Shown here: positions 1-57,583 of the stretch, one piece after another
How the letters are laid out: each line of letters opens with the position of its first letter
How positions within the stretch are numbered: position 1 is the stretch's first letter
DNA from: an uncultured Planctomycetales bacterium
GTDB lineage: Bacteria; Omnitrophota; Gorgyraeia; Zapsychrales; JAHFFX01
DNA length: 57,583 nt
Direction: 5' to 3'
Assembly (NCBI GenBank): GCA_964620805.1
Contig: CAZUJQ010000003.1
Span: 1 to 57,583, forward strand
Made by a program: the position numbers and the translations under genes
The notes under the pieces: model-generated
Told to the model about the DNA's origin: nothing
Database searches by the model: none
What the model saw: only the letters and a program-made list of their open reading frames with translations

Positions 1-1
1 G

Positions 2-316
2 TCGAAAGCCTTTCTTCTTACGACAATATTTTCAAAAATTTGCCAAACTCAAGTACCTTATTTTAATATGATCTGGCTAGTATTTCTTTGGTCTTGGTTT
101 AGATATTTTTCTTTAAAAGTTTTCCAATATCCTGCTTCCTATATTTCGTTCTCGATCTCGCTCCACTTATTGTTCATTAGTCTGTTGAGTTTTATCGACC
201 CAACGGAACTTTACTTGTCGGATGCGATGATACGTCTTCTGTTAGCACCGGCTGTCCTGGCGATCCTTTATGTGTTTTTGGTTGAAACCGATAAAACCGG
301 CTGGGTTTTTCAGTGA
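2..316 (+). CDS. Probable C-terminal part of a polytopic membrane protein (or an 82-aa ORF starting at 68)
   Basis: Frame 2 is open from base 2 to the stop ending at 316 and is strongly hydrophobic (..SISLHLLFISLLSFIDPTELYLSDAMIRLLLAPAVLAILYVFLV..). Alternatively a frame-1 gene ends at 66 (..NLPNSSTLF*) and a new ATG starts at 68; the window cannot distinguish these. Confidence 0.5.
   Translation, partial: SKAFLLTTIFSKICQTQVPYFNMIWLVFLWSWFRYFSLKVFQYPASYISFSISLHLLFISLLSFIDPTELYLSDAMIRLLLAPAVLAILYVFLVETDKTGWVFQ
35..53 (+). repeat. Left copy of a 19-bp perfect inverted repeat (AAAATTTGCCAAACTCAAG)
   Basis: Exact reverse complement of 57531-57549; ungapped similarity continues outward (31/38 identical over 16-53 by manual alignment). 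Confidence 0.9.
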
Positions 317-954
317 TAACTATTTATGATTCTTTCTAATTCCTGGGCGAGCGAATAGGCATTTAGTCTCTGAAGGTATACGACCTGCTCTTGGGCGTTG
401 GTTTTATCGCCGTTTTTTAGATAGGCTATCCCTAAATGGTAACGAGCTTCCGGGTATTGAGCTTTGATTCCCAGAGCATTTTGAAGGCATGTGATAGCTT
501 TCTCAAAGAGATCTTTCTTTAAGTAGGCGATCCCCAAATAATAATGGGCCTCTAGATAAAACTGATTAATTTCAACAGCTTTCTCAAAGCAGTCAATGGC
601 TAAATCATAGTTCTTTTCTATGGAATAATAAAGCCCCAGCTCATAATAGACCTCTGCATTTTTTGACCCCCATTTAGCAGCTTTTTTATAGTGCTTGATC
701 TTTCGCTGATCATTACCCTTTAGGCTATAAATCCTGCCTAAATGTTCATGGGGTATTGGATATTTCGGATTGTGGTAAATGGCTTTTTGATAATAGCGGA
801 TCGCTTTAGGATAATTTTTATTTTCTTCATAAGGCATGGCAAAATTGCAAAATATTTTAGCGTAGGTTGGTTGGGGAAGGAGGTTTTCAAAAAAACGCAA
901 AGACATCAGTCCCAGAATTATAAAACCAGTCGTTTTAAATTTGTCCTTGGTCAT
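310..954 (-). CDS. Tetratricopeptide-repeat protein with N-terminal signal/TM segment
   Basis: Repeated TPR motifs (AEVYYELGLYY..AIDCFEKAVEINQ, LEAHYYLGIAY, PEARYHLGIAY). Start reassigned to ATG at 954 (MTKDKFKTTGFIILGLMSL), downstream of a promoter-like element. Confidence 0.85.
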   Translation of the reverse strand: MTKDKFKTTGFIILGLMSLRFFENLLPQPTYAKIFCNFAMPYEENKNYPKAIRYYQKAIYHNPKYPIPHEHLGRIYSLKGNDQRKIKHYKKAAKWGSKNAEVYYELGLYYSIEKNYDLAIDCFEKAVEINQFYLEAHYYLGIAYLKKDLFEKAITCLQNALGIKAQYPEARYHLGIAYLKNGDKTNAQEQVVYLQRLNAYSLAQELERIINSYH

Positions 955-964
955 AATTATAATT

Positions 965-993
965 ATTTTAACAGGAGAAAAAGTATAAATCAA
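965..993 (-). promoter_or_regulatory. Putative sigma70 promoter for the TPR gene
   Basis: Minus strand TTGATT (993-988), 17-nt spacer, TAAAAT (970-965). Confidence 0.55.
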
Positions 994-1086
994 TGTGGGA
1001 TGGATTTGCCATGCGGTCAATAGTATAAAGTCCAGATAAAATATCGTTCGGGAAGATAAAATTTCCGGAAAATTCGCAAGTGTTGC

Positions 1087-1114
1087 TTGACAGACAAAAT
1101 GCAACCCTTATAAT
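1087..1114 (+). promoter_or_regulatory. Consensus sigma70 promoter of the glycan operon
   Basis: TTGACA (1087-1092), 16-nt spacer, TATAAT (1109-1114), 37 nt upstream of the ATG at 1152. Confidence 0.8.
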
Positions 1115-1137
1115 GTTGTTCACAAATTGAACATTAT
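1110..1137. promoter_or_regulatory. Palindromic candidate operator overlapping -10 and the transcription start
   Basis: TGTTCA-CAAAT-TGAACA (1117-1133) overlapping ATAATGT-N14-ACATTAT (1110-1137), directly upstream of a MarR-type gene. Confidence 0.55.
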
Positions 1138-1151
1138 ACCTCTTAAAGGGC

Positions 1152-1703
1152 ATGCCAAAAGATACCTTAGACGAACGGGAATTTGAGCTTGTCAACATCA
1201 TTGGCGCTAAAATCGGCTCCAATCAACGTGATCTATCCCACCACATGGACCTTTCTTTAGGAATGACCAATATGCTTATCCGAAGGCTCATCACCAAAGG
1301 CTACATCAGAATAAAACAGCTTAACAGACGAAAAGTGGAGTATATTCTTACTTCTAAGGGATTTGCCGAGAAAACGCGTAAATCGGTCAAGTATACGCTT
1401 AAAACAATTAATTCCATAAGCATTATAAAAAATCGTCTTAAAGAAATCCTAACCGAACTATACAAAAAAAATGAGAGAAATTTTTTGATTTTAGGCGAAT
1501 CTGATTTGGCGCTTTTAGTCGAGATCGTTTTTAAAGAAATATCTGGCGGGGATTGTAATGTTTCCCGGATAAAGGATGTCGGAACCGATAAAATCGATGG
1601 TATTCTTTTGATCTGCAAAGAGAATTATTCGGGCGGGGTTGATCATAGGGTCCGGAAAAGCATAAACTTCATAGAAGAGCTTGCGAGAAATCACACATTT
1701 TGA
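1152..1703 (+). CDS. Winged-helix MarR-type transcriptional regulator, EPS-locus-associated type
   Basis: SNQRDLSHHMDLSLGMTNMLIRRLITKGYIRIKQLNRRKVEYILTSKGFAEK is a wHTH of the MarR type found heading polysaccharide loci. Confidence 0.85.
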   Translation: MPKDTLDEREFELVNIIGAKIGSNQRDLSHHMDLSLGMTNMLIRRLITKGYIRIKQLNRRKVEYILTSKGFAEKTRKSVKYTLKTINSISIIKNRLKEILTELYKKNERNFLILGESDLALLVEIVFKEISGGDCNVSRIKDVGTDKIDGILLICKENYSGGVDHRVRKSINFIEELARNHTF

Positions 1704-1715
1704 AAAAGGCAAAAA

Positions 1716-2501
1716 ATGAAAGTCATTATTCTCTGTGGCGGGAAAGGCGAGCGTTTACGGGAAGAAACAGAATATAAGCCCAAACCCCTTGTTAAAATTG
1801 GCGCCATGCCCATTTTGTGGCATATCATGAAGATATATTCTTATTATGGTTTTAAAGAGTTTATTTTGTGTTTAGGTTATAAGGGGGAAATGATTAAAGA
1901 TTATTTTCTAAATTTTGAGGAGATGACAAATGATTTTACATTCAATTTACGCTCCAAGGAAAAACGAATCATCCATCATAACCAGAACAAACTGGAAGAT
2001 TGGAAAATCACCTTTGTCGATACCGGAATCGATACCCAAACGGGTGGACGGATCGCAAAGATAAAAGAGTTTATTAAAAAGGAAGAGGATTTCTTTTTGA
2101 CCTATGGGGATGGCCTTTCCGATATAAATATCGCTGCGCTCTATAAATTTCATAGAAGTAAAAAGAAGATTATCACTATTTTAGGGGTGTATCCCAGCAC
2201 GACCTACGGTATTCTTAAGGTCCAAGACGGTGTGGTCCAAACCTTTAAAGAAAAGCCGACTTTAGAGGGTATGGTGAACGGAGGATTTTTCACCTGTAAC
2301 AAGAAAATCTATGACTATATTTCCAATGAGAGGGAATGCGTTTTTGAAGAGGCTCCTTTAAGGAACTTAGTCCATGATAAAAAAGCGGCAGTCTATGTTC
2401 ACAAGGGTTATTGGCAGTGTATGGATAATATCAAGCAGGCCGAGCGATTAAATCATGAGTATGAATCCGGAAACGCCCCTTGGGAAGTATGGAAGAAATG
2501 A
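1716..2501 (+). CDS. rfbF: Glucose-1-phosphate cytidylyltransferase
   Basis: ILCGGKGERLREETEYKPKPLVKIG, VDTGIDTQTGGRI, LTYGDGLSDINI, WQCMD. Confidence 0.88.
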   Translation: MKVIILCGGKGERLREETEYKPKPLVKIGAMPILWHIMKIYSYYGFKEFILCLGYKGEMIKDYFLNFEEMTNDFTFNLRSKEKRIIHHNQNKLEDWKITFVDTGIDTQTGGRIAKIKEFIKKEEDFFLTYGDGLSDINIAALYKFHRSKKKIITILGVYPSTTYGILKVQDGVVQTFKEKPTLEGMVNGGFFTCNKKIYDYISNERECVFEEAPLRNLVHDKKAAVYVHKGYWQCMDNIKQAERLNHEYESGNAPWEVWKK

Positions 2502-2504
2502 TTT

Positions 2505-3494
2505 ATGGTCAATAAGACATATTGGAAGAATCGACAGGTCCTCATCACAGGTTATGAAGGTTTTTTGGGTTCATGGCTCACCAGAAGCTTACTAGAATTG
2601 GATGCGCGCATCATTGGTATTGATAAAGTAAAAAAGAGAGCGCATTCTGTTTTAGAGGGATTAAGGAAGAACGTTGTCTGTATTAAAGGCAATATTGCAG
2701 ATCTGAAATTCGTGGTAAGGATTATGAATCATTACCGCCCGCAGATCATATTCCATTTGGCTGCAGAGGCGGTTGTGGGTAAGGCCAATAGCAATCCCAT
2801 TCAAGCCTTTAAGTCGAATATCGAAGGGACATGGAATATTTTGGAAGCCTCCAAGAGCAAAAGTTTTATTGAAGCGATTGTTTCAGCCTCTAGCGACAAA
2901 GCTTATGGTGCCCATAAAAAACTTCCTTATAAAGAAAGTACACCTCTTTGCGGAGAACACCCTTACGATGTTTCCAAAAGCTGTGCGGATCTTTTGTGTT
3001 ACGCCTATTATAAAACTTACAACGTTCCTGTCTGTGTGACTCGCTGCGGCAATATCTATGGGCCGGGGGATTTTCATTTCTCGCGGATTGTTCCCGATAG
3101 TATCCGCAGCATCCTCAAAGGCAGACAGTTTGTTATCAGAAGCGACGGAAAGTTCACGCGAGATTATGTTTATATTAAAGACATCGTGCTCGTTTATTTA
3201 ATCTTGGCTCAAAAGATGAAACAATTAAAACTTTACGGACAGGCCTTCAATTTCAGCAATGAACAACCCATCGAAGTTTCAAGCCTTTATCAACTCATAG
3301 TTAAGCTTTGCGGTAGAAATGGCAAAAAAGACAAGAGAAAACCCAAAATTCTCAATGCGGCTCACTTTGAAATCAGGCATCAATATCTTTCTTCTCAAAA
3401 AGCTCGTCTTATCTTGAATTGGAGGCCGCAGTACGATTTAAAAACGGGATTGATAGAAACTATCGACTGGTATAAGCAGAATTTAAAGGGATAA
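2505..3494 (+). CDS. rfbG: CDP-glucose 4,6-dehydratase-like extended SDR
   Basis: YWKNRQVLITGYEGFLGSWL, HLAAEAVV, SSDKAYG, PYDVSK, TRCGNIYGPGD; follows rfbF. Confidence 0.72.
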   Translation: MVNKTYWKNRQVLITGYEGFLGSWLTRSLLELDARIIGIDKVKKRAHSVLEGLRKNVVCIKGNIADLKFVVRIMNHYRPQIIFHLAAEAVVGKANSNPIQAFKSNIEGTWNILEASKSKSFIEAIVSASSDKAYGAHKKLPYKESTPLCGEHPYDVSKSCADLLCYAYYKTYNVPVCVTRCGNIYGPGDFHFSRIVPDSIRSILKGRQFVIRSDGKFTRDYVYIKDIVLVYLILAQKMKQLKLYGQAFNFSNEQPIEVSSLYQLIVKLCGRNGKKDKRKPKILNAAHFEIRHQYLSSQKARLILNWRPQYDLKTGLIETIDWYKQNLKG

Positions 3495-3509
3495 GCGATT
3501 TTAAATAAG

Positions 3510-5303
3510 ATGATGATGTCGGCGTTAAGCGATAAAATAAGCAGCCTTAAAATTCTGTGGTATTTTTTCAGACCCCATAAACCGCAGATGATCATGGTAT
3601 TTTTCCTGATGATCATCTCCAGCCTTTCTGAATCCTTAAACCTCGCCGCCTTATATCCTATTATTAATTACGGCCTTCAATTAGAAGCGAGTAATAAAGT
3701 TTTAAAATCGCTCGAGAGGATCATTAGTCTCTTTGGCGAAAGCAATCTCTTTATCTCTTCTTGCATTCTTTTGATTGTTTTAACCGTGATGGCTACTGCT
3801 TGGCGGATTATTTACAGTTTTTGTGCCAATAAACTGATTGTGAAAATTATCTCCGAGAATCAAAATGCAATTTTTGAGAAATATCTACAAGCCGATTACG
3901 ACTTTTTTATCGAAAGCCAGCAAGGCAAACTCGTGTATGGCGGGACGGTAGCTCCCATTGGTGTTTCCACCAATATATTTTATGCCATTAGAATAACCAA
4001 CAGCCTGATGACTTCTTTATTTTTTGCCGTTTTACTTTTTATCCTGGCGTGGCAAGCTACCGCCTTGATCCTTTTGGTGACCACGCTTTATGTCCTTATT
4101 GTCAGGAGGACAACCAAAAAGATCGTTAATCGGTATGCCCATTTATCCGTAGATGAAGACAGAAAAAAGAATGTGATTTTAAATGAATTTATTACCGGCA
4201 TTAAAACCATCAAGATTTTCTTAAATCTCGAATACTGGAAAAGAAAGTATGCCCAGGCCGTCGAAAACAGCGCCGCTTACAACTTTATCGTGATGATGGG
4301 CCGGGTATTACCCGACAGCTCTTTAAAGTTTATCTTTTTTATTGTTTTTGCCCTGATTGGTATCCTTTTAAATTTTAAGCAAGCGGGTAATATCCTGCCT
4401 GCCATTCCGCTTCTGGGAACCTTTGCGATGGTTGCCATGCGCCTGATTCCCTATGTGAATTTAGCCGGAAACGATATTGTGGGGCTGGCCAGATTTATGC
4501 CCGATGTAAAAATCGTTTATGATATTCTTCATCAAGACATGAATAAGATAAAAAATGGCACCAAAATCTTTAATGATTTTAAAAGAAACATCGTTTTTAA
4601 CGATATCTGGTTTAAGCACCAGGGCATGGGAAATTTTCTGCTTCAAGGGGTTAGTTTTACCATTGAAAAAAGCAAGATGACAGCGATTGTCGGTCCTTCA
4701 GGGTCGGGAAAATCAACGATTATCCATCTCTTGCTGCGGTTATACGACATTGAAAAAGGTCAAATCCTCATCGATGGTGACGATATCAGGGAATTTACAA
4801 CGCAGTCGTATTTGCCCAAATTCGGCTATGTGAGCCAGGAGACATTTATTTTTAATGGGATGATCAAAGACAACATCCGTTTCGGGATGGAAGATTGTGA
4901 TGAGGCAGCCATTATTGAGGCCGCCAAACTGGCCAACGCCCATGAATTTATTTTGGAAACACAGAACAGTTATGGTACAGTCATCGGGGATGCCGGTATG
5001 AAGCTTTCCGGTGGCCAGAGGCAGCGTATTGCGATAGCGCGGGCGATTTTGCGCAAGCCGCAGGTTTTAGTTTTAGATGAAGCCACAAGCTCGCTTGACA
5101 ATATCTCCGAGAAAGCCATCCAAGAGGCTATTAATAAAATTCAGCAGCATACCACCCTTTTAATCATAGCGCATCGCCTCTCCACGGTACAGAATGCTGA
5201 TAAAATTATCGTCATTGACAACGGGCGGGTTGTTGAAACAGGAAGCCATCAGGATTTATTTGAGAAAGAAAAGGCTTATTTTAGTTTGTATCGAGACCAT
5301 TAA
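3510..5303 (+). CDS. ABC transporter permease-ATPase fusion (MsbA/PglK-like glycan flippase)
   Basis: N-terminal TM domain; Walker A GPSGSGKS, signature LSGGQRQR, Walker B VLVLDEATS, H-loop IAHRL. Confidence 0.88.
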   Translation: MMMSALSDKISSLKILWYFFRPHKPQMIMVFFLMIISSLSESLNLAALYPIINYGLQLEASNKVLKSLERIISLFGESNLFISSCILLIVLTVMATAWRIIYSFCANKLIVKIISENQNAIFEKYLQADYDFFIESQQGKLVYGGTVAPIGVSTNIFYAIRITNSLMTSLFFAVLLFILAWQATALILLVTTLYVLIVRRTTKKIVNRYAHLSVDEDRKKNVILNEFITGIKTIKIFLNLEYWKRKYAQAVENSAAYNFIVMMGRVLPDSSLKFIFFIVFALIGILLNFKQAGNILPAIPLLGTFAMVAMRLIPYVNLAGNDIVGLARFMPDVKIVYDILHQDMNKIKNGTKIFNDFKRNIVFNDIWFKHQGMGNFLLQGVSFTIEKSKMTAIVGPSGSGKSTIIHLLLRLYDIEKGQILIDGDDIREFTTQSYLPKFGYVSQETFIFNGMIKDNIRFGMEDCDEAAIIEAAKLANAHEFILETQNSYGTVIGDAGMKLSGGQRQRIAIARAILRKPQVLVLDEATSSLDNISEKAIQEAINKIQQHTTLLIIAHRLSTVQNADKIIVIDNGRVVETGSHQDLFEKEKAYFSLYRDH

Positions 5304-5319
5304 AATTAAAAAGAGGCGT

Positions 5320-5763
5320 ATGGAAGAAAAAATAGAACACATAGAAGGTGGCATTGCCATCGATGATCGAGGGCAGATCCAGTTTTGCAACGGTTTCACT
5401 TTTAAGGATATCCGCCGTTTTTATATCATTTTTAATCATGAAGCGCAATTTGTGAGGGCCTGGCACGGACATAAAAATGAAACAAAGTATGCGTTTGTCG
5501 TTTCCGGTGCGGCTATCGTTGCGGCTGTCAAAATCGACCATTGGGAAAGACCGGATAAAAACGCAAAGATGCACCGTTATGTGCTTAGCGAAAAAAAGCC
5601 GAGTATTTTAAAAATTCCCGGGGGTTTTGCCCATGGCTTTAAAACATTGACAAAAGATACGAAAATCATTTTTTTCTCTACCTCAACGGTTGAAGAAAGC
5701 CTCAAAGACGATTACCGCTTTGAAGCCTATTATTGGAATCCTTGGGAAATCCTGCAAAGATGA
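5320..5763 (+). CDS. Cupin-fold NDP-4-keto-6-deoxyhexose 3,5-epimerase (RmlC-like)
   Basis: DDRG, VRAWHGHK, IPGGFAHGFKTL; start moved to ATG 5320 behind AAGAGG. Confidence 0.8.
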   Translation: MEEKIEHIEGGIAIDDRGQIQFCNGFTFKDIRRFYIIFNHEAQFVRAWHGHKNETKYAFVVSGAAIVAAVKIDHWERPDKNAKMHRYVLSEKKPSILKIPGGFAHGFKTLTKDTKIIFFSTSTVEESLKDDYRFEAYYWNPWEILQR

Positions 5764-7217
5764 CAAAAAAGAAAGGTGACGTTATGGCCACCTATCCCTT
5801 GAATAACTTCGAGCTGATGCCTGCGTCTAAACTCAAGGCAGAAAATACCATTCATGATGCCCTGGATATTATTGAGGATAGGTATTGGATGATTGTTGTG
5901 ATTGTGGATGAGAAGGACAAAATCTGCGGTGTGGCCTCTGCCGGTGATTTACGTAAGGCTATTCTGAATGGAAGTTCGGTATACGCCTCACTCTCATCGG
6001 TCATGAATAAAAATCCTGTGTCTATCAAAGTAGGCCAATTACGGAATGTCAAAAGTGTCAACCGTGTTTTAGATGATTTAAGAAAGCGTTATGGCAGTAT
6101 CACGATGTTATACGCCATGGTTCCGGTCGTCAGCGAAGAGGAGCGCGTGCTCGGTCTAATCAGCCTCGAGTCTTTAACCAGTTACACTTCGAGTCCTGAG
6201 ATTAAGGCCCATCGACGCACCGTTTTAGTGGTCGGGGGTGCAGGCTACATCGGATCCGTTTTAACGAGGATATTATTGGAAAGCGGATGGAGTGTGCGGG
6301 TGTTGGATAAATTATTATATTCACAAGATTCTCTCAAAGGCCTCCAGGACGACCGGTTTACACTGATCAAAGGCGATGCCGGAAATATCGATGATATTGT
6401 GACCACGGTTGAGAATGTGGATGCTGTGGTTTATCTGGCGGAATTGGTTGGTGACCCCGCTTGTTCCTTTGCGCCCCAATCGACCTTAAAGACGAACTAT
6501 TTAGCCGTGACCTCGATGGCCCATTTGTGCTCACACTTAAACATCAACCGGTTTGTTTATACTTCGTCGTGCAGTGTGTATGGGGCCAGTAAAAATTTAG
6601 ACGACTTATTAAGCGAGGAATCGTCCGTTGAGCCGATTTCGCTTTATGCGAGGATAAAAGCACTCGTCGAGCAATCTATTCTGTCGGTGTGCAACTTGCC
6701 TAATCAATTATTTGCGCCCACCATTTTACGCTTAGGGACAGTTTTCGGTCATTCGTATCGCCCGCGGTTTGATCTGGTGGTTAATACTTTTGTTAAAAAT
6801 GCTTTGCAAAAAGGGATCATAGAGGTTTTCGGCGGGGAACAATGGCGGCCGAATGTTCATGTGAGGGATGTGGGGCAAGCCATTCTTCGCGTTTTGAATG
6901 CCCCCATGGAAAAAGTGAGGGCGCAAGTTTTTAACGTTGGCAGCAACGAGTTAAATTATCCCATTGGTGATTTGGCAAAGATTGCCAAGGAAGTTTTTCC
7001 GGAAGTCAAAATCGTTAAAAAGAAGAACGTTGTTGATGATAGAAATTACCGTGTCAGCTTTACCAAAATTGAAAAGGTATTAGGATCTCAGGGCATGGTC
7101 GGCATTAAAGAAGGAATGATGGAATTAAAAAAAGCCCTCGAGCAAAATGAATTAGCCGATTTGGATGCGGCTAAATACAGCAATTTTAAAATGCTTCAGG
7201 AGTTAAAATTAGTTTGA
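5760..7217 (+). CDS. CBS-pair domain fused to NAD-dependent epimerase/dehydratase
   Basis: N-terminal CBS-like IVVIVDEKDKICGVASAGDLRKAIL..VMNKNP..VPVVSEEERVLGLIS; C-terminal GGAGYIG and YARIK. ATG overlaps the upstream stop. Confidence 0.8.
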   Translation: MTKKKGDVMATYPLNNFELMPASKLKAENTIHDALDIIEDRYWMIVVIVDEKDKICGVASAGDLRKAILNGSSVYASLSSVMNKNPVSIKVGQLRNVKSVNRVLDDLRKRYGSITMLYAMVPVVSEEERVLGLISLESLTSYTSSPEIKAHRRTVLVVGGAGYIGSVLTRILLESGWSVRVLDKLLYSQDSLKGLQDDRFTLIKGDAGNIDDIVTTVENVDAVVYLAELVGDPACSFAPQSTLKTNYLAVTSMAHLCSHLNINRFVYTSSCSVYGASKNLDDLLSEESSVEPISLYARIKALVEQSILSVCNLPNQLFAPTILRLGTVFGHSYRPRFDLVVNTFVKNALQKGIIEVFGGEQWRPNVHVRDVGQAILRVLNAPMEKVRAQVFNVGSNELNYPIGDLAKIAKEVFPEVKIVKKKNVVDDRNYRVSFTKIEKVLGSQGMVGIKEGMMELKKALEQNELADLDAAKYSNFKMLQELKLV

Positions 7218-7221
7218 AATC

Positions 7222-8439
7222 ATGTCAACGCCATCAGAATCACTGAGAACAACTTATATCCCTTACGCGAGGCAGAGTTTGGATGCCGACGATATTGAGG
7301 CTGTTGTTGAGACTTTAAGAAGCGATTGGATCACCCAAGGACCAAAAATCAACGAATTCGAAAAGGCGGTTGCCGCCAAGGTCCAAGCCCAATATGCCAT
7401 CGCCGTTTCAACGGGAACGGCAGCGCTTCATTGTGCCTGCTTTGCGGCAGGAATAACAAAGGGAGACGAAGTTATCACCTCTCCCATTACTTTTGCGGCA
7501 AGCGGAAATTGTGCTCTTTTTTTGGGGGCTTCGGTTAAATTTGTTGATATACGACCGGATACTTATTGCATTGATTACAAAAAATTGGAATCGGCCATAA
7601 CCTTCCGCACCAAAGCAATCATACCGGTCGATTTTGCCGGCCAGCCCTGTGATATGGATGAAATCAACGCCATCGCCAAAAAATATCATTTAATCGTGAT
7701 TCATGATGCCGCTCATTCGCTGGGCGCAGCATATAAAAATCGGCCCGTAGGTTCGCTTGCCGATATGACCATCTTATCCTTTCATCCGGTCAAACACATT
7801 ACAACAGGTGAAGGGGGAATGGTTTTAACCGACGGTGAACAATTGGCCAAACAGTTGCGGCTTTTTCGTACGCACGGAATCACCAGCAATGAGGAAAGCA
7901 TGATTCTAAGAGATCAGGCCGCCGATAATAACGGCTTAAATGGCGGGAACGGAAATTCCAAGGCCGCCTGGTACTATGAGATGCAGGCGTTAGGGTACAA
8001 CTACCGCATTACAGATATGCAATGTGCGCTGGGTTTAAGTCAATTGAAGAAATTAGACGACTTTATTAACCGTCGCAGGAAAATTGTCGAACGGTACAAT
8101 CAGGCCTTTAAAGAATCTCCTTTTATCATTATTCCGCATGTGGAAAAGGACCGTCAAAGCGCCTGGCATCTTTATATGCTGCGTTTGAGGTTGGATAAAA
8201 TGACTAAAACACGACGTCAAGTCTTTGAGGAGTTGCGATCGTTAGGAATCGGCGTGCACGTTCATTACATTCCTCTCCATCTACAACCTTACTATCAAAA
8301 AAATTTTGGCTATAAAAGGGGGGATTTTCCCCAGGCAGAAAGCTACTATGATTCGGCCTTGACGATCCCTTTATTCCCCAGCATGACGGATGAGGAATGT
8401 CGCTATATTATCGAAGGGGTGTTAAAAACAGTTCAATGA
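7222..8439 (+). CDS. pseC: DegT-family sugar aminotransferase, PseC type
   Basis: IPYARQ..WITQGP, SFHPVKHITTGEGG (PLP lysine), WYYEMQALGYNYRITDMQCALG. Confidence 0.85.
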   Translation: MSTPSESLRTTYIPYARQSLDADDIEAVVETLRSDWITQGPKINEFEKAVAAKVQAQYAIAVSTGTAALHCACFAAGITKGDEVITSPITFAASGNCALFLGASVKFVDIRPDTYCIDYKKLESAITFRTKAIIPVDFAGQPCDMDEINAIAKKYHLIVIHDAAHSLGAAYKNRPVGSLADMTILSFHPVKHITTGEGGMVLTDGEQLAKQLRLFRTHGITSNEESMILRDQAADNNGLNGGNGNSKAAWYYEMQALGYNYRITDMQCALGLSQLKKLDDFINRRRKIVERYNQAFKESPFIIIPHVEKDRQSAWHLYMLRLRLDKMTKTRRQVFEELRSLGIGVHVHYIPLHLQPYYQKNFGYKRGDFPQAESYYDSALTIPLFPSMTDEECRYIIEGVLKTVQ

Positions 8440-9095
8440 TTACATTACCAGATTTTAGTAAGACTTTTGATTACGAAAATAACTTTTATCTCTCCTGTGA
8501 TGCAACGAGGATAGGTAAAATGCTTGCCCAGTACGAACTCTATAAGATGGTCCATGAAATTCCCGGGGTCATCGTAGAATGCGGCGTGCTTAAAGGGTGC
8601 TCGTTTATCCGGTTTGCATCTTTTCGCGATCTATTTGGACATGCTTTTTCTAGGAAGCTCATCGGTTTCGATACTTTCGGAACTTTCCCAGAGACTCATT
8701 TTGAGGCGGATAAAACAATGAGGCAGAGACACGAAGAGATGTGCGGAGAAAGCATATCAAAACAGCAATTACTGGGAGTTTTGCAACATAAGGGCTTGGA
8801 TAAAAATGTCGAACTCATTGAAGGAGATATCACCGAGACACTGCCTAAATATCTCGCTGGTCATTATGAATTGAAGCTCTCTCTTTTAAATATGGATGTG
8901 GATATCTACGAACCTTCAAAACTCATCTTAGAAAGTCTTTTCCCTAGGATTGTCAAAGGGGGTGTCTTGATTCTTGATGATTACGGGGTTTTCCCCGGTG
9001 AGACAAAAGCGGCAGACGAATATTTTAAGAATAAAAATATCAAGATCCAAAAATTCCCTTTTTGCATGACGCCCAGCTACGTGATTAAAGAATGA
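8436..9095 (+). CDS. TylF/MycF/NovP-family O-methyltransferase
   Basis: GVIVECGVLKG, GFDTF, LLNMDVDIYEPS, GGVLILDDYG; start at ATG 8436 overlapping the pseC stop. Confidence 0.8.
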   Translation: MITLPDFSKTFDYENNFYLSCDATRIGKMLAQYELYKMVHEIPGVIVECGVLKGCSFIRFASFRDLFGHAFSRKLIGFDTFGTFPETHFEADKTMRQRHEEMCGESISKQQLLGVLQHKGLDKNVELIEGDITETLPKYLAGHYELKLSLLNMDVDIYEPSKLILESLFPRIVKGGVLILDDYGVFPGETKAADEYFKNKNIKIQKFPFCMTPSYVIKE

Positions 9096-9124
9096 GGAAG
9101 CGGATAGGATAAAAAAGGCAAACG

Positions 9125-10111
9125 ATGCATTTTTTAATTATTGGATGCGGTTCGATCGGCCAGCGTCACATGAATAACCTTCAGGCCATGGGATATGACG
9201 TTACAGGATGCGATCCCGACCTCGCCCGCATAAATCTAATCAAAAGAAGATTCGGTATTGGTGTTTTTGATAACTTAAGACAGGCATTATCAAACGACTA
9301 TGACGCCGCATTGATCTGTGTGCCGACGAGTCTTCACCTTCCCTTAGCGATCGAGGTCGCCAAGCGAGGGATGCATCTGTTTATCGAAAAGCCTCTTTCC
9401 CATAGCTATGAGAGGATTGACGAATTGCAATCGATTGTCCGAAAGAAGAAAGTGACGGTCTTGGTCGGATGCAATACAAGATTTTTGCCGAGCCTCGTAT
9501 TGGCCCAAAAGTTTATTAAAGAGAACAGAATCGGAAAGATCTTATCGGCTAGAGTAGAATGCGGATTTTATCTTCCCTATTGGCATCCGCATGAAGATTA
9601 CCGCAATAGCTACAGTGCCAAGAAACATCTTGGCGGAGGCGTTATCTTCGATGATATCCATGAAATTGATTCCTTGATGTGGCTTTTAGGCGAAGTCCAA
9701 GAGGTATTCTGTTGCAAAGATACCCTTAGTAACCTTGAGATCAATACCGAAGATATTGCCGAGATCATCCTCAGGTTTCAATCAAAGACCATTGCCCAAA
9801 TTCATCTGGATTATTTGCAAAAGACCTACAGGCGTCAGTATATGTTTATTGGCGAGAAGGGAGATATTATCTGGGATTATATCGGTCAAGAAGTTAGACT
9901 TTATTTAAAGAAGACAAATCAATGGCAGGTCTTTCAGGAGAGCATTAATACAAAACGTGAAGTCATGTTTTTAAATGAGATGGAGCATTTCATTAATTGC
10001 ATACAGGGAAAAGAGCGGTCCGTAAACGATCTTGATTTTTCTAAAAAGATTTTAAAAGTCGCTTTGGCTTGCCTGAAATCCGCAGAAAGAAGAAAGGTCA
10101 TCACAGTATGA
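9125..10111 (+). CDS. Gfo/Idh/MocA family oxidoreductase
   Basis: IIGCGSIGQRH, HLFIEKPLS, GGGVIFDDIHEID. Confidence 0.85.
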   Translation: MHFLIIGCGSIGQRHMNNLQAMGYDVTGCDPDLARINLIKRRFGIGVFDNLRQALSNDYDAALICVPTSLHLPLAIEVAKRGMHLFIEKPLSHSYERIDELQSIVRKKKVTVLVGCNTRFLPSLVLAQKFIKENRIGKILSARVECGFYLPYWHPHEDYRNSYSAKKHLGGGVIFDDIHEIDSLMWLLGEVQEVFCCKDTLSNLEINTEDIAEIILRFQSKTIAQIHLDYLQKTYRRQYMFIGEKGDIIWDYIGQEVRLYLKKTNQWQVFQESINTKREVMFLNEMEHFINCIQGKERSVNDLDFSKKILKVALACLKSAERRKVITV

Positions 10112-12162
10112 TCGCTGGAATCATTCAAGCGAGAATGTCATCGACACGATTGCCCAATAAGACGTTAATGAAGATCATGGGGAAACCCCTATTATGGCAT
10201 CTTTTAGAAAGGGTCAAGCAGTCCCATTACATAGACGAGATTGTGATCGCAACAACCCATAATCCCAAGGATGATTTTATCGTGGATTTTGCCAGAAAAT
10301 ACGGGGTGAGGGTCTTTCGAGGAGATGAACACGATGTGCTAGGCCGTTTTTATCAGGCGGCTAAGGAAATACAGGCAAGGACAATCGTCCGCGTGACCCC
10401 CGACTGTCCGCTCCTATGCCCCCAGGTTATCGACCGGGTGATTGCCCAGTATTTAGAAGGTTCTTTTGATTATGCGACGAATACGCTTGTCTATACTTAT
10501 CCCGATGGTTATGACGTGGAGGTCTTCTCATTTGCAACGCTTGAGAAAACTTGGAAAGAATGCAAAGACCCTTTAAGTCGAGAACATGTTACTCTTTATA
10601 TGAAAAATTCGGGACGATTTAGGATTATCAATACATCCAATGAGATACCACTGGATTCGGCAGAATATAAATGGTCGGTTGACACTATAGAGGATTTAAA
10701 TTTTGTAAAGAAAATTTACGAACATTTATATCGAGGCAATGGAAAAATCTTCTCCATGAACGAAATTCTCAATTTATTGAGAAAACATCCTGAAATTAGA
10801 AAGATCAATTCAGGGATGGTTATCAATGAAGGTTATTACAAGAGCATATCAAAACTAAAAAAAGTGAACCCGCGAAGCCTTAAGCGACAAAAATCGCTGT
10901 TATTAAAGAAAAAAGCCGAAAGGCTCATTCCCGGCTGCAGTCAAACCTTTAGCAAGGCTCCCTTTCAATTTGTGCAAAGTGTTGCGCCCGTATTTGTCGA
11001 AAAAGGAACAGGGAGCCACCTTTGGGACGTGGACGGTAACGACTATATCGATTATGCCATGGCATTAGGCCCAGTGATTTTAGGGTACCACGATCCAATC
11101 GTGAACGAAGCTGTCAAAAAGGTTTTAACAAATGGAGTAACCTTTACCCTTCCTCATCGGTTGGAAATTGAGCTTGCCGAAGTTCTCTGTGAAATAATAC
11201 CCTGTGCCGAAATGGTGAGATTCGGCAAAAATGGTTCTGATGCCACCACCGGCGCCGTGCGGCTCGCCCGTGCCTATACACGGCGAGATAAAATTGCTTG
11301 CTGTGGTTATCATGGATGGCAGGATTGGTATATTGCAACCACCACACGCAACAAAGGGATCCCCGAAGACACTCGAAAACTCACCCTCACTTTTTCCTAT
11401 AACAAAATAGAGAGCTTGAAAAAAATTTTTGATGAGAATAAAAACGAGATTGCTGCTGTGATCATGGAACCGGTGGGGGTGGTTGCCCCGGAAGATGATT
11501 TCTTATCAAAGGTTAAGGAGTTGACACACCAACAGGGAGCTGTGCTTATTTTTGATGAAATTGTGACAGGCTTTCGTTTTTCATTAGGTGGAGCCCAGCA
11601 ATATTTCAACGTGGTGCCCGATCTTGCCTGCTTCGGCAAGGCCATAGCCAATGGTTTTCCGTTATCTGTGGTTGTAGGAAAAAAAGAGATCATGAAATTA
11701 TTTGGAGAGGTTTTTTACTCTTTTACGGCGGGAGGAGAAATCGTTTCCATTATGGCGGCGATCGCGACAATTCAAGAGCTACAAAGAAAAAAAGTCATAG
11801 AATTTTTATGGGAACAGGGTCGCAAGATCAAAGATGGTTACAATGTTTTGGCTCGTCAATACGAATTGGAGCCATATACGCGCTGTGTCGGTTTTCCTCC
11901 TCGCACGGTCATTGAATTTAAAAATGAGAGGGGCGAAGATGATTTGATCTTGAAAAGTCTATTCCAGCAGGAATGCATTAAGCGCGGCCTCCTCTTTACC
12001 GGAACGCACAACATCTGTTTCTCTCATTCCAACAGGGATATTGAGTATACTTTAAAAGTTTACAGGACAGTTTTAGAAATTATTCTGTCTGCCCGAAAAA
12101 AAAATAGGATAAGAAAACTTCTCAAAGGCGATCCCATAGTTCCTATTTTTAGGACATATTAA
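10108..12162 (+). CDS. SpsF-like cytidylyltransferase fused to class III (GSA-like) PLP aminotransferase
   Basis: N-term IIQARMSSTRLPNKTL..RVTPDCPL..REHVT..WSVDTIED; C-term WDVDGNDYID, GKNGSDAT, LIFDEIVTGFR, CFGKAIANG. Confidence 0.85.
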   Translation: MIAGIIQARMSSTRLPNKTLMKIMGKPLLWHLLERVKQSHYIDEIVIATTHNPKDDFIVDFARKYGVRVFRGDEHDVLGRFYQAAKEIQARTIVRVTPDCPLLCPQVIDRVIAQYLEGSFDYATNTLVYTYPDGYDVEVFSFATLEKTWKECKDPLSREHVTLYMKNSGRFRIINTSNEIPLDSAEYKWSVDTIEDLNFVKKIYEHLYRGNGKIFSMNEILNLLRKHPEIRKINSGMVINEGYYKSISKLKKVNPRSLKRQKSLLLKKKAERLIPGCSQTFSKAPFQFVQSVAPVFVEKGTGSHLWDVDGNDYIDYAMALGPVILGYHDPIVNEAVKKVLTNGVTFTLPHRLEIELAEVLCEIIPCAEMVRFGKNGSDATTGAVRLARAYTRRDKIACCGYHGWQDWYIATTTRNKGIPEDTRKLTLTFSYNKIESLKKIFDENKNEIAAVIMEPVGVVAPEDDFLSKVKELTHQQGAVLIFDEIVTGFRFSLGGAQQYFNVVPDLACFGKAIANGFPLSVVVGKKEIMKLFGEVFYSFTAGGEIVSIMAAIATIQELQRKKVIEFLWEQGRKIKDGYNVLARQYELEPYTRCVGFPPRTVIEFKNERGEDDLILKSLFQQECIKRGLLFTGTHNICFSHSNRDIEYTLKVYRTVLEIILSARKKNRIRKLLKGDPIVPIFRTY

Positions 12163-12187
12163 GATAGATCCGAATAGGAGGTATCGA

Positions 12188-13903
12188 ATGTCAATCCAGT
12201 TAGAGCAACAGACATTAAACAGGTTCTTCTACCGATTCCAATGCGACGGTAGAATTGCCGATCCCAAGGAAGCCCGCATCACGACAGAGGATTCCGAACG
12301 GCAATTCCCAGCAAGAGACGACGGATTGCTGGTGCTGCTGATCAATCCCCCTATTCGAGAATGGTCATATCCCAATATCATGCCCGTGGGGCAGGGATAT
12401 GTTGCTTCGGTTGCGGTTATGGACGGCCACCGTGTAGAGACGCTGGATTTAAATGCTCTTCGCCGACAACCGATTAAAACCTCACCGGAAGAATTTTCTA
12501 AATGGGTGGAGGAGAAAATCACACAGGCCCTTCTTAAGGTCAGGCCTGATGTGATTGGCATAGGAGGAATCATCACGCAATATGGAAGGATAAAGCAGAT
12601 TACAAATATTTGCAAGAGGGTTTGCCCCCAAACGCCCATTGTCTTAGGTGGCGGGATCGCTTCGTGTATGCCGGAGTTTATGGTCAAGAGATTGCCGATC
12701 GATGTGGCTGTGATGAAAGAAGGAGAGGTTATTTTTTCTGAAGTTCTCCATCGAATAGAACACAGGGTTTCCTTTGAAGGGCTGGCGGGTGTTGCGTATC
12801 GACACGAAATACGCCCCGGAGAATGGGAAGCCAGAAATAACGGCTTACGGACTTCCATTTCGGCCCGCGAACAAGGATTGGATTGTCTGCCATGGCCTCT
12901 TCGTTCGCGATGGCCGATTGATGAGATTTATAAGAGAAACCCCATAGGGCATCTGAATTGGAAGAGCAAATGGATTGACGGAGCTCCGACCACGAATATG
13001 TATTCTGTTGAGATGATTGCCTCGCGTGGCTGCCCTTATGCAGCCAAGGCTTGCGATTATTGTTATGCCTCTTATTTAGGCAAAACCTACCGGTTAAGAA
13101 CTCCTAAAGAAGTCGTGGATGAAATGCAATATATTAGTAGGCGCTATCAGGCCGAATATATCCATTTTCTGGATGATTTATTGATGACGGATTACCGCTG
13201 GGCCATGGAATTATGTGATGAGCTGAGAAAACGAAAGGCGCAGTCGGGATGGGAGGTGATGTGGGGCGGCACGTGTCGGACGAATATCATTGCGGATGAT
13301 GTGATTCGGGCAAAAAAAGAGGGGCGACCTCATATCTTGGAGCTTGCCTATGAGGTTGGGATGCGACAGGCCGGCTATGGTGTCGAATCCGCAAGCCCGA
13401 CGATTTTAAAATCCATCGATAAAAGCGGCCAAACCGTAGAAAAGATAGAAATCTCCATTCGTGAGACGCAGAGAGTGATGGGCTATGCGGATTGTTCATT
13501 TATGATTGGTTCTCCCGGTGAGACAAGACAGACGGTGCGAGAGACCGTTGATGTTTGCAAGAGGATTGGTTTAAAGCCAGAGGTGTTCTTTTTTACGACC
13601 GCCTATCCGGCCACTTCCTTTTGGGATTTAGCGTTGGAAAAAGGGTTGATCACAAAGGCCGTTACAGGAAAAAAAGGGCCGGCAGACGAAGATATTATTG
13701 AGGAGTATTTCTTACGTTTAGGAGAGCAGGGCGAAGAGGTCCGGACCAATTTTAGCGATCTGCCGGATGAGGAAATTGCTGAACTTTCCTGGTGGGCGGT
13801 CACAGAATTAGGGGCTCAAAATACCGTCCGCCATCCTCACTCCGGAGAACAGCAGGAGCGGAAAAAACCAGCTATACGAGGAGCGACGAAGGCAGATTTA
13901 TAA
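12188..13903 (+). CDS. Cobalamin-binding radical SAM protein (class B methyltransferase-like) with atypical CX6CX2C
   Basis: LLINPP..DVIGIGGI..IVLGGG..GEGE-like (KEGE) B12-binding region; SRGCPYAAKACDYC; HFLDD, GVESASPTIL; strong AGGAGG RBS. Confidence 0.82.
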   Translation: MSIQLEQQTLNRFFYRFQCDGRIADPKEARITTEDSERQFPARDDGLLVLLINPPIREWSYPNIMPVGQGYVASVAVMDGHRVETLDLNALRRQPIKTSPEEFSKWVEEKITQALLKVRPDVIGIGGIITQYGRIKQITNICKRVCPQTPIVLGGGIASCMPEFMVKRLPIDVAVMKEGEVIFSEVLHRIEHRVSFEGLAGVAYRHEIRPGEWEARNNGLRTSISAREQGLDCLPWPLRSRWPIDEIYKRNPIGHLNWKSKWIDGAPTTNMYSVEMIASRGCPYAAKACDYCYASYLGKTYRLRTPKEVVDEMQYISRRYQAEYIHFLDDLLMTDYRWAMELCDELRKRKAQSGWEVMWGGTCRTNIIADDVIRAKKEGRPHILELAYEVGMRQAGYGVESASPTILKSIDKSGQTVEKIEISIRETQRVMGYADCSFMIGSPGETRQTVRETVDVCKRIGLKPEVFFFTTAYPATSFWDLALEKGLITKAVTGKKGPADEDIIEEYFLRLGEQGEEVRTNFSDLPDEEIAELSWWAVTELGAQNTVRHPHSGEQQERKKPAIRGATKADL

Positions 13904-13905
13904 TC

Positions 13906-14937
13906 ATGATGAAAGTTTTTATCAGGGTTGATGCCTCGGATGTCATTGGAACGGGGCATATGTTTCGCACGCTTGTTTTGGCTGAGGGTTTGCGCGCCTT
14001 ATCAGATGATGTGACTTTTTTATGTCGGGATTTACCATATTTCCCCAGCAAAAGAATTACCGATTTGGGCTTTCGCTTAAGTATTATCCCGCCCGCTGAT
14101 TCTTTGAGCGGTGAATTACCTTTGATCCAAGAAAAAATAGCCCGTGAGCAACCGGACTGGATCATTATCGATCATTACGACATTAAAAAAGATTATTATT
14201 TATATTTAAGGAGAAATCGAATCAAAATCTTGTCGATTGACGATATCAATCATACCCGTTTTCCTGTCGATGTCTTACTCAACCAGAATGTCAATGCCTT
14301 TGAGCATAAGTATCAATGTGAGAAAGAAACCATTCAATTGCTTGGGACCCAATATGCTCTCGTGAGAGAAATTTACCGCCAAAAAAGAAAACAAGCCACG
14401 ATAAGAGATTCTTTAAAAAAGGTTCTTATCTTTATGGGAGGATCTGATCCGGATAATCAGACCCTGAAAGTTTTAAACGCCTTAACTTTATCGCGGCGCA
14501 AAGTTGATGCCGATATTGTCCTTGGACCGGCCTTTCAACATAAGGATATGATTGAGAAAGAGGCATCGAGAAACGGTATTAGATATTCTATCCATCAAAA
14601 TCTTGACCATCTGGCCGATGTGATGTTAAGGACCGATCTGGCGATTGGTGCAGGGGGTTTAGCCAGTTTGGAGATGGCGACCATGAAATTGCCGATGATC
14701 CTTATGCCCATCGCGGACAATCAAAGACAGATTGCCCAATGCCTGCATGAGAAGGGGGCGGCAATCAACGCCGGATGGTTTAAGAATGTCGATGAGCAGC
14801 ATATCGCCAAAATCCTTACAGGTCTTTCTTTAGAAAAAGTAAATCAGATGAGTCGAATCGCCAGCCGCCTTTGCGATGGTGAGGGTGTAAATTCAGTCCT
14901 AGAGATCATGGATTCGGTTTTACAGGGAGCAAAATGA
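13906..14937 (+). CDS. pseG: UDP-2,4-diacetamido-2,4,6-trideoxyhexose hydrolase, PseG type
   Basis: FIRVDASDVIGTGHMFR, IIIDHY, LLGTQYALVR, FMGGSDP, IADNQ. Confidence 0.85.
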   Translation: MMKVFIRVDASDVIGTGHMFRTLVLAEGLRALSDDVTFLCRDLPYFPSKRITDLGFRLSIIPPADSLSGELPLIQEKIAREQPDWIIIDHYDIKKDYYLYLRRNRIKILSIDDINHTRFPVDVLLNQNVNAFEHKYQCEKETIQLLGTQYALVREIYRQKRKQATIRDSLKKVLIFMGGSDPDNQTLKVLNALTLSRRKVDADIVLGPAFQHKDMIEKEASRNGIRYSIHQNLDHLADVMLRTDLAIGAGGLASLEMATMKLPMILMPIADNQRQIAQCLHEKGAAINAGWFKNVDEQHIAKILTGLSLEKVNQMSRIASRLCDGEGVNSVLEIMDSVLQGAK

Positions 14938-15980
14938 AACGGATTGTTAGAATTGGAAAACGATTTATCGGCGACGGCCATCCGTGTTTTATCATTGCGG
15001 AGGCGGGGAGCAATCATAACGGAAATCTTGAAAAAGCCTTCCGCTTGATTGATGTGGCTGCGCAGGCCCAGGCCGATGCCATTAAGTTTCAAACCTTCAA
15101 GGCAGAAAAGCTCTACATCAAAAAAGCCGGCTATGCCGATTATCTGAACAACAAAAAATCTATTTATCAAATTATCAAAGAGATGGAGATGCCGGAAAGC
15201 TGGATCCCGCGTCTAGCCGCATACTGCGATAAGAAAGGAGTTGTTTTTCTCTCAACGCCGTTTGATGAGCAGTCCGTTGATCTTTTGGATCGTTATGTAC
15301 CGGCCTTCAAAATAGCATCTTATGAAATGAGCCATATCCCCCTCGTTAAACACATTGCCAAGAAAGGGAAGCCCATTATTATGTCAACAGGAACAGCTCA
15401 TCTCAAAGAAGTGGAAAAGAGTGTTCGGGTTATAAAAAGCCAAGGTAATGAAGAATTGATCCTCATGCAGTGCACAGCCTGTTACCCGGCGCCCCTGGAT
15501 TCGTTAAATCTGCGAAGTATTGTTACCATGAAAACAAAGTTCCAAGTTCCGATGGGACTTTCCGACCACTCCCGTGAGTTTGATATCGGACCTCTAGCCG
15601 CGATTGCGCTTGGGGCCAATTGTCTTGAGAAGCATGTTACGCTATCGAATAAACTTGAGGGACCGGATCATAAGTTTGCCGTTGAGCCAGAGGAATTAAG
15701 GTTAATGGTCAAAAAGATAAGAGAAGTTGAAGTAGCGCTCGGTACTGGCAGAAAAGAGGTTCTGGGAGTCGAAAGAGAACTTCGTCGGTTCGCCCGTCGA
15801 AGCGTTTTTGCTATAGAGAATATCCATCCCGGTGATATCTTTTCAACGAGAAACACGGCCGTGCTAAGAGCCGGCAAAATTCGCTACGAAATTAAACCCG
15901 AAGAATACGAAAATATTTTAGGGAGAAGCGCCAAAAGAAGGATAGAAAAATATAATTCGATAAAAAGAGGTGATTATTAA
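14934..15980 (+). CDS. neuB: Nonulosonic acid synthase (NeuB/SpsE/PseI family) with C-terminal SAF domain
   Basis: IIAEAGSNHNG, IKFQTF, FLSTPFD, FKIASYE, GLSDHS, LEKHVTL, DH, RRSVFA. Confidence 0.88.
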   Translation: MKRIVRIGKRFIGDGHPCFIIAEAGSNHNGNLEKAFRLIDVAAQAQADAIKFQTFKAEKLYIKKAGYADYLNNKKSIYQIIKEMEMPESWIPRLAAYCDKKGVVFLSTPFDEQSVDLLDRYVPAFKIASYEMSHIPLVKHIAKKGKPIIMSTGTAHLKEVEKSVRVIKSQGNEELILMQCTACYPAPLDSLNLRSIVTMKTKFQVPMGLSDHSREFDIGPLAAIALGANCLEKHVTLSNKLEGPDHKFAVEPEELRLMVKKIREVEVALGTGRKEVLGVERELRRFARRSVFAIENIHPGDIFSTRNTAVLRAGKIRYEIKPEEYENILGRSAKRRIEKYNSIKRGDY

Positions 15981-16065
15981 AGACTTGTTGGTCCTAATTG
16001 GTAGGCAAAGAGAAGTCTATCGTACCGTCCTTGCGGGATGAGTAAAATAAAAAGGGGAGTCAGAA

Positions 16066-16875
16066 ATGAGTGTTCAAGAATCCTTAAAGAATGAAATTGA
16101 AAGCGTTATTTCTGTTAATAGGAAGGATCTGGATTTTTCTATTTTTAAAGAGATTATCGATACGTATGGGGTTTTGATTTGCCGTGATGCCTTCCCTCTT
16201 ACGGTCCTTAAGGAAATCCGGGACGAAATTTACCAACAAGTTTTTTACCGCATGAAGATCGGCCGTGATTTTAGAAAGGATTTGGCCGACCTCAAAGAGT
16301 TTCCCAAAGAACTTAAGGTTAAAACGTTAAACTTCCTTCTTGAGGGCGTCAGTGACATGGCTGAGATTGACCCCGAAAATATTTTCCGATCAGCAGTTGA
16401 AAACTGCGGCATTATGCCGCTTGTCGAGCGCTACGTTGATAAGGGTATGATTCATTGGCTTCGGCCCTACTACTATGCCCGTACCGTTGATCCACTTGAG
16501 GAAAAATTTAAACTCAAGCTTCATCAGGATGGGACTTTCTTGCGGGCTTTGGGTGTGCCGCCCGAGCATTTTTTTAACTGCTGGGCTCCCTTGGTTACCA
16601 TCGCTGGAAATACACCGGGCTTGGAACTTGTGGCCAAACGCTTTCATTCTATTTTTGAAACGGGAAAGACCGCGGATGGTTACCACGGTATTGTGATGCA
16701 ATCTGAAGAAGAATTTTTAAGGGAATACAAGGAATATGTGGTAACCCCGAAAGTTCAGATGGGGGACTTTATTATCTTTACGCCATTCACGCCGCACCGG
16801 ACGCACTTAACGGAGAACATGAGAGATATTCGCACCAGCGTCGATTTTCGTTTCTATTGCGGCGAACTTAAATAA
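16066..16875 (+). CDS. Phytanoyl-CoA dioxygenase (PhyH)-like Fe(II)/2-oxoglutarate oxygenase
   Basis: LHQDG (HxD), NCWAPL, GLEL, GDFIIFTPFTPHRT (distal His), RTSVDFRF. Confidence 0.75.
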   Translation: MSVQESLKNEIESVISVNRKDLDFSIFKEIIDTYGVLICRDAFPLTVLKEIRDEIYQQVFYRMKIGRDFRKDLADLKEFPKELKVKTLNFLLEGVSDMAEIDPENIFRSAVENCGIMPLVERYVDKGMIHWLRPYYYARTVDPLEEKFKLKLHQDGTFLRALGVPPEHFFNCWAPLVTIAGNTPGLELVAKRFHSIFETGKTADGYHGIVMQSEEEFLREYKEYVVTPKVQMGDFIIFTPFTPHRTHLTENMRDIRTSVDFRFYCGELK

Positions 16876-18965
16876 TGAAATCCCAAGCTCAGAAAGATTC
16901 AGCCAAGAATATTGCCCAGAAAATATGTTGGGTAGACGAATTGGGATTCTTATCATTGTGCCGGCTCCTTGTCATGAGAATGAAAACCTCGGTTAGATAC
17001 GTCAAATATTTGGATATCACAAAATGTGCAAGAATTTTCATTAGACTTAAAGCTCTAAAACACCTCTTTTGCTTTGAACATCATTGTGACCCGAATCTTT
17101 CAGCTATGAGATTTGATGATAATTCCGATGTCTTCTGGAGAATGCATGAAGAGCCGTCCCGATTAGTTTACGAGGTAATGCGCCAAAATCCTTTTCAGGA
17201 TGGGCTGATTAATAAATTAAATATTCGATGCAAAGATAGACAAGAAAAGCTCGTATTGTTTTTAAAGCAGAAGATCTCCGCTGAGATTCGCCCAGCTGTA
17301 AAACTTTGCGATATTATCAAGTGGCATCATGCTCAAGAGGCTCAGAACAATAGAAATATAAATATTTCTTCCCTTGTCCTTATAAAGCATAATTTCTGGT
17401 TTCAGTATTTAGAAAGGAAAGAGAATATTGCCTTGAGCCTTTCCAAAATTATTTATTATCCTAATATAAAGAATCCACTTATTTTAGCTTTTAATATTTT
17501 AAGAATTCCCGTGGGCCTCATCACAAATATGATCCTTGTACCGTTCTTCGCATTGTTCTCGAGAAGGAAAGGGAAAAAAGGCAATACCGGAAAAATTGCG
17601 GTGTTGCATGTCCAGGGAGCGGATTTAGAAAAAAAGAGTGATTTCTTTTGGTTCCCCGGATCAGCTCTTCAACCCCAAGATATTTTAGTATATTTTCGCG
17701 TTCCCTATCGGCCTTTAACCTTAGAGGTCACCCAGCTCTTAAAAAAATACGGTATGACATGGGTTAATCTGATTCCTCTCAGGATCAAAAAGAAATTTCT
17801 GGGTTTAGGAAGCCTTGAAATATATTTTTATCCTTCTTTTAGATACTTACAAAAATTAGGGTGGCTTGTTTGTGAAACGGTTCGATTATTTTTCTTAGCC
17901 CTGATGAGCCCTAATAGAAAAATCCGAATGTGGGAATTTGCGAGTTTAATAAGTGTTTTGTATCATGCCTGTCTGTATGAAGCGGTTTTCTCTGATTCGA
18001 ATGTCAAGGTCCATTTCTCACTCATGGAGGGAGAGCAATTAGTTGCATCCACCCTGGCAGCCAACGTGACAGGCGCAGTCAATATCGGCAATCACTGGTC
18101 CAATTATCCTTCCGTTTGGATTGATCACGGCAAAACGCATGATATCTATTTCGCGTGGGGACCATTCTACCGGCAGTTTCTGGAAAGAGATTATTACCTT
18201 TTTAAGTACATTCTTTATTCCGGCTATCCCTATGACTATTCTTTTAAAAACAGCCGAGAAAAGGCGCTGCAACTGCAGACTTCTCTCCGGCATAAGGGTG
18301 CCCAATTTATCATCAGTTTTTTTGATGAGGCGTATACTAAAGATGATTGCTTTAGCAAAAGGAATTTTGAGGATATTTATCGGCATTTGTTAGCAGGGCT
18401 GTTTAGAGATCCCAGCCTGGGTCTTATCATAAAGCCAAAAAGAGCTGAGTATTATCACACTCATCTTACCGATATTTTTTATAGGATTAAAAAGGCCCAA
18501 GGTACGGGCCGGTGTATTTTCTTAAATGAGGCTGAATTACCGAATATGGCCGCTCAGGCTTCAGATTTAGCCATTGGTTTAGGCGTTGTCAATACCGCGG
18601 CATTAGAAGCCGCACTGGCGGGAATTCCAACCGTTGCACTCAATTACGGCCACATGAATTTCCATCCTTTTTATAAAATGGGCTTGGGAAAGATTGTTTT
18701 TGAAGATATCGAATCGCTTATGCCGCATATCCGGCAGTTTAGGGATTCAGAGAGTCAGAACGGATTTGCTAATTATTCATATTGGCTCGATCAGATCGAT
18801 CCATTTAAGGACGGAAAGGCCTCCCAGCGGATAGGAAGATACATCAAGTGGGTCTTTGATGAAATGTGTCAAGGAATGGATAAAACCAAGGCCATTGAGC
18901 AAGCGAATGAAAAATACAAGCAGGCATACGGTGTCGATAAAATCTTTAAACATAATATCAACTGA
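16875..18965 (+). CDS. Large orphan surface-carbohydrate protein, probable GT-B-fold transferase
   Basis: C-terminal IIKPK..SDLAIG..TAALEAALAGIP..DPFKDGKASQRI resembles GT-B/epimerase_2 C-termini; no recognisable named family. Confidence 0.55.
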   Translation: MKSQAQKDSAKNIAQKICWVDELGFLSLCRLLVMRMKTSVRYVKYLDITKCARIFIRLKALKHLFCFEHHCDPNLSAMRFDDNSDVFWRMHEEPSRLVYEVMRQNPFQDGLINKLNIRCKDRQEKLVLFLKQKISAEIRPAVKLCDIIKWHHAQEAQNNRNINISSLVLIKHNFWFQYLERKENIALSLSKIIYYPNIKNPLILAFNILRIPVGLITNMILVPFFALFSRRKGKKGNTGKIAVLHVQGADLEKKSDFFWFPGSALQPQDILVYFRVPYRPLTLEVTQLLKKYGMTWVNLIPLRIKKKFLGLGSLEIYFYPSFRYLQKLGWLVCETVRLFFLALMSPNRKIRMWEFASLISVLYHACLYEAVFSDSNVKVHFSLMEGEQLVASTLAANVTGAVNIGNHWSNYPSVWIDHGKTHDIYFAWGPFYRQFLERDYYLFKYILYSGYPYDYSFKNSREKALQLQTSLRHKGAQFIISFFDEAYTKDDCFSKRNFEDIYRHLLAGLFRDPSLGLIIKPKRAEYYHTHLTDIFYRIKKAQGTGRCIFLNEAELPNMAAQASDLAIGLGVVNTAALEAALAGIPTVALNYGHMNFHPFYKMGLGKIVFEDIESLMPHIRQFRDSESQNGFANYSYWLDQIDPFKDGKASQRIGRYIKWVFDEMCQGMDKTKAIEQANEKYKQAYGVDKIFKHNIN

Positions 18966-18991
18966 ATCGGAAAAGAAAGGATCCGTTAAGC

Positions 18992-28119: not shown

Positions 28120-30131
28120 AAGCACTGTCTAAGAAATCTAAGAAGCCCAAACCACCAATGTCAGATCCCATCGATATCGGACAAGAGATTTATGGGCTTA
28201 TGGTTGAGCTTTATCCGATTTGCCGTAGTATCACCGGCGATGGCGTTCGAAAAACGCTGCGCATAATTTCAAAACATATTCCCCTTAAGGTCACAGAAGT
28301 GCCGACCGGGATAAAAGTGTTGGATTGGACCGTACCCAGAGAGTGGAACATTAAGGATGCTTATATTAAAAATTCTAGGGGAGAGAAGATAATAGATTTC
28401 AAGCATTCCAATCTGCATGTTTTGAATTACAGTGTGCCTGTCTCTAAAACGGTAAACCTCGAAGAATTAAAGAAACATATTTTTACTTTGCCCCAATATC
28501 CCGATCGAATACCTTACCGGACGTCCTATTATCAGGAGAATTGGGGCTTTTGTATGACTCACCATCAGTTCCAGCAATTAAAAGAGGATACGTATAAAGT
28601 TGTGATCGACTCAGAGCTAAAAGAAGGGAGCCTTACCTTTGGTGAGTTCTTTCTTGAGGGGAATTCAAAAGAAGAAATCTTGTTTTCCTGTTATCTTTGC
28701 CATCCCTCTTTGTGCAATGACAATTTAAGCGGAATTGTCCTTTTGACATTCTTGGCCAAATCCCTTTTAGGGCATTCTTTAAAATATTCGTATCGGTTTT
28801 TGTTTATTCCGGAGACAATCGGCTCTATTACGTGGTTGAGTTTAAATGAAGAAAGGGTCGAAAATATCAAAGGTGGATTAGTCGCAACCTGTGTGGGTGA
28901 TCCCGGTTCAATGACCTACAAGAAAAGCCGCAAAGCAAATACCTTGATTGATAAGACGGTGGAAAAAGCCCTGATTGATTTAAAAGATCCCTATAAAATC
29001 ATCGACTTTTTTCCATCGGGAAGCGATGAGCGTCAATTCTGTTCTCCGGGTTTTAATTTGCCGATCGGTTCATTGATGAGGACCCCCTACGGGCAGTTTT
29101 CTCAATATCATACTTCGGCCGATAATTTAGATTTTGTAGAGCCTCAATATTTAGGCGATTCCTTTAAAAAATATGAAGCGGTCGTTTCAATCTTAGAAAA
29201 AGATAGTACCTACCTTAATCTTAATCCTAAATGCGAGCCTCAATTGGGAAAGCGGGGACTTTACAGTATGATCAGCGGATTTGGTGAGGACGGAGCCAGG
29301 GAGGTAGCTATGCTCTGGGTTCTTAATCTTTCCGATGGAAACCACTCCCTCTTAGATATTGCTATCCGTTCACAATTGCCTTTTGAACGGATTAGAGAGG
29401 CGGCCGACGCCTTATTGAAAAGCGGTCTATTAAAAATCGCACTAACCACACAGAAAGAAGATTTTACTCCGATGTCCCCATGTCCATCTCAGGCGGATGA
29501 AGCAGCGGTGGATCGGAGTTTCCCGACCGAAGCATCGGGGAACCGCGAAACAAAAGAGGCCATGGACGATAGCCCACGGAGCTTCACCTTAAGGCAGGCG
29601 CGGAAGAATGACTGCAAGGATTTATGGGTTTGGCGCAATCACCCTGAGGTCAGAAAGTGGTGTTTTAATAAAGAGGGAATCCCCTATGGGCAGCATAAAA
29701 CATGGTTTGAAGGGATATCAAAAAACGGCAAAACAACGATATTTATCATACAAGGGAAGGATAAGGAAAAGCTCGGCCAAGTGAGGTTCGATGGTGTCGG
29801 TTCTGAAAAGGCTCTCATCAATATCAATCTTAATCCGAAATTTTTTAACAGAGGAATCGGGACGCGCGCGATTCAAATGGCGACAAGAATTTTTTTAGAG
29901 TCCACCCCGGCAGTTAAAGAAATTATTGCCGAGATTTTTAAACAGAATGCCGTTTCAAAGCGAGCTTTTCAAAAAGCGGAATATTTAAAGCTAAGAAGTG
30001 AAGTCAAAAACAACGAGAAAATAGAGATTTTTTCCTTTAAGCGTAGCCTTAAAGTTCCTGAAAATGCAAGTGAAAAATCAAACCGATATATTTATGAAAA
30101 AAGAGGGCAATGCCTGGTTTCAGAGAAATAA
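28101..30131 (+). CDS. DUF4910 (DUF2172 + M28-like + HTH) protein fused to PseH-like GNAT acetyltransferase
   Basis: YPICRSITGDGVRKT, WTVPREW, YRTSYYQENWGFC, CHPSLCNDNLSG, SDERQFCSPG, YHTSAD, CEPQLGKRGLY; then LRQARKNDCKDLWVWRNHPEVR..HKTWF..IGTR..NAVSKRAF. True start may be ATG 28158. Confidence 0.82.
   Translation: MGNLQLKALSKKSKKPKPPMSDPIDIGQEIYGLMVELYPICRSITGDGVRKTLRIISKHIPLKVTEVPTGIKVLDWTVPREWNIKDAYIKNSRGEKIIDFKHSNLHVLNYSVPVSKTVNLEELKKHIFTLPQYPDRIPYRTSYYQENWGFCMTHHQFQQLKEDTYKVVIDSELKEGSLTFGEFFLEGNSKEEILFSCYLCHPSLCNDNLSGIVLLTFLAKSLLGHSLKYSYRFLFIPETIGSITWLSLNEERVENIKGGLVATCVGDPGSMTYKKSRKANTLIDKTVEKALIDLKDPYKIIDFFPSGSDERQFCSPGFNLPIGSLMRTPYGQFSQYHTSADNLDFVEPQYLGDSFKKYEAVVSILEKDSTYLNLNPKCEPQLGKRGLYSMISGFGEDGAREVAMLWVLNLSDGNHSLLDIAIRSQLPFERIREAADALLKSGLLKIALTTQKEDFTPMSPCPSQADEAAVDRSFPTEASGNRETKEAMDDSPRSFTLRQARKNDCKDLWVWRNHPEVRKWCFNKEGIPYGQHKTWFEGISKNGKTTIFIIQGKDKEKLGQVRFDGVGSEKALININLNPKFFNRGIGTRAIQMATRIFLESTPAVKEIIAEIFKQNAVSKRAFQKAEYLKLRSEVKNNEKIEIFSFKRSLKVPENASEKSNRYIYEKRGQCLVSEK
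29483..29543. repeat. Two short palindromes inside the DUF4910-GNAT linker
   Basis: TCCATC-TCA-GGCGGA (29483-29497, imperfect) and GTTTCCCGA-CCGAAGCA-TCGGGGAAC (29518-29543, 9-bp stem with one G-U). Confidence 0.5.
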
Positions 30132-30771
30132 AAAGGCATTGCATGATTTTCATATCCTGACGAAGGATAATGTCCTTCGTTTAATCAGGGAAGCAGGAAT
30201 CATTCCCAAGAAAGCTTTAGAAGCAGGCTGCAGTAATGGTTGGAGGCTTGGGGAAATCGAAAGGCAATATGGCTGCGAGTGTCTTGGCGTCGATGCCTCA
30301 CGAAAAGCCATTAGTGACGGGGAAAAGAGATATCCGAATATCATTTTTAAATATGGGAATATTGCTTCCTTACCGATTAAAAATGAATGCTTTGATCTGG
30401 TGATTGTCCATTTTGTCTTTCATTGGGTGGCCCGCGATTTGCTTTTGAAGTCTGTCGCTGAGATAGACCGCATCGTTGCCGATGGTGGGTTTCTCATTTT
30501 GGGAGATTTTTTGCCCGATAAACCTCTTAAAAACTATTACCATCATCTTCCGGCACGGGAGGTTTATACCTACAAGCTCGATTACACCAATATTTTTATT
30601 TCCTCGGGTTTGTATAAGGTTGTTGGCAAAGTGGTATTTGATCACGACAATCGAGACAATCAGGGTGAGATTTCGCCTTATAGTCGGGCGGGATGCTTTC
30701 TCTTAAAGAAGTCGATCCATGATTTTTATGAGTTGCAAACCGGGAATCATCAACGGAAGGCAACGGTTTAA
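30064..30771 (+). CDS. Class I SAM-dependent methyltransferase
   Basis: LEAGCSNGWRL, LGVDAS, FDLVIVHFVFHWV. Confidence 0.82.
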   Translation: MQVKNQTDIFMKKEGNAWFQRNKKALHDFHILTKDNVLRLIREAGIIPKKALEAGCSNGWRLGEIERQYGCECLGVDASRKAISDGEKRYPNIIFKYGNIASLPIKNECFDLVIVHFVFHWVARDLLLKSVAEIDRIVADGGFLILGDFLPDKPLKNYYHHLPAREVYTYKLDYTNIFISSGLYKVVGKVVFDHDNRDNQGEISPYSRAGCFLLKKSIHDFYELQTGNHQRKATV

Positions 30772-32733
30772 ATGCAAGTTATAGTCCTAGAGTTCCTTGA
30801 TGAGGCTAAAGCCTTTATAAAAAAATACGGCCAAAATTTTTTAAAAGAAAAGAATGTCCTAATCGTCTCTCTCCATCCTAAAGTGAGCGCTTATTTAAAA
30901 AAACAAAATATCGCTTTCCGCGATACGGTTGAATATTTAAATAATGCGGCCCAGCATGATATCCTTTTGAAAACCGAAGAATTGACTATGCAGATTTTGC
31001 CGAAATTATCCCTGACCGACCATTATGGCTTAACCAAGACCTACGAAGAGACCTGTATTTACCATTTACGTTTTTATATGAGCCATTTTTTATGGATCAT
31101 AGAGATATTAAACGCTGTTGGTTGCCAGCATCGCGTTGAAAAAATCTATTGTTCTTTACCGAATAATCGGCAAAAAATGTATACAAACAATGTGCTCCTA
31201 CAGGACAGGGAGCGGTTTTTAGGTTTTTTGGCCAAAGATTTTTGTCGATTAAGAGGAATCGTTTTTGAGGGTTTACCGCAAAGACATCCGTTGCTTAAAG
31301 ATTTTTTTGTTTTCTTGGCAACAAAAACCGTTCGTACGATCGGCAAAATATTAACGTGGATCGATTATCAATTTTTAACTCGCCAGGAAAAGAAAACGGT
31401 TATTGTCCCGGCGCTTTCTTATCGGATGGATGCATTGCTCAAAGAGATTCAGCAAATCGTTCCTGATGTCCGAAGCGTTATGGTTTGGGAGGGAAAATCT
31501 ACGCTTAAGCAGGAATTGTACAGGATATATTTGGTTTTGGATAATTGGCTTAAGAAATTAAGAAAGAAAAATCCCATCGATGGTATAATCTCGCTCGATT
31601 TGATTAATGGCCGATTTAAAGCCGATCAAAAACTTCAAAATGAAATGGCCAGCGAGTTTGATAAAATCTCTGATTTTATTATTTCCTCGGGTCAACAGCA
31701 GTTTACCTATAAAGGGGTATTCTTCGGCCGGTATCTGACGGAAAAAATCGAACGAGGCTTAAAGGAGGAAATCTTGTCCCTGCAACATATGGGTAAGATC
31801 TTAATTGAAGTTTTCAACCGATTAAAGCCCCAGCTTTTGATGTCGATGTACAGTAATGGGATTTATTTTGCGATGGGAGAGATTGCTCGCTATCTGGGCT
31901 TTTGTTCCTTGTCTATTAGCCACGGAACCCATGTGCCGCCCAACAACAGATTTGAAGAAATCGAGAATTATCGGCTATCCAAAAGCGTTATTTTAAATGA
32001 CTACGAATTTGTGGCCGTTCAAACACCATGGGCCAATAGATTTCTTGATTATTACGGGGATAAAAGAGAGCGTCTCTTTTCTGGCCCCTTGCTATACACA
32101 CAAAAAAATAAGGCGATAGGACAGAAGATAAGAAACAAAATTGTCAACGGCAATGAAAATATGAGAATCATTGTCCATGCCACGACACAGAAAACCCGCG
32201 GTGGCATGCGCTTTCATATCGCAGAAACTTTAGATGAATATCTTTCGACACTTTCCGATATTATCCATGCGATCAACGAATGGCTAGAGAGTTATCTGGT
32301 CGTCCGACCTCATCCGGCCTGTGATTTAACCGAAGAGGAATATCGACTTCTTTTGCCTGAATGCCGGCGGATGAGCATCCTCAATAAAGGCAATTTCTCG
32401 AAAGTGTTATCGGTGGCTGACCTTTTGGTTAGTTATTCTTCGACCTGCATAGAAGAGGCCGTTCAAAACGATATTCCGGTTGTCCTTTTTGATAAATGGA
32501 AACGGTACAACCATTTTAATTTAGAAGAAGTTTTAGGGTCGGGATCGCTTGAACAGAAGCCAGCCTATTATTTAACCGAACCTTGCCTTCTTAAGGAGGT
32601 CATGCAGAAAATATTTGAGCTCCGGCAAAATAAAGAATTTAGTAAAGAAGATAGGGCTTATCGATATAAGCCTGAGGCGCGTTTAAATTTTTTGCATTTT
32701 GTGGAAAAGCGTTTAAATGGGAGCCATGATTAA
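30772..32733 (+). CDS. Large orphan surface-carbohydrate protein, probable GT-B-fold transferase
   Basis: SISHG, VVRPHP, ADLLVSYSSTCIEEAVQNDIPVV resemble C-termini of CDP-glycerophosphate/ulosonate transferases. Confidence 0.55.
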   Translation: MQVIVLEFLDEAKAFIKKYGQNFLKEKNVLIVSLHPKVSAYLKKQNIAFRDTVEYLNNAAQHDILLKTEELTMQILPKLSLTDHYGLTKTYEETCIYHLRFYMSHFLWIIEILNAVGCQHRVEKIYCSLPNNRQKMYTNNVLLQDRERFLGFLAKDFCRLRGIVFEGLPQRHPLLKDFFVFLATKTVRTIGKILTWIDYQFLTRQEKKTVIVPALSYRMDALLKEIQQIVPDVRSVMVWEGKSTLKQELYRIYLVLDNWLKKLRKKNPIDGIISLDLINGRFKADQKLQNEMASEFDKISDFIISSGQQQFTYKGVFFGRYLTEKIERGLKEEILSLQHMGKILIEVFNRLKPQLLMSMYSNGIYFAMGEIARYLGFCSLSISHGTHVPPNNRFEEIENYRLSKSVILNDYEFVAVQTPWANRFLDYYGDKRERLFSGPLLYTQKNKAIGQKIRNKIVNGNENMRIIVHATTQKTRGGMRFHIAETLDEYLSTLSDIIHAINEWLESYLVVRPHPACDLTEEEYRLLLPECRRMSILNKGNFSKVLSVADLLVSYSSTCIEEAVQNDIPVVLFDKWKRYNHFNLEEVLGSGSLEQKPAYYLTEPCLLKEVMQKIFELRQNKEFSKEDRAYRYKPEARLNFLHFVEKRLNGSHD

Positions 32734-33479
32734 TGAATACGGTTTTAATTATGGCCAAAGAGGGAAGTTTAGGTCTGCCAGGTAAAAATATCTGGAGAAT
32801 CAAGGGCCGTACGCTCTTGGGCTGGACGATTTATGATGCCCAGCGTTCAAAGCTGGTCGATAAGATTTTTGTCAGCACTAACGGCGAAAAGATCGCCAAA
32901 GTCGCCCAAAAGGCCGGGGCAGATGTGATAGGACGCGATAGCGAACTTGCTAAAAATGAAAAATTTTTGGAAGCGGTTGATCAAGCAGTAACCTATATTA
33001 AGAATAAATATCCCGACCTGGAAATTATTGCCATTCCGCAGTGTGTTGTCCCGTTTCGCGATCCCGATATTTTTGACAGATGCATTAACTTCTTAAGAGA
33101 GAATAAGGATTACGATTCAGCGGTTACGATCCGAAGGATTCCTTTTATTCCTGGCGCCATTATGAAGAAAGAGGATGGACAGCTTCTGCCGTATTTTCCC
33201 GAATTGCAGCAATCCGTTTCGGGTTCACGCCAAGATAGCGAAGGTCATGAAATCGATCATGCGGTTGAGTGTTTTACGTATAAGTCATGGTTAAATCGTG
33301 AAAAAGGGACCAAGCCGTGGAATTACTTGGGTCGTAAGATAAAAGGTATTGAACAAAATTTTCATAATCCTAACTGTTTTGTGGACGTGCATACGCTCGA
33401 TGATATCGAATGGCTGAAATTTATCGTGAAAAATCTGGGATATTCGGGGATGAAAAGAAAGGCGAAGCCCGGCCATTAA
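32733..33479 (+). CDS. Acylneuraminate cytidylyltransferase family protein (NeuA-like, divergent)
   Basis: IMAKEGSLGLPGKNI, IFVSTN, PFRDP, VDVHTLDD. Confidence 0.72.
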   Translation: MNTVLIMAKEGSLGLPGKNIWRIKGRTLLGWTIYDAQRSKLVDKIFVSTNGEKIAKVAQKAGADVIGRDSELAKNEKFLEAVDQAVTYIKNKYPDLEIIAIPQCVVPFRDPDIFDRCINFLRENKDYDSAVTIRRIPFIPGAIMKKEDGQLLPYFPELQQSVSGSRQDSEGHEIDHAVECFTYKSWLNREKGTKPWNYLGRKIKGIEQNFHNPNCFVDVHTLDDIEWLKFIVKNLGYSGMKRKAKPGH

Positions 33480-34151
33480 ATGATCAAAGTGATTATTTTT
33501 GATTTTGACGGAGTGATCTTGGAATCGGTGGATATCAAAACAGCCGCCTTTGTGGATCTTTTTAAGGATTTCCCTGAACATCTGGACGAAATCAAAGAGT
33601 ACCATCTTTTAAATGGCGGTATTTCGCGCCAGAGAAAATTTTGTCACATCTATAAAAACATTTTGAAAAAACCGTTGAGTGAAAAAAAAATCAATGAACT
33701 CTGCCGAAAATTCCGCAAGCTTGTGATAGACAAGGTTGTGGCAGCCGATTTTGTGGGCGGCGCGCAAGAGTTCCTTCAGAAGAACGCTGGCCATTTTGAG
33801 ATGTTTGTCGCTTCCGGCACGCCCCAGGAAGAGATCGAAGAGGTCGTCCAAAGCAAGGGCTTAATAAAATATTTTGCCGGTGTGTACGGTTCTCCCAAAA
33901 CAAAAGATAAAATCGTCAGCGATATTATGAAAAAAGACCGTTTTAAGCAGGAAGAGGTCCTTTTTGTGGGTGATTCGATAACGGATTTAAATGCTGCCAA
34001 AGAAACCGGTGTCCATTTTGTAGCACGTGTGAGTGTCGAAACATTCTTTTGGCTCAAAGACCCGGCGGTTTTTGCGGTGATCCCGACTTTATCAAGGCTG
34101 GATGCCGTTTTGGAAGATTTGAATAAGGAGGATATCCTTGCGAGAGAATAG
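33480..34151 (+). CDS. HAD-superfamily hydrolase (subfamily IA)
   Basis: FDFDGVILES, VASGTP, FVGDSITD. Confidence 0.85.
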   Translation: MIKVIIFDFDGVILESVDIKTAAFVDLFKDFPEHLDEIKEYHLLNGGISRQRKFCHIYKNILKKPLSEKKINELCRKFRKLVIDKVVAADFVGGAQEFLQKNAGHFEMFVASGTPQEEIEEVVQSKGLIKYFAGVYGSPKTKDKIVSDIMKKDRFKQEEVLFVGDSITDLNAAKETGVHFVARVSVETFFWLKDPAVFAVIPTLSRLDAVLEDLNKEDILARE

Positions 34152-34911
34152 CCTGAAAAGAAAATTAAACCGCAAAAAAGCAGTTTTAGGCGGATGGATC
34201 ACAATCGGCAATGAAATTATCGTTGAGACGATGGCCAAGATGCCGTTGGATTTTGTCGTTGTCGATATGGAACACAGCGCCATTGAATTGCCGCAGGCAC
34301 AAAATCTAATACGCATTGTTGATCTTGTCGGGAATGTTCCTCTGGTGCGTGTGGGTGAAAATGACCCGGCCTTGATTAAGCGGGTAATGGATGCGGGCGC
34401 CTACGGCGTTATTATTCCTATGATCAATAATAAATCGGATGCGGTCAAAGCGGTGGAAGCGGTGCGTTATCCGCCTTTGGGCAGACGGGGTGTGGGTTTA
34501 GCGCGGGCTCAGGGTTACGGGATTTCTTTTGAAAAGTATAAAAGATCACTGGCCTCTCAAAGCGTTGTGATCCTTCAGATCGAACATATCGATGCGGTCA
34601 GAAATTTAAAAAGTATTTTAAGTGTCGATGGCGTGGATGGTTTTATCGTAGGGCCATATGATTTGTCGGGTTCAATGGGCCGGCCGGGGGAATTTTCGCA
34701 TCCCTCGGTCAAAGAGGCGCTTGTCGCAGTGATGCGAGTGGCGAAAGAGATGAAAGCGATCGCAGGCATCCATGTGATCCCCCCTGATCCGAATGAAGTC
34801 AAATTGCGATTAAAGCAAGGCTATTCGTTGATCGCGTTTAGTTTGGATACGCTTGTTTTTCAAAGAAGCTATGAAAAATATTTAAAGGATATCAACCTAA
34901 GAAGAAAATAG
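34138..34911 (+). CDS. HpcH/HpaI class II pyruvate aldolase
   Basis: TTG start; VVDMEHS, LVRV, MDAGAYGVIIP, QIEH, VGPYDLSGSMG. Confidence 0.87.
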   Translation: MRENSLKRKLNRKKAVLGGWITIGNEIIVETMAKMPLDFVVVDMEHSAIELPQAQNLIRIVDLVGNVPLVRVGENDPALIKRVMDAGAYGVIIPMINNKSDAVKAVEAVRYPPLGRRGVGLARAQGYGISFEKYKRSLASQSVVILQIEHIDAVRNLKSILSVDGVDGFIVGPYDLSGSMGRPGEFSHPSVKEALVAVMRVAKEMKAIAGIHVIPPDPNEVKLRLKQGYSLIAFSLDTLVFQRSYEKYLKDINLRRK

Positions 34912-35679
34912 ATGAGAGTCATTGCTGTGATTCCGGCCCGGATGGGTTCGTGGAGGTTTCCGGGAAAACCTTTATGCGATATTTGTGGTGTTACGATGAT
35001 CGAACATGTCTATAAAAGGACCGCCTTGAGCAAAATCCTCGATGAAGTTTATGTTGCGACCTGCAATGAAGAGATCAAGCAGGTTGGGGAAGGTTTTGGC
35101 GGCAAAGTCATCATGACACCCGATACCTTTAACCGTTGCACGGATCGGGTTGCTTACGCCATTAAAAAAATCAAATCCAAAGCCGACATTGTTGTATTGA
35201 TTCAGGGTGATGAGCCGCTTGTGCATCCGCAGATGATCGATACGGCTGTTAAACCGCTTTTGAAAGATCAAGATTTGGTCTGCTCCTGCTTGATTAAAAA
35301 AATTGAAACCGACGAAGAATTTGAAGACAAGAATGAGATCAAGGTCGTTAAGGACAAAAATAATTTTGCTTTGTACTTTTCACGCGAACCGATTCCTTCC
35401 GCGAAACTTTCGATGAGCCCCTTTGACCGTTATAAGCAGGTTTGTATTATGCCGTATCGCACGAAATTTCTTCTAAAATTCCCAAGTCTGCCGCAAACAC
35501 CGCTGGAAACGGTTGAGTCGGTGGATATGATGCGGATCTTGGAGTACGGTTACCGCATTAAGCTCATTGAAAGCCATTTTAAGACCTACAGCGTTGATGT
35601 GCCGGCGGATCAGAAAAAAGTGATTGAAGTGATGAAAAACGATCCGCTGTTCCCAAAATACAAAAACGACAGACGATGA
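34912..35679 (+). CDS. kdsB: 3-deoxy-manno-octulosonate cytidylyltransferase-like protein
   Basis: IPARMGSWRFPGKPL, IQGDEPL, ALYFSREPIP, LETVESVDMMRILE, SVD. Confidence 0.75.
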   Translation: MRVIAVIPARMGSWRFPGKPLCDICGVTMIEHVYKRTALSKILDEVYVATCNEEIKQVGEGFGGKVIMTPDTFNRCTDRVAYAIKKIKSKADIVVLIQGDEPLVHPQMIDTAVKPLLKDQDLVCSCLIKKIETDEEFEDKNEIKVVKDKNNFALYFSREPIPSAKLSMSPFDRYKQVCIMPYRTKFLLKFPSLPQTPLETVESVDMMRILEYGYRIKLIESHFKTYSVDVPADQKKVIEVMKNDPLFPKYKNDRR

Positions 35680-36638
35680 AGACACTGGTAACCTTAAGCA
35701 CATTTGCTCAATACAGCGAAGTGCCTTTAAAACGGCTTAAAGAAAAAGGTTTTGAGGTTATCACGAATCCTTATGGGCGTAAACTCACGGTCGAAGAAAG
35801 TTTTAAATTGTACACGCCCGATATTGACGCGGTCATCGCCGGGACCGAAGAGATATCATCCGAAATCATAAGCAAGGCTGATTCTTTAAAGGTGATTTCC
35901 CGCTGTGGGATCGGCTTAGACAATGTGGATTTGGCCGCCGCCCGAAAGAAGAAGATCAAGCTTTTTACAACCGGGGCTCACGTCATCGATGCGGTGGCGG
36001 AATTGACGGCCGGTCTTATTTTGGATTCTGTGCGTTTCGTTTCGCAGGCCGACCGTGCCGTAAGAGAGGAACGCTGGCATCGGCCGATGGGTTACCTTTT
36101 GCGTGGAAAAATTTTAGGCGTGATCGGTTTGGGGCAGGTCGGGAAAAGGCTGATTGAATTGATGAATAGTTTCGGCGTTAACCCCATCGCCTATGATCTT
36201 TCGCGAGACCAAAGATTTGCCGCCAAATACAAAGTCAAATATGTCTCTCTGGTTAAGCTTCTCAGCCATTCGGATATTGTCAGTATCCATCTGCCTTTAA
36301 ACGGCGGCACGCGAAATCTGATTAATGCAAAGACATTAAGCCAGATGAAAAAGGATGCTTTTTTCATCAATACGGCCCGCGGTGAAATCGTTGATGAACA
36401 GGCCCTCTACGAAGCTTTAAAGAACAAAAAAATCGCCGGAGCAGCTCTGGATGTCTTTGCGCAAGAGCCCTACAGTGGCCCGTTGAAAGAGTTGGATAAC
36501 ATTATTTTGACAACACACATCGGTTCGTATGCTCGCGAGGCGCGGATCAATATGGAATTGGAGGCAGTTGAAAATTTAATCCAAGTGTTAAATGGCTATC
36601 ATCCCCGGAGAAAATATAAGAGAGGAGTCATTTTATGA
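35676..36638 (+). CDS. D-isomer-specific 2-hydroxyacid dehydrogenase (phosphoglycerate dehydrogenase-like)
   Basis: ISRCGIGLDNVD, GVIGLGQVG, INTARG, LDVFAQEP, TTHIG. Confidence 0.85.
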   Translation: MKTLVTLSTFAQYSEVPLKRLKEKGFEVITNPYGRKLTVEESFKLYTPDIDAVIAGTEEISSEIISKADSLKVISRCGIGLDNVDLAAARKKKIKLFTTGAHVIDAVAELTAGLILDSVRFVSQADRAVREERWHRPMGYLLRGKILGVIGLGQVGKRLIELMNSFGVNPIAYDLSRDQRFAAKYKVKYVSLVKLLSHSDIVSIHLPLNGGTRNLINAKTLSQMKKDAFFINTARGEIVDEQALYEALKNKKIAGAALDVFAQEPYSGPLKELDNIILTTHIGSYAREARINMELEAVENLIQVLNGYHPRRKYKRGVIL

Positions 36639-37534
36639 AAGTAGTCATTTTTGGCGGTAGCGGGTTTTTGGGCAGTCATGTGGCAGACGTTTTATCATCG
36701 CAAAATCATGAGGTGACTATTTTTGATTTGCGCCCCTCATCTTATTTAAAACCCGAACAGGAAATGATCATCGGTGATATCCTGGACCTCGATGCAGTTA
36801 AAACAGTTACCAAGGGGGCGGAGGTCGTCTATAATTTTGCCGGAATCGCCGATATCAACGAGGCAAAATTCAATGCCTATAAGACGATCAATTCCAATGT
36901 GATGGGGACCGTGAATTTGCTTGAGGGTTGCTGTCGAAATAACATTAAGCGCTTTATTTTTGCCAGCACGGTTTATGTTTACAGCGAGGCGGGATCTTTT
37001 TATCGTGCCAGCAAGCAGGCCTGCGAACTTTTAATCGAATCTTATCACAAGCAGCACAATATTGATTTTACCATTTTGCGTTACGGCTCCTTATACGGCC
37101 CCCGCTCAGATGAAACAAATTGGATTCATAAAATCCTGAAACAAGCGCTTATAGAGAAAAAAATCGTGCGTAAAGGCGATGGAGAAGAAATCCGCGAATA
37201 TATCCATGTGTTGGACGCGGCGCGGCTTAGCGTCAAAATCCTTTCGGAGGAATTTAAAAATCAGTATGTCATCATCACCGGACAGCAACCTATTCAGATT
37301 AAAAACCTCATGATTATGGTTCAGGAGATGCTTAATAACGAGATCGATCTGGAATTTCTTAAAGAGAATTATGAAGAGCATTATGAGATTACCCCATATA
37401 ATTTCCGGCCGAAGCTCGCCAAAAGGATCGTTGATTCGAGCTATGTCGATTTAGGACAGGGAATTCTTGAGCTGTTAAATGTCATGTATGATAAGAAATC
37501 CGGTATACAAGAGCAGAAGCTGAAGTCTGTTTAA
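36635..37534 (+). CDS. NAD-dependent epimerase/dehydratase
   Basis: GGSGFLG, FAST, YRASK, LRYGSLYGP. Confidence 0.85.
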   Translation: MKVVIFGGSGFLGSHVADVLSSQNHEVTIFDLRPSSYLKPEQEMIIGDILDLDAVKTVTKGAEVVYNFAGIADINEAKFNAYKTINSNVMGTVNLLEGCCRNNIKRFIFASTVYVYSEAGSFYRASKQACELLIESYHKQHNIDFTILRYGSLYGPRSDETNWIHKILKQALIEKKIVRKGDGEEIREYIHVLDAARLSVKILSEEFKNQYVIITGQQPIQIKNLMIMVQEMLNNEIDLEFLKENYEEHYEITPYNFRPKLAKRIVDSSYVDLGQGILELLNVMYDKKSGIQEQKLKSV

Positions 37535-37546
37535 AAAGGAGCGGTT

Positions 37547-39541
37547 TTGAGTAAAAATATTCTGTTAGTTCTCTCGGAAAAAGATAATGCCCCATCTTTG
37601 TTAAGGAAAATTCTGCAGCAGAATACCAATAAGGTTTTTTTGTGTCCGATTGACTATCGAGCGTCTAGGCTTGCCGAAAGATTAAATAAATCTATCAATG
37701 AGAAAAAGCCTGGAAATGCAGAGCTTGTGGACTTTGTGGGCAAGTTCAATCAAGAGGCTTATCAGCTTAAAGGTGAATATATCAATTTTATCTATGACCT
37801 TGGTGAAAAAGAGTTAATTAATGGAAAGAATTTAAAAGAATATTTTGCTTATCCCAAAGAAAATTTCTCTGTGTGGTGGTTTTCGCTCATTGCCGAAAGA
37901 AATCCCTATAAAAGTTCCAGTTTTATCTTTTTTACGAAGATCAATACGATCCTGAAGTTAAAAAAGGAATTGAGTTGCCAGGAGATTTGGATCAGTAAAA
38001 ACAGCCGCCTTGTCTATGACGTATTATCAAAACTTAAGTTGCAGGGTGTCGTGTCAGGGTCTTCCAACAATCGGTTTCTTGATGGATTCATCACGGCAAA
38101 AGTCCTATTGATTGAGCTGCCGCGTGTTTTAAGGTTTATTTTGGCTTCCTTTGTAGAAACCATTGCTCTCAAAAAAATGAAAGCTGAATTTAAATGCCAC
38201 AAAGAAGCTATTAAAAATTGCGACTTAGCTCTATTGACAACATTTCCCTTGATTGATCAGAAAAAACTTAAACAGGGGAAATTTGTTAATCTTGCTTATG
38301 GGTCATTGCAGGATGCCATCGAACAAAGCCATAACAAAAAGAAGATAGCCTGGTTTGGAATCTTTGCTTCTGTCAATTCTTTAAAATGGCCTCAGGTTCT
38401 TCCGATCACACGAAAAATAAAAAAAATTGAACGATTTTTCTTAGTGGATGAATGGTTGAGTTTAAAAGATTTAGGCAGGATTGTATCGACATACTTTTTT
38501 TTAGCGTTTCGGTGTTTAAGGTATCTTGGCCGCTACAGGGCACAATTTTATTACCGTGAAGCCACATTGGGGGCTAACCTCAATCTCTGGCCTATCTTTG
38601 CGAGAGATTTTCTTTCTTCATTTTGTGGAAAAGTTCTTATCTGGGGGCTAAGCGATTATTGGAAATTTTCAAATATTACACAAGAGTTGCTGCCAAAAAC
38701 AAAAATACTTTATTTCGCAGAATTGCATGGGTGGGAAAAGGCCTTGAATGTGGCCTGCGCGCAAAGGAAAGATGTTGTCTGCGTCGGCCTGCAGCATGCC
38801 TCCATCTCTTCTTTGTGGCTTAATTATTTTAATCATCCAACGGATCTATCAGGAAGCGATTATGTTCGTTATACTCCCACGCCCAATTATTTAGGATGTG
38901 TTGGATCGATTGCCCGCAATATTTTTCTGGAAAACGGTTGGCCTCGCGAAAAAATATTTATCTTAGGTGGGTTTCGATTTCCCAGCCTTAAAAAAACATC
39001 TTCGATGACATCTGTGTCACAGAAAAAAAATCAGATTGTGGTTGCCTTGTCTTTATCGCCGGTTGCTAATAAGGAAATACTATTATTTATTTACGATGCT
39101 TTTTATAATAAAAATTACAGTTTTGATATTCTTTTTAAGTGTCACCCCATTGATCCCTTAGAGAAAGTAGCCCAAAAGATAGGGCTAGATATGACCGGAA
39201 ATTTAAGATTTACAAATCAGAGTTTGGATGAAGTGGTTGCCGAATCCCGGGCTATGATCGTCAAGGAATCTTCCTCAGTTTTTTGGGCTATTAATCACAA
39301 TATTCCGATTATCGTTCCGTATCTGTACAGCTTTGTGGATATCTGTCCGCTATCGGAGGTGAGTCATTTAGCCCACTACGTGGCAACTCCGGCCGAATTA
39401 TTTGACGTTGCCTATGAGATTATGCAAGATAAAAAAGAGATTAATAAGACAGAATATCGGGAATTTTTTAATCGGTATATAGAAATTTATCAAACAGACG
39501 AACGGTATTACGAAAATCTCATGTCGGCGATCAATTCGTAA
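37547..39541 (+). CDS. Large orphan surface-carbohydrate protein, probable GT-B-fold transferase (reminiscent of the LIC13510/TIGR04326 family)
   Basis: TTG start; SVWWFSLIAERNP, GLQH, FKCHP, SSSVFWAINHNIP. Family assignment from memory, not a search. Confidence 0.55.
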   Translation: MSKNILLVLSEKDNAPSLLRKILQQNTNKVFLCPIDYRASRLAERLNKSINEKKPGNAELVDFVGKFNQEAYQLKGEYINFIYDLGEKELINGKNLKEYFAYPKENFSVWWFSLIAERNPYKSSSFIFFTKINTILKLKKELSCQEIWISKNSRLVYDVLSKLKLQGVVSGSSNNRFLDGFITAKVLLIELPRVLRFILASFVETIALKKMKAEFKCHKEAIKNCDLALLTTFPLIDQKKLKQGKFVNLAYGSLQDAIEQSHNKKKIAWFGIFASVNSLKWPQVLPITRKIKKIERFFLVDEWLSLKDLGRIVSTYFFLAFRCLRYLGRYRAQFYYREATLGANLNLWPIFARDFLSSFCGKVLIWGLSDYWKFSNITQELLPKTKILYFAELHGWEKALNVACAQRKDVVCVGLQHASISSLWLNYFNHPTDLSGSDYVRYTPTPNYLGCVGSIARNIFLENGWPREKIFILGGFRFPSLKKTSSMTSVSQKKNQIVVALSLSPVANKEILLFIYDAFYNKNYSFDILFKCHPIDPLEKVAQKIGLDMTGNLRFTNQSLDEVVAESRAMIVKESSSVFWAINHNIPIIVPYLYSFVDICPLSEVSHLAHYVATPAELFDVAYEIMQDKKEINKTEYREFFNRYIEIYQTDERYYENLMSAINS

Positions 39542-39563
39542 TATCGAATGGTAAAAGGAGCTC

Positions 39564-41252
39564 ATGATTTATCTCTATGTTCTCATTTATGCTTTGCTAT
39601 TGTGTTACCTGCGGTTTTCGGGCGTAAGCCACGTAGCCTACATGCCGATTTTTTCTTTGTTTGAAGATCCGACCTACTATCCGAATGACATTTATGTGCA
39701 TCATTCTCTGGTCGCCGGCAGCAGTTATTTATATCCCCTGCTAAGTATTTTGGGCCCCCTTGCCTCCAATACGTATTTTATCTTTCTGCTGCATACCGCA
39801 GCCAATCTCATCAATGTCTTTTTCATCTTTAAAATCGTCGAACTCTTGTTCCCAAATCTTAGAAAATATGACATCGGTCTGATTGCTTTATTGTTGTTTC
39901 TATACGATTATCCTATTTTTATGGCTTATTCCCAGATTGTCTTACAATTCAGTTTTTCCCAAACTACCATCGCCATGCCGATTCTTTCGGCGAGTCTTTA
40001 TTATTTTCTGAAGGGTAAATTGCTTACGGCCGTTTTTTTATCGGGCGTGTTGGCAGCCCCACTCCATTTTAAGTCGGCATGGTTCATTTTCTTGATGATT
40101 GTAACCTTCATTATTTTTTCTTATAAAAAATTAAGCTCTAAAAAAACTTTAGTAGCCTTTTTTTTAAGCGGTATAGTTGTTTTAATTATGTCTTTATACC
40201 GCGGGGCGCATACAGGAAATGGCGTGCTCACTTTTTCTCAGCTTTTGGAGATGTGCGAAGGGATTAATAAAAGGGATTTAAATGAGATTGTTGTTTTGAT
40301 GAATCCCTGGTGGGATTTTGTTAAATTATTTTTGGTCTTTTTTGGCGGCTGGAAGTGTGTTTCATTTGTTGAGGATGTGGGTCAGCGCTTTAAACTTTCT
40401 TTTTTTTATGTGTTATCGTTGGCGGTTTTCGCTTTTGGTACGATTTATACTTCATATTTTTATAAAGTTGTTCCTATTCCGGAAGTGCTTTTATTAAGCT
40501 TTCCGCGGATGATGGCTCTCCCTTTGATTATTTCGATTATTTTGATTGGCGGGGCCTTGTTAACCTTATTTATTCGCTACGGAAAAAATGCCCACCTGCG
40601 ATGGCTCGTCATTTTTGCTTTGTTTGTTTTTGCTTATTTTCCAAATTTTAAGAAATCGATTGTTATATATCTAGTATGTATTGCTGTCGCTTATGTCCTT
40701 GTTTATCGTAGCCAAAAGATTCCTTTTAAAATGGGATTAAAGCCTTTAACCGCCTTTATGTATTCGGCGGTCTTCCTGTTTCTTATGGTCAGGGCCGGCG
40801 GCATGGTTTTAAAATCTTATAAGGAAAAAGCCCCGTTTTTTCCTCTGACCGTTTTTAACCTAGAAAGACCATTTTATGATGCCGAACTATGGGCGAAAGA
40901 GCACACTCCCAAAGATAGTGTTTTTCTCTGCTTTAAAGAAGGCAGCATATTTTATCACGAACATGGATTTAGAAGATTTTCCGGCCGAACGATGCTTTTC
41001 GGCGACTATAATAGTTTTTATTTAAATTATGATTTGATTCAAGAGCATAAAAAAAGAGAACTCTTCAGAGAAAATCTTATGAGACTGATCCAAGGTGGAA
41101 ATAAGGCAGAAATCATTCAGTTCATTGCTAAGATACCCTGGCGGCTGGATTATATTATGCTGTCGAATAAATATTCCTTGCCGTATCCTACTGTTTATTT
41201 TAATGAAGAATATACCTGCTATTGGGTCGGACACAAAGATGGATCATCTTGA
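39564..41252 (+). CDS. Polytopic membrane protein (GT-C-like/unknown)
   Basis: About a dozen hydrophobic segments, then a soluble C-terminal domain (WAKEHTPKDSVF..FRRFSGR). Confidence 0.65.
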   Translation: MIYLYVLIYALLLCYLRFSGVSHVAYMPIFSLFEDPTYYPNDIYVHHSLVAGSSYLYPLLSILGPLASNTYFIFLLHTAANLINVFFIFKIVELLFPNLRKYDIGLIALLLFLYDYPIFMAYSQIVLQFSFSQTTIAMPILSASLYYFLKGKLLTAVFLSGVLAAPLHFKSAWFIFLMIVTFIIFSYKKLSSKKTLVAFFLSGIVVLIMSLYRGAHTGNGVLTFSQLLEMCEGINKRDLNEIVVLMNPWWDFVKLFLVFFGGWKCVSFVEDVGQRFKLSFFYVLSLAVFAFGTIYTSYFYKVVPIPEVLLLSFPRMMALPLIISIILIGGALLTLFIRYGKNAHLRWLVIFALFVFAYFPNFKKSIVIYLVCIAVAYVLVYRSQKIPFKMGLKPLTAFMYSAVFLFLMVRAGGMVLKSYKEKAPFFPLTVFNLERPFYDAELWAKEHTPKDSVFLCFKEGSIFYHEHGFRRFSGRTMLFGDYNSFYLNYDLIQEHKKRELFRENLMRLIQGGNKAEIIQFIAKIPWRLDYIMLSNKYSLPYPTVYFNEEYTCYWVGHKDGSS

Positions 41253-42168
41253 ATACACAGATTGTAACCTTTGTCATTCAAATGACTATGCGATTATTTA
41301 TAAGAGCGGCCATTCGGATAATGGCGGCATGGTCCCTCAGCGCTATCTATGCACGGAGATCAATAAAGGAGATTTTGGGACCGTTGTTCAATGCCGCCAG
41401 TGCGGTCTTATGTACAACAACCCACGGTTAAAACCGCAAGTGGCCAAAGAACTTTATGTCAATTCCGCAGACCCTTTGTATGTTAAGGAGCAAAAACAAC
41501 GTATTGAAAGCTTTCGTAGAACTGCACGGGAATGCGAAAAAATTAAAAGCGGCGGCAACCTGTTGGATATCGGGAGTTTTTACGGGTTTTTCTTGGAAGC
41601 TGCTTCTAAAGAGAAATGGCAAAGGTACGGTGTGGAACTTAGCAAAAACGCCATTTTTTATACAAGAAAACATTTTGGAATAGATGTTTTTGAAGGGGAT
41701 TTATTTGCGGCTCACTATCCCGACAGGCATTTTGACCTTGTCACCATGTGGGATGTTATTGAACATCTTCATAATCCCAAAGAGACATTGCTGGAGATCA
41801 ATCGAGTGCTTAAAGATGACGGGCTTTTGGCCCTTGTGACTCCTAATATTAATAGCTTTATGGCAAGAATTTTTAAGGATCAATGGTGGTTTCTAGTGCC
41901 ATCGCATATTTACTACTTTACGCCCCGTACGATAGGAAAGATGCTTAATGAGGCAGGTTTTAAGATGATAAGAAAGGGAACTTATGGCAGGAGCTTCACC
42001 TTATCCTATTGGGCCACAAAGATTGAACCTTACAACCGCCGTATATACGGAATGATTGATAAGGTCATTCGTTCCCTGAAAATGGGACAGTGGCCCTTGA
42101 ATCTTAATCTGGGGGATCATATGCTAGTATTTGCTCAGAAGAAAACAACCAAAGGAAAGGACAGCTGA
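41239..42168 (+). CDS. Class I SAM-dependent methyltransferase with N-terminal Cys motifs
   Basis: CNLC..CRQCG; LLDIGSFYG; FDLVTMWDVIEH; start moved to ATG 41239. Confidence 0.85.
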   Translation: MDHLEYTDCNLCHSNDYAIIYKSGHSDNGGMVPQRYLCTEINKGDFGTVVQCRQCGLMYNNPRLKPQVAKELYVNSADPLYVKEQKQRIESFRRTARECEKIKSGGNLLDIGSFYGFFLEAASKEKWQRYGVELSKNAIFYTRKHFGIDVFEGDLFAAHYPDRHFDLVTMWDVIEHLHNPKETLLEINRVLKDDGLLALVTPNINSFMARIFKDQWWFLVPSHIYYFTPRTIGKMLNEAGFKMIRKGTYGRSFTLSYWATKIEPYNRRIYGMIDKVIRSLKMGQWPLNLNLGDHMLVFAQKKTTKGKDS

Positions 42169-42947
42169 TGTACAACAATTTAAAGGTCATTGTTTTCATG
42201 CCGGCCTTTAATACCGGCCATATTTTGGAGACAACTTACCAAGAACTTCCCAATGAAGGAATCAGTGAGATCCTTCTTGTTGATGACGGTAGCCGAGATG
42301 ACACTGTTAAAGTTGCCCAGAGATTAGGGGTTAGCGTTGTAAGCCATGAAAAAAACCTAGGCTACGGCAGCGCGCAGAAGACAGGTTATCGAGAGGCGTT
42401 GAAAAGAGGAGCCGATATTGTCGTGATGGTTCATTCCGACCATCAATATGACCCGACCCTTACGCCAAAATTCATAGAACCAATCGCTTCGGGCCGTGCC
42501 GATGCGGTCACAGGATCAAGAATGTCAAACGGCGGCGCCCTTAAAGGAGGCATGCCGATTTGGAAATATATCCCCAACAGATTTCTGACCCATTTAGAAA
42601 ATTTTGTCTTTAGGACAAATATCACGGATTATCATAATGGCTTTCGTGCTTATAGTCGTAAAGTTTTAGAGTCTATTTCCTTTGAAAAATTTTCGGATAA
42701 ATTTGATTTTGATACAGACATTATGATCCAGATCGCGATCCGGAAATTTAGAATCGCGGAAGTCGCACACGAGACGCGTTACCGCCAGGAAAATTCGCAA
42801 ATGTCCTTAGGCAAAGGCATTGAGTATGGCTTAAAGATCCTTAAGACGATAGTGAAATTTAAACTCCATGAGTGGGGTATAAAACGCTTTGACATCTTCG
42901 AGGTTAAAGCTCCTGTTTTTATGGAAAAGCCAGTGGAGGTTTCATAA
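42168..42947 (+). CDS. GT2 polyprenol-phosphate glycosyltransferase (DPM1-like)
   Basis: LVDDGSRDDT, NLGYG, HSDHQYDP, GSR, GFRAYS, FDTDIMIQ. Confidence 0.82.
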   Translation: MYNNLKVIVFMPAFNTGHILETTYQELPNEGISEILLVDDGSRDDTVKVAQRLGVSVVSHEKNLGYGSAQKTGYREALKRGADIVVMVHSDHQYDPTLTPKFIEPIASGRADAVTGSRMSNGGALKGGMPIWKYIPNRFLTHLENFVFRTNITDYHNGFRAYSRKVLESISFEKFSDKFDFDTDIMIQIAIRKFRIAEVAHETRYRQENSQMSLGKGIEYGLKILKTIVKFKLHEWGIKRFDIFEVKAPVFMEKPVEVS

Positions 42948-42969
42948 AAAGCATAGAAAAGGCAGCAAT

Positions 42970-43977
42970 ATGGTAAAAAAGAAAATAAGCCTAGTGACGG
43001 GTGGAGCAGGATTTATAGGGTCTCATGTGGCAGACTATCTTTTAAAAATGGATCATACGGTTGTTGTGCTTGACGATTTAAGCGGTGGTTCACGCGAGAA
43101 TGTAAATAAGAAATGTGCTTTTATTAAGGGCTCAATTACAAATCAAAAATTAATGGAAAGGATATTTAAGCAATATAAGTTCGACTATGTTTATCATTTG
43201 GGAGCATATGCAGCCGAGGGTTTGAGTCATTTTATACGTAGATTTAACTATATGAACAATGTGATCGGTTCGATTAATCTTATTAACTTGGCTATTCTTT
43301 ATAATATTGAACATTTTATCTTTACTTCAAGTATTGCCACCTACGGAAGAAACCAACTGCCCATGGTTGAAACAATGACACCAATCCCTGAAGATCCTTA
43401 CGGAATTGCCAAATATGCGATCGAACTTGATTTGAAAGCGGCCCAAGAAGTGTTTGGACTTACCTACACGATTTTTCGTCCACATAATGTCTATGGAGAA
43501 CGTCAAAATCACGGCGATCCTTATCGGAATGTCCTGGGAATTTTTATCAACAATCTCATGAAGGGTAAACCCATGACAGTTTTTGGCGATGGAAAGCAAA
43601 CCCGCGCTTTTACGTATATCGATGATGTGGCGCCTTATATCGCTCAGGCGGTAGCGGTTGAAGCTGCTAAGAATCAAACCTTTAATATCGGTGCGGATAA
43701 ATCCTATTCGGTTTTAGAATTGGCCAATATCATTGCTAAAGCGATGGAGGTTGCGCCGAAAGTTGAATTCTTGCCACCCCGCAATGAAGTTGTCCATGCG
43801 TTTTCCGACCATTCTAGGATAAGAAGTGTTTTTGGTATTCAAGAGACGATTCCATTAGAAGAAGGAGTCAGGCGAATGGTTCAATGGGCTAGAAAAGTCG
43901 GACCTAAGAGCCCTAAAAAATTTAAAAGCATTGAATTGATTAAAAACATCCCATCAAGCTGGATAAAAAGCATTTAG
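42970..43977 (+). CDS. NAD-dependent epimerase/dehydratase
   Basis: TGGAGFIG, TSS, PYGIAK, FRPHNVYG; start moved to ATG 42970. Confidence 0.87.
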   Translation: MVKKKISLVTGGAGFIGSHVADYLLKMDHTVVVLDDLSGGSRENVNKKCAFIKGSITNQKLMERIFKQYKFDYVYHLGAYAAEGLSHFIRRFNYMNNVIGSINLINLAILYNIEHFIFTSSIATYGRNQLPMVETMTPIPEDPYGIAKYAIELDLKAAQEVFGLTYTIFRPHNVYGERQNHGDPYRNVLGIFINNLMKGKPMTVFGDGKQTRAFTYIDDVAPYIAQAVAVEAAKNQTFNIGADKSYSVLELANIIAKAMEVAPKVEFLPPRNEVVHAFSDHSRIRSVFGIQETIPLEEGVRRMVQWARKVGPKSPKKFKSIELIKNIPSSWIKSI

Positions 43978-44000
43978 TTTCTTGGTGAACCAATTTCTCT

Positions 44001-44906
44001 ATGGGAGAAAGCAAAAATTTTTTAATTATTGGAGCTAACGGTCTTATTGGGCAGGCTCTTGCCAGAGAGGTTGATGGAAAATATGACTGGAAGGGAACCT
44101 ATTTTCGGCGTCTAAGCGCACCGTATCTCAAATGCAATATTATGGATTTCCGGGACGTCGTTTCTACGTTGGATTCCGTTAAGCCAACCCACGTGGTTTG
44201 TTGTGCCAATCTCGCTGGAGGGGTGAATTTTTGTGAGAAAAATCCTGACTTAGCAAAGAGATTTCATTTTGAAGGGATTGTCAATTTAGGAAAATCTTGC
44301 CTTGAACATCACGCCAAATTGGTTTTTCTTTCTTCGGAGTGCGTTTTTGACGGGAAAAAAGAAATATACCGGGAAGACGATCACCCGAATCCTCTTAACA
44401 TTTATGGGAAATGGAAAGCTGAAAGCGAACAGTGGATTTGCAAACATCTGACGGATTTTACTATTATCCGGACGATGTTTGTTTTTGGTTGGCAACCGGA
44501 TACCGTGACCCCCAACGCTCTTATGAAAGCGTATTTTTCCATTTCGAAGAAAGAAAAAATTTATGTACCCGCTTTTCGATGGGGTAACCCTACCTATGTC
44601 CATGATTTAGCCAAGGCGATTGTTGAATTGAGTTTATCTCAAAAGAATGACGTGTATCATGTCGCTGGTAGAAGTTATCTGAGCCGTTATGAATGGATAA
44701 AAAAAGCCTGCGATATTTTAGGCTGGGACTCTTCTTGGGTGTATTCCCAAGATAGGACACCCAAAAATCCCCCCGTTTATTCCCAACGGATTTGCTTCGA
44801 TACCGAGAAATTTCATAGTCAACATAAAACAAAGCTTCATAGCCTTGATGAGGCTTTGGCTATGCTCAAAGACGAAATTGATCAAACAGCCCCTTGCGTT
44901 CATTAG
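44001..44906 (+). CDS. RmlD-like NDP-4-keto sugar reductase
   Basis: GANGLIG, SSECVFDG, YGKWK, PTYVHDLA. Confidence 0.8.
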   Translation: MGESKNFLIIGANGLIGQALAREVDGKYDWKGTYFRRLSAPYLKCNIMDFRDVVSTLDSVKPTHVVCCANLAGGVNFCEKNPDLAKRFHFEGIVNLGKSCLEHHAKLVFLSSECVFDGKKEIYREDDHPNPLNIYGKWKAESEQWICKHLTDFTIIRTMFVFGWQPDTVTPNALMKAYFSISKKEKIYVPAFRWGNPTYVHDLAKAIVELSLSQKNDVYHVAGRSYLSRYEWIKKACDILGWDSSWVYSQDRTPKNPPVYSQRICFDTEKFHSQHKTKLHSLDEALAMLKDEIDQTAPCVH

Positions 44907-45985
44907 TGAATACAAACCCTAAAATTAGTGTGGTCATGACTGTTTTTAATGGCGAAAGCCACCTCCGGGAGGCTATCGATAGCATTTTGAATCAGACCTT
45001 TAGGGATTTTGAATTCATCATTGTCGATAATGATAGTACCGATAAAACAGGTGAAATTATATGTTCCTATAGGGATCCGCGCATTGTTTATGTTAAAAAT
45101 ACAAAGAATGTGGGGCAAAGCAAAGCCCTGAATATCGGTATCCGTCGTAGCAGGGGAGATTTTATCGCGCGGATGGACGCTGACGATATTTCTTATCCCG
45201 AGCGGCTAGAAAAACAGTATCAATATTTGCTTAGTCATGATTCCATTGCTGTGGTGGGGGCTCAATATCTGGCGATTGATGAGGAGGGCAAGACCATCCT
45301 TCGATTCCGTCTACCAACGGACCCTTTCGAGATTAGATGTTATTTGATCGGAGTCAGTGAATTATCTTATCAATGCGTGCCGCATCCGATTGTCTTAATA
45401 AGAAAAAAAGCGCTTTTTGACGTTGGCTTGTATAATGAAGAAATTATTACCCAGGATTATGATTTGTGGGTGAGGATGTCACGCAAATATTTTTTTTCGA
45501 ATTTGAAGGAAATATTATTTAAATACCGAGTCCGAAAAAATGCCCAAACTCAAAAATCCAAAGGCATCTTTAGACAAGATTGCGCCAAGATGATTATGGA
45601 TAATATCAAATACTACTGGCCGCAGTTAAGCGATGAGGAATCAAAGATTTTATGGAGGATGTTGAATTTTTGGCCTCAAGCTTCAAAAGGAGATAGCGCT
45701 TTAATTTTTGGACTCTTTGGTGCATTTTTTGATAAGGTGATGAATTCACACGTTATAGACAGCCGGATGAATAAGATTAAAAATCGCATGAAGATGTACT
45801 ACATCCCACAGCTTTTTTTGAGTTCTCGTGCCTTTGCTATCCGAACAGCCATCAAAATCATCTCTTCTCAGCCTTCCTTGTTGTGGGATGTAAAAATGTA
45901 CGCCAAGATCGTAAAAACCTATCTGCACAGAAGAGATGCAGCCGTTTGCTTGAGCGTAGAAAGATCCGCAAACCCATGTTCCTAA
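44894..45985 (+). CDS. GT2 family glycosyltransferase
   Basis: ISVVMTVFNGE, IVDNDSTD, ARMDADD, QDYDLWVR. Confidence 0.87.
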   Translation: MRSLVNTNPKISVVMTVFNGESHLREAIDSILNQTFRDFEFIIVDNDSTDKTGEIICSYRDPRIVYVKNTKNVGQSKALNIGIRRSRGDFIARMDADDISYPERLEKQYQYLLSHDSIAVVGAQYLAIDEEGKTILRFRLPTDPFEIRCYLIGVSELSYQCVPHPIVLIRKKALFDVGLYNEEIITQDYDLWVRMSRKYFFSNLKEILFKYRVRKNAQTQKSKGIFRQDCAKMIMDNIKYYWPQLSDEESKILWRMLNFWPQASKGDSALIFGLFGAFFDKVMNSHVIDSRMNKIKNRMKMYYIPQLFLSSRAFAIRTAIKIISSQPSLLWDVKMYAKIVKTYLHRRDAAVCLSVERSANPCS

Positions 45986-48054
45986 AATATTTTGAAAAAG
46001 AATCATACATTTATTTTATTAATAATATTTTATTGTTTGTTATCGGTCTTTTTTATTTTTTTTATTCCCTGAATTTAAGCAATTTTGCAGAGATTCATGT
46101 GGATTTGCCTTTTTTGACTTTTCCGATATTTATAGGAGAAATCCTTCTGGGGTTTTGCCTTGTTTTATGTGCTGTCAAATGGTTGTTCTTATCGCGTCCG
46201 AAATTGACAACATGGCATGCCTTCTTAATTTTATACCTTTCCTTTATTCTTATTAAAACCACTTTGGGTTATCGTCAATTTGGCCCTCTTGCTTTTCGAC
46301 ATGCCGCAATGTTCTATTACCCTGTCTTTGCCATAATCACTTACGATATCTTTAAAAGAGAACAAAAATGGTTCTTGTTAAAGCCGCTCGCCATTTCTTT
46401 TATTACCGTCAGTATTGGTTTTTTTGAGCTTCGTTTTTATCTATTGCCCTATATCATTTTGGGATTCGCTTTAACTTTAAGTCTTAAAGATAAGAGAATC
46501 CGTTACCTTTGCCTTGCGGTTATTTTGATTTCCCTGCCTTACAAAGCTCTTTTTTATGTCTCGAGGACAATCATTATCGCTTGCCTTATTACTGGCGTCT
46601 CTTTAGGTATTATGTTCTTTTATGTCTTGCCCGTGAGGAAGATGTACAAATTTCTGATTATTGGTTCTTTTTTCTCTATCTTTACAACCGCACTCTTTAC
46701 TTTGACTCCACCGCTTGCAAGAGAATCTTTATTGAAGCCTCGACAATTTTTCGAGATAGTTAAAGAAACTGATCAAATGATAAAGGAAAAAGAAGCAACC
46801 TATGTTCCTTGGGATATAAAACCTCGGCTCTACAACCCTAACCCTTATTTTAAAGGCCGGCCCAAAATTCTTTCGGTAACTACGCCTGTTCAAGCGGCGG
46901 TTCCAGAGCCCTTGGCGGAGACTCCTGCGGTCTCTAGCAGTGGTGAAGGGCAAGAGACGATTTTGGCGCAAGTTCCCGGTCGTGCTTCTGCCGAGGCCGA
47001 GGAGAAAGCGGAGTTGCAAGGACCATTAGAGCAGACTAGCAATCTGAGCGAGGCCGTGGTCTTATCCGCTCTTCCTGAGGGCAAAGCGGTTGTTCAACTA
47101 ACCTCTGCATCAATAATACCATCCTTGGGAACCCTAGCTCTTCTTTCTGTGAAGCGTGAGGAGACAGTGACATTGTTTTTACGGAGGTCAGAAGAGCTGT
47201 TGGCGGAGACTCCTGCGGCCTCTAGTAGTGGTGAAGGGGAAGTGACGGTTTTGGCGCAAGCCCCCGGTCGTGCTCCTGCCGAGGCCGAGGAGAAAGCGGA
47301 GTTGCAAGGACCATTAGAGCAGACTAGCAATCTGAGCGAGGCCGTGGTCTTATCCGCTCTTCCTGAGGTCCCAGGGGCGGTTTCAGAACCGTTGGTGGAG
47401 ACTCCTGCGGTCTCTAGCAGTGGTGAAGGGGAAGAGATGATTTTGGAAAAAATCGAAAATGCAATAAGTCTACTGGTACTAGAAAAACTTGAAAGAGTGT
47501 CTGCCGCTCAAACATCTGGCCCAAAAGATACACCCATGGCAACTCTATGGGTAGAAAACCAGATGCAGCAAGGCAAAAATCCAGAAGGTGTATACAAATA
47601 TGGAACGATGCTCTTTCGTTGGTATATCCTTCTCGATATGGTCGAGCAATTAAAGGAAAAAAAGGCCATTCTAGGCTTTCTTTTTGGAAAGCCGTTTCGA
47701 TCAAAACGCTTAGAAATTACAGCCAATGCTTTTGGCGAGTGGTCTCGGGACGGTTGGATCGCCGCTCATAATTCTTATATTGAGATTATCTACAGAGCCG
47801 GATTTATAGGAATAGTCCTTATTCTTTTTTTGTTAGGGAACGTAATCGCCACCACGGGGGTATTTCTTAAAGGCAGATCGATTATTGGGATTTTAATAAT
47901 TAATATTATGATTTACTGGTTATCCTGCTCTTTTTTTCATATCATCCTCGAGATGCCCTATTTTGCCATTCCTTTCTGGAGTTTATACGGTTTGGTCTTA
48001 GCGTATTCTCATCATTGGAAGGACGATGCTGTAATACACAAAGGAGCTCTTTGA
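45976..48054 (+). CDS. O-antigen ligase/O-OTase-like membrane protein with a repeat-expanded loop
   Basis: N- and C-terminal TM bundles; TMLFRW..LGFLFG..AAHNSYIEIIYRAGFIG (Wzy_C-like RW..HN motif); start moved to ATG 45976. Confidence 0.72.
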   Translation: MFLKYFEKESYIYFINNILLFVIGLFYFFYSLNLSNFAEIHVDLPFLTFPIFIGEILLGFCLVLCAVKWLFLSRPKLTTWHAFLILYLSFILIKTTLGYRQFGPLAFRHAAMFYYPVFAIITYDIFKREQKWFLLKPLAISFITVSIGFFELRFYLLPYIILGFALTLSLKDKRIRYLCLAVILISLPYKALFYVSRTIIIACLITGVSLGIMFFYVLPVRKMYKFLIIGSFFSIFTTALFTLTPPLARESLLKPRQFFEIVKETDQMIKEKEATYVPWDIKPRLYNPNPYFKGRPKILSVTTPVQAAVPEPLAETPAVSSSGEGQETILAQVPGRASAEAEEKAELQGPLEQTSNLSEAVVLSALPEGKAVVQLTSASIIPSLGTLALLSVKREETVTLFLRRSEELLAETPAASSSGEGEVTVLAQAPGRAPAEAEEKAELQGPLEQTSNLSEAVVLSALPEVPGAVSEPLVETPAVSSSGEGEEMILEKIENAISLLVLEKLERVSAAQTSGPKDTPMATLWVENQMQQGKNPEGVYKYGTMLFRWYILLDMVEQLKEKKAILGFLFGKPFRSKRLEITANAFGEWSRDGWIAAHNSYIEIIYRAGFIGIVLILFLLGNVIATTGVFLKGRSIIGILIINIMIYWLSCSFFHIILEMPYFAIPFWSLYGLVLAYSHHWKDDAVIHKGAL
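46912..47446 (+). repeat. In-frame direct repeats: two 169-bp copies and one partial 55-bp copy
   Basis: 46912-47080 and 47200-47368 are near-identical (LAETPA.SSSGEG..T.LAQ.PGRA.AEAEEKAELQGPLEQTSNLSEAVVLSALPE); 47392-47446 repeats the first third. Confidence 0.92.
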
Positions 48055-48338
48055 TGGTTGATGAAAAGCACGTAACCGAGATTGTGCTACAAGTCATCAA
48101 AAAGGTTGACCCAGCGTTACTCCGGGGTCAAAATCCGAAAGATATCAATGATATTCCTTTGGTTGGCAATATGGAATCCATGGCTATGCTGACTTTGGTT
48201 GTTGGTTTAGAAGATGCTTTAAAAAAAGAATTCGGCAAGGATATTGGTCTATTAGAAATTGAGAGTGATTCAGGCGTGCATCTTCTTAAAACGATTGGCA
48301 CAATAACTCACTATATTACCCAAACTCTAGAGAAATGA
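48054..48338 (+). CDS. Acyl carrier protein
   Basis: LVGNMESMAMLTLVVGLEDAL; AAGGAG RBS; ATG overlaps the upstream stop; precedes a FabH-like gene. Confidence 0.68.
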   Translation: MVDEKHVTEIVLQVIKKVDPALLRGQNPKDINDIPLVGNMESMAMLTLVVGLEDALKKEFGKDIGLLEIESDSGVHLLKTIGTITHYITQTLEK

Positions 48339-49354
48339 ATTCAAAAAATTGTAAAATAAAAAATATTGAATATCATCTTCCCGAACGCGTCGTTACTAAT
48401 CGCGACTTATTTCGAGAGAACCCTTCTTGGGATCAAGATGAGTTTGTTAAAAAGGCAGGTGTCACATCGCGCCACATTGCTCATGAGGAGGAAACAGCCT
48501 TAGATCTTGCCTGTGTTGCCTGTGACAAGATTTTTTCAACTTCTGGTATTTTAAGAAGCGACATTGACGGAATTATCTTTTGCACGCAAAGTCCTGATTA
48601 TATCCTTCCGCCCAACGCCTCTGTGCTTCATGAACGGTTAGGGTTGAAGGATAACGTCCTTGCCTTTGACATAAATTTGGCTTGTTCGGGCTATCTCTAT
48701 GGGCTTGCTATTGCCAAGGCATTCTTGAATACTTATGATTTAAAGAATATTCTCCTTGTAACAGCAGATACGTATTCTAAATATATCCATCCTCATGACA
48801 AATCTGTGAGATTGCTTTTTGGAGACGGGGCCGCTGTCTCGTTGATACAGCCCGGTGAAGAAGGGATTATTGATATTAAATTAGGGAGTTACGGAAAAGG
48901 CTATAGTCACTTTATGATTCCCGCGGGAGGCTGTCGATTGCCAAGAAGTCAAAAAACGAAATTAGAGATTCATGACAAAAGCAATAATATCAGAACATCT
49001 GAGCATATTTATATGGAAGGGTATGCGCTTTTATCGCTGACAAGATCAAAGGTGGTAAGAGATGTACAGCAGATTCTAAAAATCAATGCCTTAAGCTGCG
49101 AAGATATCAAGCTTTTTATTTTTCATCAAGCCAGCCAATTTGTTTTAGAGACTTTGACAAGTTCGCTAGGGCTTCCCAAGGAAAAAGTTTATAACAACCT
49201 CTCAAATATTGGAAATACAGTATCAGCCTCTATTCCGATTACGATCAAAAATGCTTTAAACGAAGATATGATAAAATGCGGTGATAAAATTTTAATCTCG
49301 GGGTTTGGTGTTGGCTTTTCGTGGGGCTCGGCGATTTTAGAATGGATGGGATGA
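48335..49354 (+). CDS. fabH: 3-oxoacyl-ACP synthase III (FabH-like), second copy
   Basis: NLACSGY, FHQAS, IGNTVSAS, GFGVGFSWG. Confidence 0.85.
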   Translation: MNSKNCKIKNIEYHLPERVVTNRDLFRENPSWDQDEFVKKAGVTSRHIAHEEETALDLACVACDKIFSTSGILRSDIDGIIFCTQSPDYILPPNASVLHERLGLKDNVLAFDINLACSGYLYGLAIAKAFLNTYDLKNILLVTADTYSKYIHPHDKSVRLLFGDGAAVSLIQPGEEGIIDIKLGSYGKGYSHFMIPAGGCRLPRSQKTKLEIHDKSNNIRTSEHIYMEGYALLSLTRSKVVRDVQQILKINALSCEDIKLFIFHQASQFVLETLTSSLGLPKEKVYNNLSNIGNTVSASIPITIKNALNEDMIKCGDKILISGFGVGFSWGSAILEWMG

Positions 49355-49367
49355 GGTTTCGAGTTCA

Positions 49368-50414
49368 GTGGAAAATATAAAAATAATGCCGGTTGACGAT
49401 TCGTTAACGGAGAAAATCGCCGGGTTTTCCAAAGCCCTCTATCCTCAGATGAATAATCTCAAGGATTATATTCAATGGTTTTCTCATGATGCGCCTTTTT
49501 TAAAGGGCCGCCCAATCCCGGGATTATTGGCGCTAAGCGACGAAAACGAGATCGTAGGTTGCTACATGTTTAATCACCAGGAGTGGTATTTTCAAGGGGG
49601 GAAATACGAAGGTTTTATTGGATATGATTTTTTTGTAAAGAAGGATTTTCGAAAAACCGGCACGGGGGCGTTACTTCTGATTCAATCCCTAAGGAAATAC
49701 AAACCATTTATTGGGCTCGGCATGAGCGCAACCTTGGAGAGGCTCTACACGGTCATGAAGGTAAAAGAGATTGGCAAACTCGAGAAATTTTTGTGGGTCA
49801 ATAGACCGTTGTCATCCGTAAATCATGGCTTAAAGTATTTATTCACAAGGAACTTCCGCACACAGAAACCTATGAGGCAAGAGATATTTCCTAAGTCCTT
49901 GAGTCGAGACGAGGTTTCCTTTAATTTATTGTCGAGATTTCCCGCGGAGTCTTACAAGGAGTATTATGACGATAGTGTCGTCGAATTCTCACGGTCGGCC
50001 GAATTTCTTGATTGGCGCTTTTTTAAAAGGAAGAACGGCTACGGATTTTATTATTGCCAAGATGGAGAATATCCTTTGTACTTTGTTGTAAGACCTGTTT
50101 CCTTTAAAGGCCTACATCTCCTGCTGATTGTTGATTATAAGATTCCGCTTCATGAGAAAAAATCCTGGCGCCTTATCTTACGGCTTTCAAAGAAAATAGC
50201 ACGGCAACTGCGATTCGACGGGCTCATAACCGCAAGTTCACATATGGTTTTTGATAACGGTTTAAAGTCGGAAGGGTTTTTTTCAATCGGCAGGCTGGGG
50301 GCAATTATTTCAACTTCCGCGAATTCCTTACCTCTCAAGCCTGGCCTTAAAAGTAATATTTATGTGACCATGGGAGATTCTGATATTGATTTAAATTTTG
50401 GCGACAAACCATGA
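49368..50414 (+). CDS. Probable GNAT-fold acyltransferase
   Basis: GTG start; EIVGCY, FFVKKDFRKTGTGALL (acyl-CoA-binding motif A-like), RSAEFLDWRF. Confidence 0.55.
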   Translation: MENIKIMPVDDSLTEKIAGFSKALYPQMNNLKDYIQWFSHDAPFLKGRPIPGLLALSDENEIVGCYMFNHQEWYFQGGKYEGFIGYDFFVKKDFRKTGTGALLLIQSLRKYKPFIGLGMSATLERLYTVMKVKEIGKLEKFLWVNRPLSSVNHGLKYLFTRNFRTQKPMRQEIFPKSLSRDEVSFNLLSRFPAESYKEYYDDSVVEFSRSAEFLDWRFFKRKNGYGFYYCQDGEYPLYFVVRPVSFKGLHLLLIVDYKIPLHEKKSWRLILRLSKKIARQLRFDGLITASSHMVFDNGLKSEGFFSIGRLGAIISTSANSLPLKPGLKSNIYVTMGDSDIDLNFGDKP

Positions 50415-51319
50415 ATGAACAACTTATCAAATCCATAGGCAAATTGATGAGGATAACTCAAGCGCACCGCTTTCGAGAGTTATCCTCCACAAAAGATAAT
50501 ATAAGAATAATCGTCACTCATCATGTTTTTCAAAAATATCTGAATAATTTTGAATGCATTGTTCAATATTTGATGAATAAACGGGGAATTATTGATCCCG
50601 TCGATTTTTTTGCTTTGGATGCACAAGGGCAATGCAAAGGCAAAATGTTGTTAATGACATTCGATGATGGTTTGTTATCCTCTCATCAAGCCGTAAAACA
50701 GATTTTGTCAAAGTACAAAATAAAAGCGATTTTTTTTATTCCCACACAAATTTTAGAGTTTCAAAGTGAAGATGAAATGAGAAATTTTGCAGTCCATAAT
50801 CTTTATTTTAAAAAGCGTAGGGCTGAAAGTTTTTCATGGGAAGAATTTGTGACGATGAATCGAAAACAAGTTCTGGAATTGTATAGGGAAGGACATAGGA
50901 TTTTCCCGCATACACACACCCATTGTCCATTAAAAGATATCACGGATCCTATGGCGATTGAGCAAGAAATTGTTCGGCCTAAAAAGATTTTAGAAAATCT
51001 TTTACAGTCAGAAATAAATGCTTTTGCTTTTCCCGTTGGGACAGAAAGGGTGGTTTCCTCTTATGCGTTTCCCTACATCAAACGAGAATATCAATATTGT
51101 TTTTCTAGCTTAGCTGGGATCAATACCGTAAAAACGGACCCTTATTTTTATCATCGCGATTGTATCCATGCCCATTATGATTTGGATCATGTTCATAATA
51201 TTTTAGAGGGTGTTTATGATCCCTATTATTTATATAAAATGTTTTTATTAAAAAGGGCCATGGGTGATCGTCATGGCGCTTTTGATGGCGGTGGGTTAAA
51301 AACATCTTTTAAGAGTTAG
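50411..51319 (+). CDS. Polysaccharide deacetylase family protein
   Basis: MTFDDG, AIFFIPT, HTHTH, FAFPVG. Confidence 0.8.
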   Translation: MNEQLIKSIGKLMRITQAHRFRELSSTKDNIRIIVTHHVFQKYLNNFECIVQYLMNKRGIIDPVDFFALDAQGQCKGKMLLMTFDDGLLSSHQAVKQILSKYKIKAIFFIPTQILEFQSEDEMRNFAVHNLYFKKRRAESFSWEEFVTMNRKQVLELYREGHRIFPHTHTHCPLKDITDPMAIEQEIVRPKKILENLLQSEINAFAFPVGTERVVSSYAFPYIKREYQYCFSSLAGINTVKTDPYFYHRDCIHAHYDLDHVHNILEGVYDPYYLYKMFLLKRAMGDRHGAFDGGGLKTSFKS

Positions 51320-51334
51320 CGAGAGTTAAAACCT

Positions 51335-52528
51335 ATGAGAATCCTTATTGCCCATACTCATTATCAGCAGCCCGGTGGGGAGGACGCTGTTGTTAAGACG
51401 GAATCCGCACTTCTAAAAAAATTTAACGAAGAGGTTTATCTTTATGCACGCCATAATAAAGAGATAGATTCTTATTCCTTGGGGAAAAAGATAAATTTTT
51501 TATTCAGGCTTGACTGGTCAAAACAGTCCTATCTTGAGATAAAAAAAATTATCCGGGCATTTCGCCCCGATGTGGCTCATTTCCATAACATCTTTTTTAT
51601 GATGACGCCTTCCGTCTACTTTGCCTGCAAAGAGGAAAATATCCCCGTTGTCCAGAGTCAGCACAATTTTCGGCTTATGTGTTCTAATGGATTATTGTTT
51701 CGAGACAATCGAGTATGCGAGGAATGTCTTCAAAAATCCTTATGGCAGGGAGTGTATCATCGTTGCTACAAAAATTCAAGACTTGCGACGGCCTTGGTTG
51801 TACGCATGCTTCAGAAACACTGGAAAAAGGATACATGGAGAGAAAGGATTGATTTGTATATCGCCTTGACCGAATTTAGTCGCAAAAAACTGGTTTTGGG
51901 CGGGATTCCCCAGCACAAGATTGTTGTAAAACCCAATTTTGTTTATCCCGACTCGAAAATCCAAGGGACAGATGGAGGTTATGCCCTGTATGTTGGGAGG
52001 CTCAGTACCGAAAAGGGAGTCCATGTTCTTTTGGAGGCTTGGAAATCGATAAAAAACCTTCCATTAAAAATTATAGGTGACGGTCCCCTCGTGGGTTGCC
52101 TGAAATCTTATATTGAGTCTCATAGGATCCATCAAGTTGATTTCTTGGGTTATGTCCCAGAAGGTCGATATGAAGAGTGTATGAAAGGAGCGAAAATATT
52201 AATCGTCCCATCCGTGTGCTATGAAAATTTTCCTAGGGTTATTGCGGAAGCCTTTAGTTATGGAATACCCGTTGTCGCCAGCCGGCTGGGAAGTATGGAA
52301 GAACTCATTCAAGATAAAGCAACAGGTTTGTTATTTCGGGCCGCAGATTCTCATGATTTGCAAGAAAAGATCACCTGGATGTTAGAACACGGGGATGAAT
52401 TAAAGCAAATGGGCCGCAATGCCCGCAGAGAATACGAAGAAAAATATGCTGCTGGGACGAATTATAAGAATCTAATGGATATTTATCGTAGAGTTATCCT
52501 TACGGTAAACTATTCTCCTACGCCTTGA
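51335..52528 (+). CDS. GT4 family glycosyltransferase
   Basis: PGGED, HFHN, HNFR, VKPNF, YVGRLSTEKG, YENFPRVIAEAF. Confidence 0.88.
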   Translation: MRILIAHTHYQQPGGEDAVVKTESALLKKFNEEVYLYARHNKEIDSYSLGKKINFLFRLDWSKQSYLEIKKIIRAFRPDVAHFHNIFFMMTPSVYFACKEENIPVVQSQHNFRLMCSNGLLFRDNRVCEECLQKSLWQGVYHRCYKNSRLATALVVRMLQKHWKKDTWRERIDLYIALTEFSRKKLVLGGIPQHKIVVKPNFVYPDSKIQGTDGGYALYVGRLSTEKGVHVLLEAWKSIKNLPLKIIGDGPLVGCLKSYIESHRIHQVDFLGYVPEGRYEECMKGAKILIVPSVCYENFPRVIAEAFSYGIPVVASRLGSMEELIQDKATGLLFRAADSHDLQEKITWMLEHGDELKQMGRNARREYEEKYAAGTNYKNLMDIYRRVILTVNYSPTP

Positions 52529-52641
52529 GTCAATAGGAAAGGGTTCTTCGCTCTCAGCCACAGGCTGATCCTCCTCTGGTGAAAATGCTCTTGCGCCTGC
52601 CGCAGACAGGTTTTAGCTTTGAAGGAACGATTTCTATGAAT

Positions 52642-52740
52642 CCCCATGGCTTCGCTTTGCCCGCTTGCCTTGCTCGGCAAGGTGGGCGAAGCCGCTGGCC
52701 GAGCAATGCGAGGCAGATGAAGCAAAGCGGTAGGGGCGAA
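52642..52740. repeat. GC-rich nested palindromic intergenic element (REP/MITE-like or structured RNA)
   Basis: Complementary pairs CGCTTTGC/GCAAAGCG, TTGCTCGGC/GCCGAGCAA, GGCTTCGC/GCGAAGCC and CCTTGC-TCG-GCAAGG within about 100 nt. Confidence 0.65.
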
Positions 52741-52808
52741 GAAGGAAATATACCAGCCATTCCTATTGCTTATGCGCAGTAGAGTAATTTCAGGTAGATT
52801 CCATAAAT

Positions 52809-54320
52809 ATGATTGTGACTCATAACTCACAGAAAGAAAGTGATAGAGGATCTCTTTTACAGAAAAGATCCGTTATCATTGCCTTTTTGATATGTTTTAT
52901 ATCTTGGATTTATTTATTTTTTTTGACTAAAATGGAAATCAATTTTGATGCTATCGGCTATGAAGATATCGGTTTAACGATTTACAAAAGTGGATGGATT
53001 GAATATTTTAGGGGGGGGCCGAGGCGGGAGCCTCTTTACCCTTTTTTGATATCATTATCCATGTATGCAGCGGAAATCTTTAAAGTGCCTTATGCCATAC
53101 CACAAAAAATCATTCAGATCCTAGCAGTTTTCTTAACTCAAATTCTCACACTTGTGATTTTGAAAAAATTGAAAGTTAAGAACAGCCTTCAACTATTTGC
53201 CATCCTTTATCTCGGATTTTCCCCTGCAATTATGAATTCTGCTTTCTCGCTATTTTCTGAGATTGCAACCTATCCCCTTGTTTTGGCCATTATTTTGGCA
53301 GCTCATCGCTTATGGATATCAATTCGGATAAAAGGATACAAACAATCTTTGCTGGGGGGGGTTACTCTTGCCTTATTTTTTCTAGCGGCAACTTTTACTA
53401 AAGGTGTTTTTCAAGGTGTTTTATATTTTTTTCTCATTCCTTTTATTTTTCTTGGCCTCCATTCCTTATTAACTCATCAAAAAAAGATTTGCATTGCATC
53501 TGTCTTTAACCTACTGCTTATTATGATTATTTTTCAATCGTGTTTTATAAGTTTTAAATTGATGAACAAGAAGTATAATGGCTTATTTGAGTTTACGGAT
53601 CGGTATGGTTTGGCAATTTATGGGAATGCGGCAAAAAGAGCTAAGGAAATGAATCTCAGGGTATTCATGGCCTATTTAGCTTCCGTCCCAGGGGATGGTT
53701 TTTGTCGTCGATTTTTTAGCGTTGAGGAGTGCAAATATTATTCGTGGGAATCAGCCGATAAATTATGGGGATATGAACTGCCAAAATTATTAGCAGGAGT
53801 GCCATCCGAAAAACAAAATGAAAAAGCCATTTCGTTGGCTAAAGATAAAATTGCAAAGAATCCCTTGCAGCATTTTGTATTAAGTATGATAGAAGGCATG
53901 AAAATCTTTTTTTGGGAATCTACTCAACTCGGCAATGTGACATATCCGAATTGGTTAAGAACATGTTATGATTTCCCTGTCTTTAAGAATGGATTACGAC
54001 TCATTATTTCGTTACTAACGATTTATTCATTTTTATTTTTGCTTTATTATCTCTTTCAAAATAAAACAAAATTATTTCAACCGCCTTCGGCAAATGAGCC
54101 TGATTGCCAACTTTGTTTTTTTATAGTTTTGATGGTATCAAGCTTTACAGCACTTTACGCCTTTCTTCATATTCTTACTCGATTTGCATTACCCCTTGCG
54201 CCACTTTTTATTATTTGCATTGCTTTCTGTCTAAACAATCAACATTTTTTCTGCGAAAGATTCCGAAATCATTCCATACTTCTAAAAGCTGATATTGTAA
54301 AGCGAACTCATCTGGGATAA
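52809..54320 (+). CDS. Polytopic membrane protein (GT-C/ArnT-like)
   Basis: FDAIGYEDIG..RREPLYPFL after TM1, LFSE, multiple TM helices, TRFALP near the end; contains two G8 tracts. Confidence 0.65.
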   Translation: MIVTHNSQKESDRGSLLQKRSVIIAFLICFISWIYLFFLTKMEINFDAIGYEDIGLTIYKSGWIEYFRGGPRREPLYPFLISLSMYAAEIFKVPYAIPQKIIQILAVFLTQILTLVILKKLKVKNSLQLFAILYLGFSPAIMNSAFSLFSEIATYPLVLAIILAAHRLWISIRIKGYKQSLLGGVTLALFFLAATFTKGVFQGVLYFFLIPFIFLGLHSLLTHQKKICIASVFNLLLIMIIFQSCFISFKLMNKKYNGLFEFTDRYGLAIYGNAAKRAKEMNLRVFMAYLASVPGDGFCRRFFSVEECKYYSWESADKLWGYELPKLLAGVPSEKQNEKAISLAKDKIAKNPLQHFVLSMIEGMKIFFWESTQLGNVTYPNWLRTCYDFPVFKNGLRLIISLLTIYSFLFLLYYLFQNKTKLFQPPSANEPDCQLCFFIVLMVSSFTALYAFLHILTRFALPLAPLFIICIAFCLNNQHFFCERFRNHSILLKADIVKRTHLG

Positions 54321-55746
54321 TGATATCAGAAGCGTCCAGCAAATGCTCTGACCCCTTCTTTATATACGTAATAATAAAATCAGGTGGATTATGATTCAAG
54401 TTTTGTCGCATTTTCACTTGTAGAGAAGGGGCCTTTACGATGAGGGGGGTAGTGAATAGGAAAAAGACGCCTTTATAGCTGTCTCTTCCGGCGAGAGCAT
54501 AAATAATGGAGTGATCACCTAAAATGAGAAGAGTTTTTTCACGAGGGATATTTGATTTGATGTATTCAACAATGTGATCGACCTTTTCTCCATCCTCCTT
54601 ACCAAAGAGCCAGCCATCCAGCGGCTCAGATTTGAGTTTATAACTCCCTATCTGCTTTGCGCTCTTTATCCAAATGCCACGTTCTATACCATATTGAATG
54701 GAACGGAAGGAAAAATAAAAACATAGCAAAATAAGCAAGATGACAGATAAACGATCTGTTAAATTTTTCCGAGCTCTTTGAGTAGTCACCTTATGAAGCA
54801 GAATGAACGCAAAAGTCATCACAAACCCGCGTAAAAGTGTGTTGGCCGAACCCAGCGATCCTGATTTTATTGAAAATACGGCAATGCCAACGAGTAGCAG
54901 AAAGAGCAATAAATAGTGGGAAAGATTTTTCATCTGCCTCCAAGCATTAAGCATCACAATCGTGCCGATCAGAATATAGGATTTGGGCAAGTCTGGTACA
55001 GCAAAAAAGTTTTCCAACCGGTCCGTCAGTTTCAATGCGTAGATAAAAATCGCTTGCTGAAGATATTCTTCAGAATGAGGCATGAGAATCAGTGAAATTA
55101 TGGCTGATAGTAGAATGCCCGCTCCATAATATAAAACTACCTTTAGCCGTTTAATAATTACAATCCAATATATAAAGAAGGCAACTGCATAGGCAACTCC
55201 GATATTGGTTTTGCTTAAGAACGCAAGGATTGTTAAACAGCCGGTAAGAAAGCTAATCAAAGGCCAATGGTGGGATTTCTGCTCAGCGATATTGTATGCA
55301 ATAATTAAGATGGCAAATATCCCCCACAGATGGGCTGTATGGTCGTACCAGGGAAAAGAGGCGGGTATATAAAATGAAGCGCTCGTCAAAAAGGTCACAA
55401 GGATTGTTAAAAAGATAGGTAAAATTCTCCATGCCATGAAGAAGTTTATAATAATGACAACGGAACTTACCAAAATGATATGTATTAAAATTGCAGATTT
55501 CCCAAATCCGAATAGCTGAAAAAAACCGGCTGTAAGATAAAGATGAATTGGGCCTGAATGATAAAAGAAATCGCGATAGGGATGTTGGCCTCGAAAGACC
55601 CGATAACCAGCGTCAAGGAATGCCCCCATATCAGACATATTGAAACAGCGAAAAAGGTTATAATTCAGCATGAAAGCATTAAATATCAAAATCAAAATAA
55701 GGGAAGTCAGGCCCAGGAGGGCCACATAACGAGGTTTGGTAGTCAT
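54211..55746 (-). CDS. Polytopic membrane protein (GT-C-like)
   Basis: DMGAFLDAGYRVFRGQHPYRDFFYHSGP after TM1, SKTNIG, many TM helices, soluble C-terminal domain. Confidence 0.7.
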   Translation of the reverse strand: MTTKPRYVALLGLTSLILILIFNAFMLNYNLFRCFNMSDMGAFLDAGYRVFRGQHPYRDFFYHSGPIHLYLTAGFFQLFGFGKSAILIHIILVSSVVIIINFFMAWRILPIFLTILVTFLTSASFYIPASFPWYDHTAHLWGIFAILIIAYNIAEQKSHHWPLISFLTGCLTILAFLSKTNIGVAYAVAFFIYWIVIIKRLKVVLYYGAGILLSAIISLILMPHSEEYLQQAIFIYALKLTDRLENFFAVPDLPKSYILIGTIVMLNAWRQMKNLSHYLLLFLLLVGIAVFSIKSGSLGSANTLLRGFVMTFAFILLHKVTTQRARKNLTDRLSVILLILLCFYFSFRSIQYGIERGIWIKSAKQIGSYKLKSEPLDGWLFGKEDGEKVDHIVEYIKSNIPREKTLLILGDHSIIYALAGRDSYKGVFFLFTTPLIVKAPSLQVKMRQNLNHNPPDFIITYIKKGSEHLLDASDIIIPDEFALQYQLLEVWNDFGIFRRKNVDCLDRKQCK

Positions 55747-55761
55747 GCCTTGCGGAGATTA

Positions 55762-55941
55762 TCAGCCACGAGGAGCTTCGGGAGAATTCAAGGGGTGCTG
55801 GCGTGAATTATGAAAAGGGTCTTTGAAGCTAAAACCCCTCAAGAATTTAACAATATAAATAAAGACAATAAGGCCAACCGTTAAAGGCATAATGATGAGG
55901 GCACCGAGAATGGCCCATAGATTCGCGAAAAACCTCTTCAT
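55762..55941 (-). CDS. Small single-TM protein, 59 aa, absent from the ORF track
   Basis: Manual translation: MKRFFANLWAILGALIIMPLTVGLIVFIYIVKFLRGFSFKDPFHNSRQHPLNSPEAPRG*; fills the gap between two minus-strand genes. Confidence 0.55.
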   Translation of the reverse strand: MKRFFANLWAILGALIIMPLTVGLIVFIYIVKFLRGFSFKDPFHNSRQHPLNSPEAPRG

Positions 55942-55979
55942 AAATTATATAGGATTAAATAACGAAGGGGTTGGCGTAT

Positions 55980-57530
55980 TTAACAAATTGTGAGGTCGCT
56001 TTTATAAAACAGCTCGTGTCGTACACGACGCACTAGGGCCAAATCCGGCGCAAAGCGGTACATCTTATTCTCTAATTTATGGCGATAGTAGCGGCTCACC
56101 GGTTTAGCGGCTGCTGTGGCCAAGGCCCTTAAGGGCTTATTGCGTAAACTACCCATGACATTTTCGAGGGCATTTGCTAGAATACTCATATAAGAAATAT
56201 TGCCAAGATAGTAACGGCCTTTTTTATCAAACCACGGATTTTTCTTTCCATCAATATCATAATCATCGAAGATCCAATCCGCCCACTCTTCCAGCGATTG
56301 CGGTGGTTGCAAACCGTGTTTTAGGGATAAACGAAAATCGGGTGTCCCTGGAAGCGGCGTATAGACGGCCATCGTCTCAAGCTGGGCCATGGGATTTTCC
56401 CGTTTAAGACGAAAACCTAGCTCGATGGTTTTATTGATATCGTCAAATGTTTCCGTAGGATAACCGATCATGAGACCAAAAACGGGAATAATGCCATGTT
56501 TTTTGCATCTTTGATTGGCTGCTAGGGTTTGCTCAACGGTAATGCCTTTTTGCATTAGGTCTAAGATACGCTGGGAACCCGACTCGGCACCGAATTTAAG
56601 CGTATAAGCGCCGGAACGCTTTAAGACATCAATGTCATAATCCGAAGCCTTCATAAAGACATCACACCGCGTTCCAGAGGTATAAAAACAAATATTCAGT
56701 TTTCTTTCTATAAAACCTTCACAAATAGCCGTTGCCCGCTTTCGGTTGATATAAAATTCATCATCCCTTAGCCAGATGCCGTTTAGCTTAAAACGTTTGA
56801 CTTGGTCTTCAATCATATCCAGGCTTTTATCGACAGATATAGCCCGCCATTTGCGTTCTCGGATTTCAGCACTACTGCAAAAACCACAGTTAAAAGGACA
56901 GCCTCGGCTAGTCTGACCTACATCCAATACCCTTGAGCTCTCTTTAAGATACATATCGCGGTGGATATAGTTCTCTGGATTAATAAGCTCCCAGGGCGTT
57001 GGCAGGAGCGTTTCTATATCGAGAAGTGGCCTCAGCGGAGTCTTGACGATTTGACCGCCATCCTTATACAAAATGCCTTTGATTGTGTTTAAACTCTGTT
57101 TATGATCGAGCGCCTGAATAATTTCTAATAATGTGTGATCTCCCTCACCAACGACAACAATATCAACTTTATCATTGGCTAATGTCTGTTCCGGCGTAAC
57201 CGAAGGGTGACACCCGCCCCAAATGATCGGGATTTTGCCATCGGTTAAATCTCTGACCATTTGGGCCAAGGTTAAGGCATTATGAATCTGCGTACCAGTC
57301 ATTGCCGATATGGCAACGCAGATGGTATCGCTGGAGATAAGATCTTGGAGGTCTTCTAAGGTAATGATCTGGGTTCGCTGATCGAGCAGCCTAACTTTGT
57401 ACCCCGCTTTAAGAATAGGGGCCGCGACTGTAAGAAGGGCATGAGGCGGTGCAACGGTAGAACCGATATCCATTCCCGTTTTGGGATAAAGCAGAATCAT
57501 ATGGGGTTTCGTCTCTCTTTTCATAATCAT
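55980..57530 (-). CDS. Cobalamin-binding radical SAM protein
   Basis: [18 protein letters not shown]; [12 protein letters not shown] (canonical CX3CX2C); LRDDEF; [10 protein letters not shown]. Confidence 0.88.
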
Positions 57531-57583
57531 CTTGAGTTTGGCAAATTTTCGAATTTGTCGTCGGAAAAGTCTCTCGGATCGCA
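57527..57583 (-). CDS. C-terminal fragment of an upstream gene (..[18 protein letters not shown])
   Basis: Open frame from the window end whose TGA overlaps the radical SAM ATG (ATGA); only 18 codons visible. Confidence 0.45.
57531..57549 (-). repeat. Right copy of the 19-bp perfect inverted repeat
   Basis: CTTGAGTTTGGCAAATTTT is the exact reverse complement of 35-53. Confidence 0.9.

What the first reader, a model, noticed from the sequence alone, without database searches (positions are those of the whole stretch)
9125..12162. Oxidoreductase plus cytidylyltransferase-aminotransferase fusion: extra amination of a ulosonic acid
Seen: a Gfo/Idh/MocA gene coupled to an SpsF-like CMP-transferase fused to an intact class III aminotransferase (DEIVTGFR, GKAIANG), beyond the PseC amination. 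Established: oxidation followed by transamination converts sugar hydroxyls to amines (the logic of KdnB/KdnA in Kdo8N synthesis). Inference: a tri-amino or otherwise unusual nonulosonate is made and activated in a channelled way.
Basis: partly seen in the sequence, partly recalled or inferred. Interest (0 to 1): 0.58.

Follow-up and report, generated by a model that had tools for sequence, protein, structure and literature searches.

The report
Extra-amination module in pseudaminic-acid operon
Two real, translationally coupled genes (an NAD-type oxidoreductase, and a sugar-activating cytidylyltransferase fused to an aminotransferase) sit inside an operon for a sialic-acid-like surface sugar; the trio is widespread and biochemically untested, and it most likely activates the sugar and replaces one of its hydroxyls, probably at C8, with a third amino group.

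Summary
A Gfo/Idh/MocA gene (9125-10111) overlaps by ATGA a 684-aa gene (10108-12162). That gene fuses an SpsF-type CTP_transf_3 cytidylyltransferase to an intact GSAM-like class III aminotransferase, and PseC, PseG and a NeuB/PseI-like synthase flank the pair.

In 80 related loci from many phyla the order is PseB-PseC-[Gfo or aldo-keto reductase]-fusion-PseG-PseI. Acidobacteriota fuse all three domains into one about 1029-aa protein. Relatives in the window's own order carry split forms.

No canonical PseF was found in six genomes carrying the module, so the cytidylyltransferase domain is probably the CMP-nonulosonate synthetase. The genome has a true HemL elsewhere. The fused aminotransferase lacks 9 residues of the GSAM gating loop and the GGVNSPVR motif, so it is not a heme enzyme.

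The studied relative EpaA/EpaB (cytidylyltransferase-reductase fusion plus dehydrogenase) epimerises Pse at C8. That points to C8 oxidation followed by transamination here.

The product is not demonstrated, and "channelling" rests only on the fusion. This window also lacks canonical PseB and PseH, so its precursor route is atypical.

This scan has reached the same reading on other DNA many times (50 notes). I rate it a new variant of a known kind, of moderate interest.

The parts
9125..10111 (+). Gfo/Idh/MocA NAD(P)-dependent oxidoreductase (328 aa), proposed to oxidise a nonulosonate hydroxyl to a ketone
   Evidence: Pfam PF01408, PF22725 and PF02894. Best NCBIfam hits are far below cut-off: UDP-GlcNAc 3-dehydrogenase 141 bits against 450, inositol 2-DH 131 against 355. 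Nearest PDB entries are generic dehydrogenases at about 70 bits. A homologue lies within 3.5 kb of the fusion in 50 of 80 loci, and is fused to it in Acidobacteriota.
10108..10860 (+). SpsF-type cytidylyltransferase domain of the fusion (about residues 1-250), probable CMP-nonulosonate synthetase
   Evidence: PF02348 at 117.9 bits. PseF model TIGR03584 scores only 36 bits against a 205.7 cut-off. PDB 6oew 'cytidylyltransferase' scores 137.6 bits over residues 4-231. Motifs ARMSSTRLPNK and VDTIEDL are present. Q7, R9, R14, K18, D99, D192 and D196 are invariant in 46 fusions.
10888..12162 (+). GSAM-like class III (fold type I) PLP aminotransferase domain of the fusion (about residues 261-684)
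   Evidence: PF00202 at 179.6 bits. NF004856 scores 426.5 against 486 and hemL TIGR00713 scores 289.6 against 527.3, both below cut-off. PLP Lys511 and D483/E484 are invariant. The family shares a 9-residue gating-loop deletion and QTFSK in place of NSPVR.
7222..8439 (+). PseC-type (DegT) sugar 4-aminotransferase
   Evidence: TIGR03588 at 515.4 bits against a 423.5 cut-off. Found in 55 of 58 well-flanked related loci.
8397..9095 (+). TylF-family SAM methyltransferase directly upstream of the oxidoreductase
   Evidence: PF05711 at 9.5e-22. Methyltransferases often sit beside or fused to the Gfo gene in related loci, for example L013 (MT-Gfo fusion) and clusters c41 and c58.
12188..13903 (+). 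B12-binding radical SAM enzyme directly downstream of the fusion
   Evidence: PF02310 and PF04055. A B12-rSAM gene (cluster c22) lies next to the Gfo gene in 7 related loci.
13792..14937 (+). PseG-type nucleotide-sugar hydrolase (true start probably near 13909)
   Evidence: TIGR03590 at 239 bits against a 153.55 cut-off, aligned from residue 40.
14934..15980 (+). NeuB/PseI-like nonulosonate synthase
   Evidence: PF03102 at 1.5e-86. NeuB_NnaB scores 361.7 against 399.65 and PseI scores 310.6 against 340.25, both just below cut-off.
5733..7217 (+). CBS-pair plus extended-SDR protein in the position where related loci have PseB
   Evidence: PF00571 and PF01370. The SDR domain is nearest to PDB 6vo6 'putative sugar-nucleotide epimerase/dehydratase' at 142.7 bits. 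No canonical PseB was found in the genome.
26296..30131 (+). Two N-acetyltransferase-domain proteins (AAC(3)-like; DUF4910/HTH_47 with a C-terminal GNAT), candidates for the PseH step and for capping an extra amine
   Evidence: PF02522, PF13302, PF16254 and PF09940. The GNAT is the genome's best PseH-like match, at 48.9 bits against a 93.1 cut-off.

Best explanation
The two genes form a three-activity tailoring and activation module of a pseudaminic-acid-type nonulosonate pathway.

(1) The N-terminal SpsF-type CTP_transf_3 domain is the pathway's CMP-nonulosonate synthetase. It takes the place of PseF. This is inferred by exclusion and from the studied relatives SpsF, FlmC and EpaA.

(2) The Gfo/Idh/MocA enzyme oxidises a secondary hydroxyl of the nine-carbon sugar to a ketone. 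The most likely site is C8, the CH3-CH(OH)- end of the side chain. This is inferred.

(3) The GSAM-like class III aminotransferase domain converts that ketone into an amine using an amino-acid donor and PLP. The product would be a 5,7,8-triamino-3,5,7,8,9-pentadeoxy-nonulosonate, delivered as its CMP ester. This is inferred.

The hexose C3-OH and C5-OH become the ring oxygen and the C8-OH of the nonulosonate, and the C4-OH is created by the synthase. So the only hydroxyls open to such chemistry (C4, C8) exist only after the PseI step. That fits the fusion of the tailoring enzymes to the last enzyme of the pathway.

Whether oxidation and amination come before or after CMP attachment is unknown. 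In this window the adjacent TylF-like methyltransferase and B12-radical-SAM enzyme may further methylate the product.
For: Anatomy:
- ATGA-coupled genes with intact catalytic motifs in all three domains.
- CT and AT catalytic residues are invariant across 46 fusions.
- A confident single-chain AlphaFold model: pLDDT 90.3, pTM 0.90.

Context:
- In 80 loci from Omnitrophota, Acidobacteriota, Chloroflexota, Thermodesulfobacteriota, Nitrospirota, Aquificota, Pseudomonadota and one archaeon, the order is PseB-PseC-[oxidoreductase]-fusion-PseG-PseI.
- Of 58 loci with at least 6 kb on each side, 55 have PseC, 54 PseB, 53 PseI, 52 PseG and 52 an adjacent oxidoreductase.
- A Gfo-CT-AT single polypeptide is confirmed by Pfam (L025, 1029 aa).
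- Split CT and AT genes occur in both orders in 8 genomes of the window's own order, again between PseC and PseG/PseI.

CT as the activating enzyme:
- No PseF over cut-off in five fusion-bearing genomes, two of them complete chromosomes. The only other CTP_transf_3 hit in each is one open frame of about 250-325 aa.
- SpsF is needed for legionaminic-acid transfer but not for its synthesis (PMC7439481).
- FlmC, a cytidylyltransferase not homologous to PseF, completes a six-enzyme Pse reconstitution (PMC7591256).

AT is not GSAM:
- A true HemL lies on another contig (543 bits against 527) and is only 35% identical to the AT domain.
- The 9-residue gating-loop deletion and loss of GGVNSPVR are shared by the whole family.

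Precedent for the site and chemistry:
- EpaA (CTP_transf_3 plus aldo-keto reductase) with EpaB (SDR) converts Pse5Ac7Ac to its C8 epimer, shown by NMR (PMC12053666).
- The AT's nearest non-GSAM structural relatives act on side-chain carbonyls or amines: FumI aminopentol aminotransferase and aminoglycoside C-6' aminotransferases.
Against: No product has been observed for any member of this family, and I found no paper describing a triamino nonulosonate.

In 17 of 80 loci the partner is an aldo-keto reductase rather than a Gfo enzyme. AKRs usually reduce carbonyls, and in EpaA the AKR is presumed to be the reducing half, so these loci have no obvious oxidase.

An extra N-acyltransferase to cap a third amine is not always present. 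The acidobacterial triple-fusion loci, and L092, show only one GNAT.

I could not fetch EpaA to test whether its CT domain belongs to the same subfamily.

This window has two further CTP_transf_3 genes (32733-33479, 34912-35679), so here the CT domain is not the only candidate activator. The window also lacks canonical PseB and PseH, so the sugar skeleton here may differ from Pse.
Confidence: 0.5

Rival explanations
1. Same oxidise-then-aminate logic, but at the ring C4 hydroxyl of the (CMP-)nonulosonate. The product would be a 4,5,7-triamino sugar.
For: C4-OH is the only other free hydroxyl of a 5,7-diacylamido-9-deoxy nonulosonate (pathway logic). Gfo/Idh/MocA enzymes typically oxidise ring secondary alcohols; the best NCBIfam hits here are UDP-GlcNAc 3-dehydrogenase and inositol 2-dehydrogenase.
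Against: Ring ketones of nucleotide sugars are normally aminated by DegT-family enzymes, not class III (my own knowledge). The AT's nearest non-GSAM relatives act on acyclic or side-chain positions. The studied CT-fused relative EpaA/EpaB acts at C8.
Confidence: 0.1
2. The chemistry runs the other way, or is redox-neutral. The AT removes or relocates an amine (deamination, or GSAM-like 1,2-amino shift) and the oxidoreductase reduces the resulting ketone. The product would be an epimer or a hydroxy/amino isomer of Pse rather than a triamino sugar.
For: The partner is an aldo-keto reductase in 17 of 80 loci and in most same-order relatives. The AKR of EpaA is the presumed reductase half of a C8 epimerisation. 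The AT is closest to an aminomutase. Deacetylases (PIG-L, polysaccharide deacetylase) occur in some loci.
Against: The GSAM gating loop that retains the diamine intermediate is deleted. Aminating with PseC and then deaminating would be wasteful. Deacetylases are present in only a minority of loci. Gfo and AKR partners are mutually exclusive, so one generic C-OH/C=O step is needed rather than an oxidase-reductase pair.
Confidence: 0.12
3. The AT and oxidoreductase make a non-sugar building block, such as an amino-acyl or amino-alcohol substituent later attached to N5/N7 or to a phosphate. The CT domain either activates that block or merely activates ordinary Pse.
For: Related loci are rich in acyl-tailoring genes: formyltransferase, FemAB-like, ATP-grasp, WbqC, GNATs. 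The window itself encodes FabH, SDRs, MaoC and FkbH. CT-reductase fusions that make CDP-alditols exist in other CT families (my own knowledge: TarI/TarJ, Bcs1).
Against: All characterised PF02348 members activate ulosonic acids (my own knowledge). Triple fusion and strict placement between PseC and PseG/PseI argue for a shared sugar substrate. No other CMP-Pse synthetase was found in five carrier genomes.
Confidence: 0.1
4. Specific to this window: the precursor is not made by an inverting UDP-GlcNAc 4,6-dehydratase, so the nonulosonate keeps a hydroxyl that Pse lacks, for example at C5 or C9. The module aminates that position. The product would then carry two or three amines in a different pattern.
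For: No canonical PseB or PseH in a 94%-complete genome. Upstream genes are a glucose-1-P cytidylyltransferase (311 bits against 300), a CDP-glucose-4,6-dehydratase-like SDR, an RmlC-like cupin and a CBS-SDR nearest to PDB 6vo6. The synthase scores between NeuB and PseI. Class III relatives aminate primary C-6' aldehydes.
Against: PseC and PseG both score above their equivalog cut-offs. The genome is incomplete. The CDP-hexose genes may serve another sugar of this 50-kb glycan locus.
Confidence: 0.08
5. The aminotransferase domain is just a second glutamate-1-semialdehyde aminomutase (heme or tetrapyrrole synthesis) fused by accident.
For: Best database names are GSAM: NF004856 at 426 bits and PDB GSAMs at about 225 bits.
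Against: It scores below both curated GSAM cut-offs. A true HemL is present elsewhere. The gating-loop deletion and altered substrate motif are conserved in 72 family members. The domain always lies in Pse operons.
Confidence: 0.02

Closest known systems
EpaA/EpaB of Acinetobacter baumannii prophages (Pse5Ac7Ac to 8-epi-Pse5Ac7Ac; Sharar et al. 2025, PMC12053666)
   Same: An N-terminal CTP_transf_3 domain is fused to a carbonyl-processing enzyme and paired with a separate NAD(P) dehydrogenase. The pair acts on pseudaminic acid after its synthesis, and C8 redox chemistry is shown by NMR of the capsule.
   Different: EpaA's partner domain is an aldo-keto reductase, not an aminotransferase, and the dehydrogenase is an SDR, not Gfo/Idh/MocA. 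The outcome is epimerisation, not amination. EpaAB works alongside a canonical PsaF, whereas carriers of the present module lack PseF. Sequence relatedness of the two CT domains was not tested, because EpaA could not be fetched.
SpsF (Bacillus subtilis) and FlmC (Caulobacter crescentus): non-PseF cytidylyltransferases of nonulosonate pathways
   Same: These are stand-alone cytidylyltransferases filling the last, CMP-activating step in Leg and Pse operons (PMC7439481; PMC7591256). The source databases name homologues of the fusion 'SpsF'.
   Different: They are single-domain proteins of about 250 aa, with no aminotransferase and no obligatory oxidoreductase partner. The evidence for them is genetic or by reconstitution, not enzymological. 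I did not align FlmC or SpsF to the window protein.
Canonical CMP-pseudaminic acid pathway PseB-PseC-PseH-PseG-PseI-PseF (Helicobacter, Campylobacter)
   Same: PseC and PseG equivalogs and a NeuB/PseI-type synthase flank the module. Related loci also carry canonical PseB and PseI.
   Different: PseF is replaced by the SpsF-type domain, and two extra activities (oxidoreductase, class III aminotransferase) are inserted. In this window PseB and PseH are also not canonical.
Glutamate-1-semialdehyde 2,1-aminomutase (HemL)
   Same: Same fold, with 30-35% identity. The PLP lysine and the DE..GF motif are kept.
   Different: The domain scores below the hemL cut-off, lacks 9 residues of the gating loop, has QTFSK instead of NSPVR, and does not conserve the Glu of the 'LEAFF' segment. 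It is a paralogue of a true HemL in the same genome.
Dehydrogenase plus class III aminotransferase pairs of aminoglycoside C-6' tailoring (e.g. GenQ/GenB1, NeoQ/NeoB) and KdnB/KdnA of Kdo8N
   Same: The logic matches: an alcohol is oxidised to a carbonyl and then transaminated to an amine on a sugar side chain. PDB 'C-6' aminotransferase' entries match the AT domain at about 140 bits. In this window a B12-radical-SAM enzyme and a SAM methyltransferase flank the module, as GenK and GenL accompany GenQ/GenB1 (analogy from my own knowledge).
   Different: The dehydrogenase families differ (FAD/GMC or Fe-ADH against Gfo/Idh/MocA), the substrates differ, and there is no cytidylyltransferase fusion. 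This is a resemblance of logic, not family membership.

Membership tests
PseF (CMP-pseudaminic acid synthetase, TIGR03584) | Score at or above the curated equivalog cut-off of 205.7 bits | tested here: not met
   36.4 bits for residues 1-271 and 35 bits in the genome search.
CTP_transf_3 (PF02348) ulosonate cytidylyltransferases, SpsF-type | Pfam domain over the gathering threshold, plus an N-terminal R/K CTP-binding loop and a C-terminal VDTxxD metal motif | tested here: met
   117.9 bits against 22.6. ARMSSTRLPNK and VDTIEDL are present. R9, R14, K18, D192 and D196 are invariant in 46 homologues. PDB 6oew matches at 137.6 bits over nearly the whole chain.
CTP_transf_3, SpsF-type | Formation of a CMP-nonulosonate from CTP and the free sugar | not testable with these tools
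   Supported only by exclusion: no PseF and only one other CTP_transf_3 gene in five carrier genomes.
Glutamate-1-semialdehyde 2,1-aminomutase (HemL, TIGR00713 / NF004856) | Score at or above the curated cut-offs (527.3 and 486 bits) | tested here: not met
   289.6 and 426.5 bits. The genome's real HemL scores 543.4.
Glutamate-1-semialdehyde 2,1-aminomutase (HemL) | Full-length active-site gating loop and the GGVNSPVR substrate-binding motif (roles recalled from the GSAM structure literature, not re-read here) | tested here: not met
   A 9-residue deletion in the loop and QTFSK in place of NSPVR, conserved in 72 family members.
Class III (fold type I) PLP aminotransferases, PF00202 | Pfam domain over threshold, with the catalytic Schiff-base lysine and the PLP-pyridine aspartate | tested here: met
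   179.6 bits against 30.5. K511 and D483 are invariant. Structural match to GSAM and FumI with TM 0.85-0.90.
Gfo/Idh/MocA oxidoreductases | N-terminal Rossmann domain (PF01408) plus C-terminal alpha/beta domain (PF02894/PF22725), with an EKP motif | tested here: met
   81.7, 66.9 and 67.3 bits, all over threshold. EKP lies at residue 88. No specific subfamily was reached.
EpaA/EpaB-type C8 tailoring module | CTP_transf_3 domain fused to a carbonyl-processing domain, with a partner dehydrogenase, in a Pse-producing genome | tested here: met
   The architecture and context are as described. The fused domain is an aminotransferase rather than an AKR.
EpaA/EpaB-type C8 tailoring module | Sequence orthology of the CT domain to EpaA, and action at C8 of Pse | not tested
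   The EpaA sequence was not retrievable; the phage collection gave only one unrelated marine virus hit. The site of action needs chemistry.
Canonical CMP-Pse pathway (six enzymes) | PseB, PseC, PseH, PseG, PseI and PseF all present over cut-off | tested here: not met
   In this genome only PseC (515.4 bits) and PseG (239 bits) pass. PseI scores 310.6 against 340.25, the best PseB match is 64.5 against 407.75, PseH 48.9 against 93.1, and PseF 59.2 against 205.7.

The most novel reading that the evidence does not exclude
The module makes a class of bacterial sialic-acid-like sugar never described chemically: a CMP-activated 8-amino-8-deoxy (5,7,8-triamino-pentadeoxy) nonulosonate. It would be present on the surfaces of thousands of environmental bacteria. 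In this window the new side-chain amine or its neighbouring carbon would be further methylated by the flanking B12-radical-SAM and TylF-type methyltransferases, a tailoring sequence that parallels C-6' maturation in gentamicin.
Probability: 0.4. Interest if true: 0.7.

Novelty: new variant of a known kind. Interest (0 to 1): 0.5.

Why it matters
Nonulosonic acids decorate flagella, capsules, LPS and S-layers, and they shape recognition by phages, antibodies and immune lectins. All described bacterial members carry at most two nitrogens.

If this widespread module installs a third amine, it defines a new sugar class. It would also add a new enzyme activity, a class III transaminase acting on a nonulosonate, and explain why many Pse operons lack PseF. 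In databases, thousands of proteins named 'glutamate-1-semialdehyde aminomutase' would need a different name.

The hypothesis can be tested directly with three soluble domains and commercially accessible Pse chemistry.

Tried and rejected
I rebuilt neighbourhoods myself from 80 fetched loci by ORF calling and clustering.
- Literature searches found no paper on this module. I tried triamino or triacetamido nonulosonates, GSAM with nonulosonic/legionaminic/pseudaminic, and SpsF with aminotransferase. The only results were a Legionella Sg6/12 gene table listing the split pair next to PseG and a Moritella CT-AKR note.
- I tried to fetch EpaA through the phage collection using the CT domain. It returned one unrelated marine virus hit.
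- A 'longer proteins' search with the CT domain, meant as an architecture census, was swamped by CT-AT fusions and gave no census.
- I asked whether an extra N-acyltransferase always accompanies the module, which would support a third amine. Many loci have two or three (an extra GNAT 'c10', formyltransferase, FemAB-like), but acidobacterial triple-fusion loci and L092 have only one. I dropped this as evidence.
- A 693-aa protein with a class III domain on contig C88 is only 25% identical over the AT domain and unrelated at its N-terminus. It is not a second copy of the module.
- The Foldseek search of the AlphaFold model added nothing beyond the sequence searches.
- I could not name the organism. 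Cluster look-ups gave no names. The nearest named homologues are Omnitrophota and Planctomycetia MAGs at 64-65% identity.

Full report
**1. What is in the sequence**

The window is one whole contig of a 2.59-Mb genome bin that is 94% complete. Nearly all of its genes lie on the + strand and encode glycan biosynthesis.

At the finding's coordinates there are two genes. ORF 9125-10111 (328 aa) is a complete Gfo/Idh/MocA oxidoreductase by three Pfam domains. It reaches no curated subfamily. The best NCBIfam hits are UDP-GlcNAc 3-dehydrogenase (141 bits against 450) and inositol 2-dehydrogenase (131 against 355). The nearest solved structures are generic dehydrogenases at about 70 bits.

Its TGA stop overlaps the ATG at 10108 as ATGA. 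From there a 684-aa protein runs to 12162. Residues 1 to about 250 are a CTP_transf_3 cytidylyltransferase (117.9 bits). Residues from about 260 to 684 are a class III aminotransferase (179.6 bits). The only correction is the start codon, which is the ATG at 10108 rather than the TTG at 10069.

**2. Surroundings**

Upstream lie:
- a PseC equivalog (7222-8439, 515 bits against a 423.5 cut-off);
- a TylF-family methyltransferase (8397-9095).

Downstream lie:
- a B12-binding radical SAM enzyme (12188-13903);
- a PseG equivalog (239 bits against 153.55);
- a NeuB/PseI-like synthase (14934-15980).

The module therefore sits in the middle of a pseudaminic-acid-type operon.

This genome is unusual in having no canonical PseB (best 64.5 bits against 407.75), PseH (48.9 against 93.1) or PseF (59.2 against 205.7). 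The PseB position is occupied by a CBS-pair plus SDR protein, whose SDR domain is closest to PDB 6vo6. Ahead of that protein lie an RmlC-like cupin, a glucose-1-phosphate cytidylyltransferase and a CDP-glucose-4,6-dehydratase-like gene. How the PseC substrate is made here remains open.

**3. The fusion is a large, conserved family**

A protein search returned 7980 significant matches among the 8000 candidates scored. The best 120 all share the same two-domain architecture at 57-74% identity, and sources often name them 'glutamate-1-semialdehyde aminomutase / SpsF'.

Eighty genomic loci were fetched, from Omnitrophota, Planctomycetia, Chloroflexota, Thermodesulfobacteriota, Acidobacteriota, Nitrospirota, Aquificota, Bdellovibrionota, Burkholderiales and one Woesearchaeote. 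I called and clustered their ORFs and annotated cluster representatives.

The recurrent order is PseB - PseC - [oxidoreductase] - fusion - PseG (often fused to a GNAT) - PseI. Among the 58 loci with at least 6 kb on both sides:

| Gene | Loci out of 58 |
|---|---|
| PseC | 55 |
| PseB | 54 |
| PseI | 53 |
| PseG | 52 |
| adjacent oxidoreductase | 52 |

Over all 80 loci the partner is a Gfo/Idh/MocA homologue in 50 and an aldo-keto reductase in 17, and the two never occur together. None was found within 3.5 kb in 13 loci, several of which are truncated. A few of those carry an SDR instead.

**4. Gene-fusion evidence that the three activities belong together**

In Acidobacteriota the oxidoreductase is part of the same polypeptide. 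L025:8954-12043 (1029 aa) has Gfo N- and C-domains, then CTP_transf_3, then Aminotran_3. Elsewhere the cytidylyltransferase (CT) and aminotransferase (AT) are separate adjacent genes (L061, L074).

In eight genomes of the window's own taxonomic order the split pair occurs in both orders, CT then AT or AT then CT. It always lies between PseC/AKR and PseG/PseI. None of the 30 relatives searched (same family or order) has the fused form, and the closest fused homologues come from other phyla. This suggests, though not strongly, that the window's cassette arrived by horizontal transfer.

**5. The cytidylyltransferase domain**

It fails the PseF model but is a full-length PF02348 domain. The CTP-binding loop (ARMSSTRLPNK) and metal motif (VDTIEDL) are intact. 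Q7, R9, R14, K18, D99, D192 and D196 are invariant in 46 fusions. It matches PDB 6oew over almost its whole length.

Five genomes that carry the fusion, two of them complete chromosomes, have no PseF over cut-off. Each has only one other CTP_transf_3 open frame of about 250-325 aa, presumably KdsB. By exclusion, the fused domain is the CMP-nonulosonate synthetase in those genomes.

Published relatives agree with this:
- B. subtilis spsF is needed for transfer of legionaminic acid but not for its synthesis (PMC7439481).
- Caulobacter FlmC is described as a cytidylyltransferase without homology to PseF, and it completes a six-enzyme Pse pathway reconstituted in E. coli (PMC7591256).

I did not align SpsF or FlmC to the window protein. 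In this window two more CTP_transf_3 genes exist downstream, so the exclusion argument is weaker for this particular genome.

**6. The aminotransferase domain is not HemL**

It scores below both curated GSAM cut-offs. The genome encodes a true HemL on contig C2 (543.4 bits against 527.3) that is only 35% identical to the AT domain.

I aligned 72 family members against that HemL. The family keeps the PLP lysine and the DE..GF motif. It differs from HemL in three ways:
- GGVNSPVRxF is replaced by IPg..QTfSKg.
- Nine residues are missing from the segment that forms the GSAM active-site gating loop (HGWQDWYI.T---tRn). This is also the least confident part of an otherwise confident AlphaFold model (pLDDT 90.3, pTM 0.90).
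- The Glu of the HemL 'LEAFF' segment is not kept.

The roles of these GSAM elements (carboxylate binding, retention of the diamine intermediate, exclusion of 2-oxoacids) are recalled from the GSAM structure literature and were not re-read here.

After the GSAMs, the nearest solved relatives are FumI, an aminopentol aminotransferase with the highest TM-score (0.90), D-phenylglycine aminotransferase, PctV and aminoglycoside 'C-6' aminotransferases'. Several of these work on side-chain or acyclic carbonyl/amine positions.

**7. Mechanistic reading**

In Pse biosynthesis the hexose C3-OH and C5-OH become the ring oxygen and the C8-OH of the nine-carbon acid, and the C4-OH is created by the synthase. 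This is established pathway chemistry. The only hydroxyls an oxidoreductase/transaminase pair could convert (C4, C8) therefore appear only after PseI. That fits the physical fusion of the pair to the last enzyme of the pathway.

A studied relative supports C8. EpaA (CTP_transf_3 plus aldo-keto reductase, 542 aa) with EpaB (an SDR) converts Pse5Ac7Ac into 8-epi-Pse5Ac7Ac in A. baumannii, shown by NMR of the capsule (PMC12053666). A Moritella Pse cluster has the same CT-AKR gene followed by a dehydrogenase (PMC7371886). Replacing the reductase half by a transaminase would give an 8-amino sugar. The CH3-C(=O)- end produced by C8 oxidation is the kind of methyl ketone that class III enzymes handle (inference).

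I therefore favour this route: oxidation at C8, transamination, and CMP activation, with the order of the last step unknown. The product would be a CMP-5,7,8-triamino-pentadeoxy-nonulosonate.

**8. Weak points**

- No product is known, and I found no report of such a sugar.
- The AKR partner in 17 loci is awkward. AKRs normally reduce, and those operons show no other oxidase. Either the AKR runs oxidatively, pulled by transamination, or the chemistry is different (deamination plus reduction, or an amino shift).
- An additional N-acyltransferase is common but not universal.
- 'Channelling' is supported only by the fusions.
- In this window the precursor route is atypical (section 2), so the position aminated could differ from the family norm.

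**9. Window-specific extras**

A TylF-type methyltransferase and a B12-radical-SAM enzyme bracket the module. B12-rSAM genes sit next to the Gfo gene in 7 other loci, and SAM methyltransferases are adjacent or fused to it in several (L013 MT-Gfo fusion; clusters c41 and c58).

This recalls the C-methylation, oxidation, transamination and N-methylation sequence at C-6' of gentamicin. That parallel is an analogy from my own knowledge and was not tested.

**10. Relation to earlier notes of this scan**

The same module has been noted on other DNA 50 times, with the same reading. Those notes gave me the EpaA/EpaB and FlmC leads, and I read both papers myself. They are not independent evidence.

**11. 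Verdict**

It is a new variant of a known kind: a Pse pathway with an EpaAB-like tailoring module in which a transaminase replaces the reductase. It is widespread, biochemically untested and directly testable. Interest is moderate, at 0.5.

Noticed in passing
window 32733-37534 (+): A second ulosonate-like cassette: a PseF-like CTP_transf_3 (59 bits), a HAD phosphatase, an HpcH/HpaI class II aldolase, a KdsB-type cytidylyltransferase (292 bits, over the PRK13368 cut-off), a D-2-hydroxyacid dehydrogenase and an SDR epimerase. It may build and CMP-activate another 2-keto-3-deoxy acid through a pyruvate aldolase rather than a NeuB-type synthase.
   Followed up: partly
window 1716-7217 (+): Canonical PseB is absent from the genome. 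In its place, upstream of PseC, lie a glucose-1-P cytidylyltransferase (over cut-off), a CDP-glucose-4,6-dehydratase-like SDR, an ABC exporter, an RmlC-like cupin (5194-5763) and a CBS-pair plus SDR protein nearest to PDB 6vo6. This is a possible non-orthologous route (dehydrogenase or dehydratase plus a separate epimerase) to the 4-keto sugar that PseC aminates.
   Followed up: partly
window 18992-26058 (+): A fatty-acid or polyketide-like acyl-building set inside the glycan locus: a small 104-aa ORF (possibly a carrier protein, no Pfam hit), an SDR, two SAM methyltransferases, FabH-like KS III, a MaoC-dehydratase-SDR fusion and an FkbH-domain protein. A second FabH-like gene lies at 48335-49354. 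This suggests an unusual N- or O-acyl substituent on the sugar.
   Followed up: no
window 26296-30131 (+): Two large proteins combine DUF4910/DUF2172 (aminopeptidase-like) modules with N-acetyltransferase domains. One has an AAC(3)-type Antibiotic_NAT domain. The other has HTH_47 plus a GNAT, which is the genome's best, sub-threshold, PseH-like match.
   Followed up: partly
window 16066-18965, 30772-32733, 37547-41252, 45883-48054, 52809-55746: Several long ORFs (269-723 aa) in the operon have no Pfam or NCBIfam match. They are candidates for novel glycosyltransferases, polymerases or membrane proteins.
   Followed up: no
window 55980-57530 (-): A second B12-binding radical SAM gene lies on the opposite strand at the end of the contig.
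   Followed up: no
L013:8284-9999 and L025:8954-12043 (related loci): Further natural fusions of the module: a SAM methyltransferase fused to the Gfo oxidoreductase (571 aa), and Gfo-cytidylyltransferase-aminotransferase in one 1029-aa chain, which is typical of Acidobacteriota.
   Followed up: yes
L084:1740-3821 (-) (own genome, contig C88): A 693-aa protein has a C-terminal class III aminotransferase domain only 25% identical to the module's AT. It may be a BioA-type fusion and is unrelated to the finding.
   Followed up: partly

What the first reader, a model, noticed from the sequence alone, without database searches (positions are those of the whole stretch)
13031..13063. B12 radical SAM enzyme with a non-canonical CX6CX2C cluster motif inside a nonulosonate pathway
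Seen in DNA: tgc cct tat gca gcc aag gct tgc gat tat tgt = C-PYAAKA-C-DY-C, versus canonical CX3CX2C in the second copy (CPFNCGFC). The protein also has a ~45-aa N-terminal extension and lies between the CMP-transferase fusion and pseG. Established: B12 radical SAM enzymes methylate unactivated carbons or phosphorus. Inference: a new C-methylation or rearrangement of a sugar acid or its acyl group.
Basis: partly seen in the sequence, partly recalled or inferred. Interest (0 to 1): 0.66.

Follow-up and report, generated by a model that had tools for sequence, protein, structure and literature searches.

The report
B12 radical SAM enzyme in pseudaminic-acid clusters
The unusual cysteine spacing is real and is conserved across a large, uncharacterised family of B12-type radical SAM enzymes that always sits inside pseudaminic-acid-type sugar-acid gene clusters, which suggests a sugar-acid modification nobody has described, although the odd spacing looks like a harmless loop insertion.

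Summary
Window 13031-13063 encodes C282-PYAAKA-C289-DY-C292 in a 571-aa protein (12188-13903, +) with a B12-binding domain and a radical SAM core. The CX6CX2C spacing is not an assembly quirk. All 169 family members retrieved carry C-P-Y-A-x-x-A-C-D-Y-C, in at least 15 phyla, including CPR bacteria and a DPANN archaeon. The clade has one origin and is nested in a grade of 50-69 % identical relatives with canonical CPYSCDYC, so the difference is a single 3-residue loop insertion whose two middle residues vary freely. Both the canonical grade and more distant canonical relatives (about 30-38 % identity, no N-terminal extension) sit in the same gene slot: PseB, PseC, radical SAM, GFO oxidoreductase, cytidylyltransferase, class-III aminotransferase, PseG, NeuB. 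The spacing therefore does not mark a new chemistry. The notable result is the family itself. NeuB lies within 10 kb in 29 of 29 long loci, the enzyme is far better conserved than its neighbours (median 70 % versus 27-49 % for the pathway genes), and I found no literature on it. My best guess, untested, is cobalamin-dependent C-methylation of a nucleotide-linked pseudaminic-acid intermediate.

The parts
12188..13903 (+). Gene for the 571-aa B12-binding-domain radical SAM enzyme (class B architecture) with a CX6CX2C motif
   Evidence: ORF. Pfam PF02310 and PF04055 both above their cutoffs. AF2 model with pLDDT 93.6 and pTM 0.92. Best PDB fold matches are TsrM, OxsB, MgmA, AprD4, CysS and TokK.
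12176..12181 (+). AGGAGG ribosome-binding site 6 nt upstream of the ATG at 12188
   Evidence: Sequence read. It supports the annotated start and therefore the N-terminal extension.
12188..12328 (+). N-terminal extension, residues 1-47 (family consensus ERFYQRF...WPRITTEESE..F)
   Evidence: Conserved in the CX6 clade and the canonical sister grade. Absent from relatives at 30-40 % identity, whose alignments start at query residue 48-49. pLDDT is 96-98 from residue 11.
12380..12745 (+). B12-binding (Rossmann) domain, residues 65-186, with the GG (154-155) and EGE (178-180) motifs
   Evidence: PF02310 at 54.8 bits. G154 is invariant, and G155, E178, G179 and E180 are at least 90 % conserved over 146 sequences. 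The family profile aligns this domain with those of TsrM, OxsB and CysS, and its EGE-motif part with MgmA, but not with AprD4's N-terminal domain.
13016..13552 (+). Radical SAM core, residues 277-455
   Evidence: PF04055 at 47.7 bits. G398 and E400 (in GxES) and E445 are invariant, and D329 is nearly so, across 146 sequences.
13031..13063 (+). Cluster motif C282-P-Y-A-A-K-A-C289-D-Y-C292 (CX6CX2C). Compared with canonical CPYSCDYC it carries a 3-residue insertion
   Evidence: In 169 sequences the two middle residues have 2.1 and 2.2 bits of entropy and every other motif position has 0.10 bits or less.
13852..13900 (+). Conserved but predicted-disordered C-terminal tail (...RGATKADL)
   Evidence: Conserved in alignments A1 and A3. 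pLDDT is below 50 for residues 551-556 and 559-571. Role unknown.
10069..12162 (+). Fusion of a CTP_transf_3 cytidylyltransferase with a class-III (GSA-aminomutase-like) aminotransferase. The true start may be the ATG at 10108
   Evidence: An orthologous fusion (62 % identity) lies beside a canonical-motif relative in L055. Found in 19 of 29 long loci.
9125..10111 (+). GFO/IDH/MocA oxidoreductase, the most frequent downstream neighbour of the radical SAM gene in other genomes
   Evidence: Present in 17 of 29 loci and immediately downstream in 16 of 46 loci.
8397..9095 (+). TylF-family SAM-dependent methyltransferase
7222..8439 (+). PseC, UDP-4-amino-4,6-dideoxy-N-acetyl-beta-L-altrosamine transaminase
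   Evidence: TIGR03588 at 515 bits, cutoff 423.5. A DegT gene lies immediately upstream of the radical SAM gene in 13 of 46 loci.
5323..7217 (+). Cupin (3,5-epimerase-like) plus CBS-domain SDR dehydratase, the likely stand-in for PseB
   Evidence: The same pair precedes DegT and the radical SAM gene in L006, L020 and L042.
13906..14937 (+). PseG, UDP-sugar hydrolase. It starts 3 nt after the radical SAM stop codon
   Evidence: TIGR03590 at 239 bits, cutoff 153.55. Junction read.
14934..15980 (+). NeuB-family nonulosonate synthase (PseI-like)
   Evidence: PF03102 at 290 bits. TIGR03586 PseI scores 310.6 and TIGR03569 NeuB scores 361.7, both just below their cutoffs. Present in 29 of 29 long loci.
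29580..30131 (+). C-terminal GNAT domain of a DUF4910 protein, the candidate PseH
   Evidence: PF13302. TIGR03585 PseH scores 45 bits, below its cutoff of 93.

Best explanation
The gene encodes an intact class-B (B12-binding-domain) radical SAM enzyme that is an accessory, tailoring component of a pseudaminic-acid-type nonulosonic-acid pathway. Cys282, Cys289 and Cys292 most likely bind the SAM-cleaving [4Fe-4S] cluster as in canonical enzymes. The CX6CX2C spacing comes from one ancient 3-residue insertion (x-x-A) into the cluster loop. That insertion is tolerated as a bulge, became fixed in one large clade and spread widely across phyla. It does not define a new chemistry, because relatives with the canonical motif fill the same slot. 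As for the reaction, the enzyme most likely uses 5'-deoxyadenosyl radical chemistry plus methylcobalamin to C-methylate an unactivated carbon of a nucleotide-linked intermediate. That substrate would be either the UDP-4-amino-4,6-dideoxy-AltNAc stage after PseC or CMP-pseudaminic acid after the cytidylyltransferase. It often works with an optional GFO oxidoreductase and class-III aminotransferase pair that would convert a neighbouring hydroxyl into an amine. The domain architecture, motif conservation, single origin and gene-neighbourhood linkage are shown. Cluster binding, cobalamin use, the substrate and the methylation are inferred.
For: Architecture: both Pfam domains are above cutoff. The AF2 model is confident (pLDDT 93.6), and its best fold matches are cobalamin radical SAM enzymes: TsrM (E = 1e-24), OxsB, MgmA, CysS and TokK. 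The family profile aligns the B12 domain, including the GG and EGE motifs, with TsrM, OxsB, CysS and in part MgmA. Motif: the three Cys are invariant over 146 sequences spanning 28-77 % identity. The clade consensus is CPYAxxACDYC, with only the two middle residues variable. The CX6 clade is monophyletic (60 of 60) and nested in a canonical CPYSCDYC grade. An intein in homologue P0121 uses the third Cys as its +1 residue; inteins typically sit at essential sites (general knowledge). Pathway link: NeuB is within 10 kb in 29 of 29 loci, DegT/PseC in 24 of 29 and PseG in 20 of 29. The usual order is PseB, PseC, radical SAM, then GFO-cytidylyltransferase-aminotransferase or a cytidylyltransferase alone, then NeuB, GNAT and PseG. 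In the window, PseC and PseG pass their equivalog cutoffs. Loci such as L022, L026 and L037 have all six canonical Pse steps plus the radical SAM gene, so it adds a step and replaces none. Same slot for canonical relatives: L048-L051 and L054-L056. In L055 the fusion is 62 % identical, GFO 54 % and DegT 51 % to the window's, while the radical SAM gene is only 36 % identical. Precedent for methylation: four of the six closest solved enzymes are methylases. In gentamicin biosynthesis an oxidoreductase (GenD2), a transaminase (GenS2), an N-methyltransferase (GenN) and a cobalamin radical SAM C-methyltransferase (GenD1) act on adjacent sugar carbons (PMC4340712). That mirrors the GFO, aminotransferase, methyltransferase and radical SAM module seen here.
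Against: No biochemical evidence exists. No NCBIfam equivalog for any characterised class-B enzyme comes near its cutoff; the best is 99 bits against 360. The strongest PDB sequence-profile match to the radical SAM core is AprD4, deposited as a 1,2-diol dehydratase and therefore not a methylase; by my recollection, not checked here, it uses no cobalamin. The family occurs in CPR bacteria, a DPANN archaeon and virus-like contigs. Such organisms normally cannot make cobalamin (general knowledge), so use of B12 would depend on salvage, or the enzyme may not need it. To my knowledge no C-methylated nonulosonic acid has been described. Cys142 and Cys363 are invariant in this family but absent from the canonical outgroup, and Cys436 is fixed only in the CX6 clade. 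A thiol H-atom donor, as radical epimerases use, is therefore possible.
Confidence: 0.5

Rival explanations
1. The enzyme is dedicated to the same pathway but does not methylate. It could be a radical epimerase, an AprD4-like dehydratase/deoxygenase with the adjacent GFO oxidoreductase as the follow-up reductase, or a carbon-skeleton or amino-group rearrangement working with the GSA-aminomutase-like aminotransferase.
For: AprD4, a sugar 1,2-diol dehydratase, is the best sequence match to the radical SAM core (E = 2e-5 for the single sequence; 4.8e-41 for the profile), and it also has a non-canonical cluster motif (CPYPCRFYC). A GFO oxidoreductase is the most common immediate downstream gene (16 of 46). 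Family-specific invariant Cys142 and Cys363, and clade-specific Cys436, could serve as H-atom donors. The family is found in organisms unlikely to make B12. OxsB shows that class-B enzymes can catalyse rearrangements.
Against: The N-terminal domain keeps the hallmark B12-domain motifs and aligns with the B12 domains of TsrM, OxsB and CysS, whereas AprD4's N-terminal domain is not aligned. The AprD4 model NF033070 scores 38 bits against a cutoff of 500. GFO and the aminotransferase are missing from several loci that keep the radical SAM gene (L022, L026, L039, L040), so an obligatory reductase partner is not conserved. The candidate thiols are absent from the canonical outgroup that fills the same slot.
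Confidence: 0.3
2. The enzyme is a cobalamin radical SAM methylase, but its target is an N-acyl substituent and not the sugar skeleton. For example, it could extend the acetyl group on N5 or N7 to propionyl or a branched acyl group, as the TokK and CysS type does.
For: TokK and CysS, which are deposited with pantetheine-linked substrates, are among the fold matches; from my own knowledge they build alkyl side chains by sequential methylation. The window also encodes an acyl-building set: SDR, FabH, MaoC-SDR, FkbH and methyltransferases. L055 has SDR and FabH next to its module.
Against: The acyl-building genes are rarely found near the radical SAM gene in other loci: 0-2 of 29. The radical SAM gene tracks the core genes PseB, PseC, PseG and NeuB and the cytidylyltransferase. 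TokK and CysS are weaker matches than TsrM, MgmA and AprD4.
Confidence: 0.12
3. The CX6CX2C spacing itself changes function. It might create a different cluster environment that blocks normal SAM cleavage (TsrM-like polar methyl transfer), or it might recruit a different third ligand, giving this clade a different reaction from its canonical relatives.
For: TsrM is the top fold match. Cys436 became fixed at the same time as the insertion. The loop has lower model confidence (pLDDT 81-87) than the rest of the protein. The clade is unusually strongly conserved, with median 70 % identity against 27-49 % for the neighbouring pathway genes.
Against: The two inserted middle residues vary freely, which is what a passive bulge would show. 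P0293, with the canonical motif, is 69 % identical. Canonical relatives share the same neighbours. Other radical SAM families with CX4-CX11 spacings are listed as ordinary variants of the motif (PMC9477430). Lower pLDDT at a metal site is expected in a model built without its cofactor.
Confidence: 0.07

Closest known systems
GenD1 and GenK, cobalamin-dependent radical SAM C-methyltransferases of gentamicin biosynthesis
   Same: They are class-B radical SAM enzymes acting on an amino-sugar carbon. GenD1 works in a four-enzyme set with an NAD(P)-linked oxidoreductase (GenD2), a transaminase (GenS2) and an N-methyltransferase (GenN) (PMC4340712). This parallels the GFO, class-III aminotransferase, methyltransferase and radical SAM module here.
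   Different: Their substrates are pseudo-oligosaccharides, not nucleotide-linked nonulosonate intermediates. I did not test whether GenD2 belongs to the GFO/IDH/MocA family.
TsrM (PDB 6wte/6wtf), cobalamin-dependent tryptophan C2-methyltransferase
   Same: It is the best structural match (Foldseek E = 1.3e-24, TM about 0.6) and has the same B12-Rossmann plus radical SAM barrel architecture. Its B12 domain aligns with the family profile.
   Different: Identity is only 19-21 %. TIGR04428 scores 23 bits against a cutoff of 500. TsrM has a canonical motif and a different substrate class. By my recollection it works without radical SAM cleavage.
AprD4 (PDB 6fd2), radical SAM 1,2-diol dehydratase of apramycin biosynthesis
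   Same: It is the best sequence match among solved structures in the radical SAM core. It acts on an amino sugar and also has a non-canonical cluster motif (CX3CX3C, seen in the alignment).
   Different: NF033070 scores 38 bits against a cutoff of 500. Its N-terminal domain does not align with this family's B12 domain. The motif variant is different (CX3CX3C against CX6CX2C).
MgmA (PDB 9ccb; TIGR04014), methyl-coenzyme M reductase glutamine C-methyltransferase
   Same: It is the second-best profile match (E = 4e-38) and has the class-B fold.
   Different: TIGR04014 scores 60 bits against a cutoff of 360. Its substrate is a protein and its motif is canonical.
Fom3, cobalamin radical SAM methylase of fosfomycin biosynthesis (from my own knowledge)
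   Same: It methylates a cytidylylated substrate made by a pathway cytidylyltransferase. This matches the frequent adjacency of this radical SAM gene to a CTP_transf_3 gene (12 of 46 immediately downstream).
   Different: Its substrate is a phosphonate. The relationship was not tested here.
Radical SAM families with other non-canonical spacings (CX4, CX5, CX7, CX8, CX9 and CX11; CX6CX2C in DUF5131)
   Same: These families have extra residues between the first two cluster cysteines (PMC9477430).
   Different: The one published CX6CX2C example I found is DUF5131 (Megacluster-5-2), not the B12-binding subgroup (Megacluster-2-1). That paper's list of examples includes no CX6CX2C case for the B12-binding subgroup.

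Membership tests
Radical SAM superfamily | Match to the superfamily domain model and a partial TIM-barrel fold | tested here: met
   PF04055 at 47.7 bits, cutoff 29.5. The AF2 model matches solved radical SAM enzymes at E down to 1e-24.
Radical SAM superfamily | Three-cysteine CX3CX2C motif on the loop after beta-1 | tested here: inconclusive
   Three invariant Cys sit at the homologous position, but the spacing is CX6CX2C. The strict spacing is not met. The relaxed definition (three Cys, last two as CX2C), which is accepted for other families (PMC9477430), is met.
Radical SAM superfamily | Binds a [4Fe-4S] cluster and cleaves SAM to 5'-deoxyadenosine | not testable with these tools
   This needs anaerobic reconstitution, EPR/UV-vis spectroscopy and a 5'-dA assay.
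Class B (B12-binding-domain) radical SAM enzymes | N-terminal cobalamin-binding Rossmann domain fused to the radical SAM core | tested here: met
   PF02310 at 54.8 bits, cutoff 32.1. The model shows a five-strand beta-alpha pattern at residues 48-175. The GG and EGE motifs are conserved. The profile aligns with the B12 domains of TsrM, OxsB and CysS.
Class B (B12-binding-domain) radical SAM enzymes | Actually binds cobalamin | not testable with these tools
   The presence of the family in CPR, DPANN and virus-like contigs is a caution.
Cobalamin-dependent radical SAM methyltransferases (TsrM, PhpK, HpnR, KedN5, MgmA and RiPP C-methyltransferase models) | Score above the curated cutoff of a characterised methylase family | tested here: not met
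   All are far below cutoff: TIGR04014 at 60/360, TIGR04479 at 64/600, TIGR04367 at 44/650, NF033712 at 32/700, TIGR04428 at 23/500 and TIGR03975 at 64/282.
Cobalamin-dependent radical SAM methyltransferases | Methyl transfer producing SAH plus 5'-dA | not testable with these tools
   This requires an enzyme assay.
AprD4 family radical SAM diol dehydratases | NF033070 above cutoff and a CX3CX3C motif | tested here: not met
   38 bits against 500. The motif here is CX6CX2C.
BchE anaerobic Mg-protoporphyrin cyclase (the name JGI gives several homologues) | TIGR02026 above cutoff | tested here: not met
   85 bits against 481. The genomic context is sugar-acid biosynthesis, not bacteriochlorophyll.
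Pseudaminic-acid biosynthesis locus (context) | PseC and PseG equivalogs present | tested here: met
   TIGR03588 at 515/423.5 and TIGR03590 at 239/153.55.
Pseudaminic-acid biosynthesis locus (context) | PseB, PseH, PseI and PseF equivalogs present | tested here: inconclusive
   PseI scores 310.6/340 and NeuB 361.7/399.7. PseB scores only 30/408, and a CBS-SDR plus cupin pair stands in its place. The PseH-like GNAT scores 45/93. The candidates for PseF are the CTP_transf_3 domain of the fusion and a weak PseF hit (59/206) at 32733-33479.

The most novel reading that the evidence does not exclude
This family, together with its canonical-motif relatives, installs a radical-derived modification on pseudaminic acid, most likely a C-methyl branch or chain extension. 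That would define a previously unrecognised class of nonulosonic acids on the surfaces or flagella of many uncultivated bacteria, CPR and DPANN organisms and some marine viruses. It would also be the first radical SAM step in nonulosonate biosynthesis.
Probability: 0.35. Interest if true: 0.75.

Novelty: new variant of a known kind. Interest (0 to 1): 0.55.

Why it matters
Nonulosonic acids (sialic, legionaminic and pseudaminic acids) decorate flagella, capsules, S-layers and LPS, and they shape recognition by hosts and phages. To my knowledge their known tailoring is N-acylation, O-acetylation or O-methylation, and amidination, none of which needs radical chemistry. This radical SAM enzyme is embedded in the pathway. 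It is conserved at 62-81 % identity in at least 15 phyla (bacteria and a DPANN archaeon), and a canonical sister group occurs on virus-like contigs. That implies a chemically demanding modification, under strong constraint, that has not been described. For radical SAM enzymology, the family is a natural experiment. Close relatives differ only by a 3-residue insertion between the first two cluster ligands, which lets one test how much the cluster loop can be stretched. One carrier, the cyanobacterium Lusitaniella coriacea LEGE 07167, is listed as a strain and not as a MAG, so the question can be tested directly.

Tried and rejected
- **Assembly artefact or private mutation:** rejected, because the spacing is present in all 169 clade members.
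- **Alternative cluster ligands or an auxiliary cluster:** only the three motif Cys are invariant across 146 sequences. The other conserved Cys (142, 363, 436, 457) are scattered and lineage-specific, so no auxiliary cluster is predicted.
- **Named class-B families:** no NCBIfam equivalog came near its cutoff, so I made no assignment. The JGI labels 'BchE' and 'YgiQ' for homologues are rejected on score and context.
- **Cys geometry in the model:** the AF2 coordinates are not exposed to the scripting tool.
- **Cobalamin riboswitch or other RNA element in the window:** none at Rfam gathering thresholds.
- **Recent horizontal transfer from composition:** GC3 is 0.50 against 0.40-0.50 for neighbours, which is not decisive.
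- **Literature:** no relevant paper pairs 'radical SAM' with nonulosonic, pseudaminic, legionaminic, flagellin glycosylation or NeuB. The few co-occurrences, judged from titles and abstracts, are incidental. The library covers open-access papers only.
- **Cultured phage genomes (INPHARED):** no match to the sister clade. IMG/VR holds only two contigs and none for the CX6 clade.
- **Metagenome scan with an outgroup alignment:** it failed for lack of conserved stretches. The single-protein scan returned one locus.
- **Tandem Repeats Finder on 45800-48100:** it found nothing. The direct-repeat tool found the repeat.
Full report
**1. The observation**

Window 13031-13063 reads tgc cct tat gca gcc aag gct tgc gat tat tgt. 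It is in frame with the ORF 12188-13903 (+), 571 aa, giving Cys282-X6-Cys289-X2-Cys292. An AGGAGG lies 6 nt upstream of the ATG, which supports the annotated start.

Pfam finds a B12-binding domain at residues 65-186 (54.8 bits, cutoff 32.1) and a Radical_SAM domain at residues 277-455 (47.7 bits, cutoff 29.5). The gene follows a cytidylyltransferase/class-III aminotransferase fusion (10069-12162). PseG starts 3 nt after its stop codon, and NeuB follows PseG. It belongs to a different family; the two proteins cross-match at only about 25 % identity.

**2. The spacing is a fixed character of a large clade**

- A search of 5.8 billion clustered proteins returned 953 hits at E <= 1e-5. The best 120 are 69-89 % identical over the full length, and all carry CX6CX2C and no CX3CX2C.
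- Pooling all searches gives 169 sequences with C-P-Y-A-x-x-A-C-D-Y-C. The two middle residues have 2.1 and 2.2 bits of entropy. Every other motif position has 0.10 bits or less.
- A scan of one genome per species found 43 loci at 62-81 % identity. They come from Omnitrophota, Methylomirabilota/Rokubacteria, Terriglobia, Nitrospiria, Anaerolineales, Dehalococcoidia, Planctomycetia, Verrucomicrobiota, Alpha-, Gamma- and Deltaproteobacteria, Sericytochromatia, Patescibacteria/CPR, a Pacearchaeota (DPANN) archaeon, and the cyanobacterium Lusitaniella coriacea LEGE 07167, which is listed as a strain and not as a MAG.
- The window's closest relatives are from Omnitrophota (81 %, L005).

**3. Where the spacing came from**

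An exhaustive HMMER search of 1.84 billion 50 %-identity representatives found 24,748 relatives at E <= 1e-3. Among the best 150, only this clade shows the CX6 spacing at the cluster site; every other full-length hit without an intein has a canonical CX3CX2C there.

A sister group of 16 sequences is 49-59 % identical to the window protein, with one member (P0293) at 69 %. These are full length and include the N-terminal extension, but they have CPYSCDYC. In an NJ tree of 146 sequences, the CX6 clade is monophyletic (60 of 60). It is nested inside this canonical grade, branching after P0293, then P0283/P0302, then the other 13. MAFFT places the difference as a clean 3-column gap between CPY and the residue before the second Cys.

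The spacing is therefore one ancient in-frame 3-residue insertion in the cluster loop. The three Cys are invariant across all 146 sequences, which span 28-77 % identity.

**4. The protein looks intact and competent**

- AlphaFold2 with the 146-sequence alignment gives pLDDT 93.6 and pTM 0.92. The model shows a five-stranded Rossmann pattern at residues 48-175 followed by the barrel.
- The cluster loop has lower confidence (pLDDT 81-87), as expected without the metal.
- The N-terminal extension is modelled confidently (pLDDT above 95 from residue 11).
- The conserved C-terminal tail (RGATKADL) is predicted to be disordered.
- Foldseek against the PDB ranks TsrM first (E = 1e-24, TM about 0.6), then OxsB, MgmA, AprD4, CysS and TokK.
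- A profile of the family matches AprD4 (4.8e-41, radical SAM core only), MgmA (4e-38), OxsB (1e-32) and TsrM (5e-29). The last two matches include the B12 domain, with its GG and EGE motifs.
- No auxiliary-cluster cysteine set is conserved.
- No characterised class-B family model comes near its NCBIfam cutoff; the best is 99 bits against 360.

**5. Genomic context**

In the window, PseC (TIGR03588, 515/423.5) and PseG (TIGR03590, 239/153.55) pass their equivalog cutoffs. NeuB scores just below both the PseI and NeuB cutoffs. A CBS-SDR plus cupin pair replaces PseB, and a GNAT domain weakly resembles PseH.

Across 29 related loci longer than 15 kb, tblastn finds the following within 10 kb of the radical SAM gene:

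| Gene | Loci with a hit |
|---|---|
| NeuB | 29 of 29 |
| DegT/PseC | 24 of 29 |
| PseG | 20 of 29 |
| Cytidylyltransferase-aminotransferase | 19 of 29 |
| GFO oxidoreductase | 17 of 29 |

The usual order is PseB, PseC, radical SAM, then either GFO-cytidylyltransferase-aminotransferase or a cytidylyltransferase alone, then NeuB, GNAT and PseG. The gene immediately upstream is most often DegT (13 of 46). The gene immediately downstream is GFO (16 of 46) or a cytidylyltransferase (12 of 46).

Loci such as L022, L026 and L037 have all six canonical Pse steps plus the radical SAM gene, so it adds a step and replaces none. GFO and the aminotransferase are optional; they are absent in L022, L026, L039 and L040.

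The radical SAM protein is much better conserved than its neighbours across these loci. Its median identity is 70 %, against 27-49 % for the PseG, NeuB, GFO, DegT and fusion genes.

**6. Canonical relatives fill the same slot**

Sister-grade loci L048-L051 carry NeuB, a PseB-like gene, CTP_transf_3, GFO, Aminotran_3, GNAT, PIG-L and formyltransferase genes around the radical SAM gene.

More distant relatives (about 30-38 % identity to the window protein, about 455 aa, no N-terminal extension, canonical motif) show the same pattern:

- **L055:** PseB, DegT, radical SAM, GFO, a CTP_transf_3-Aminotran_3 fusion, a PseG-like gene, SDR, FabH. Its fusion, GFO and DegT are 62 %, 54 % and 51 % identical to the window's, but its radical SAM gene is only 36 % identical.
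- **L056:** a similar order.
- **L054:** a flagellar gene cluster (FlgE/F/G, FlgA, FlgH, FlgI, FlgN) followed by B12 radical SAM, CTP_transf_3, NeuB, a SPASM radical SAM, a NeuC-like epimerase, a second B12 radical SAM and methyltransferases.

This is the strongest evidence that the CX6CX2C spacing and the extension mark a lineage and not a new reaction. It also shows that a wider branch of B12 radical SAM enzymes is tied to nonulosonate biosynthesis.

**7. Mechanism**

- **Shown:** the architecture, the conserved Cys triad, the single-origin insertion and the tight pathway linkage.
- **Inferred:** the three Cys bind the SAM-cleaving cluster, with the insertion forming a bulge. Other families with CX4 to CX11 spacings are listed as variants of the motif (PMC9477430).
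- **Most likely reaction:** cobalamin-dependent C-methylation of a nucleotide-linked intermediate.

The reasons for favouring methylation are as follows. The B12-domain hallmarks are retained. Four of the six nearest solved enzymes are methylases. The gene is often adjacent to PseC and to the cytidylyltransferase, which recalls Fom3's cytidylylated substrate (my own knowledge). The gentamicin pathway offers a close parallel: oxidoreductase GenD2, transaminase GenS2, N-methyltransferase GenN and the cobalamin radical SAM C-methyltransferase GenD1 act on adjacent sugar carbons (PMC4340712).

The main rival, at about 0.3, is non-methylating chemistry: epimerisation, AprD4-like dehydration with GFO as the reductase, or a rearrangement. 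It is supported by the AprD4 match, by family-specific Cys142 and Cys363 and clade-specific Cys436, and by the family's presence in organisms that are unlikely to make B12.

**8. Comparison with what is known, and novelty**

The protein is a member of the radical SAM superfamily and of the class-B architecture. The strict CX3CX2C spacing is not met. It is not a member of any characterised class-B family tested.

RadicalSAM.org's published examples list CX6CX2C only for DUF5131 and give no variant-spacing example for the B12 subgroup. Searches of the open-access library found no relevant paper linking radical SAM enzymes to nonulosonic, pseudaminic or legionaminic acid biosynthesis or to flagellin glycosylation.

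I rate it a new variant of a known kind. The motif alone is a modest curiosity. The uncharacterised, widespread, strongly constrained nonulosonate-pathway radical SAM family is the more interesting result.

**9. Verdict**

Interest is 0.55. The most novel reading not excluded is a new class of radical-modified (probably C-methylated) pseudaminic acids, with probability about 0.35.

Noticed in passing
Homologue P0121 (931 aa); also distant relatives P0134 and P0235: P0121 carries a roughly 360-aa intein with a LAGLIDADG homing-endonuclease domain, inserted between C-D-Y and the third cluster cysteine (...CPYASRACDY|AVDAE...ISHN|CYAAYLGK). The cluster ligand is therefore the intein's +1 residue. 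P0134 and P0235 have inteins inside the same motif of their canonical CX3CX2C.
   Followed up: partly
L048-L053 (sister clade with canonical CPYSCDYC): Several sister-clade loci look viral. L049 (a TARA ocean contig) has T4 Gp23 capsid fragments, PDDEXK nucleases and an intein-containing glycosyltransferase. L050 has IF3 among many tiny ORFs. L052 and L053 are IMG/VR viral contigs. All carry a nonulosonate biosynthesis set (NeuB, PseB-like, cytidylyltransferase, GFO, aminotransferase) plus the radical SAM gene. There is no match in cultured phage genomes.
   Followed up: partly
window 12188-13903 compared with its neighbours, across loci L001-L047: The radical SAM protein is far more conserved than the pathway genes around it: median 70 % identity against 27 % (PseG), 40 % (NeuB), 46 % (GFO), 48 % (DegT) and 49 % (fusion). 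This suggests unusually strong constraint, frequent lateral transfer as a unit, or both.
   Followed up: partly
L054:5330-20647: A flagellar gene cluster (FlgE/F/G, FlgA, FlgH, FlgI, FlgN) runs directly into a nonulosonate island. The island has two different B12 radical SAM genes (one with TPR repeats), a SPASM radical SAM, CTP_transf_3, NeuB, a NeuC-like epimerase and three methyltransferases. That is three radical SAM enzymes in one putative flagellin glycosylation island.
   Followed up: partly
window 55980-57530 (-): A second B12-binding radical SAM enzyme (516 aa, canonical CPFNCGFC) has its best NCBIfam scores to BchE, MJ_1487 and HpnJ, all below their cutoffs. It sits beside large multi-pass membrane proteins (52809-55746) at the end of the glycan island. 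Its role is unknown.
   Followed up: partly
window 18992-26058: This is an acyl-chain-building set: a small 104-aa ORF with no Pfam hit, an SDR, a methyltransferase, FabH (KAS III), a MaoC dehydratase-SDR fusion, a second methyltransferase and an FkbH-domain protein (TIGR01686, 282 bits). It probably builds an unusual, possibly methylated hydroxy- or glyceryl-type acyl substituent for the sugar. A related SDR and FabH pair follows the module in L055.
   Followed up: partly
window 32733-37534: A second ulosonic-acid-like module lies here: a PseF/NeuA-like cytidylyltransferase, a HAD phosphatase, an HpcH/HpaI aldolase, a KdsB-subfamily CMP-Kdo synthetase (292 bits, above cutoff), a 2-hydroxyacid dehydrogenase-like protein and an epimerase-like protein (the last two judged from their sequences, not scanned). 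The window thus holds three CTP_transf_3 genes.
   Followed up: partly
window 46888-47446, inside ORF 45883-48054: An internal direct repeat lies in the middle of a 723-aa multi-pass membrane protein. Two 190-nt copies are 92 % identical and spaced 288 nt apart, and a third 79-nt partial copy follows. They encode repeated Ala/Glu/Pro-rich segments (AETPAVSSSGEGE...AEEKAELQGPLEQTSNLSEAVVLSALPE).
   Followed up: partly
window 13493-13495 (Cys436), 12611-12613 (Cys142) and 13274-13276 (Cys363): Cys436 is fixed in the CX6 clade (59 of 60) where the canonical sister grade mostly has Pro. Cys142 and Cys363 are invariant in the CX6 clade and present in 15 of 16 sister sequences, but are replaced by aliphatic or small residues in the canonical outgroup. 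I do not know whether any of them is catalytic.
   Followed up: partly
window 26296-30131: Two adjacent DUF4910/DUF2172 (aminopeptidase-like) proteins are each fused to an acetyltransferase. One has an N-terminal AAC(3)-like Antibiotic_NAT domain, and the other has a C-terminal GNAT with weak PseH similarity. Homologues of the DUF4910 part recur near the radical SAM gene in other loci (L007, L022, L040).
   Followed up: no

What the first reader, a model, noticed from the sequence alone, without database searches (positions are those of the whole stretch)
32733..37534. Second ulosonate-like module built on a class II pyruvate aldolase instead of a PEP synthase
Seen: NeuA-like, HAD, HpcH aldolase, KdsB-like, 2-hydroxyacid dehydrogenase and epimerase genes, all coupled, with no kdsA or kdsD and only one NeuB in the window. 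Established: HpcH aldolases condense pyruvate with aldehydes to give 3-deoxy-2-keto acids, the substrate class of KdsB. Inference: an uncharacterised route to a short CMP-3-deoxy-ulosonic or ulosaric acid.
Basis: partly seen in the sequence, partly recalled or inferred. Interest (0 to 1): 0.62.

Follow-up and report, generated by a model that had tools for sequence, protein, structure and literature searches.

The report
Aldolase-based acidic sugar pathway
This is a real, tightly linked gene cassette, widespread in bacteria and archaea but never studied, that most likely builds, CMP-activates and transfers an unknown acidic keto-sugar using a metal-dependent aldolase where known pathways use a PEP-dependent synthase.

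Summary
Six translationally coupled genes at 32733-37534 encode a NeuA-like cytidylyltransferase, a HAD phosphatase, an HpcH/HpaI class II aldolase, a KdsB-like cytidylyltransferase, a D-2-hydroxyacid dehydrogenase and an extended SDR. The window has no kdsA or kdsD and one NeuB, 19 kb upstream.

A survey of 85 loci shows a conserved cassette: aldolase (the search query, so present in all) plus a PF02348 cytidylyltransferase (nearly all), 2-HADH (70), SDR (61) and HAD (53). A GT-B protein, the next gene at 37547-39541, occurs in 50 loci. The NeuA-like gene is not core (8/84).

The aldolase keeps all catalytic residues but has an invariant His where relatives have the Leu that touches the donor's C3. 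The KdsB-like clade keeps CTP/Mg residues but has lost two Kdo-contacting residues, His and Tyr. The 2-HADH lacks the PGDH Arg that I recall binds the substrate phosphate.

Best reading (about 0.6): an uncharacterised, NeuB/KdsA-independent route to a CMP-activated 2-ulosonic acid that is not Kdo. Chain length, donor (pyruvate or hydroxypyruvate) and acceptor are unresolved, so "short" and "3-deoxy" are unsupported. Main rival: it makes a 3-deoxy-aldonic acyl side chain, as on Treponema denticola flagellin. I found no paper describing the cassette. It is a new variant of a known kind.

The parts
34138..34911 (+). HpcH/HpaI-family class II (metal-dependent) 2-oxoacid aldolase. Proposed C-C bond-forming 'synthase' of the pathway.
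   Evidence: PF03328, 109 bits. Below every NCBIfam equivalog cutoff: HpaI 176 vs 369, GarL 154 vs 407, RhmA 132 vs 441. Catalytic H46, R71, E149 and D175 match HpaI H45, R70, E149 and D175 in 85/85 clade members. Clade-invariant H212 replaces the conserved donor-pocket Leu. Y174 and S179 are also invariant (85/85) and H150 nearly so (82/85).
34912..35679 (+). KdsB-like CMP-ulosonate synthetase (cytidylyltransferase) of a distinct clade. Proposed to activate the aldolase-derived sugar acid.
   Evidence: PF02348, 168 bits. NF009905, 292 bits (cutoff 255). TIGR00466 kdsB, 147 bits (cutoff 155). Best PDB match is KpsU 1gq9. R10, R15, K19, Q98, D100 and D229 are kept. KdsB H181 is Gln in 65/67, Y185 is Ile or Met in 65/67, and 'LEQLR' is 'VDMLR'. 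Adjacent to the aldolase in most loci.
33480..34151 (+). HAD-IA phosphatase (the gene caller's alternative start is 33519). Proposed to dephosphorylate a phosphorylated precursor or the aldol product, in the role of KdsC or Kdn-9-P phosphatase.
   Evidence: HAD_2, 77 bits. Weak similarity to phosphoglycolate phosphatase and the beta-PGM family. DFDGV nucleophile motif. Found in 53/84 loci, usually as HADH-SDR-[cyclase]-HAD. Most type II loci without a HAD carry an AroB-like phosphate-eliminating enzyme.
35676..36638 (+). D-2-hydroxyacid dehydrogenase. Role unresolved: either makes a 2-oxoacid donor such as hydroxypyruvate, or reduces a 2-oxo group.
   Evidence: 2-Hacid_dh_C, 193 bits. Closest PDB entry is the short PGDH 1wwk, 201 bits. 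Catalytic R235, E264 and H281 are kept. The PGDH 'VRS' Arg is Gly56 (93%) and the following Lys is Glu58 (91%); its phosphate-binding role is recalled, not tested. Found in 70/84 loci.
36635..37534 (+). Extended SDR (GalE-like epimerase/dehydrogenase). Tailoring or precursor step; substrate unknown.
   Evidence: PF01370, 154 bits. Best PDB relatives are 6dnt (103 bits), deposited under a generic epimerase/dehydratase name, and 3ehe, named a UDP-glucose 4-epimerase. GGSGFLG and Y123xxxK127 motifs. Found in 61/84 loci.
37547..39541 (+). TIGR04326-like GT-B protein. Candidate dedicated transferase for the CMP-sugar.
   Evidence: TIGR04326, 184 bits (cutoff 250). jackhmmer finds homologues in 50/85 module loci, including the divergent neighbour of the Nitrosomonas operon. 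AF2 model pLDDT 91.9. Foldseek places it in the GT-B fold: Tps1, UDP-GlcNAc 2-epimerases, TagF/TarL. H533 is invariant; K531 (43/46) and R477 (45/46) nearly so. H533 is followed by P or T, and [S/T]575-S576 lies 42 residues later.
41095..42168 (+). Methyltransf_23 SAM methyltransferase. Accessory: probable methylation of the sugar acid.
   Evidence: Pfam, 97 bits. Homologues sit between or beside the aldolase and the cytidylyltransferase in about 24 loci.
32733..33479 (+). NeuA-like cytidylyltransferase. Coupled in this window but not part of the conserved module. More likely serves the NeuB-derived nonulosonic acid, together with the upstream 653-aa protein.
   Evidence: CTP_transf_3, 57 bits, N-terminal part only. 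PDB relatives are CMP-Neu5Ac synthetases. Present in only 8/84 module loci.
30772..32733 (+). 653-aa GT-B-like protein (weak LIC12162/TIGR04396 match), coupled to the NeuA-like gene. Candidate second CMP-sugar transferase.
   Evidence: Weak matches to Epimerase_2, DUF6716 and TIGR04396 and to PF27859. Carries H515-P516 and S556-S557 with the same spacing as the motif in the 664-aa protein. No homologue found in the other module loci.

Best explanation
The region encodes a self-contained 'make, activate, transfer' cassette for an acidic keto-sugar.

Inferred steps:
1. The class II aldolase joins a 2-oxoacid donor to an aldehyde, probably an aldose or aldose phosphate. The donor is pyruvate or hydroxypyruvate. 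The product is a 4-hydroxy-2-oxo sugar acid, that is, a 2-ulosonic acid.
2. The HAD phosphatase removes a phosphate from a precursor or from the aldol product.
3. The KdsB-like enzyme couples the sugar's anomeric C2-OH to CMP using CTP.
4. The GT-B protein encoded next door transfers the sugar to a surface glycan.
5. The 2-hydroxyacid dehydrogenase and the SDR are conserved helpers whose steps are not resolved. They may supply the donor (D-glycerate to hydroxypyruvate) and adjust stereochemistry or oxidation state.
6. A methyltransferase is an optional tailoring enzyme.

The aldolase thus takes the place that PEP-dependent KdsA, NeuB, PseI or LegI hold in every characterised CMP-ulosonic acid pathway.

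Shown here: gene content, coupling, conservation of the cassette across domains, intact catalytic residues, altered substrate-contact residues, and the GT-B fold.

Inferred: every chemical step and the identity of the sugar.
For: - Family assignments and operon coupling are firm.
- The cassette recurs in 85 loci from Omnitrophota, Planctomycetes, Nitrospirales, Desulfobacterota, Dehalococcoidia, Patescibacteria, Nitrosomonadaceae, Syntrophomonas, Bacteroidota and archaea including Methanoperedens, Methanoregula, Hadarchaeum and Thermoplasmatales.
- A PF02348 cytidylyltransferase is the aldolase's most constant neighbour. It is KdsB-like in most loci and PseF- or NeuA-like in others.
- All aldolase catalytic residues are kept in 85/85 members.
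- The cytidylyltransferase keeps CTP/Mg residues but has replaced the Kdo-contact His and Tyr (KdsB contacts from PMC12199768).
- A GT-B protein is conserved in 50/85 loci.
- Maf-type (PF01973) proteins and a YhcH/sialate-anomerase-like protein occur in related loci.
- Compact stand-alone operons exist with no NeuB within 10-12 kb. Examples are Nitrosomonas marina, next to an O-antigen-ligase-like gene, and an Acuticoccus plasmid.
- This window carries three cytidylyltransferases, so a second CMP-sugar is expected.
Against: - There is no biochemical evidence for any step, and no glycan structure is known from any host.
- The 2-HADH has no obvious role in a simple KdsA/KdsC/KdsB-like scheme. 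If it reduces the 2-oxo group, the product could not be cytidylylated at C2.
- The source of the aldehyde acceptor is unknown.
- NeuB co-occurrence (14/84 within 10 kb) is a lower bound. In this very window NeuB lies 19 kb away, so independence from nonulosonic acid pathways is not proven for most loci.
- The GT-B protein matches no specific transferase family. Its HP/SS-like motif is a resemblance recalled from memory.
Confidence: 0.6

Rival explanations
1. The module makes a 3-deoxy-aldonic acid side chain, not a glycosyl donor. The aldolase joins pyruvate to glyceraldehyde or its 3-phosphate. The 2-HADH reduces C2. The methyltransferase O-methylates it and the HAD removes the phosphate. The acid is then attached as an N-acyl group to the NeuB-derived nonulosonic acid. 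The cytidylyltransferase would then simply be that sugar's CMP-synthetase.
For: - Treponema denticola flagellin carries a nonulosonic acid with a 2-methoxy-4,5,6-trihydroxyhexanoyl group (PMC13439194).
- That acyl group is exactly what aldolase + 2-oxoacid reductase + O-methyltransferase would give.
- This reading gives the 2-HADH and the methyltransferase clear roles.
- The window is a nonulosonic acid island rich in acyl-modification genes.
- Hexapeptide acyltransferases are frequent neighbours.
Against: - No carboxylate-activating enzyme (ATP-grasp, adenylating ligase, ACP) is part of the conserved set.
- The most constant partner is a dedicated cytidylyltransferase clade that comes in addition to other cytidylyltransferases in the same loci.
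- The conserved 664-aa partner has a GT-B fold, not an amide-ligase fold.
- Stand-alone operons exist with no NeuB within 10-12 kb.
- The methyltransferase is present in only about a quarter of loci.
- I could not check whether T. denticola carries this cassette, because the original paper is not held.
Confidence: 0.17
2. It is an alternative route to ordinary CMP-Kdo. The aldolase makes Kdo or Kdo-8-P from pyruvate and arabinose or arabinose-5-P. The HAD acts as KdsC and the KdsB-like enzyme as KdsB.
For: - The cytidylyltransferase passes the NCBIfam 'KdsB' subfamily cutoff.
- Its closest solved relatives are all CMP-Kdo synthetases.
- The window has no kdsA, kdsC or kdsD.
Against: - The Kdo-contacting His181 and Tyr185 and the LEQLR motif are replaced throughout the clade.
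- It scores below the kdsB equivalog cutoff.
- The module occurs in archaea, Dehalococcoidia, Patescibacteria and Syntrophomonas. From general knowledge these lack lipopolysaccharide; this was not tested here.
- This reading gives no role to the 2-HADH or the SDR.
Confidence: 0.04
3. The aldolase is catabolic or used for salvage. It cleaves a 2-keto-3-deoxy sugar acid, as HpaI, GarL and RhmA do, and its position in the glycan cluster is incidental.
For: All characterised close relatives (HpaI, GarL, RhmA/YfaU) are catabolic.
Against: - It is translationally coupled inside a biosynthetic operon.
- The conserved set contains no transporter, kinase, dehydratase or regulator.
- Linkage to a cytidylyltransferase and a GT-B protein persists across more than 80 loci and two domains.
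- It scores far below every catabolic equivalog cutoff.
Confidence: 0.03

Closest known systems
Kdo pathway: KdsD, KdsA, KdsC, KdsB, followed by Kdo transferases
   Same: The logic is the same: condense a C3 unit with an aldose (phosphate), dephosphorylate, activate with CTP through a PF02348 enzyme, then transfer. The cytidylyltransferase here is closest to KpsU and KdsB (143 bits to 1gq9) and keeps all CTP/Mg residues.
   Different: The condensing enzyme is a metal-dependent HpcH aldolase using a 2-oxoacid, not a PEP-dependent KdsA. The HAD is a capped type IA enzyme, not a KdsC-type one. The Kdo-contact residues His181 and Tyr185 are lost. Extra 2-HADH and SDR genes are present. The module occurs in organisms presumed to lack LPS.
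Nonulosonic acid pathways: NeuB/PseI/LegI + NeuA/PseF/LegF, and Kdn-9-P synthase + phosphatase + CMP-Kdn synthetase
   Same: These also give a CMP-activated 2-ulosonic acid for surface glycans and flagellin. Related loci carry Maf-type and sialate-anomerase-like genes. In some loci the cytidylyltransferase is PseF- or NeuA-like.
   Different: The module contains no NeuB-family synthase. No NDP-sugar hydrolase or aminotransferase belongs to the conserved core.
HpcH/HpaI class II aldolases: HpaI, GarL, RhmA/YfaU and the Sphingomonas hydroxyketoacid aldolase SwHKA
   Same: Same fold and family (PF03328). Identical catalytic His, Arg, Glu and Asp. These enzymes are known to add pyruvate or hydroxypyruvate to glycolaldehyde, glyceraldehyde, erythrose and similar aldehydes (PMC7610986, PMC10099721).
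   Different: The known members are catabolic or only used as biocatalysts. This clade is about 33% identical to them and is embedded in glycan biosynthesis. It has an invariant His where they have Leu (Phe in SwHKA) lining the donor's C3, plus invariant Tyr174 and Ser179 and near-invariant His150 (82/85).
Treponema denticola flagellin glycan: nonulosonic acid bearing a 2-methoxy-4,5,6-trihydroxyhexanoyl group
   Same: The acyl group is the reduced, methylated form of a pyruvate + glyceraldehyde aldol product. That matches the aldolase + 2-HADH + methyltransferase content.
   Different: In that glycan the acid is an amide-linked substituent, not a CMP-activated glycosyl donor. The genes responsible were not available to me for comparison.

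Membership tests
HpcH/HpaI class II aldolase family (PF03328) | Pfam match above the gathering score | tested here: met
   109.4 bits against a cutoff of 25.
HpcH/HpaI class II aldolase family (PF03328) | Catalytic His45 and Arg70 and metal ligands Glu149 and Asp175 (HpaI numbering) | tested here: met
   H46, R71, E149 and D175 are present in the window protein and in 85/85 clade members.
HpaI, GarL or RhmA functional equivalogs (catabolic aldolases) | Score above the NCBIfam equivalog cutoff | tested here: not met
   HpaI 176 vs 369, GarL 154 vs 407, RhmA 132 vs 441.
HpaI, GarL or RhmA functional equivalogs (catabolic aldolases) | Conserved Leu lining the donor C3 pocket (HpaI L212, YfaU L216) | tested here: not met
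   His212 in 85/85 members. The role of this position is taken from PMC10099721 and PMC7610986.
KdsB (CMP-Kdo synthetase) | PF02348 fold with CTP- and Mg-binding residues (R10, R15, K19, Q98, D100, D225/235) | tested here: met
   All are conserved in 67/67 module-linked sequences.
KdsB (CMP-Kdo synthetase) | Score above the kdsB equivalog cutoff (TIGR00466) | tested here: not met
   146.9 vs 155.2. It does pass the looser NF009905 subfamily model, 292 vs 255.
KdsB (CMP-Kdo synthetase) | Kdo-contacting His181 and Tyr185 (E. coli numbering) | tested here: not met
   Gln in 65/67 and Ile or Met in 65/67. LEQLR is replaced by VDMLR. The contacts are taken from PMC12199768.
KdsB (CMP-Kdo synthetase) | Genomic or functional partnership with KdsA, KdsC, KdsD and a Kdo transferase | tested here: not met
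   None is present in the 57.6-kb window. The rest of the genome is not available.
D-3-phosphoglycerate dehydrogenase (SerA) | Score above the PGDH equivalog cutoff, and the substrate-site Arg ('VRS' motif; phosphate-binding role recalled, not tested) | tested here: not met
   233.9 vs 454. The Arg is Gly in 93% and the neighbouring Lys is Glu in 91%. The catalytic Arg, Glu and His are kept.
NeuB/PseI/LegI-type nonulosonic acid pathway (as the origin of this module's sugar) | A NeuB-family synthase within the module | tested here: not met
   The only NeuB-like gene is at 14934-15980. NeuB lies within 10 kb of the aldolase in 14/84 loci.
GT-B glycosyltransferase superfamily (664-aa protein, 37547-39541) | Two Rossmann-like domains of the GT-B fold | tested here: met
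   AF2 pLDDT 91.9. Foldseek probability 1.0 to Tps1, UDP-GlcNAc 2-epimerases and TagF/TarL, with target TM-scores of 0.45-0.61.
CMP-sugar-dependent GT-B transferases (sialyl- and Kdo-transferase-like) | HP motif and Ser-Ser motif that bind the CMP phosphate; demonstrated transfer from a CMP donor | tested here: inconclusive
   H533 is invariant and followed by P or T, with [S/T]575-S576 42 residues later. The equivalence to the sialyltransferase motifs rests on my memory. No sialyltransferase appeared among the top 50 structural matches. Activity cannot be tested here.
TIGR04326 surface carbohydrate biosynthesis protein family | Score above the curated cutoff | tested here: not met
   184 vs 250 bits, E = 3.8e-54. 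It is homologous but below the trusted cutoff.

The most novel reading that the evidence does not exclude
The cassette is a third, evolutionarily independent way of making CMP-activated ulosonic acids, alongside the KdsA and NeuB types, and is present in both Bacteria and Archaea. Its aldolase uses hydroxypyruvate, supplied by the co-conserved 2-hydroxyacid dehydrogenase and read by the clade-invariant His212. The product would then be a previously undescribed 3-hydroxy (non-3-deoxy) 2-ulosonic acid, transferred by a new GT-B family (TIGR04326-like).
Probability: 0.22. Interest if true: 0.82.

Novelty: new variant of a known kind. Interest (0 to 1): 0.66.

Why it matters
All characterised routes to CMP-activated ulosonic acids (Kdo, sialic, legionaminic and pseudaminic acids, Kdn) start with a PEP-dependent synthase of the KdsA or NeuB type.

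If this cassette works as proposed, it would matter in several ways:
- Genome mining based on NeuB and KdsA misses a whole class of acidic surface sugars.
- Annotation pipelines currently mislabel its enzymes as KdsB, phosphoglycerate dehydrogenase or HpaI aldolase.
- A new monosaccharide and a new transferase family await description in widespread environmental lineages. These include ammonia oxidisers, syntrophs, candidate phyla and methanogen relatives.
- It would be the first anabolic, glycan-building role that I know of for HpcH aldolases, which are so far valued mainly as biocatalysts.

Several hosts are in pure culture, so the question is directly testable.

Tried and rejected
- **Literature.** Eight of the ten full-text searches combined HpcH or aldolase terms with cytidylyltransferase, ulosonic, nonulosonic, flagellin glycosylation or heptulosaric acid. 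They found no paper describing this cassette (one search failed on syntax).
- **T. denticola.** The original glycan paper (PMC5182079) is not held. I could not check whether that organism carries the cassette.
- **Phosphoglycerate as the 2-HADH substrate.** Unlikely, because the PGDH 'VRS' Arg is missing; that this Arg binds the phosphate is my recollection.
- **6-phosphogluconolactonase as a pathway member.** The gene follows the module only in Nitrosomonadaceae, so it was treated as lineage-specific synteny. A PF04199 'cyclase'/hydrolase in 19 loci across lineages remains unexplained.
- **An apparent aldolase/2-HADH fusion in L050.** It is an artefact of a run of masked bases.
- **The 653-aa protein as a conserved component.** It has no homologue in the other loci.
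- **Other searches.** The phage collection has no relative of the aldolase. The HAD has no PDB sequence relative below 1e-8.
- **Chain length from the cytidylyltransferase pocket.** I could not infer it, because I lack a verified list of all Kdo contacts.

Full report
**The observation**

The window is one long + strand surface-glycan cluster with GC of about 0.41. Their family assignments are correct.
- 32733-33479: a weak, N-terminal-only match to the CMP-ulosonate synthetase family PF02348. Its solved relatives are CMP-Neu5Ac synthetases.
- 33480-34151: a HAD-IA hydrolase with the DFDGV nucleophile motif.
- 34138-34911: an HpcH/HpaI aldolase.
- 34912-35679: a KdsB-like cytidylyltransferase.
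- 35676-36638: a D-2-hydroxyacid dehydrogenase.
- 36635-37534: an extended SDR with GxxGxxG and YxxxK motifs.

Gene junctions abut or overlap by 4-14 nt. Family scans of every ORF of 120 aa or more found no KdsA or KdsD. They found a single NeuB/PseI-like gene, at 14934-15980.

**Is the arrangement meaningful?**

The aldolase has thousands of homologues at 45-65% identity, mostly in uncultured organisms. I fetched four neighbourhoods through exact-protein look-ups and 80 from one genome per species. I then searched the ORFs of these loci with the window's proteins.

Of 84 loci, many cut by contig ends:
- 70 carry the 2-HADH.
- 67 carry the KdsB-like enzyme. Most of the rest carry another PF02348 member beside the aldolase.
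- 61 carry the SDR.
- 53 carry the HAD.
- Only 8 carry the NeuA-like gene.

Typical orders are [cytidylyltransferase]-aldolase-2HADH-SDR-[PF04199 hydrolase]-HAD. A Methyltransf_23 gene is inserted in about 24 loci.

The hosts span many bacterial phyla and several archaeal lineages. Cultured hosts include Nitrosomonas marina, N. mobilis, Nitrosospira briensis, Syntrophomonas wolfei subsp. methylbutyratica and Draconibacterium mangrovi. A plasmid of Acuticoccus sp. I52.16.1 also carries it. There RefSeq names the five genes generically: aldolase/citrate lyase, acylneuraminate cytidylyltransferase family, phosphoglycerate dehydrogenase, HAD, NAD(P) oxidoreductase.

**A further conserved component**

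An iterative search with the 664-aa protein encoded immediately downstream (37547-39541; TIGR04326-like, 184 bits) finds a homologue in 50 of 85 loci. This includes the divergently transcribed gene next to every Nitrosomonadaceae operon. Its AlphaFold model is confident (pLDDT 91.9) and has a GT-B fold. Foldseek gives probability 1.0 to trehalose-6-P synthase, UDP-GlcNAc 2-epimerases and the TagF/TarL polymerases.

Across 46 family members, H533 is invariant, and K531 (43/46) and R477 (45/46) are nearly so. H533 is followed by Pro or Thr, and a [S/T]-S pair lies 42 residues later. From memory, this resembles the HP and Ser-Ser CMP-phosphate-binding motifs of bacterial GT-B sialyltransferases. 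I could not test that equivalence. The upstream 653-aa protein carries HP and SS with the same spacing but is not conserved in other loci.

Maf-type proteins (PF01973) often flank the aldolase.

**Active sites**

*Aldolase.*
- It keeps HpaI's H45, R70, E149 and D175 in 85 of 85 sequences.
- It scores far below the HpaI, GarL and RhmA equivalog cutoffs.
- The clade has an invariant His212 where HpaI and YfaU have the conserved Leu (L212, L216).
- That residue bounds the donor's C3. It is Phe210 in the hydroxypyruvate-using Sphingomonas enzyme (PMC10099721, PMC7610986).
- Tyr174 and Ser179 are also clade-invariant, and His150 nearly so (82/85).

*KdsB-like clade (67 sequences).*
- It keeps R10, R15, K19, Q98, D100 and the second Mg-binding Asp.
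- The Kdo-contacting His181 becomes Gln and Tyr185 becomes Ile or Met.
- LEQLR becomes VDMLR.
- An invariant Glu211 is gained. The contacts are taken from PMC12199768.

*2-HADH.*
- It is closest to the short phosphoglycerate dehydrogenase 1wwk and keeps the catalytic Arg, Glu and His.
- The 'VRS' Arg, which I recall binds the substrate phosphate in PGDH, is Gly in 93% of the clade.
- The neighbouring Lys is Glu in 91%.
- The substrate is therefore probably not 3-phosphoglycerate.

*SDR.* Its nearest solved relatives include archaeal and bacterial UDP-glucose 4-epimerases; the best match, 6dnt, is deposited under a generic epimerase/dehydratase name.

**A second architecture**

About nine loci, including Draconibacterium, pair the same aldolase clade (His212 present), a PseF-like cytidylyltransferase and the 2-HADH with a different set of partners:
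- a GmhA-like isomerase;
- an IolG-like oxidoreductase;
- a KduD/GolD-like SDR;
- a TIGR04425 AroB-related sugar-phosphate phospholyase (459 bits, above cutoff);
- a YhcH/N-acetylneuraminate-anomerase-like protein;
- a Maf-like protein.

Most of these loci lack the HAD and carry a phosphate-eliminating enzyme in its place. Together with the ketose-phosphate isomerase, this suggests the acceptor branch starts from a sugar phosphate. The anomerase-like gene fits a product with a sialic-acid-like anomeric centre.

**Most likely mechanism (confidence about 0.6)**

The aldolase is the C-C bond-forming synthase. It makes a 4-hydroxy-2-oxo sugar acid from a 2-oxoacid donor and an aldose or aldose phosphate. 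The HAD removes a phosphate. The KdsB-like enzyme forms the CMP-sugar. The GT-B protein transfers it. The methyltransferase at 41095-42168 is optional tailoring.

The 2-HADH and SDR are conserved, but their steps are not resolved. Two features of the data make hydroxypyruvate a serious alternative donor to pyruvate. One is the near-constant 2-HADH without the PGDH Arg. The other is the His at the donor-C3 position of the aldolase. With hydroxypyruvate the product would not be 3-deoxy. Nothing here bears on chain length or on an ulosaric acid.

**Rivals**

1. *A 3-deoxy-aldonic acyl side chain (0.17).* The 2-methoxy-4,5,6-trihydroxyhexanoyl group on the T. denticola flagellin nonulosonic acid (PMC13439194) is what aldolase + 2-oxoacid reductase + methyltransferase would make. 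Against it: no carboxylate-activating enzyme is conserved. The dedicated cytidylyltransferase and the GT-B protein are. Stand-alone operons without nearby NeuB exist.
2. *An alternative CMP-Kdo route (0.04).* The lost Kdo contacts and the occurrence in archaea and presumably monoderm bacteria argue against it.
3. *A catabolic aldolase (0.03).* The operon context argues against it.

**Comparison and novelty**

The cassette works like the KdsA/KdsC/KdsB and NeuB/phosphatase/NeuA schemes. It fails the membership tests for KdsB proper, for the catabolic aldolase equivalogs and for SerA. I found no description of it in the literature held. I rate it a new variant of a known kind, with interest 0.66. 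It is widespread, mis-annotated, and directly testable in cultured organisms.

Noticed in passing
window 19299-26058: An acyl-carrier-type modification module: FabG-like SDR, 2-ketoarginine-methyltransferase-like protein, FabH, a 402-aa protein with a FabG domain, a methyltransferase and an FkbH-domain protein (282 bits). From general knowledge, FkbH domains load glyceryl units onto carrier proteins. The module probably makes glyceroyl or O-methylglyceroyl-type N-acyl groups for the NeuB-derived sugar.
   Followed up: no
window 10069-12162: A 697-aa fusion of a PF02348 cytidylyltransferase with a class III aminotransferase. In Syntrophomonas wolfei (L029, 4389-6423) the two halves are separate adjacent genes, next to a short-chain dehydrogenase. 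This is a recurring pair of unknown function.
   Followed up: partly
window 26296-30131: Two paralogous DUF4910/DUF2172 proteins. One is fused to an AAC(3)-like N-acetyltransferase. The other is fused to a winged-helix domain and a PseH-like GNAT. They share 30% identity over 249 aa.
   Followed up: no
window 12188-13903 and 55980-57530 (- strand): Two B12-binding radical SAM enzymes lie in the glycan cluster. The same family recurs beside the aldolase module in about 12 other loci.
   Followed up: no
L084 4383-12970 (Draconibacterium mangrovi); also L002, L011, L027, L035, L066, L078: A second module type built around the same aldolase clade. It contains 2-HADH, an IolG-like oxidoreductase, a GmhA-like isomerase, a KduD-like SDR, a TIGR04425 AroB-related sugar-phosphate phospholyase, a YhcH/sialate-anomerase-like protein, a PseF-like cytidylyltransferase, a Maf-like protein and an arylformamidase-like hydrolase. 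The product is unknown.
   Followed up: partly
L019, L029, L005, L014, L021, L025, L031, L036 and others (19 loci): A PF04199 'putative cyclase' (arylformamidase-like metal hydrolase) is embedded between the SDR or 2-HADH and the HAD in diverse lineages. In Nitrosomonadaceae a 6-phosphogluconolactonase-like gene follows the HAD. Both could be lactonases. Neither is present in the window.
   Followed up: partly
window 39564-41252 and 45883-48054: Two large polytopic membrane proteins (about 10 hydrophobic segments each) with no family match. They may be polymerase, ligase or flippase-type components of the glycan pathway.
   Followed up: no
window 13792-14937: A 381-aa protein with a weak Glyco_tran_28_C match, overlapping the start of NeuB. 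It is probably a PseG-like NDP-sugar hydrolase of the nonulosonic acid pathway.
   Followed up: no
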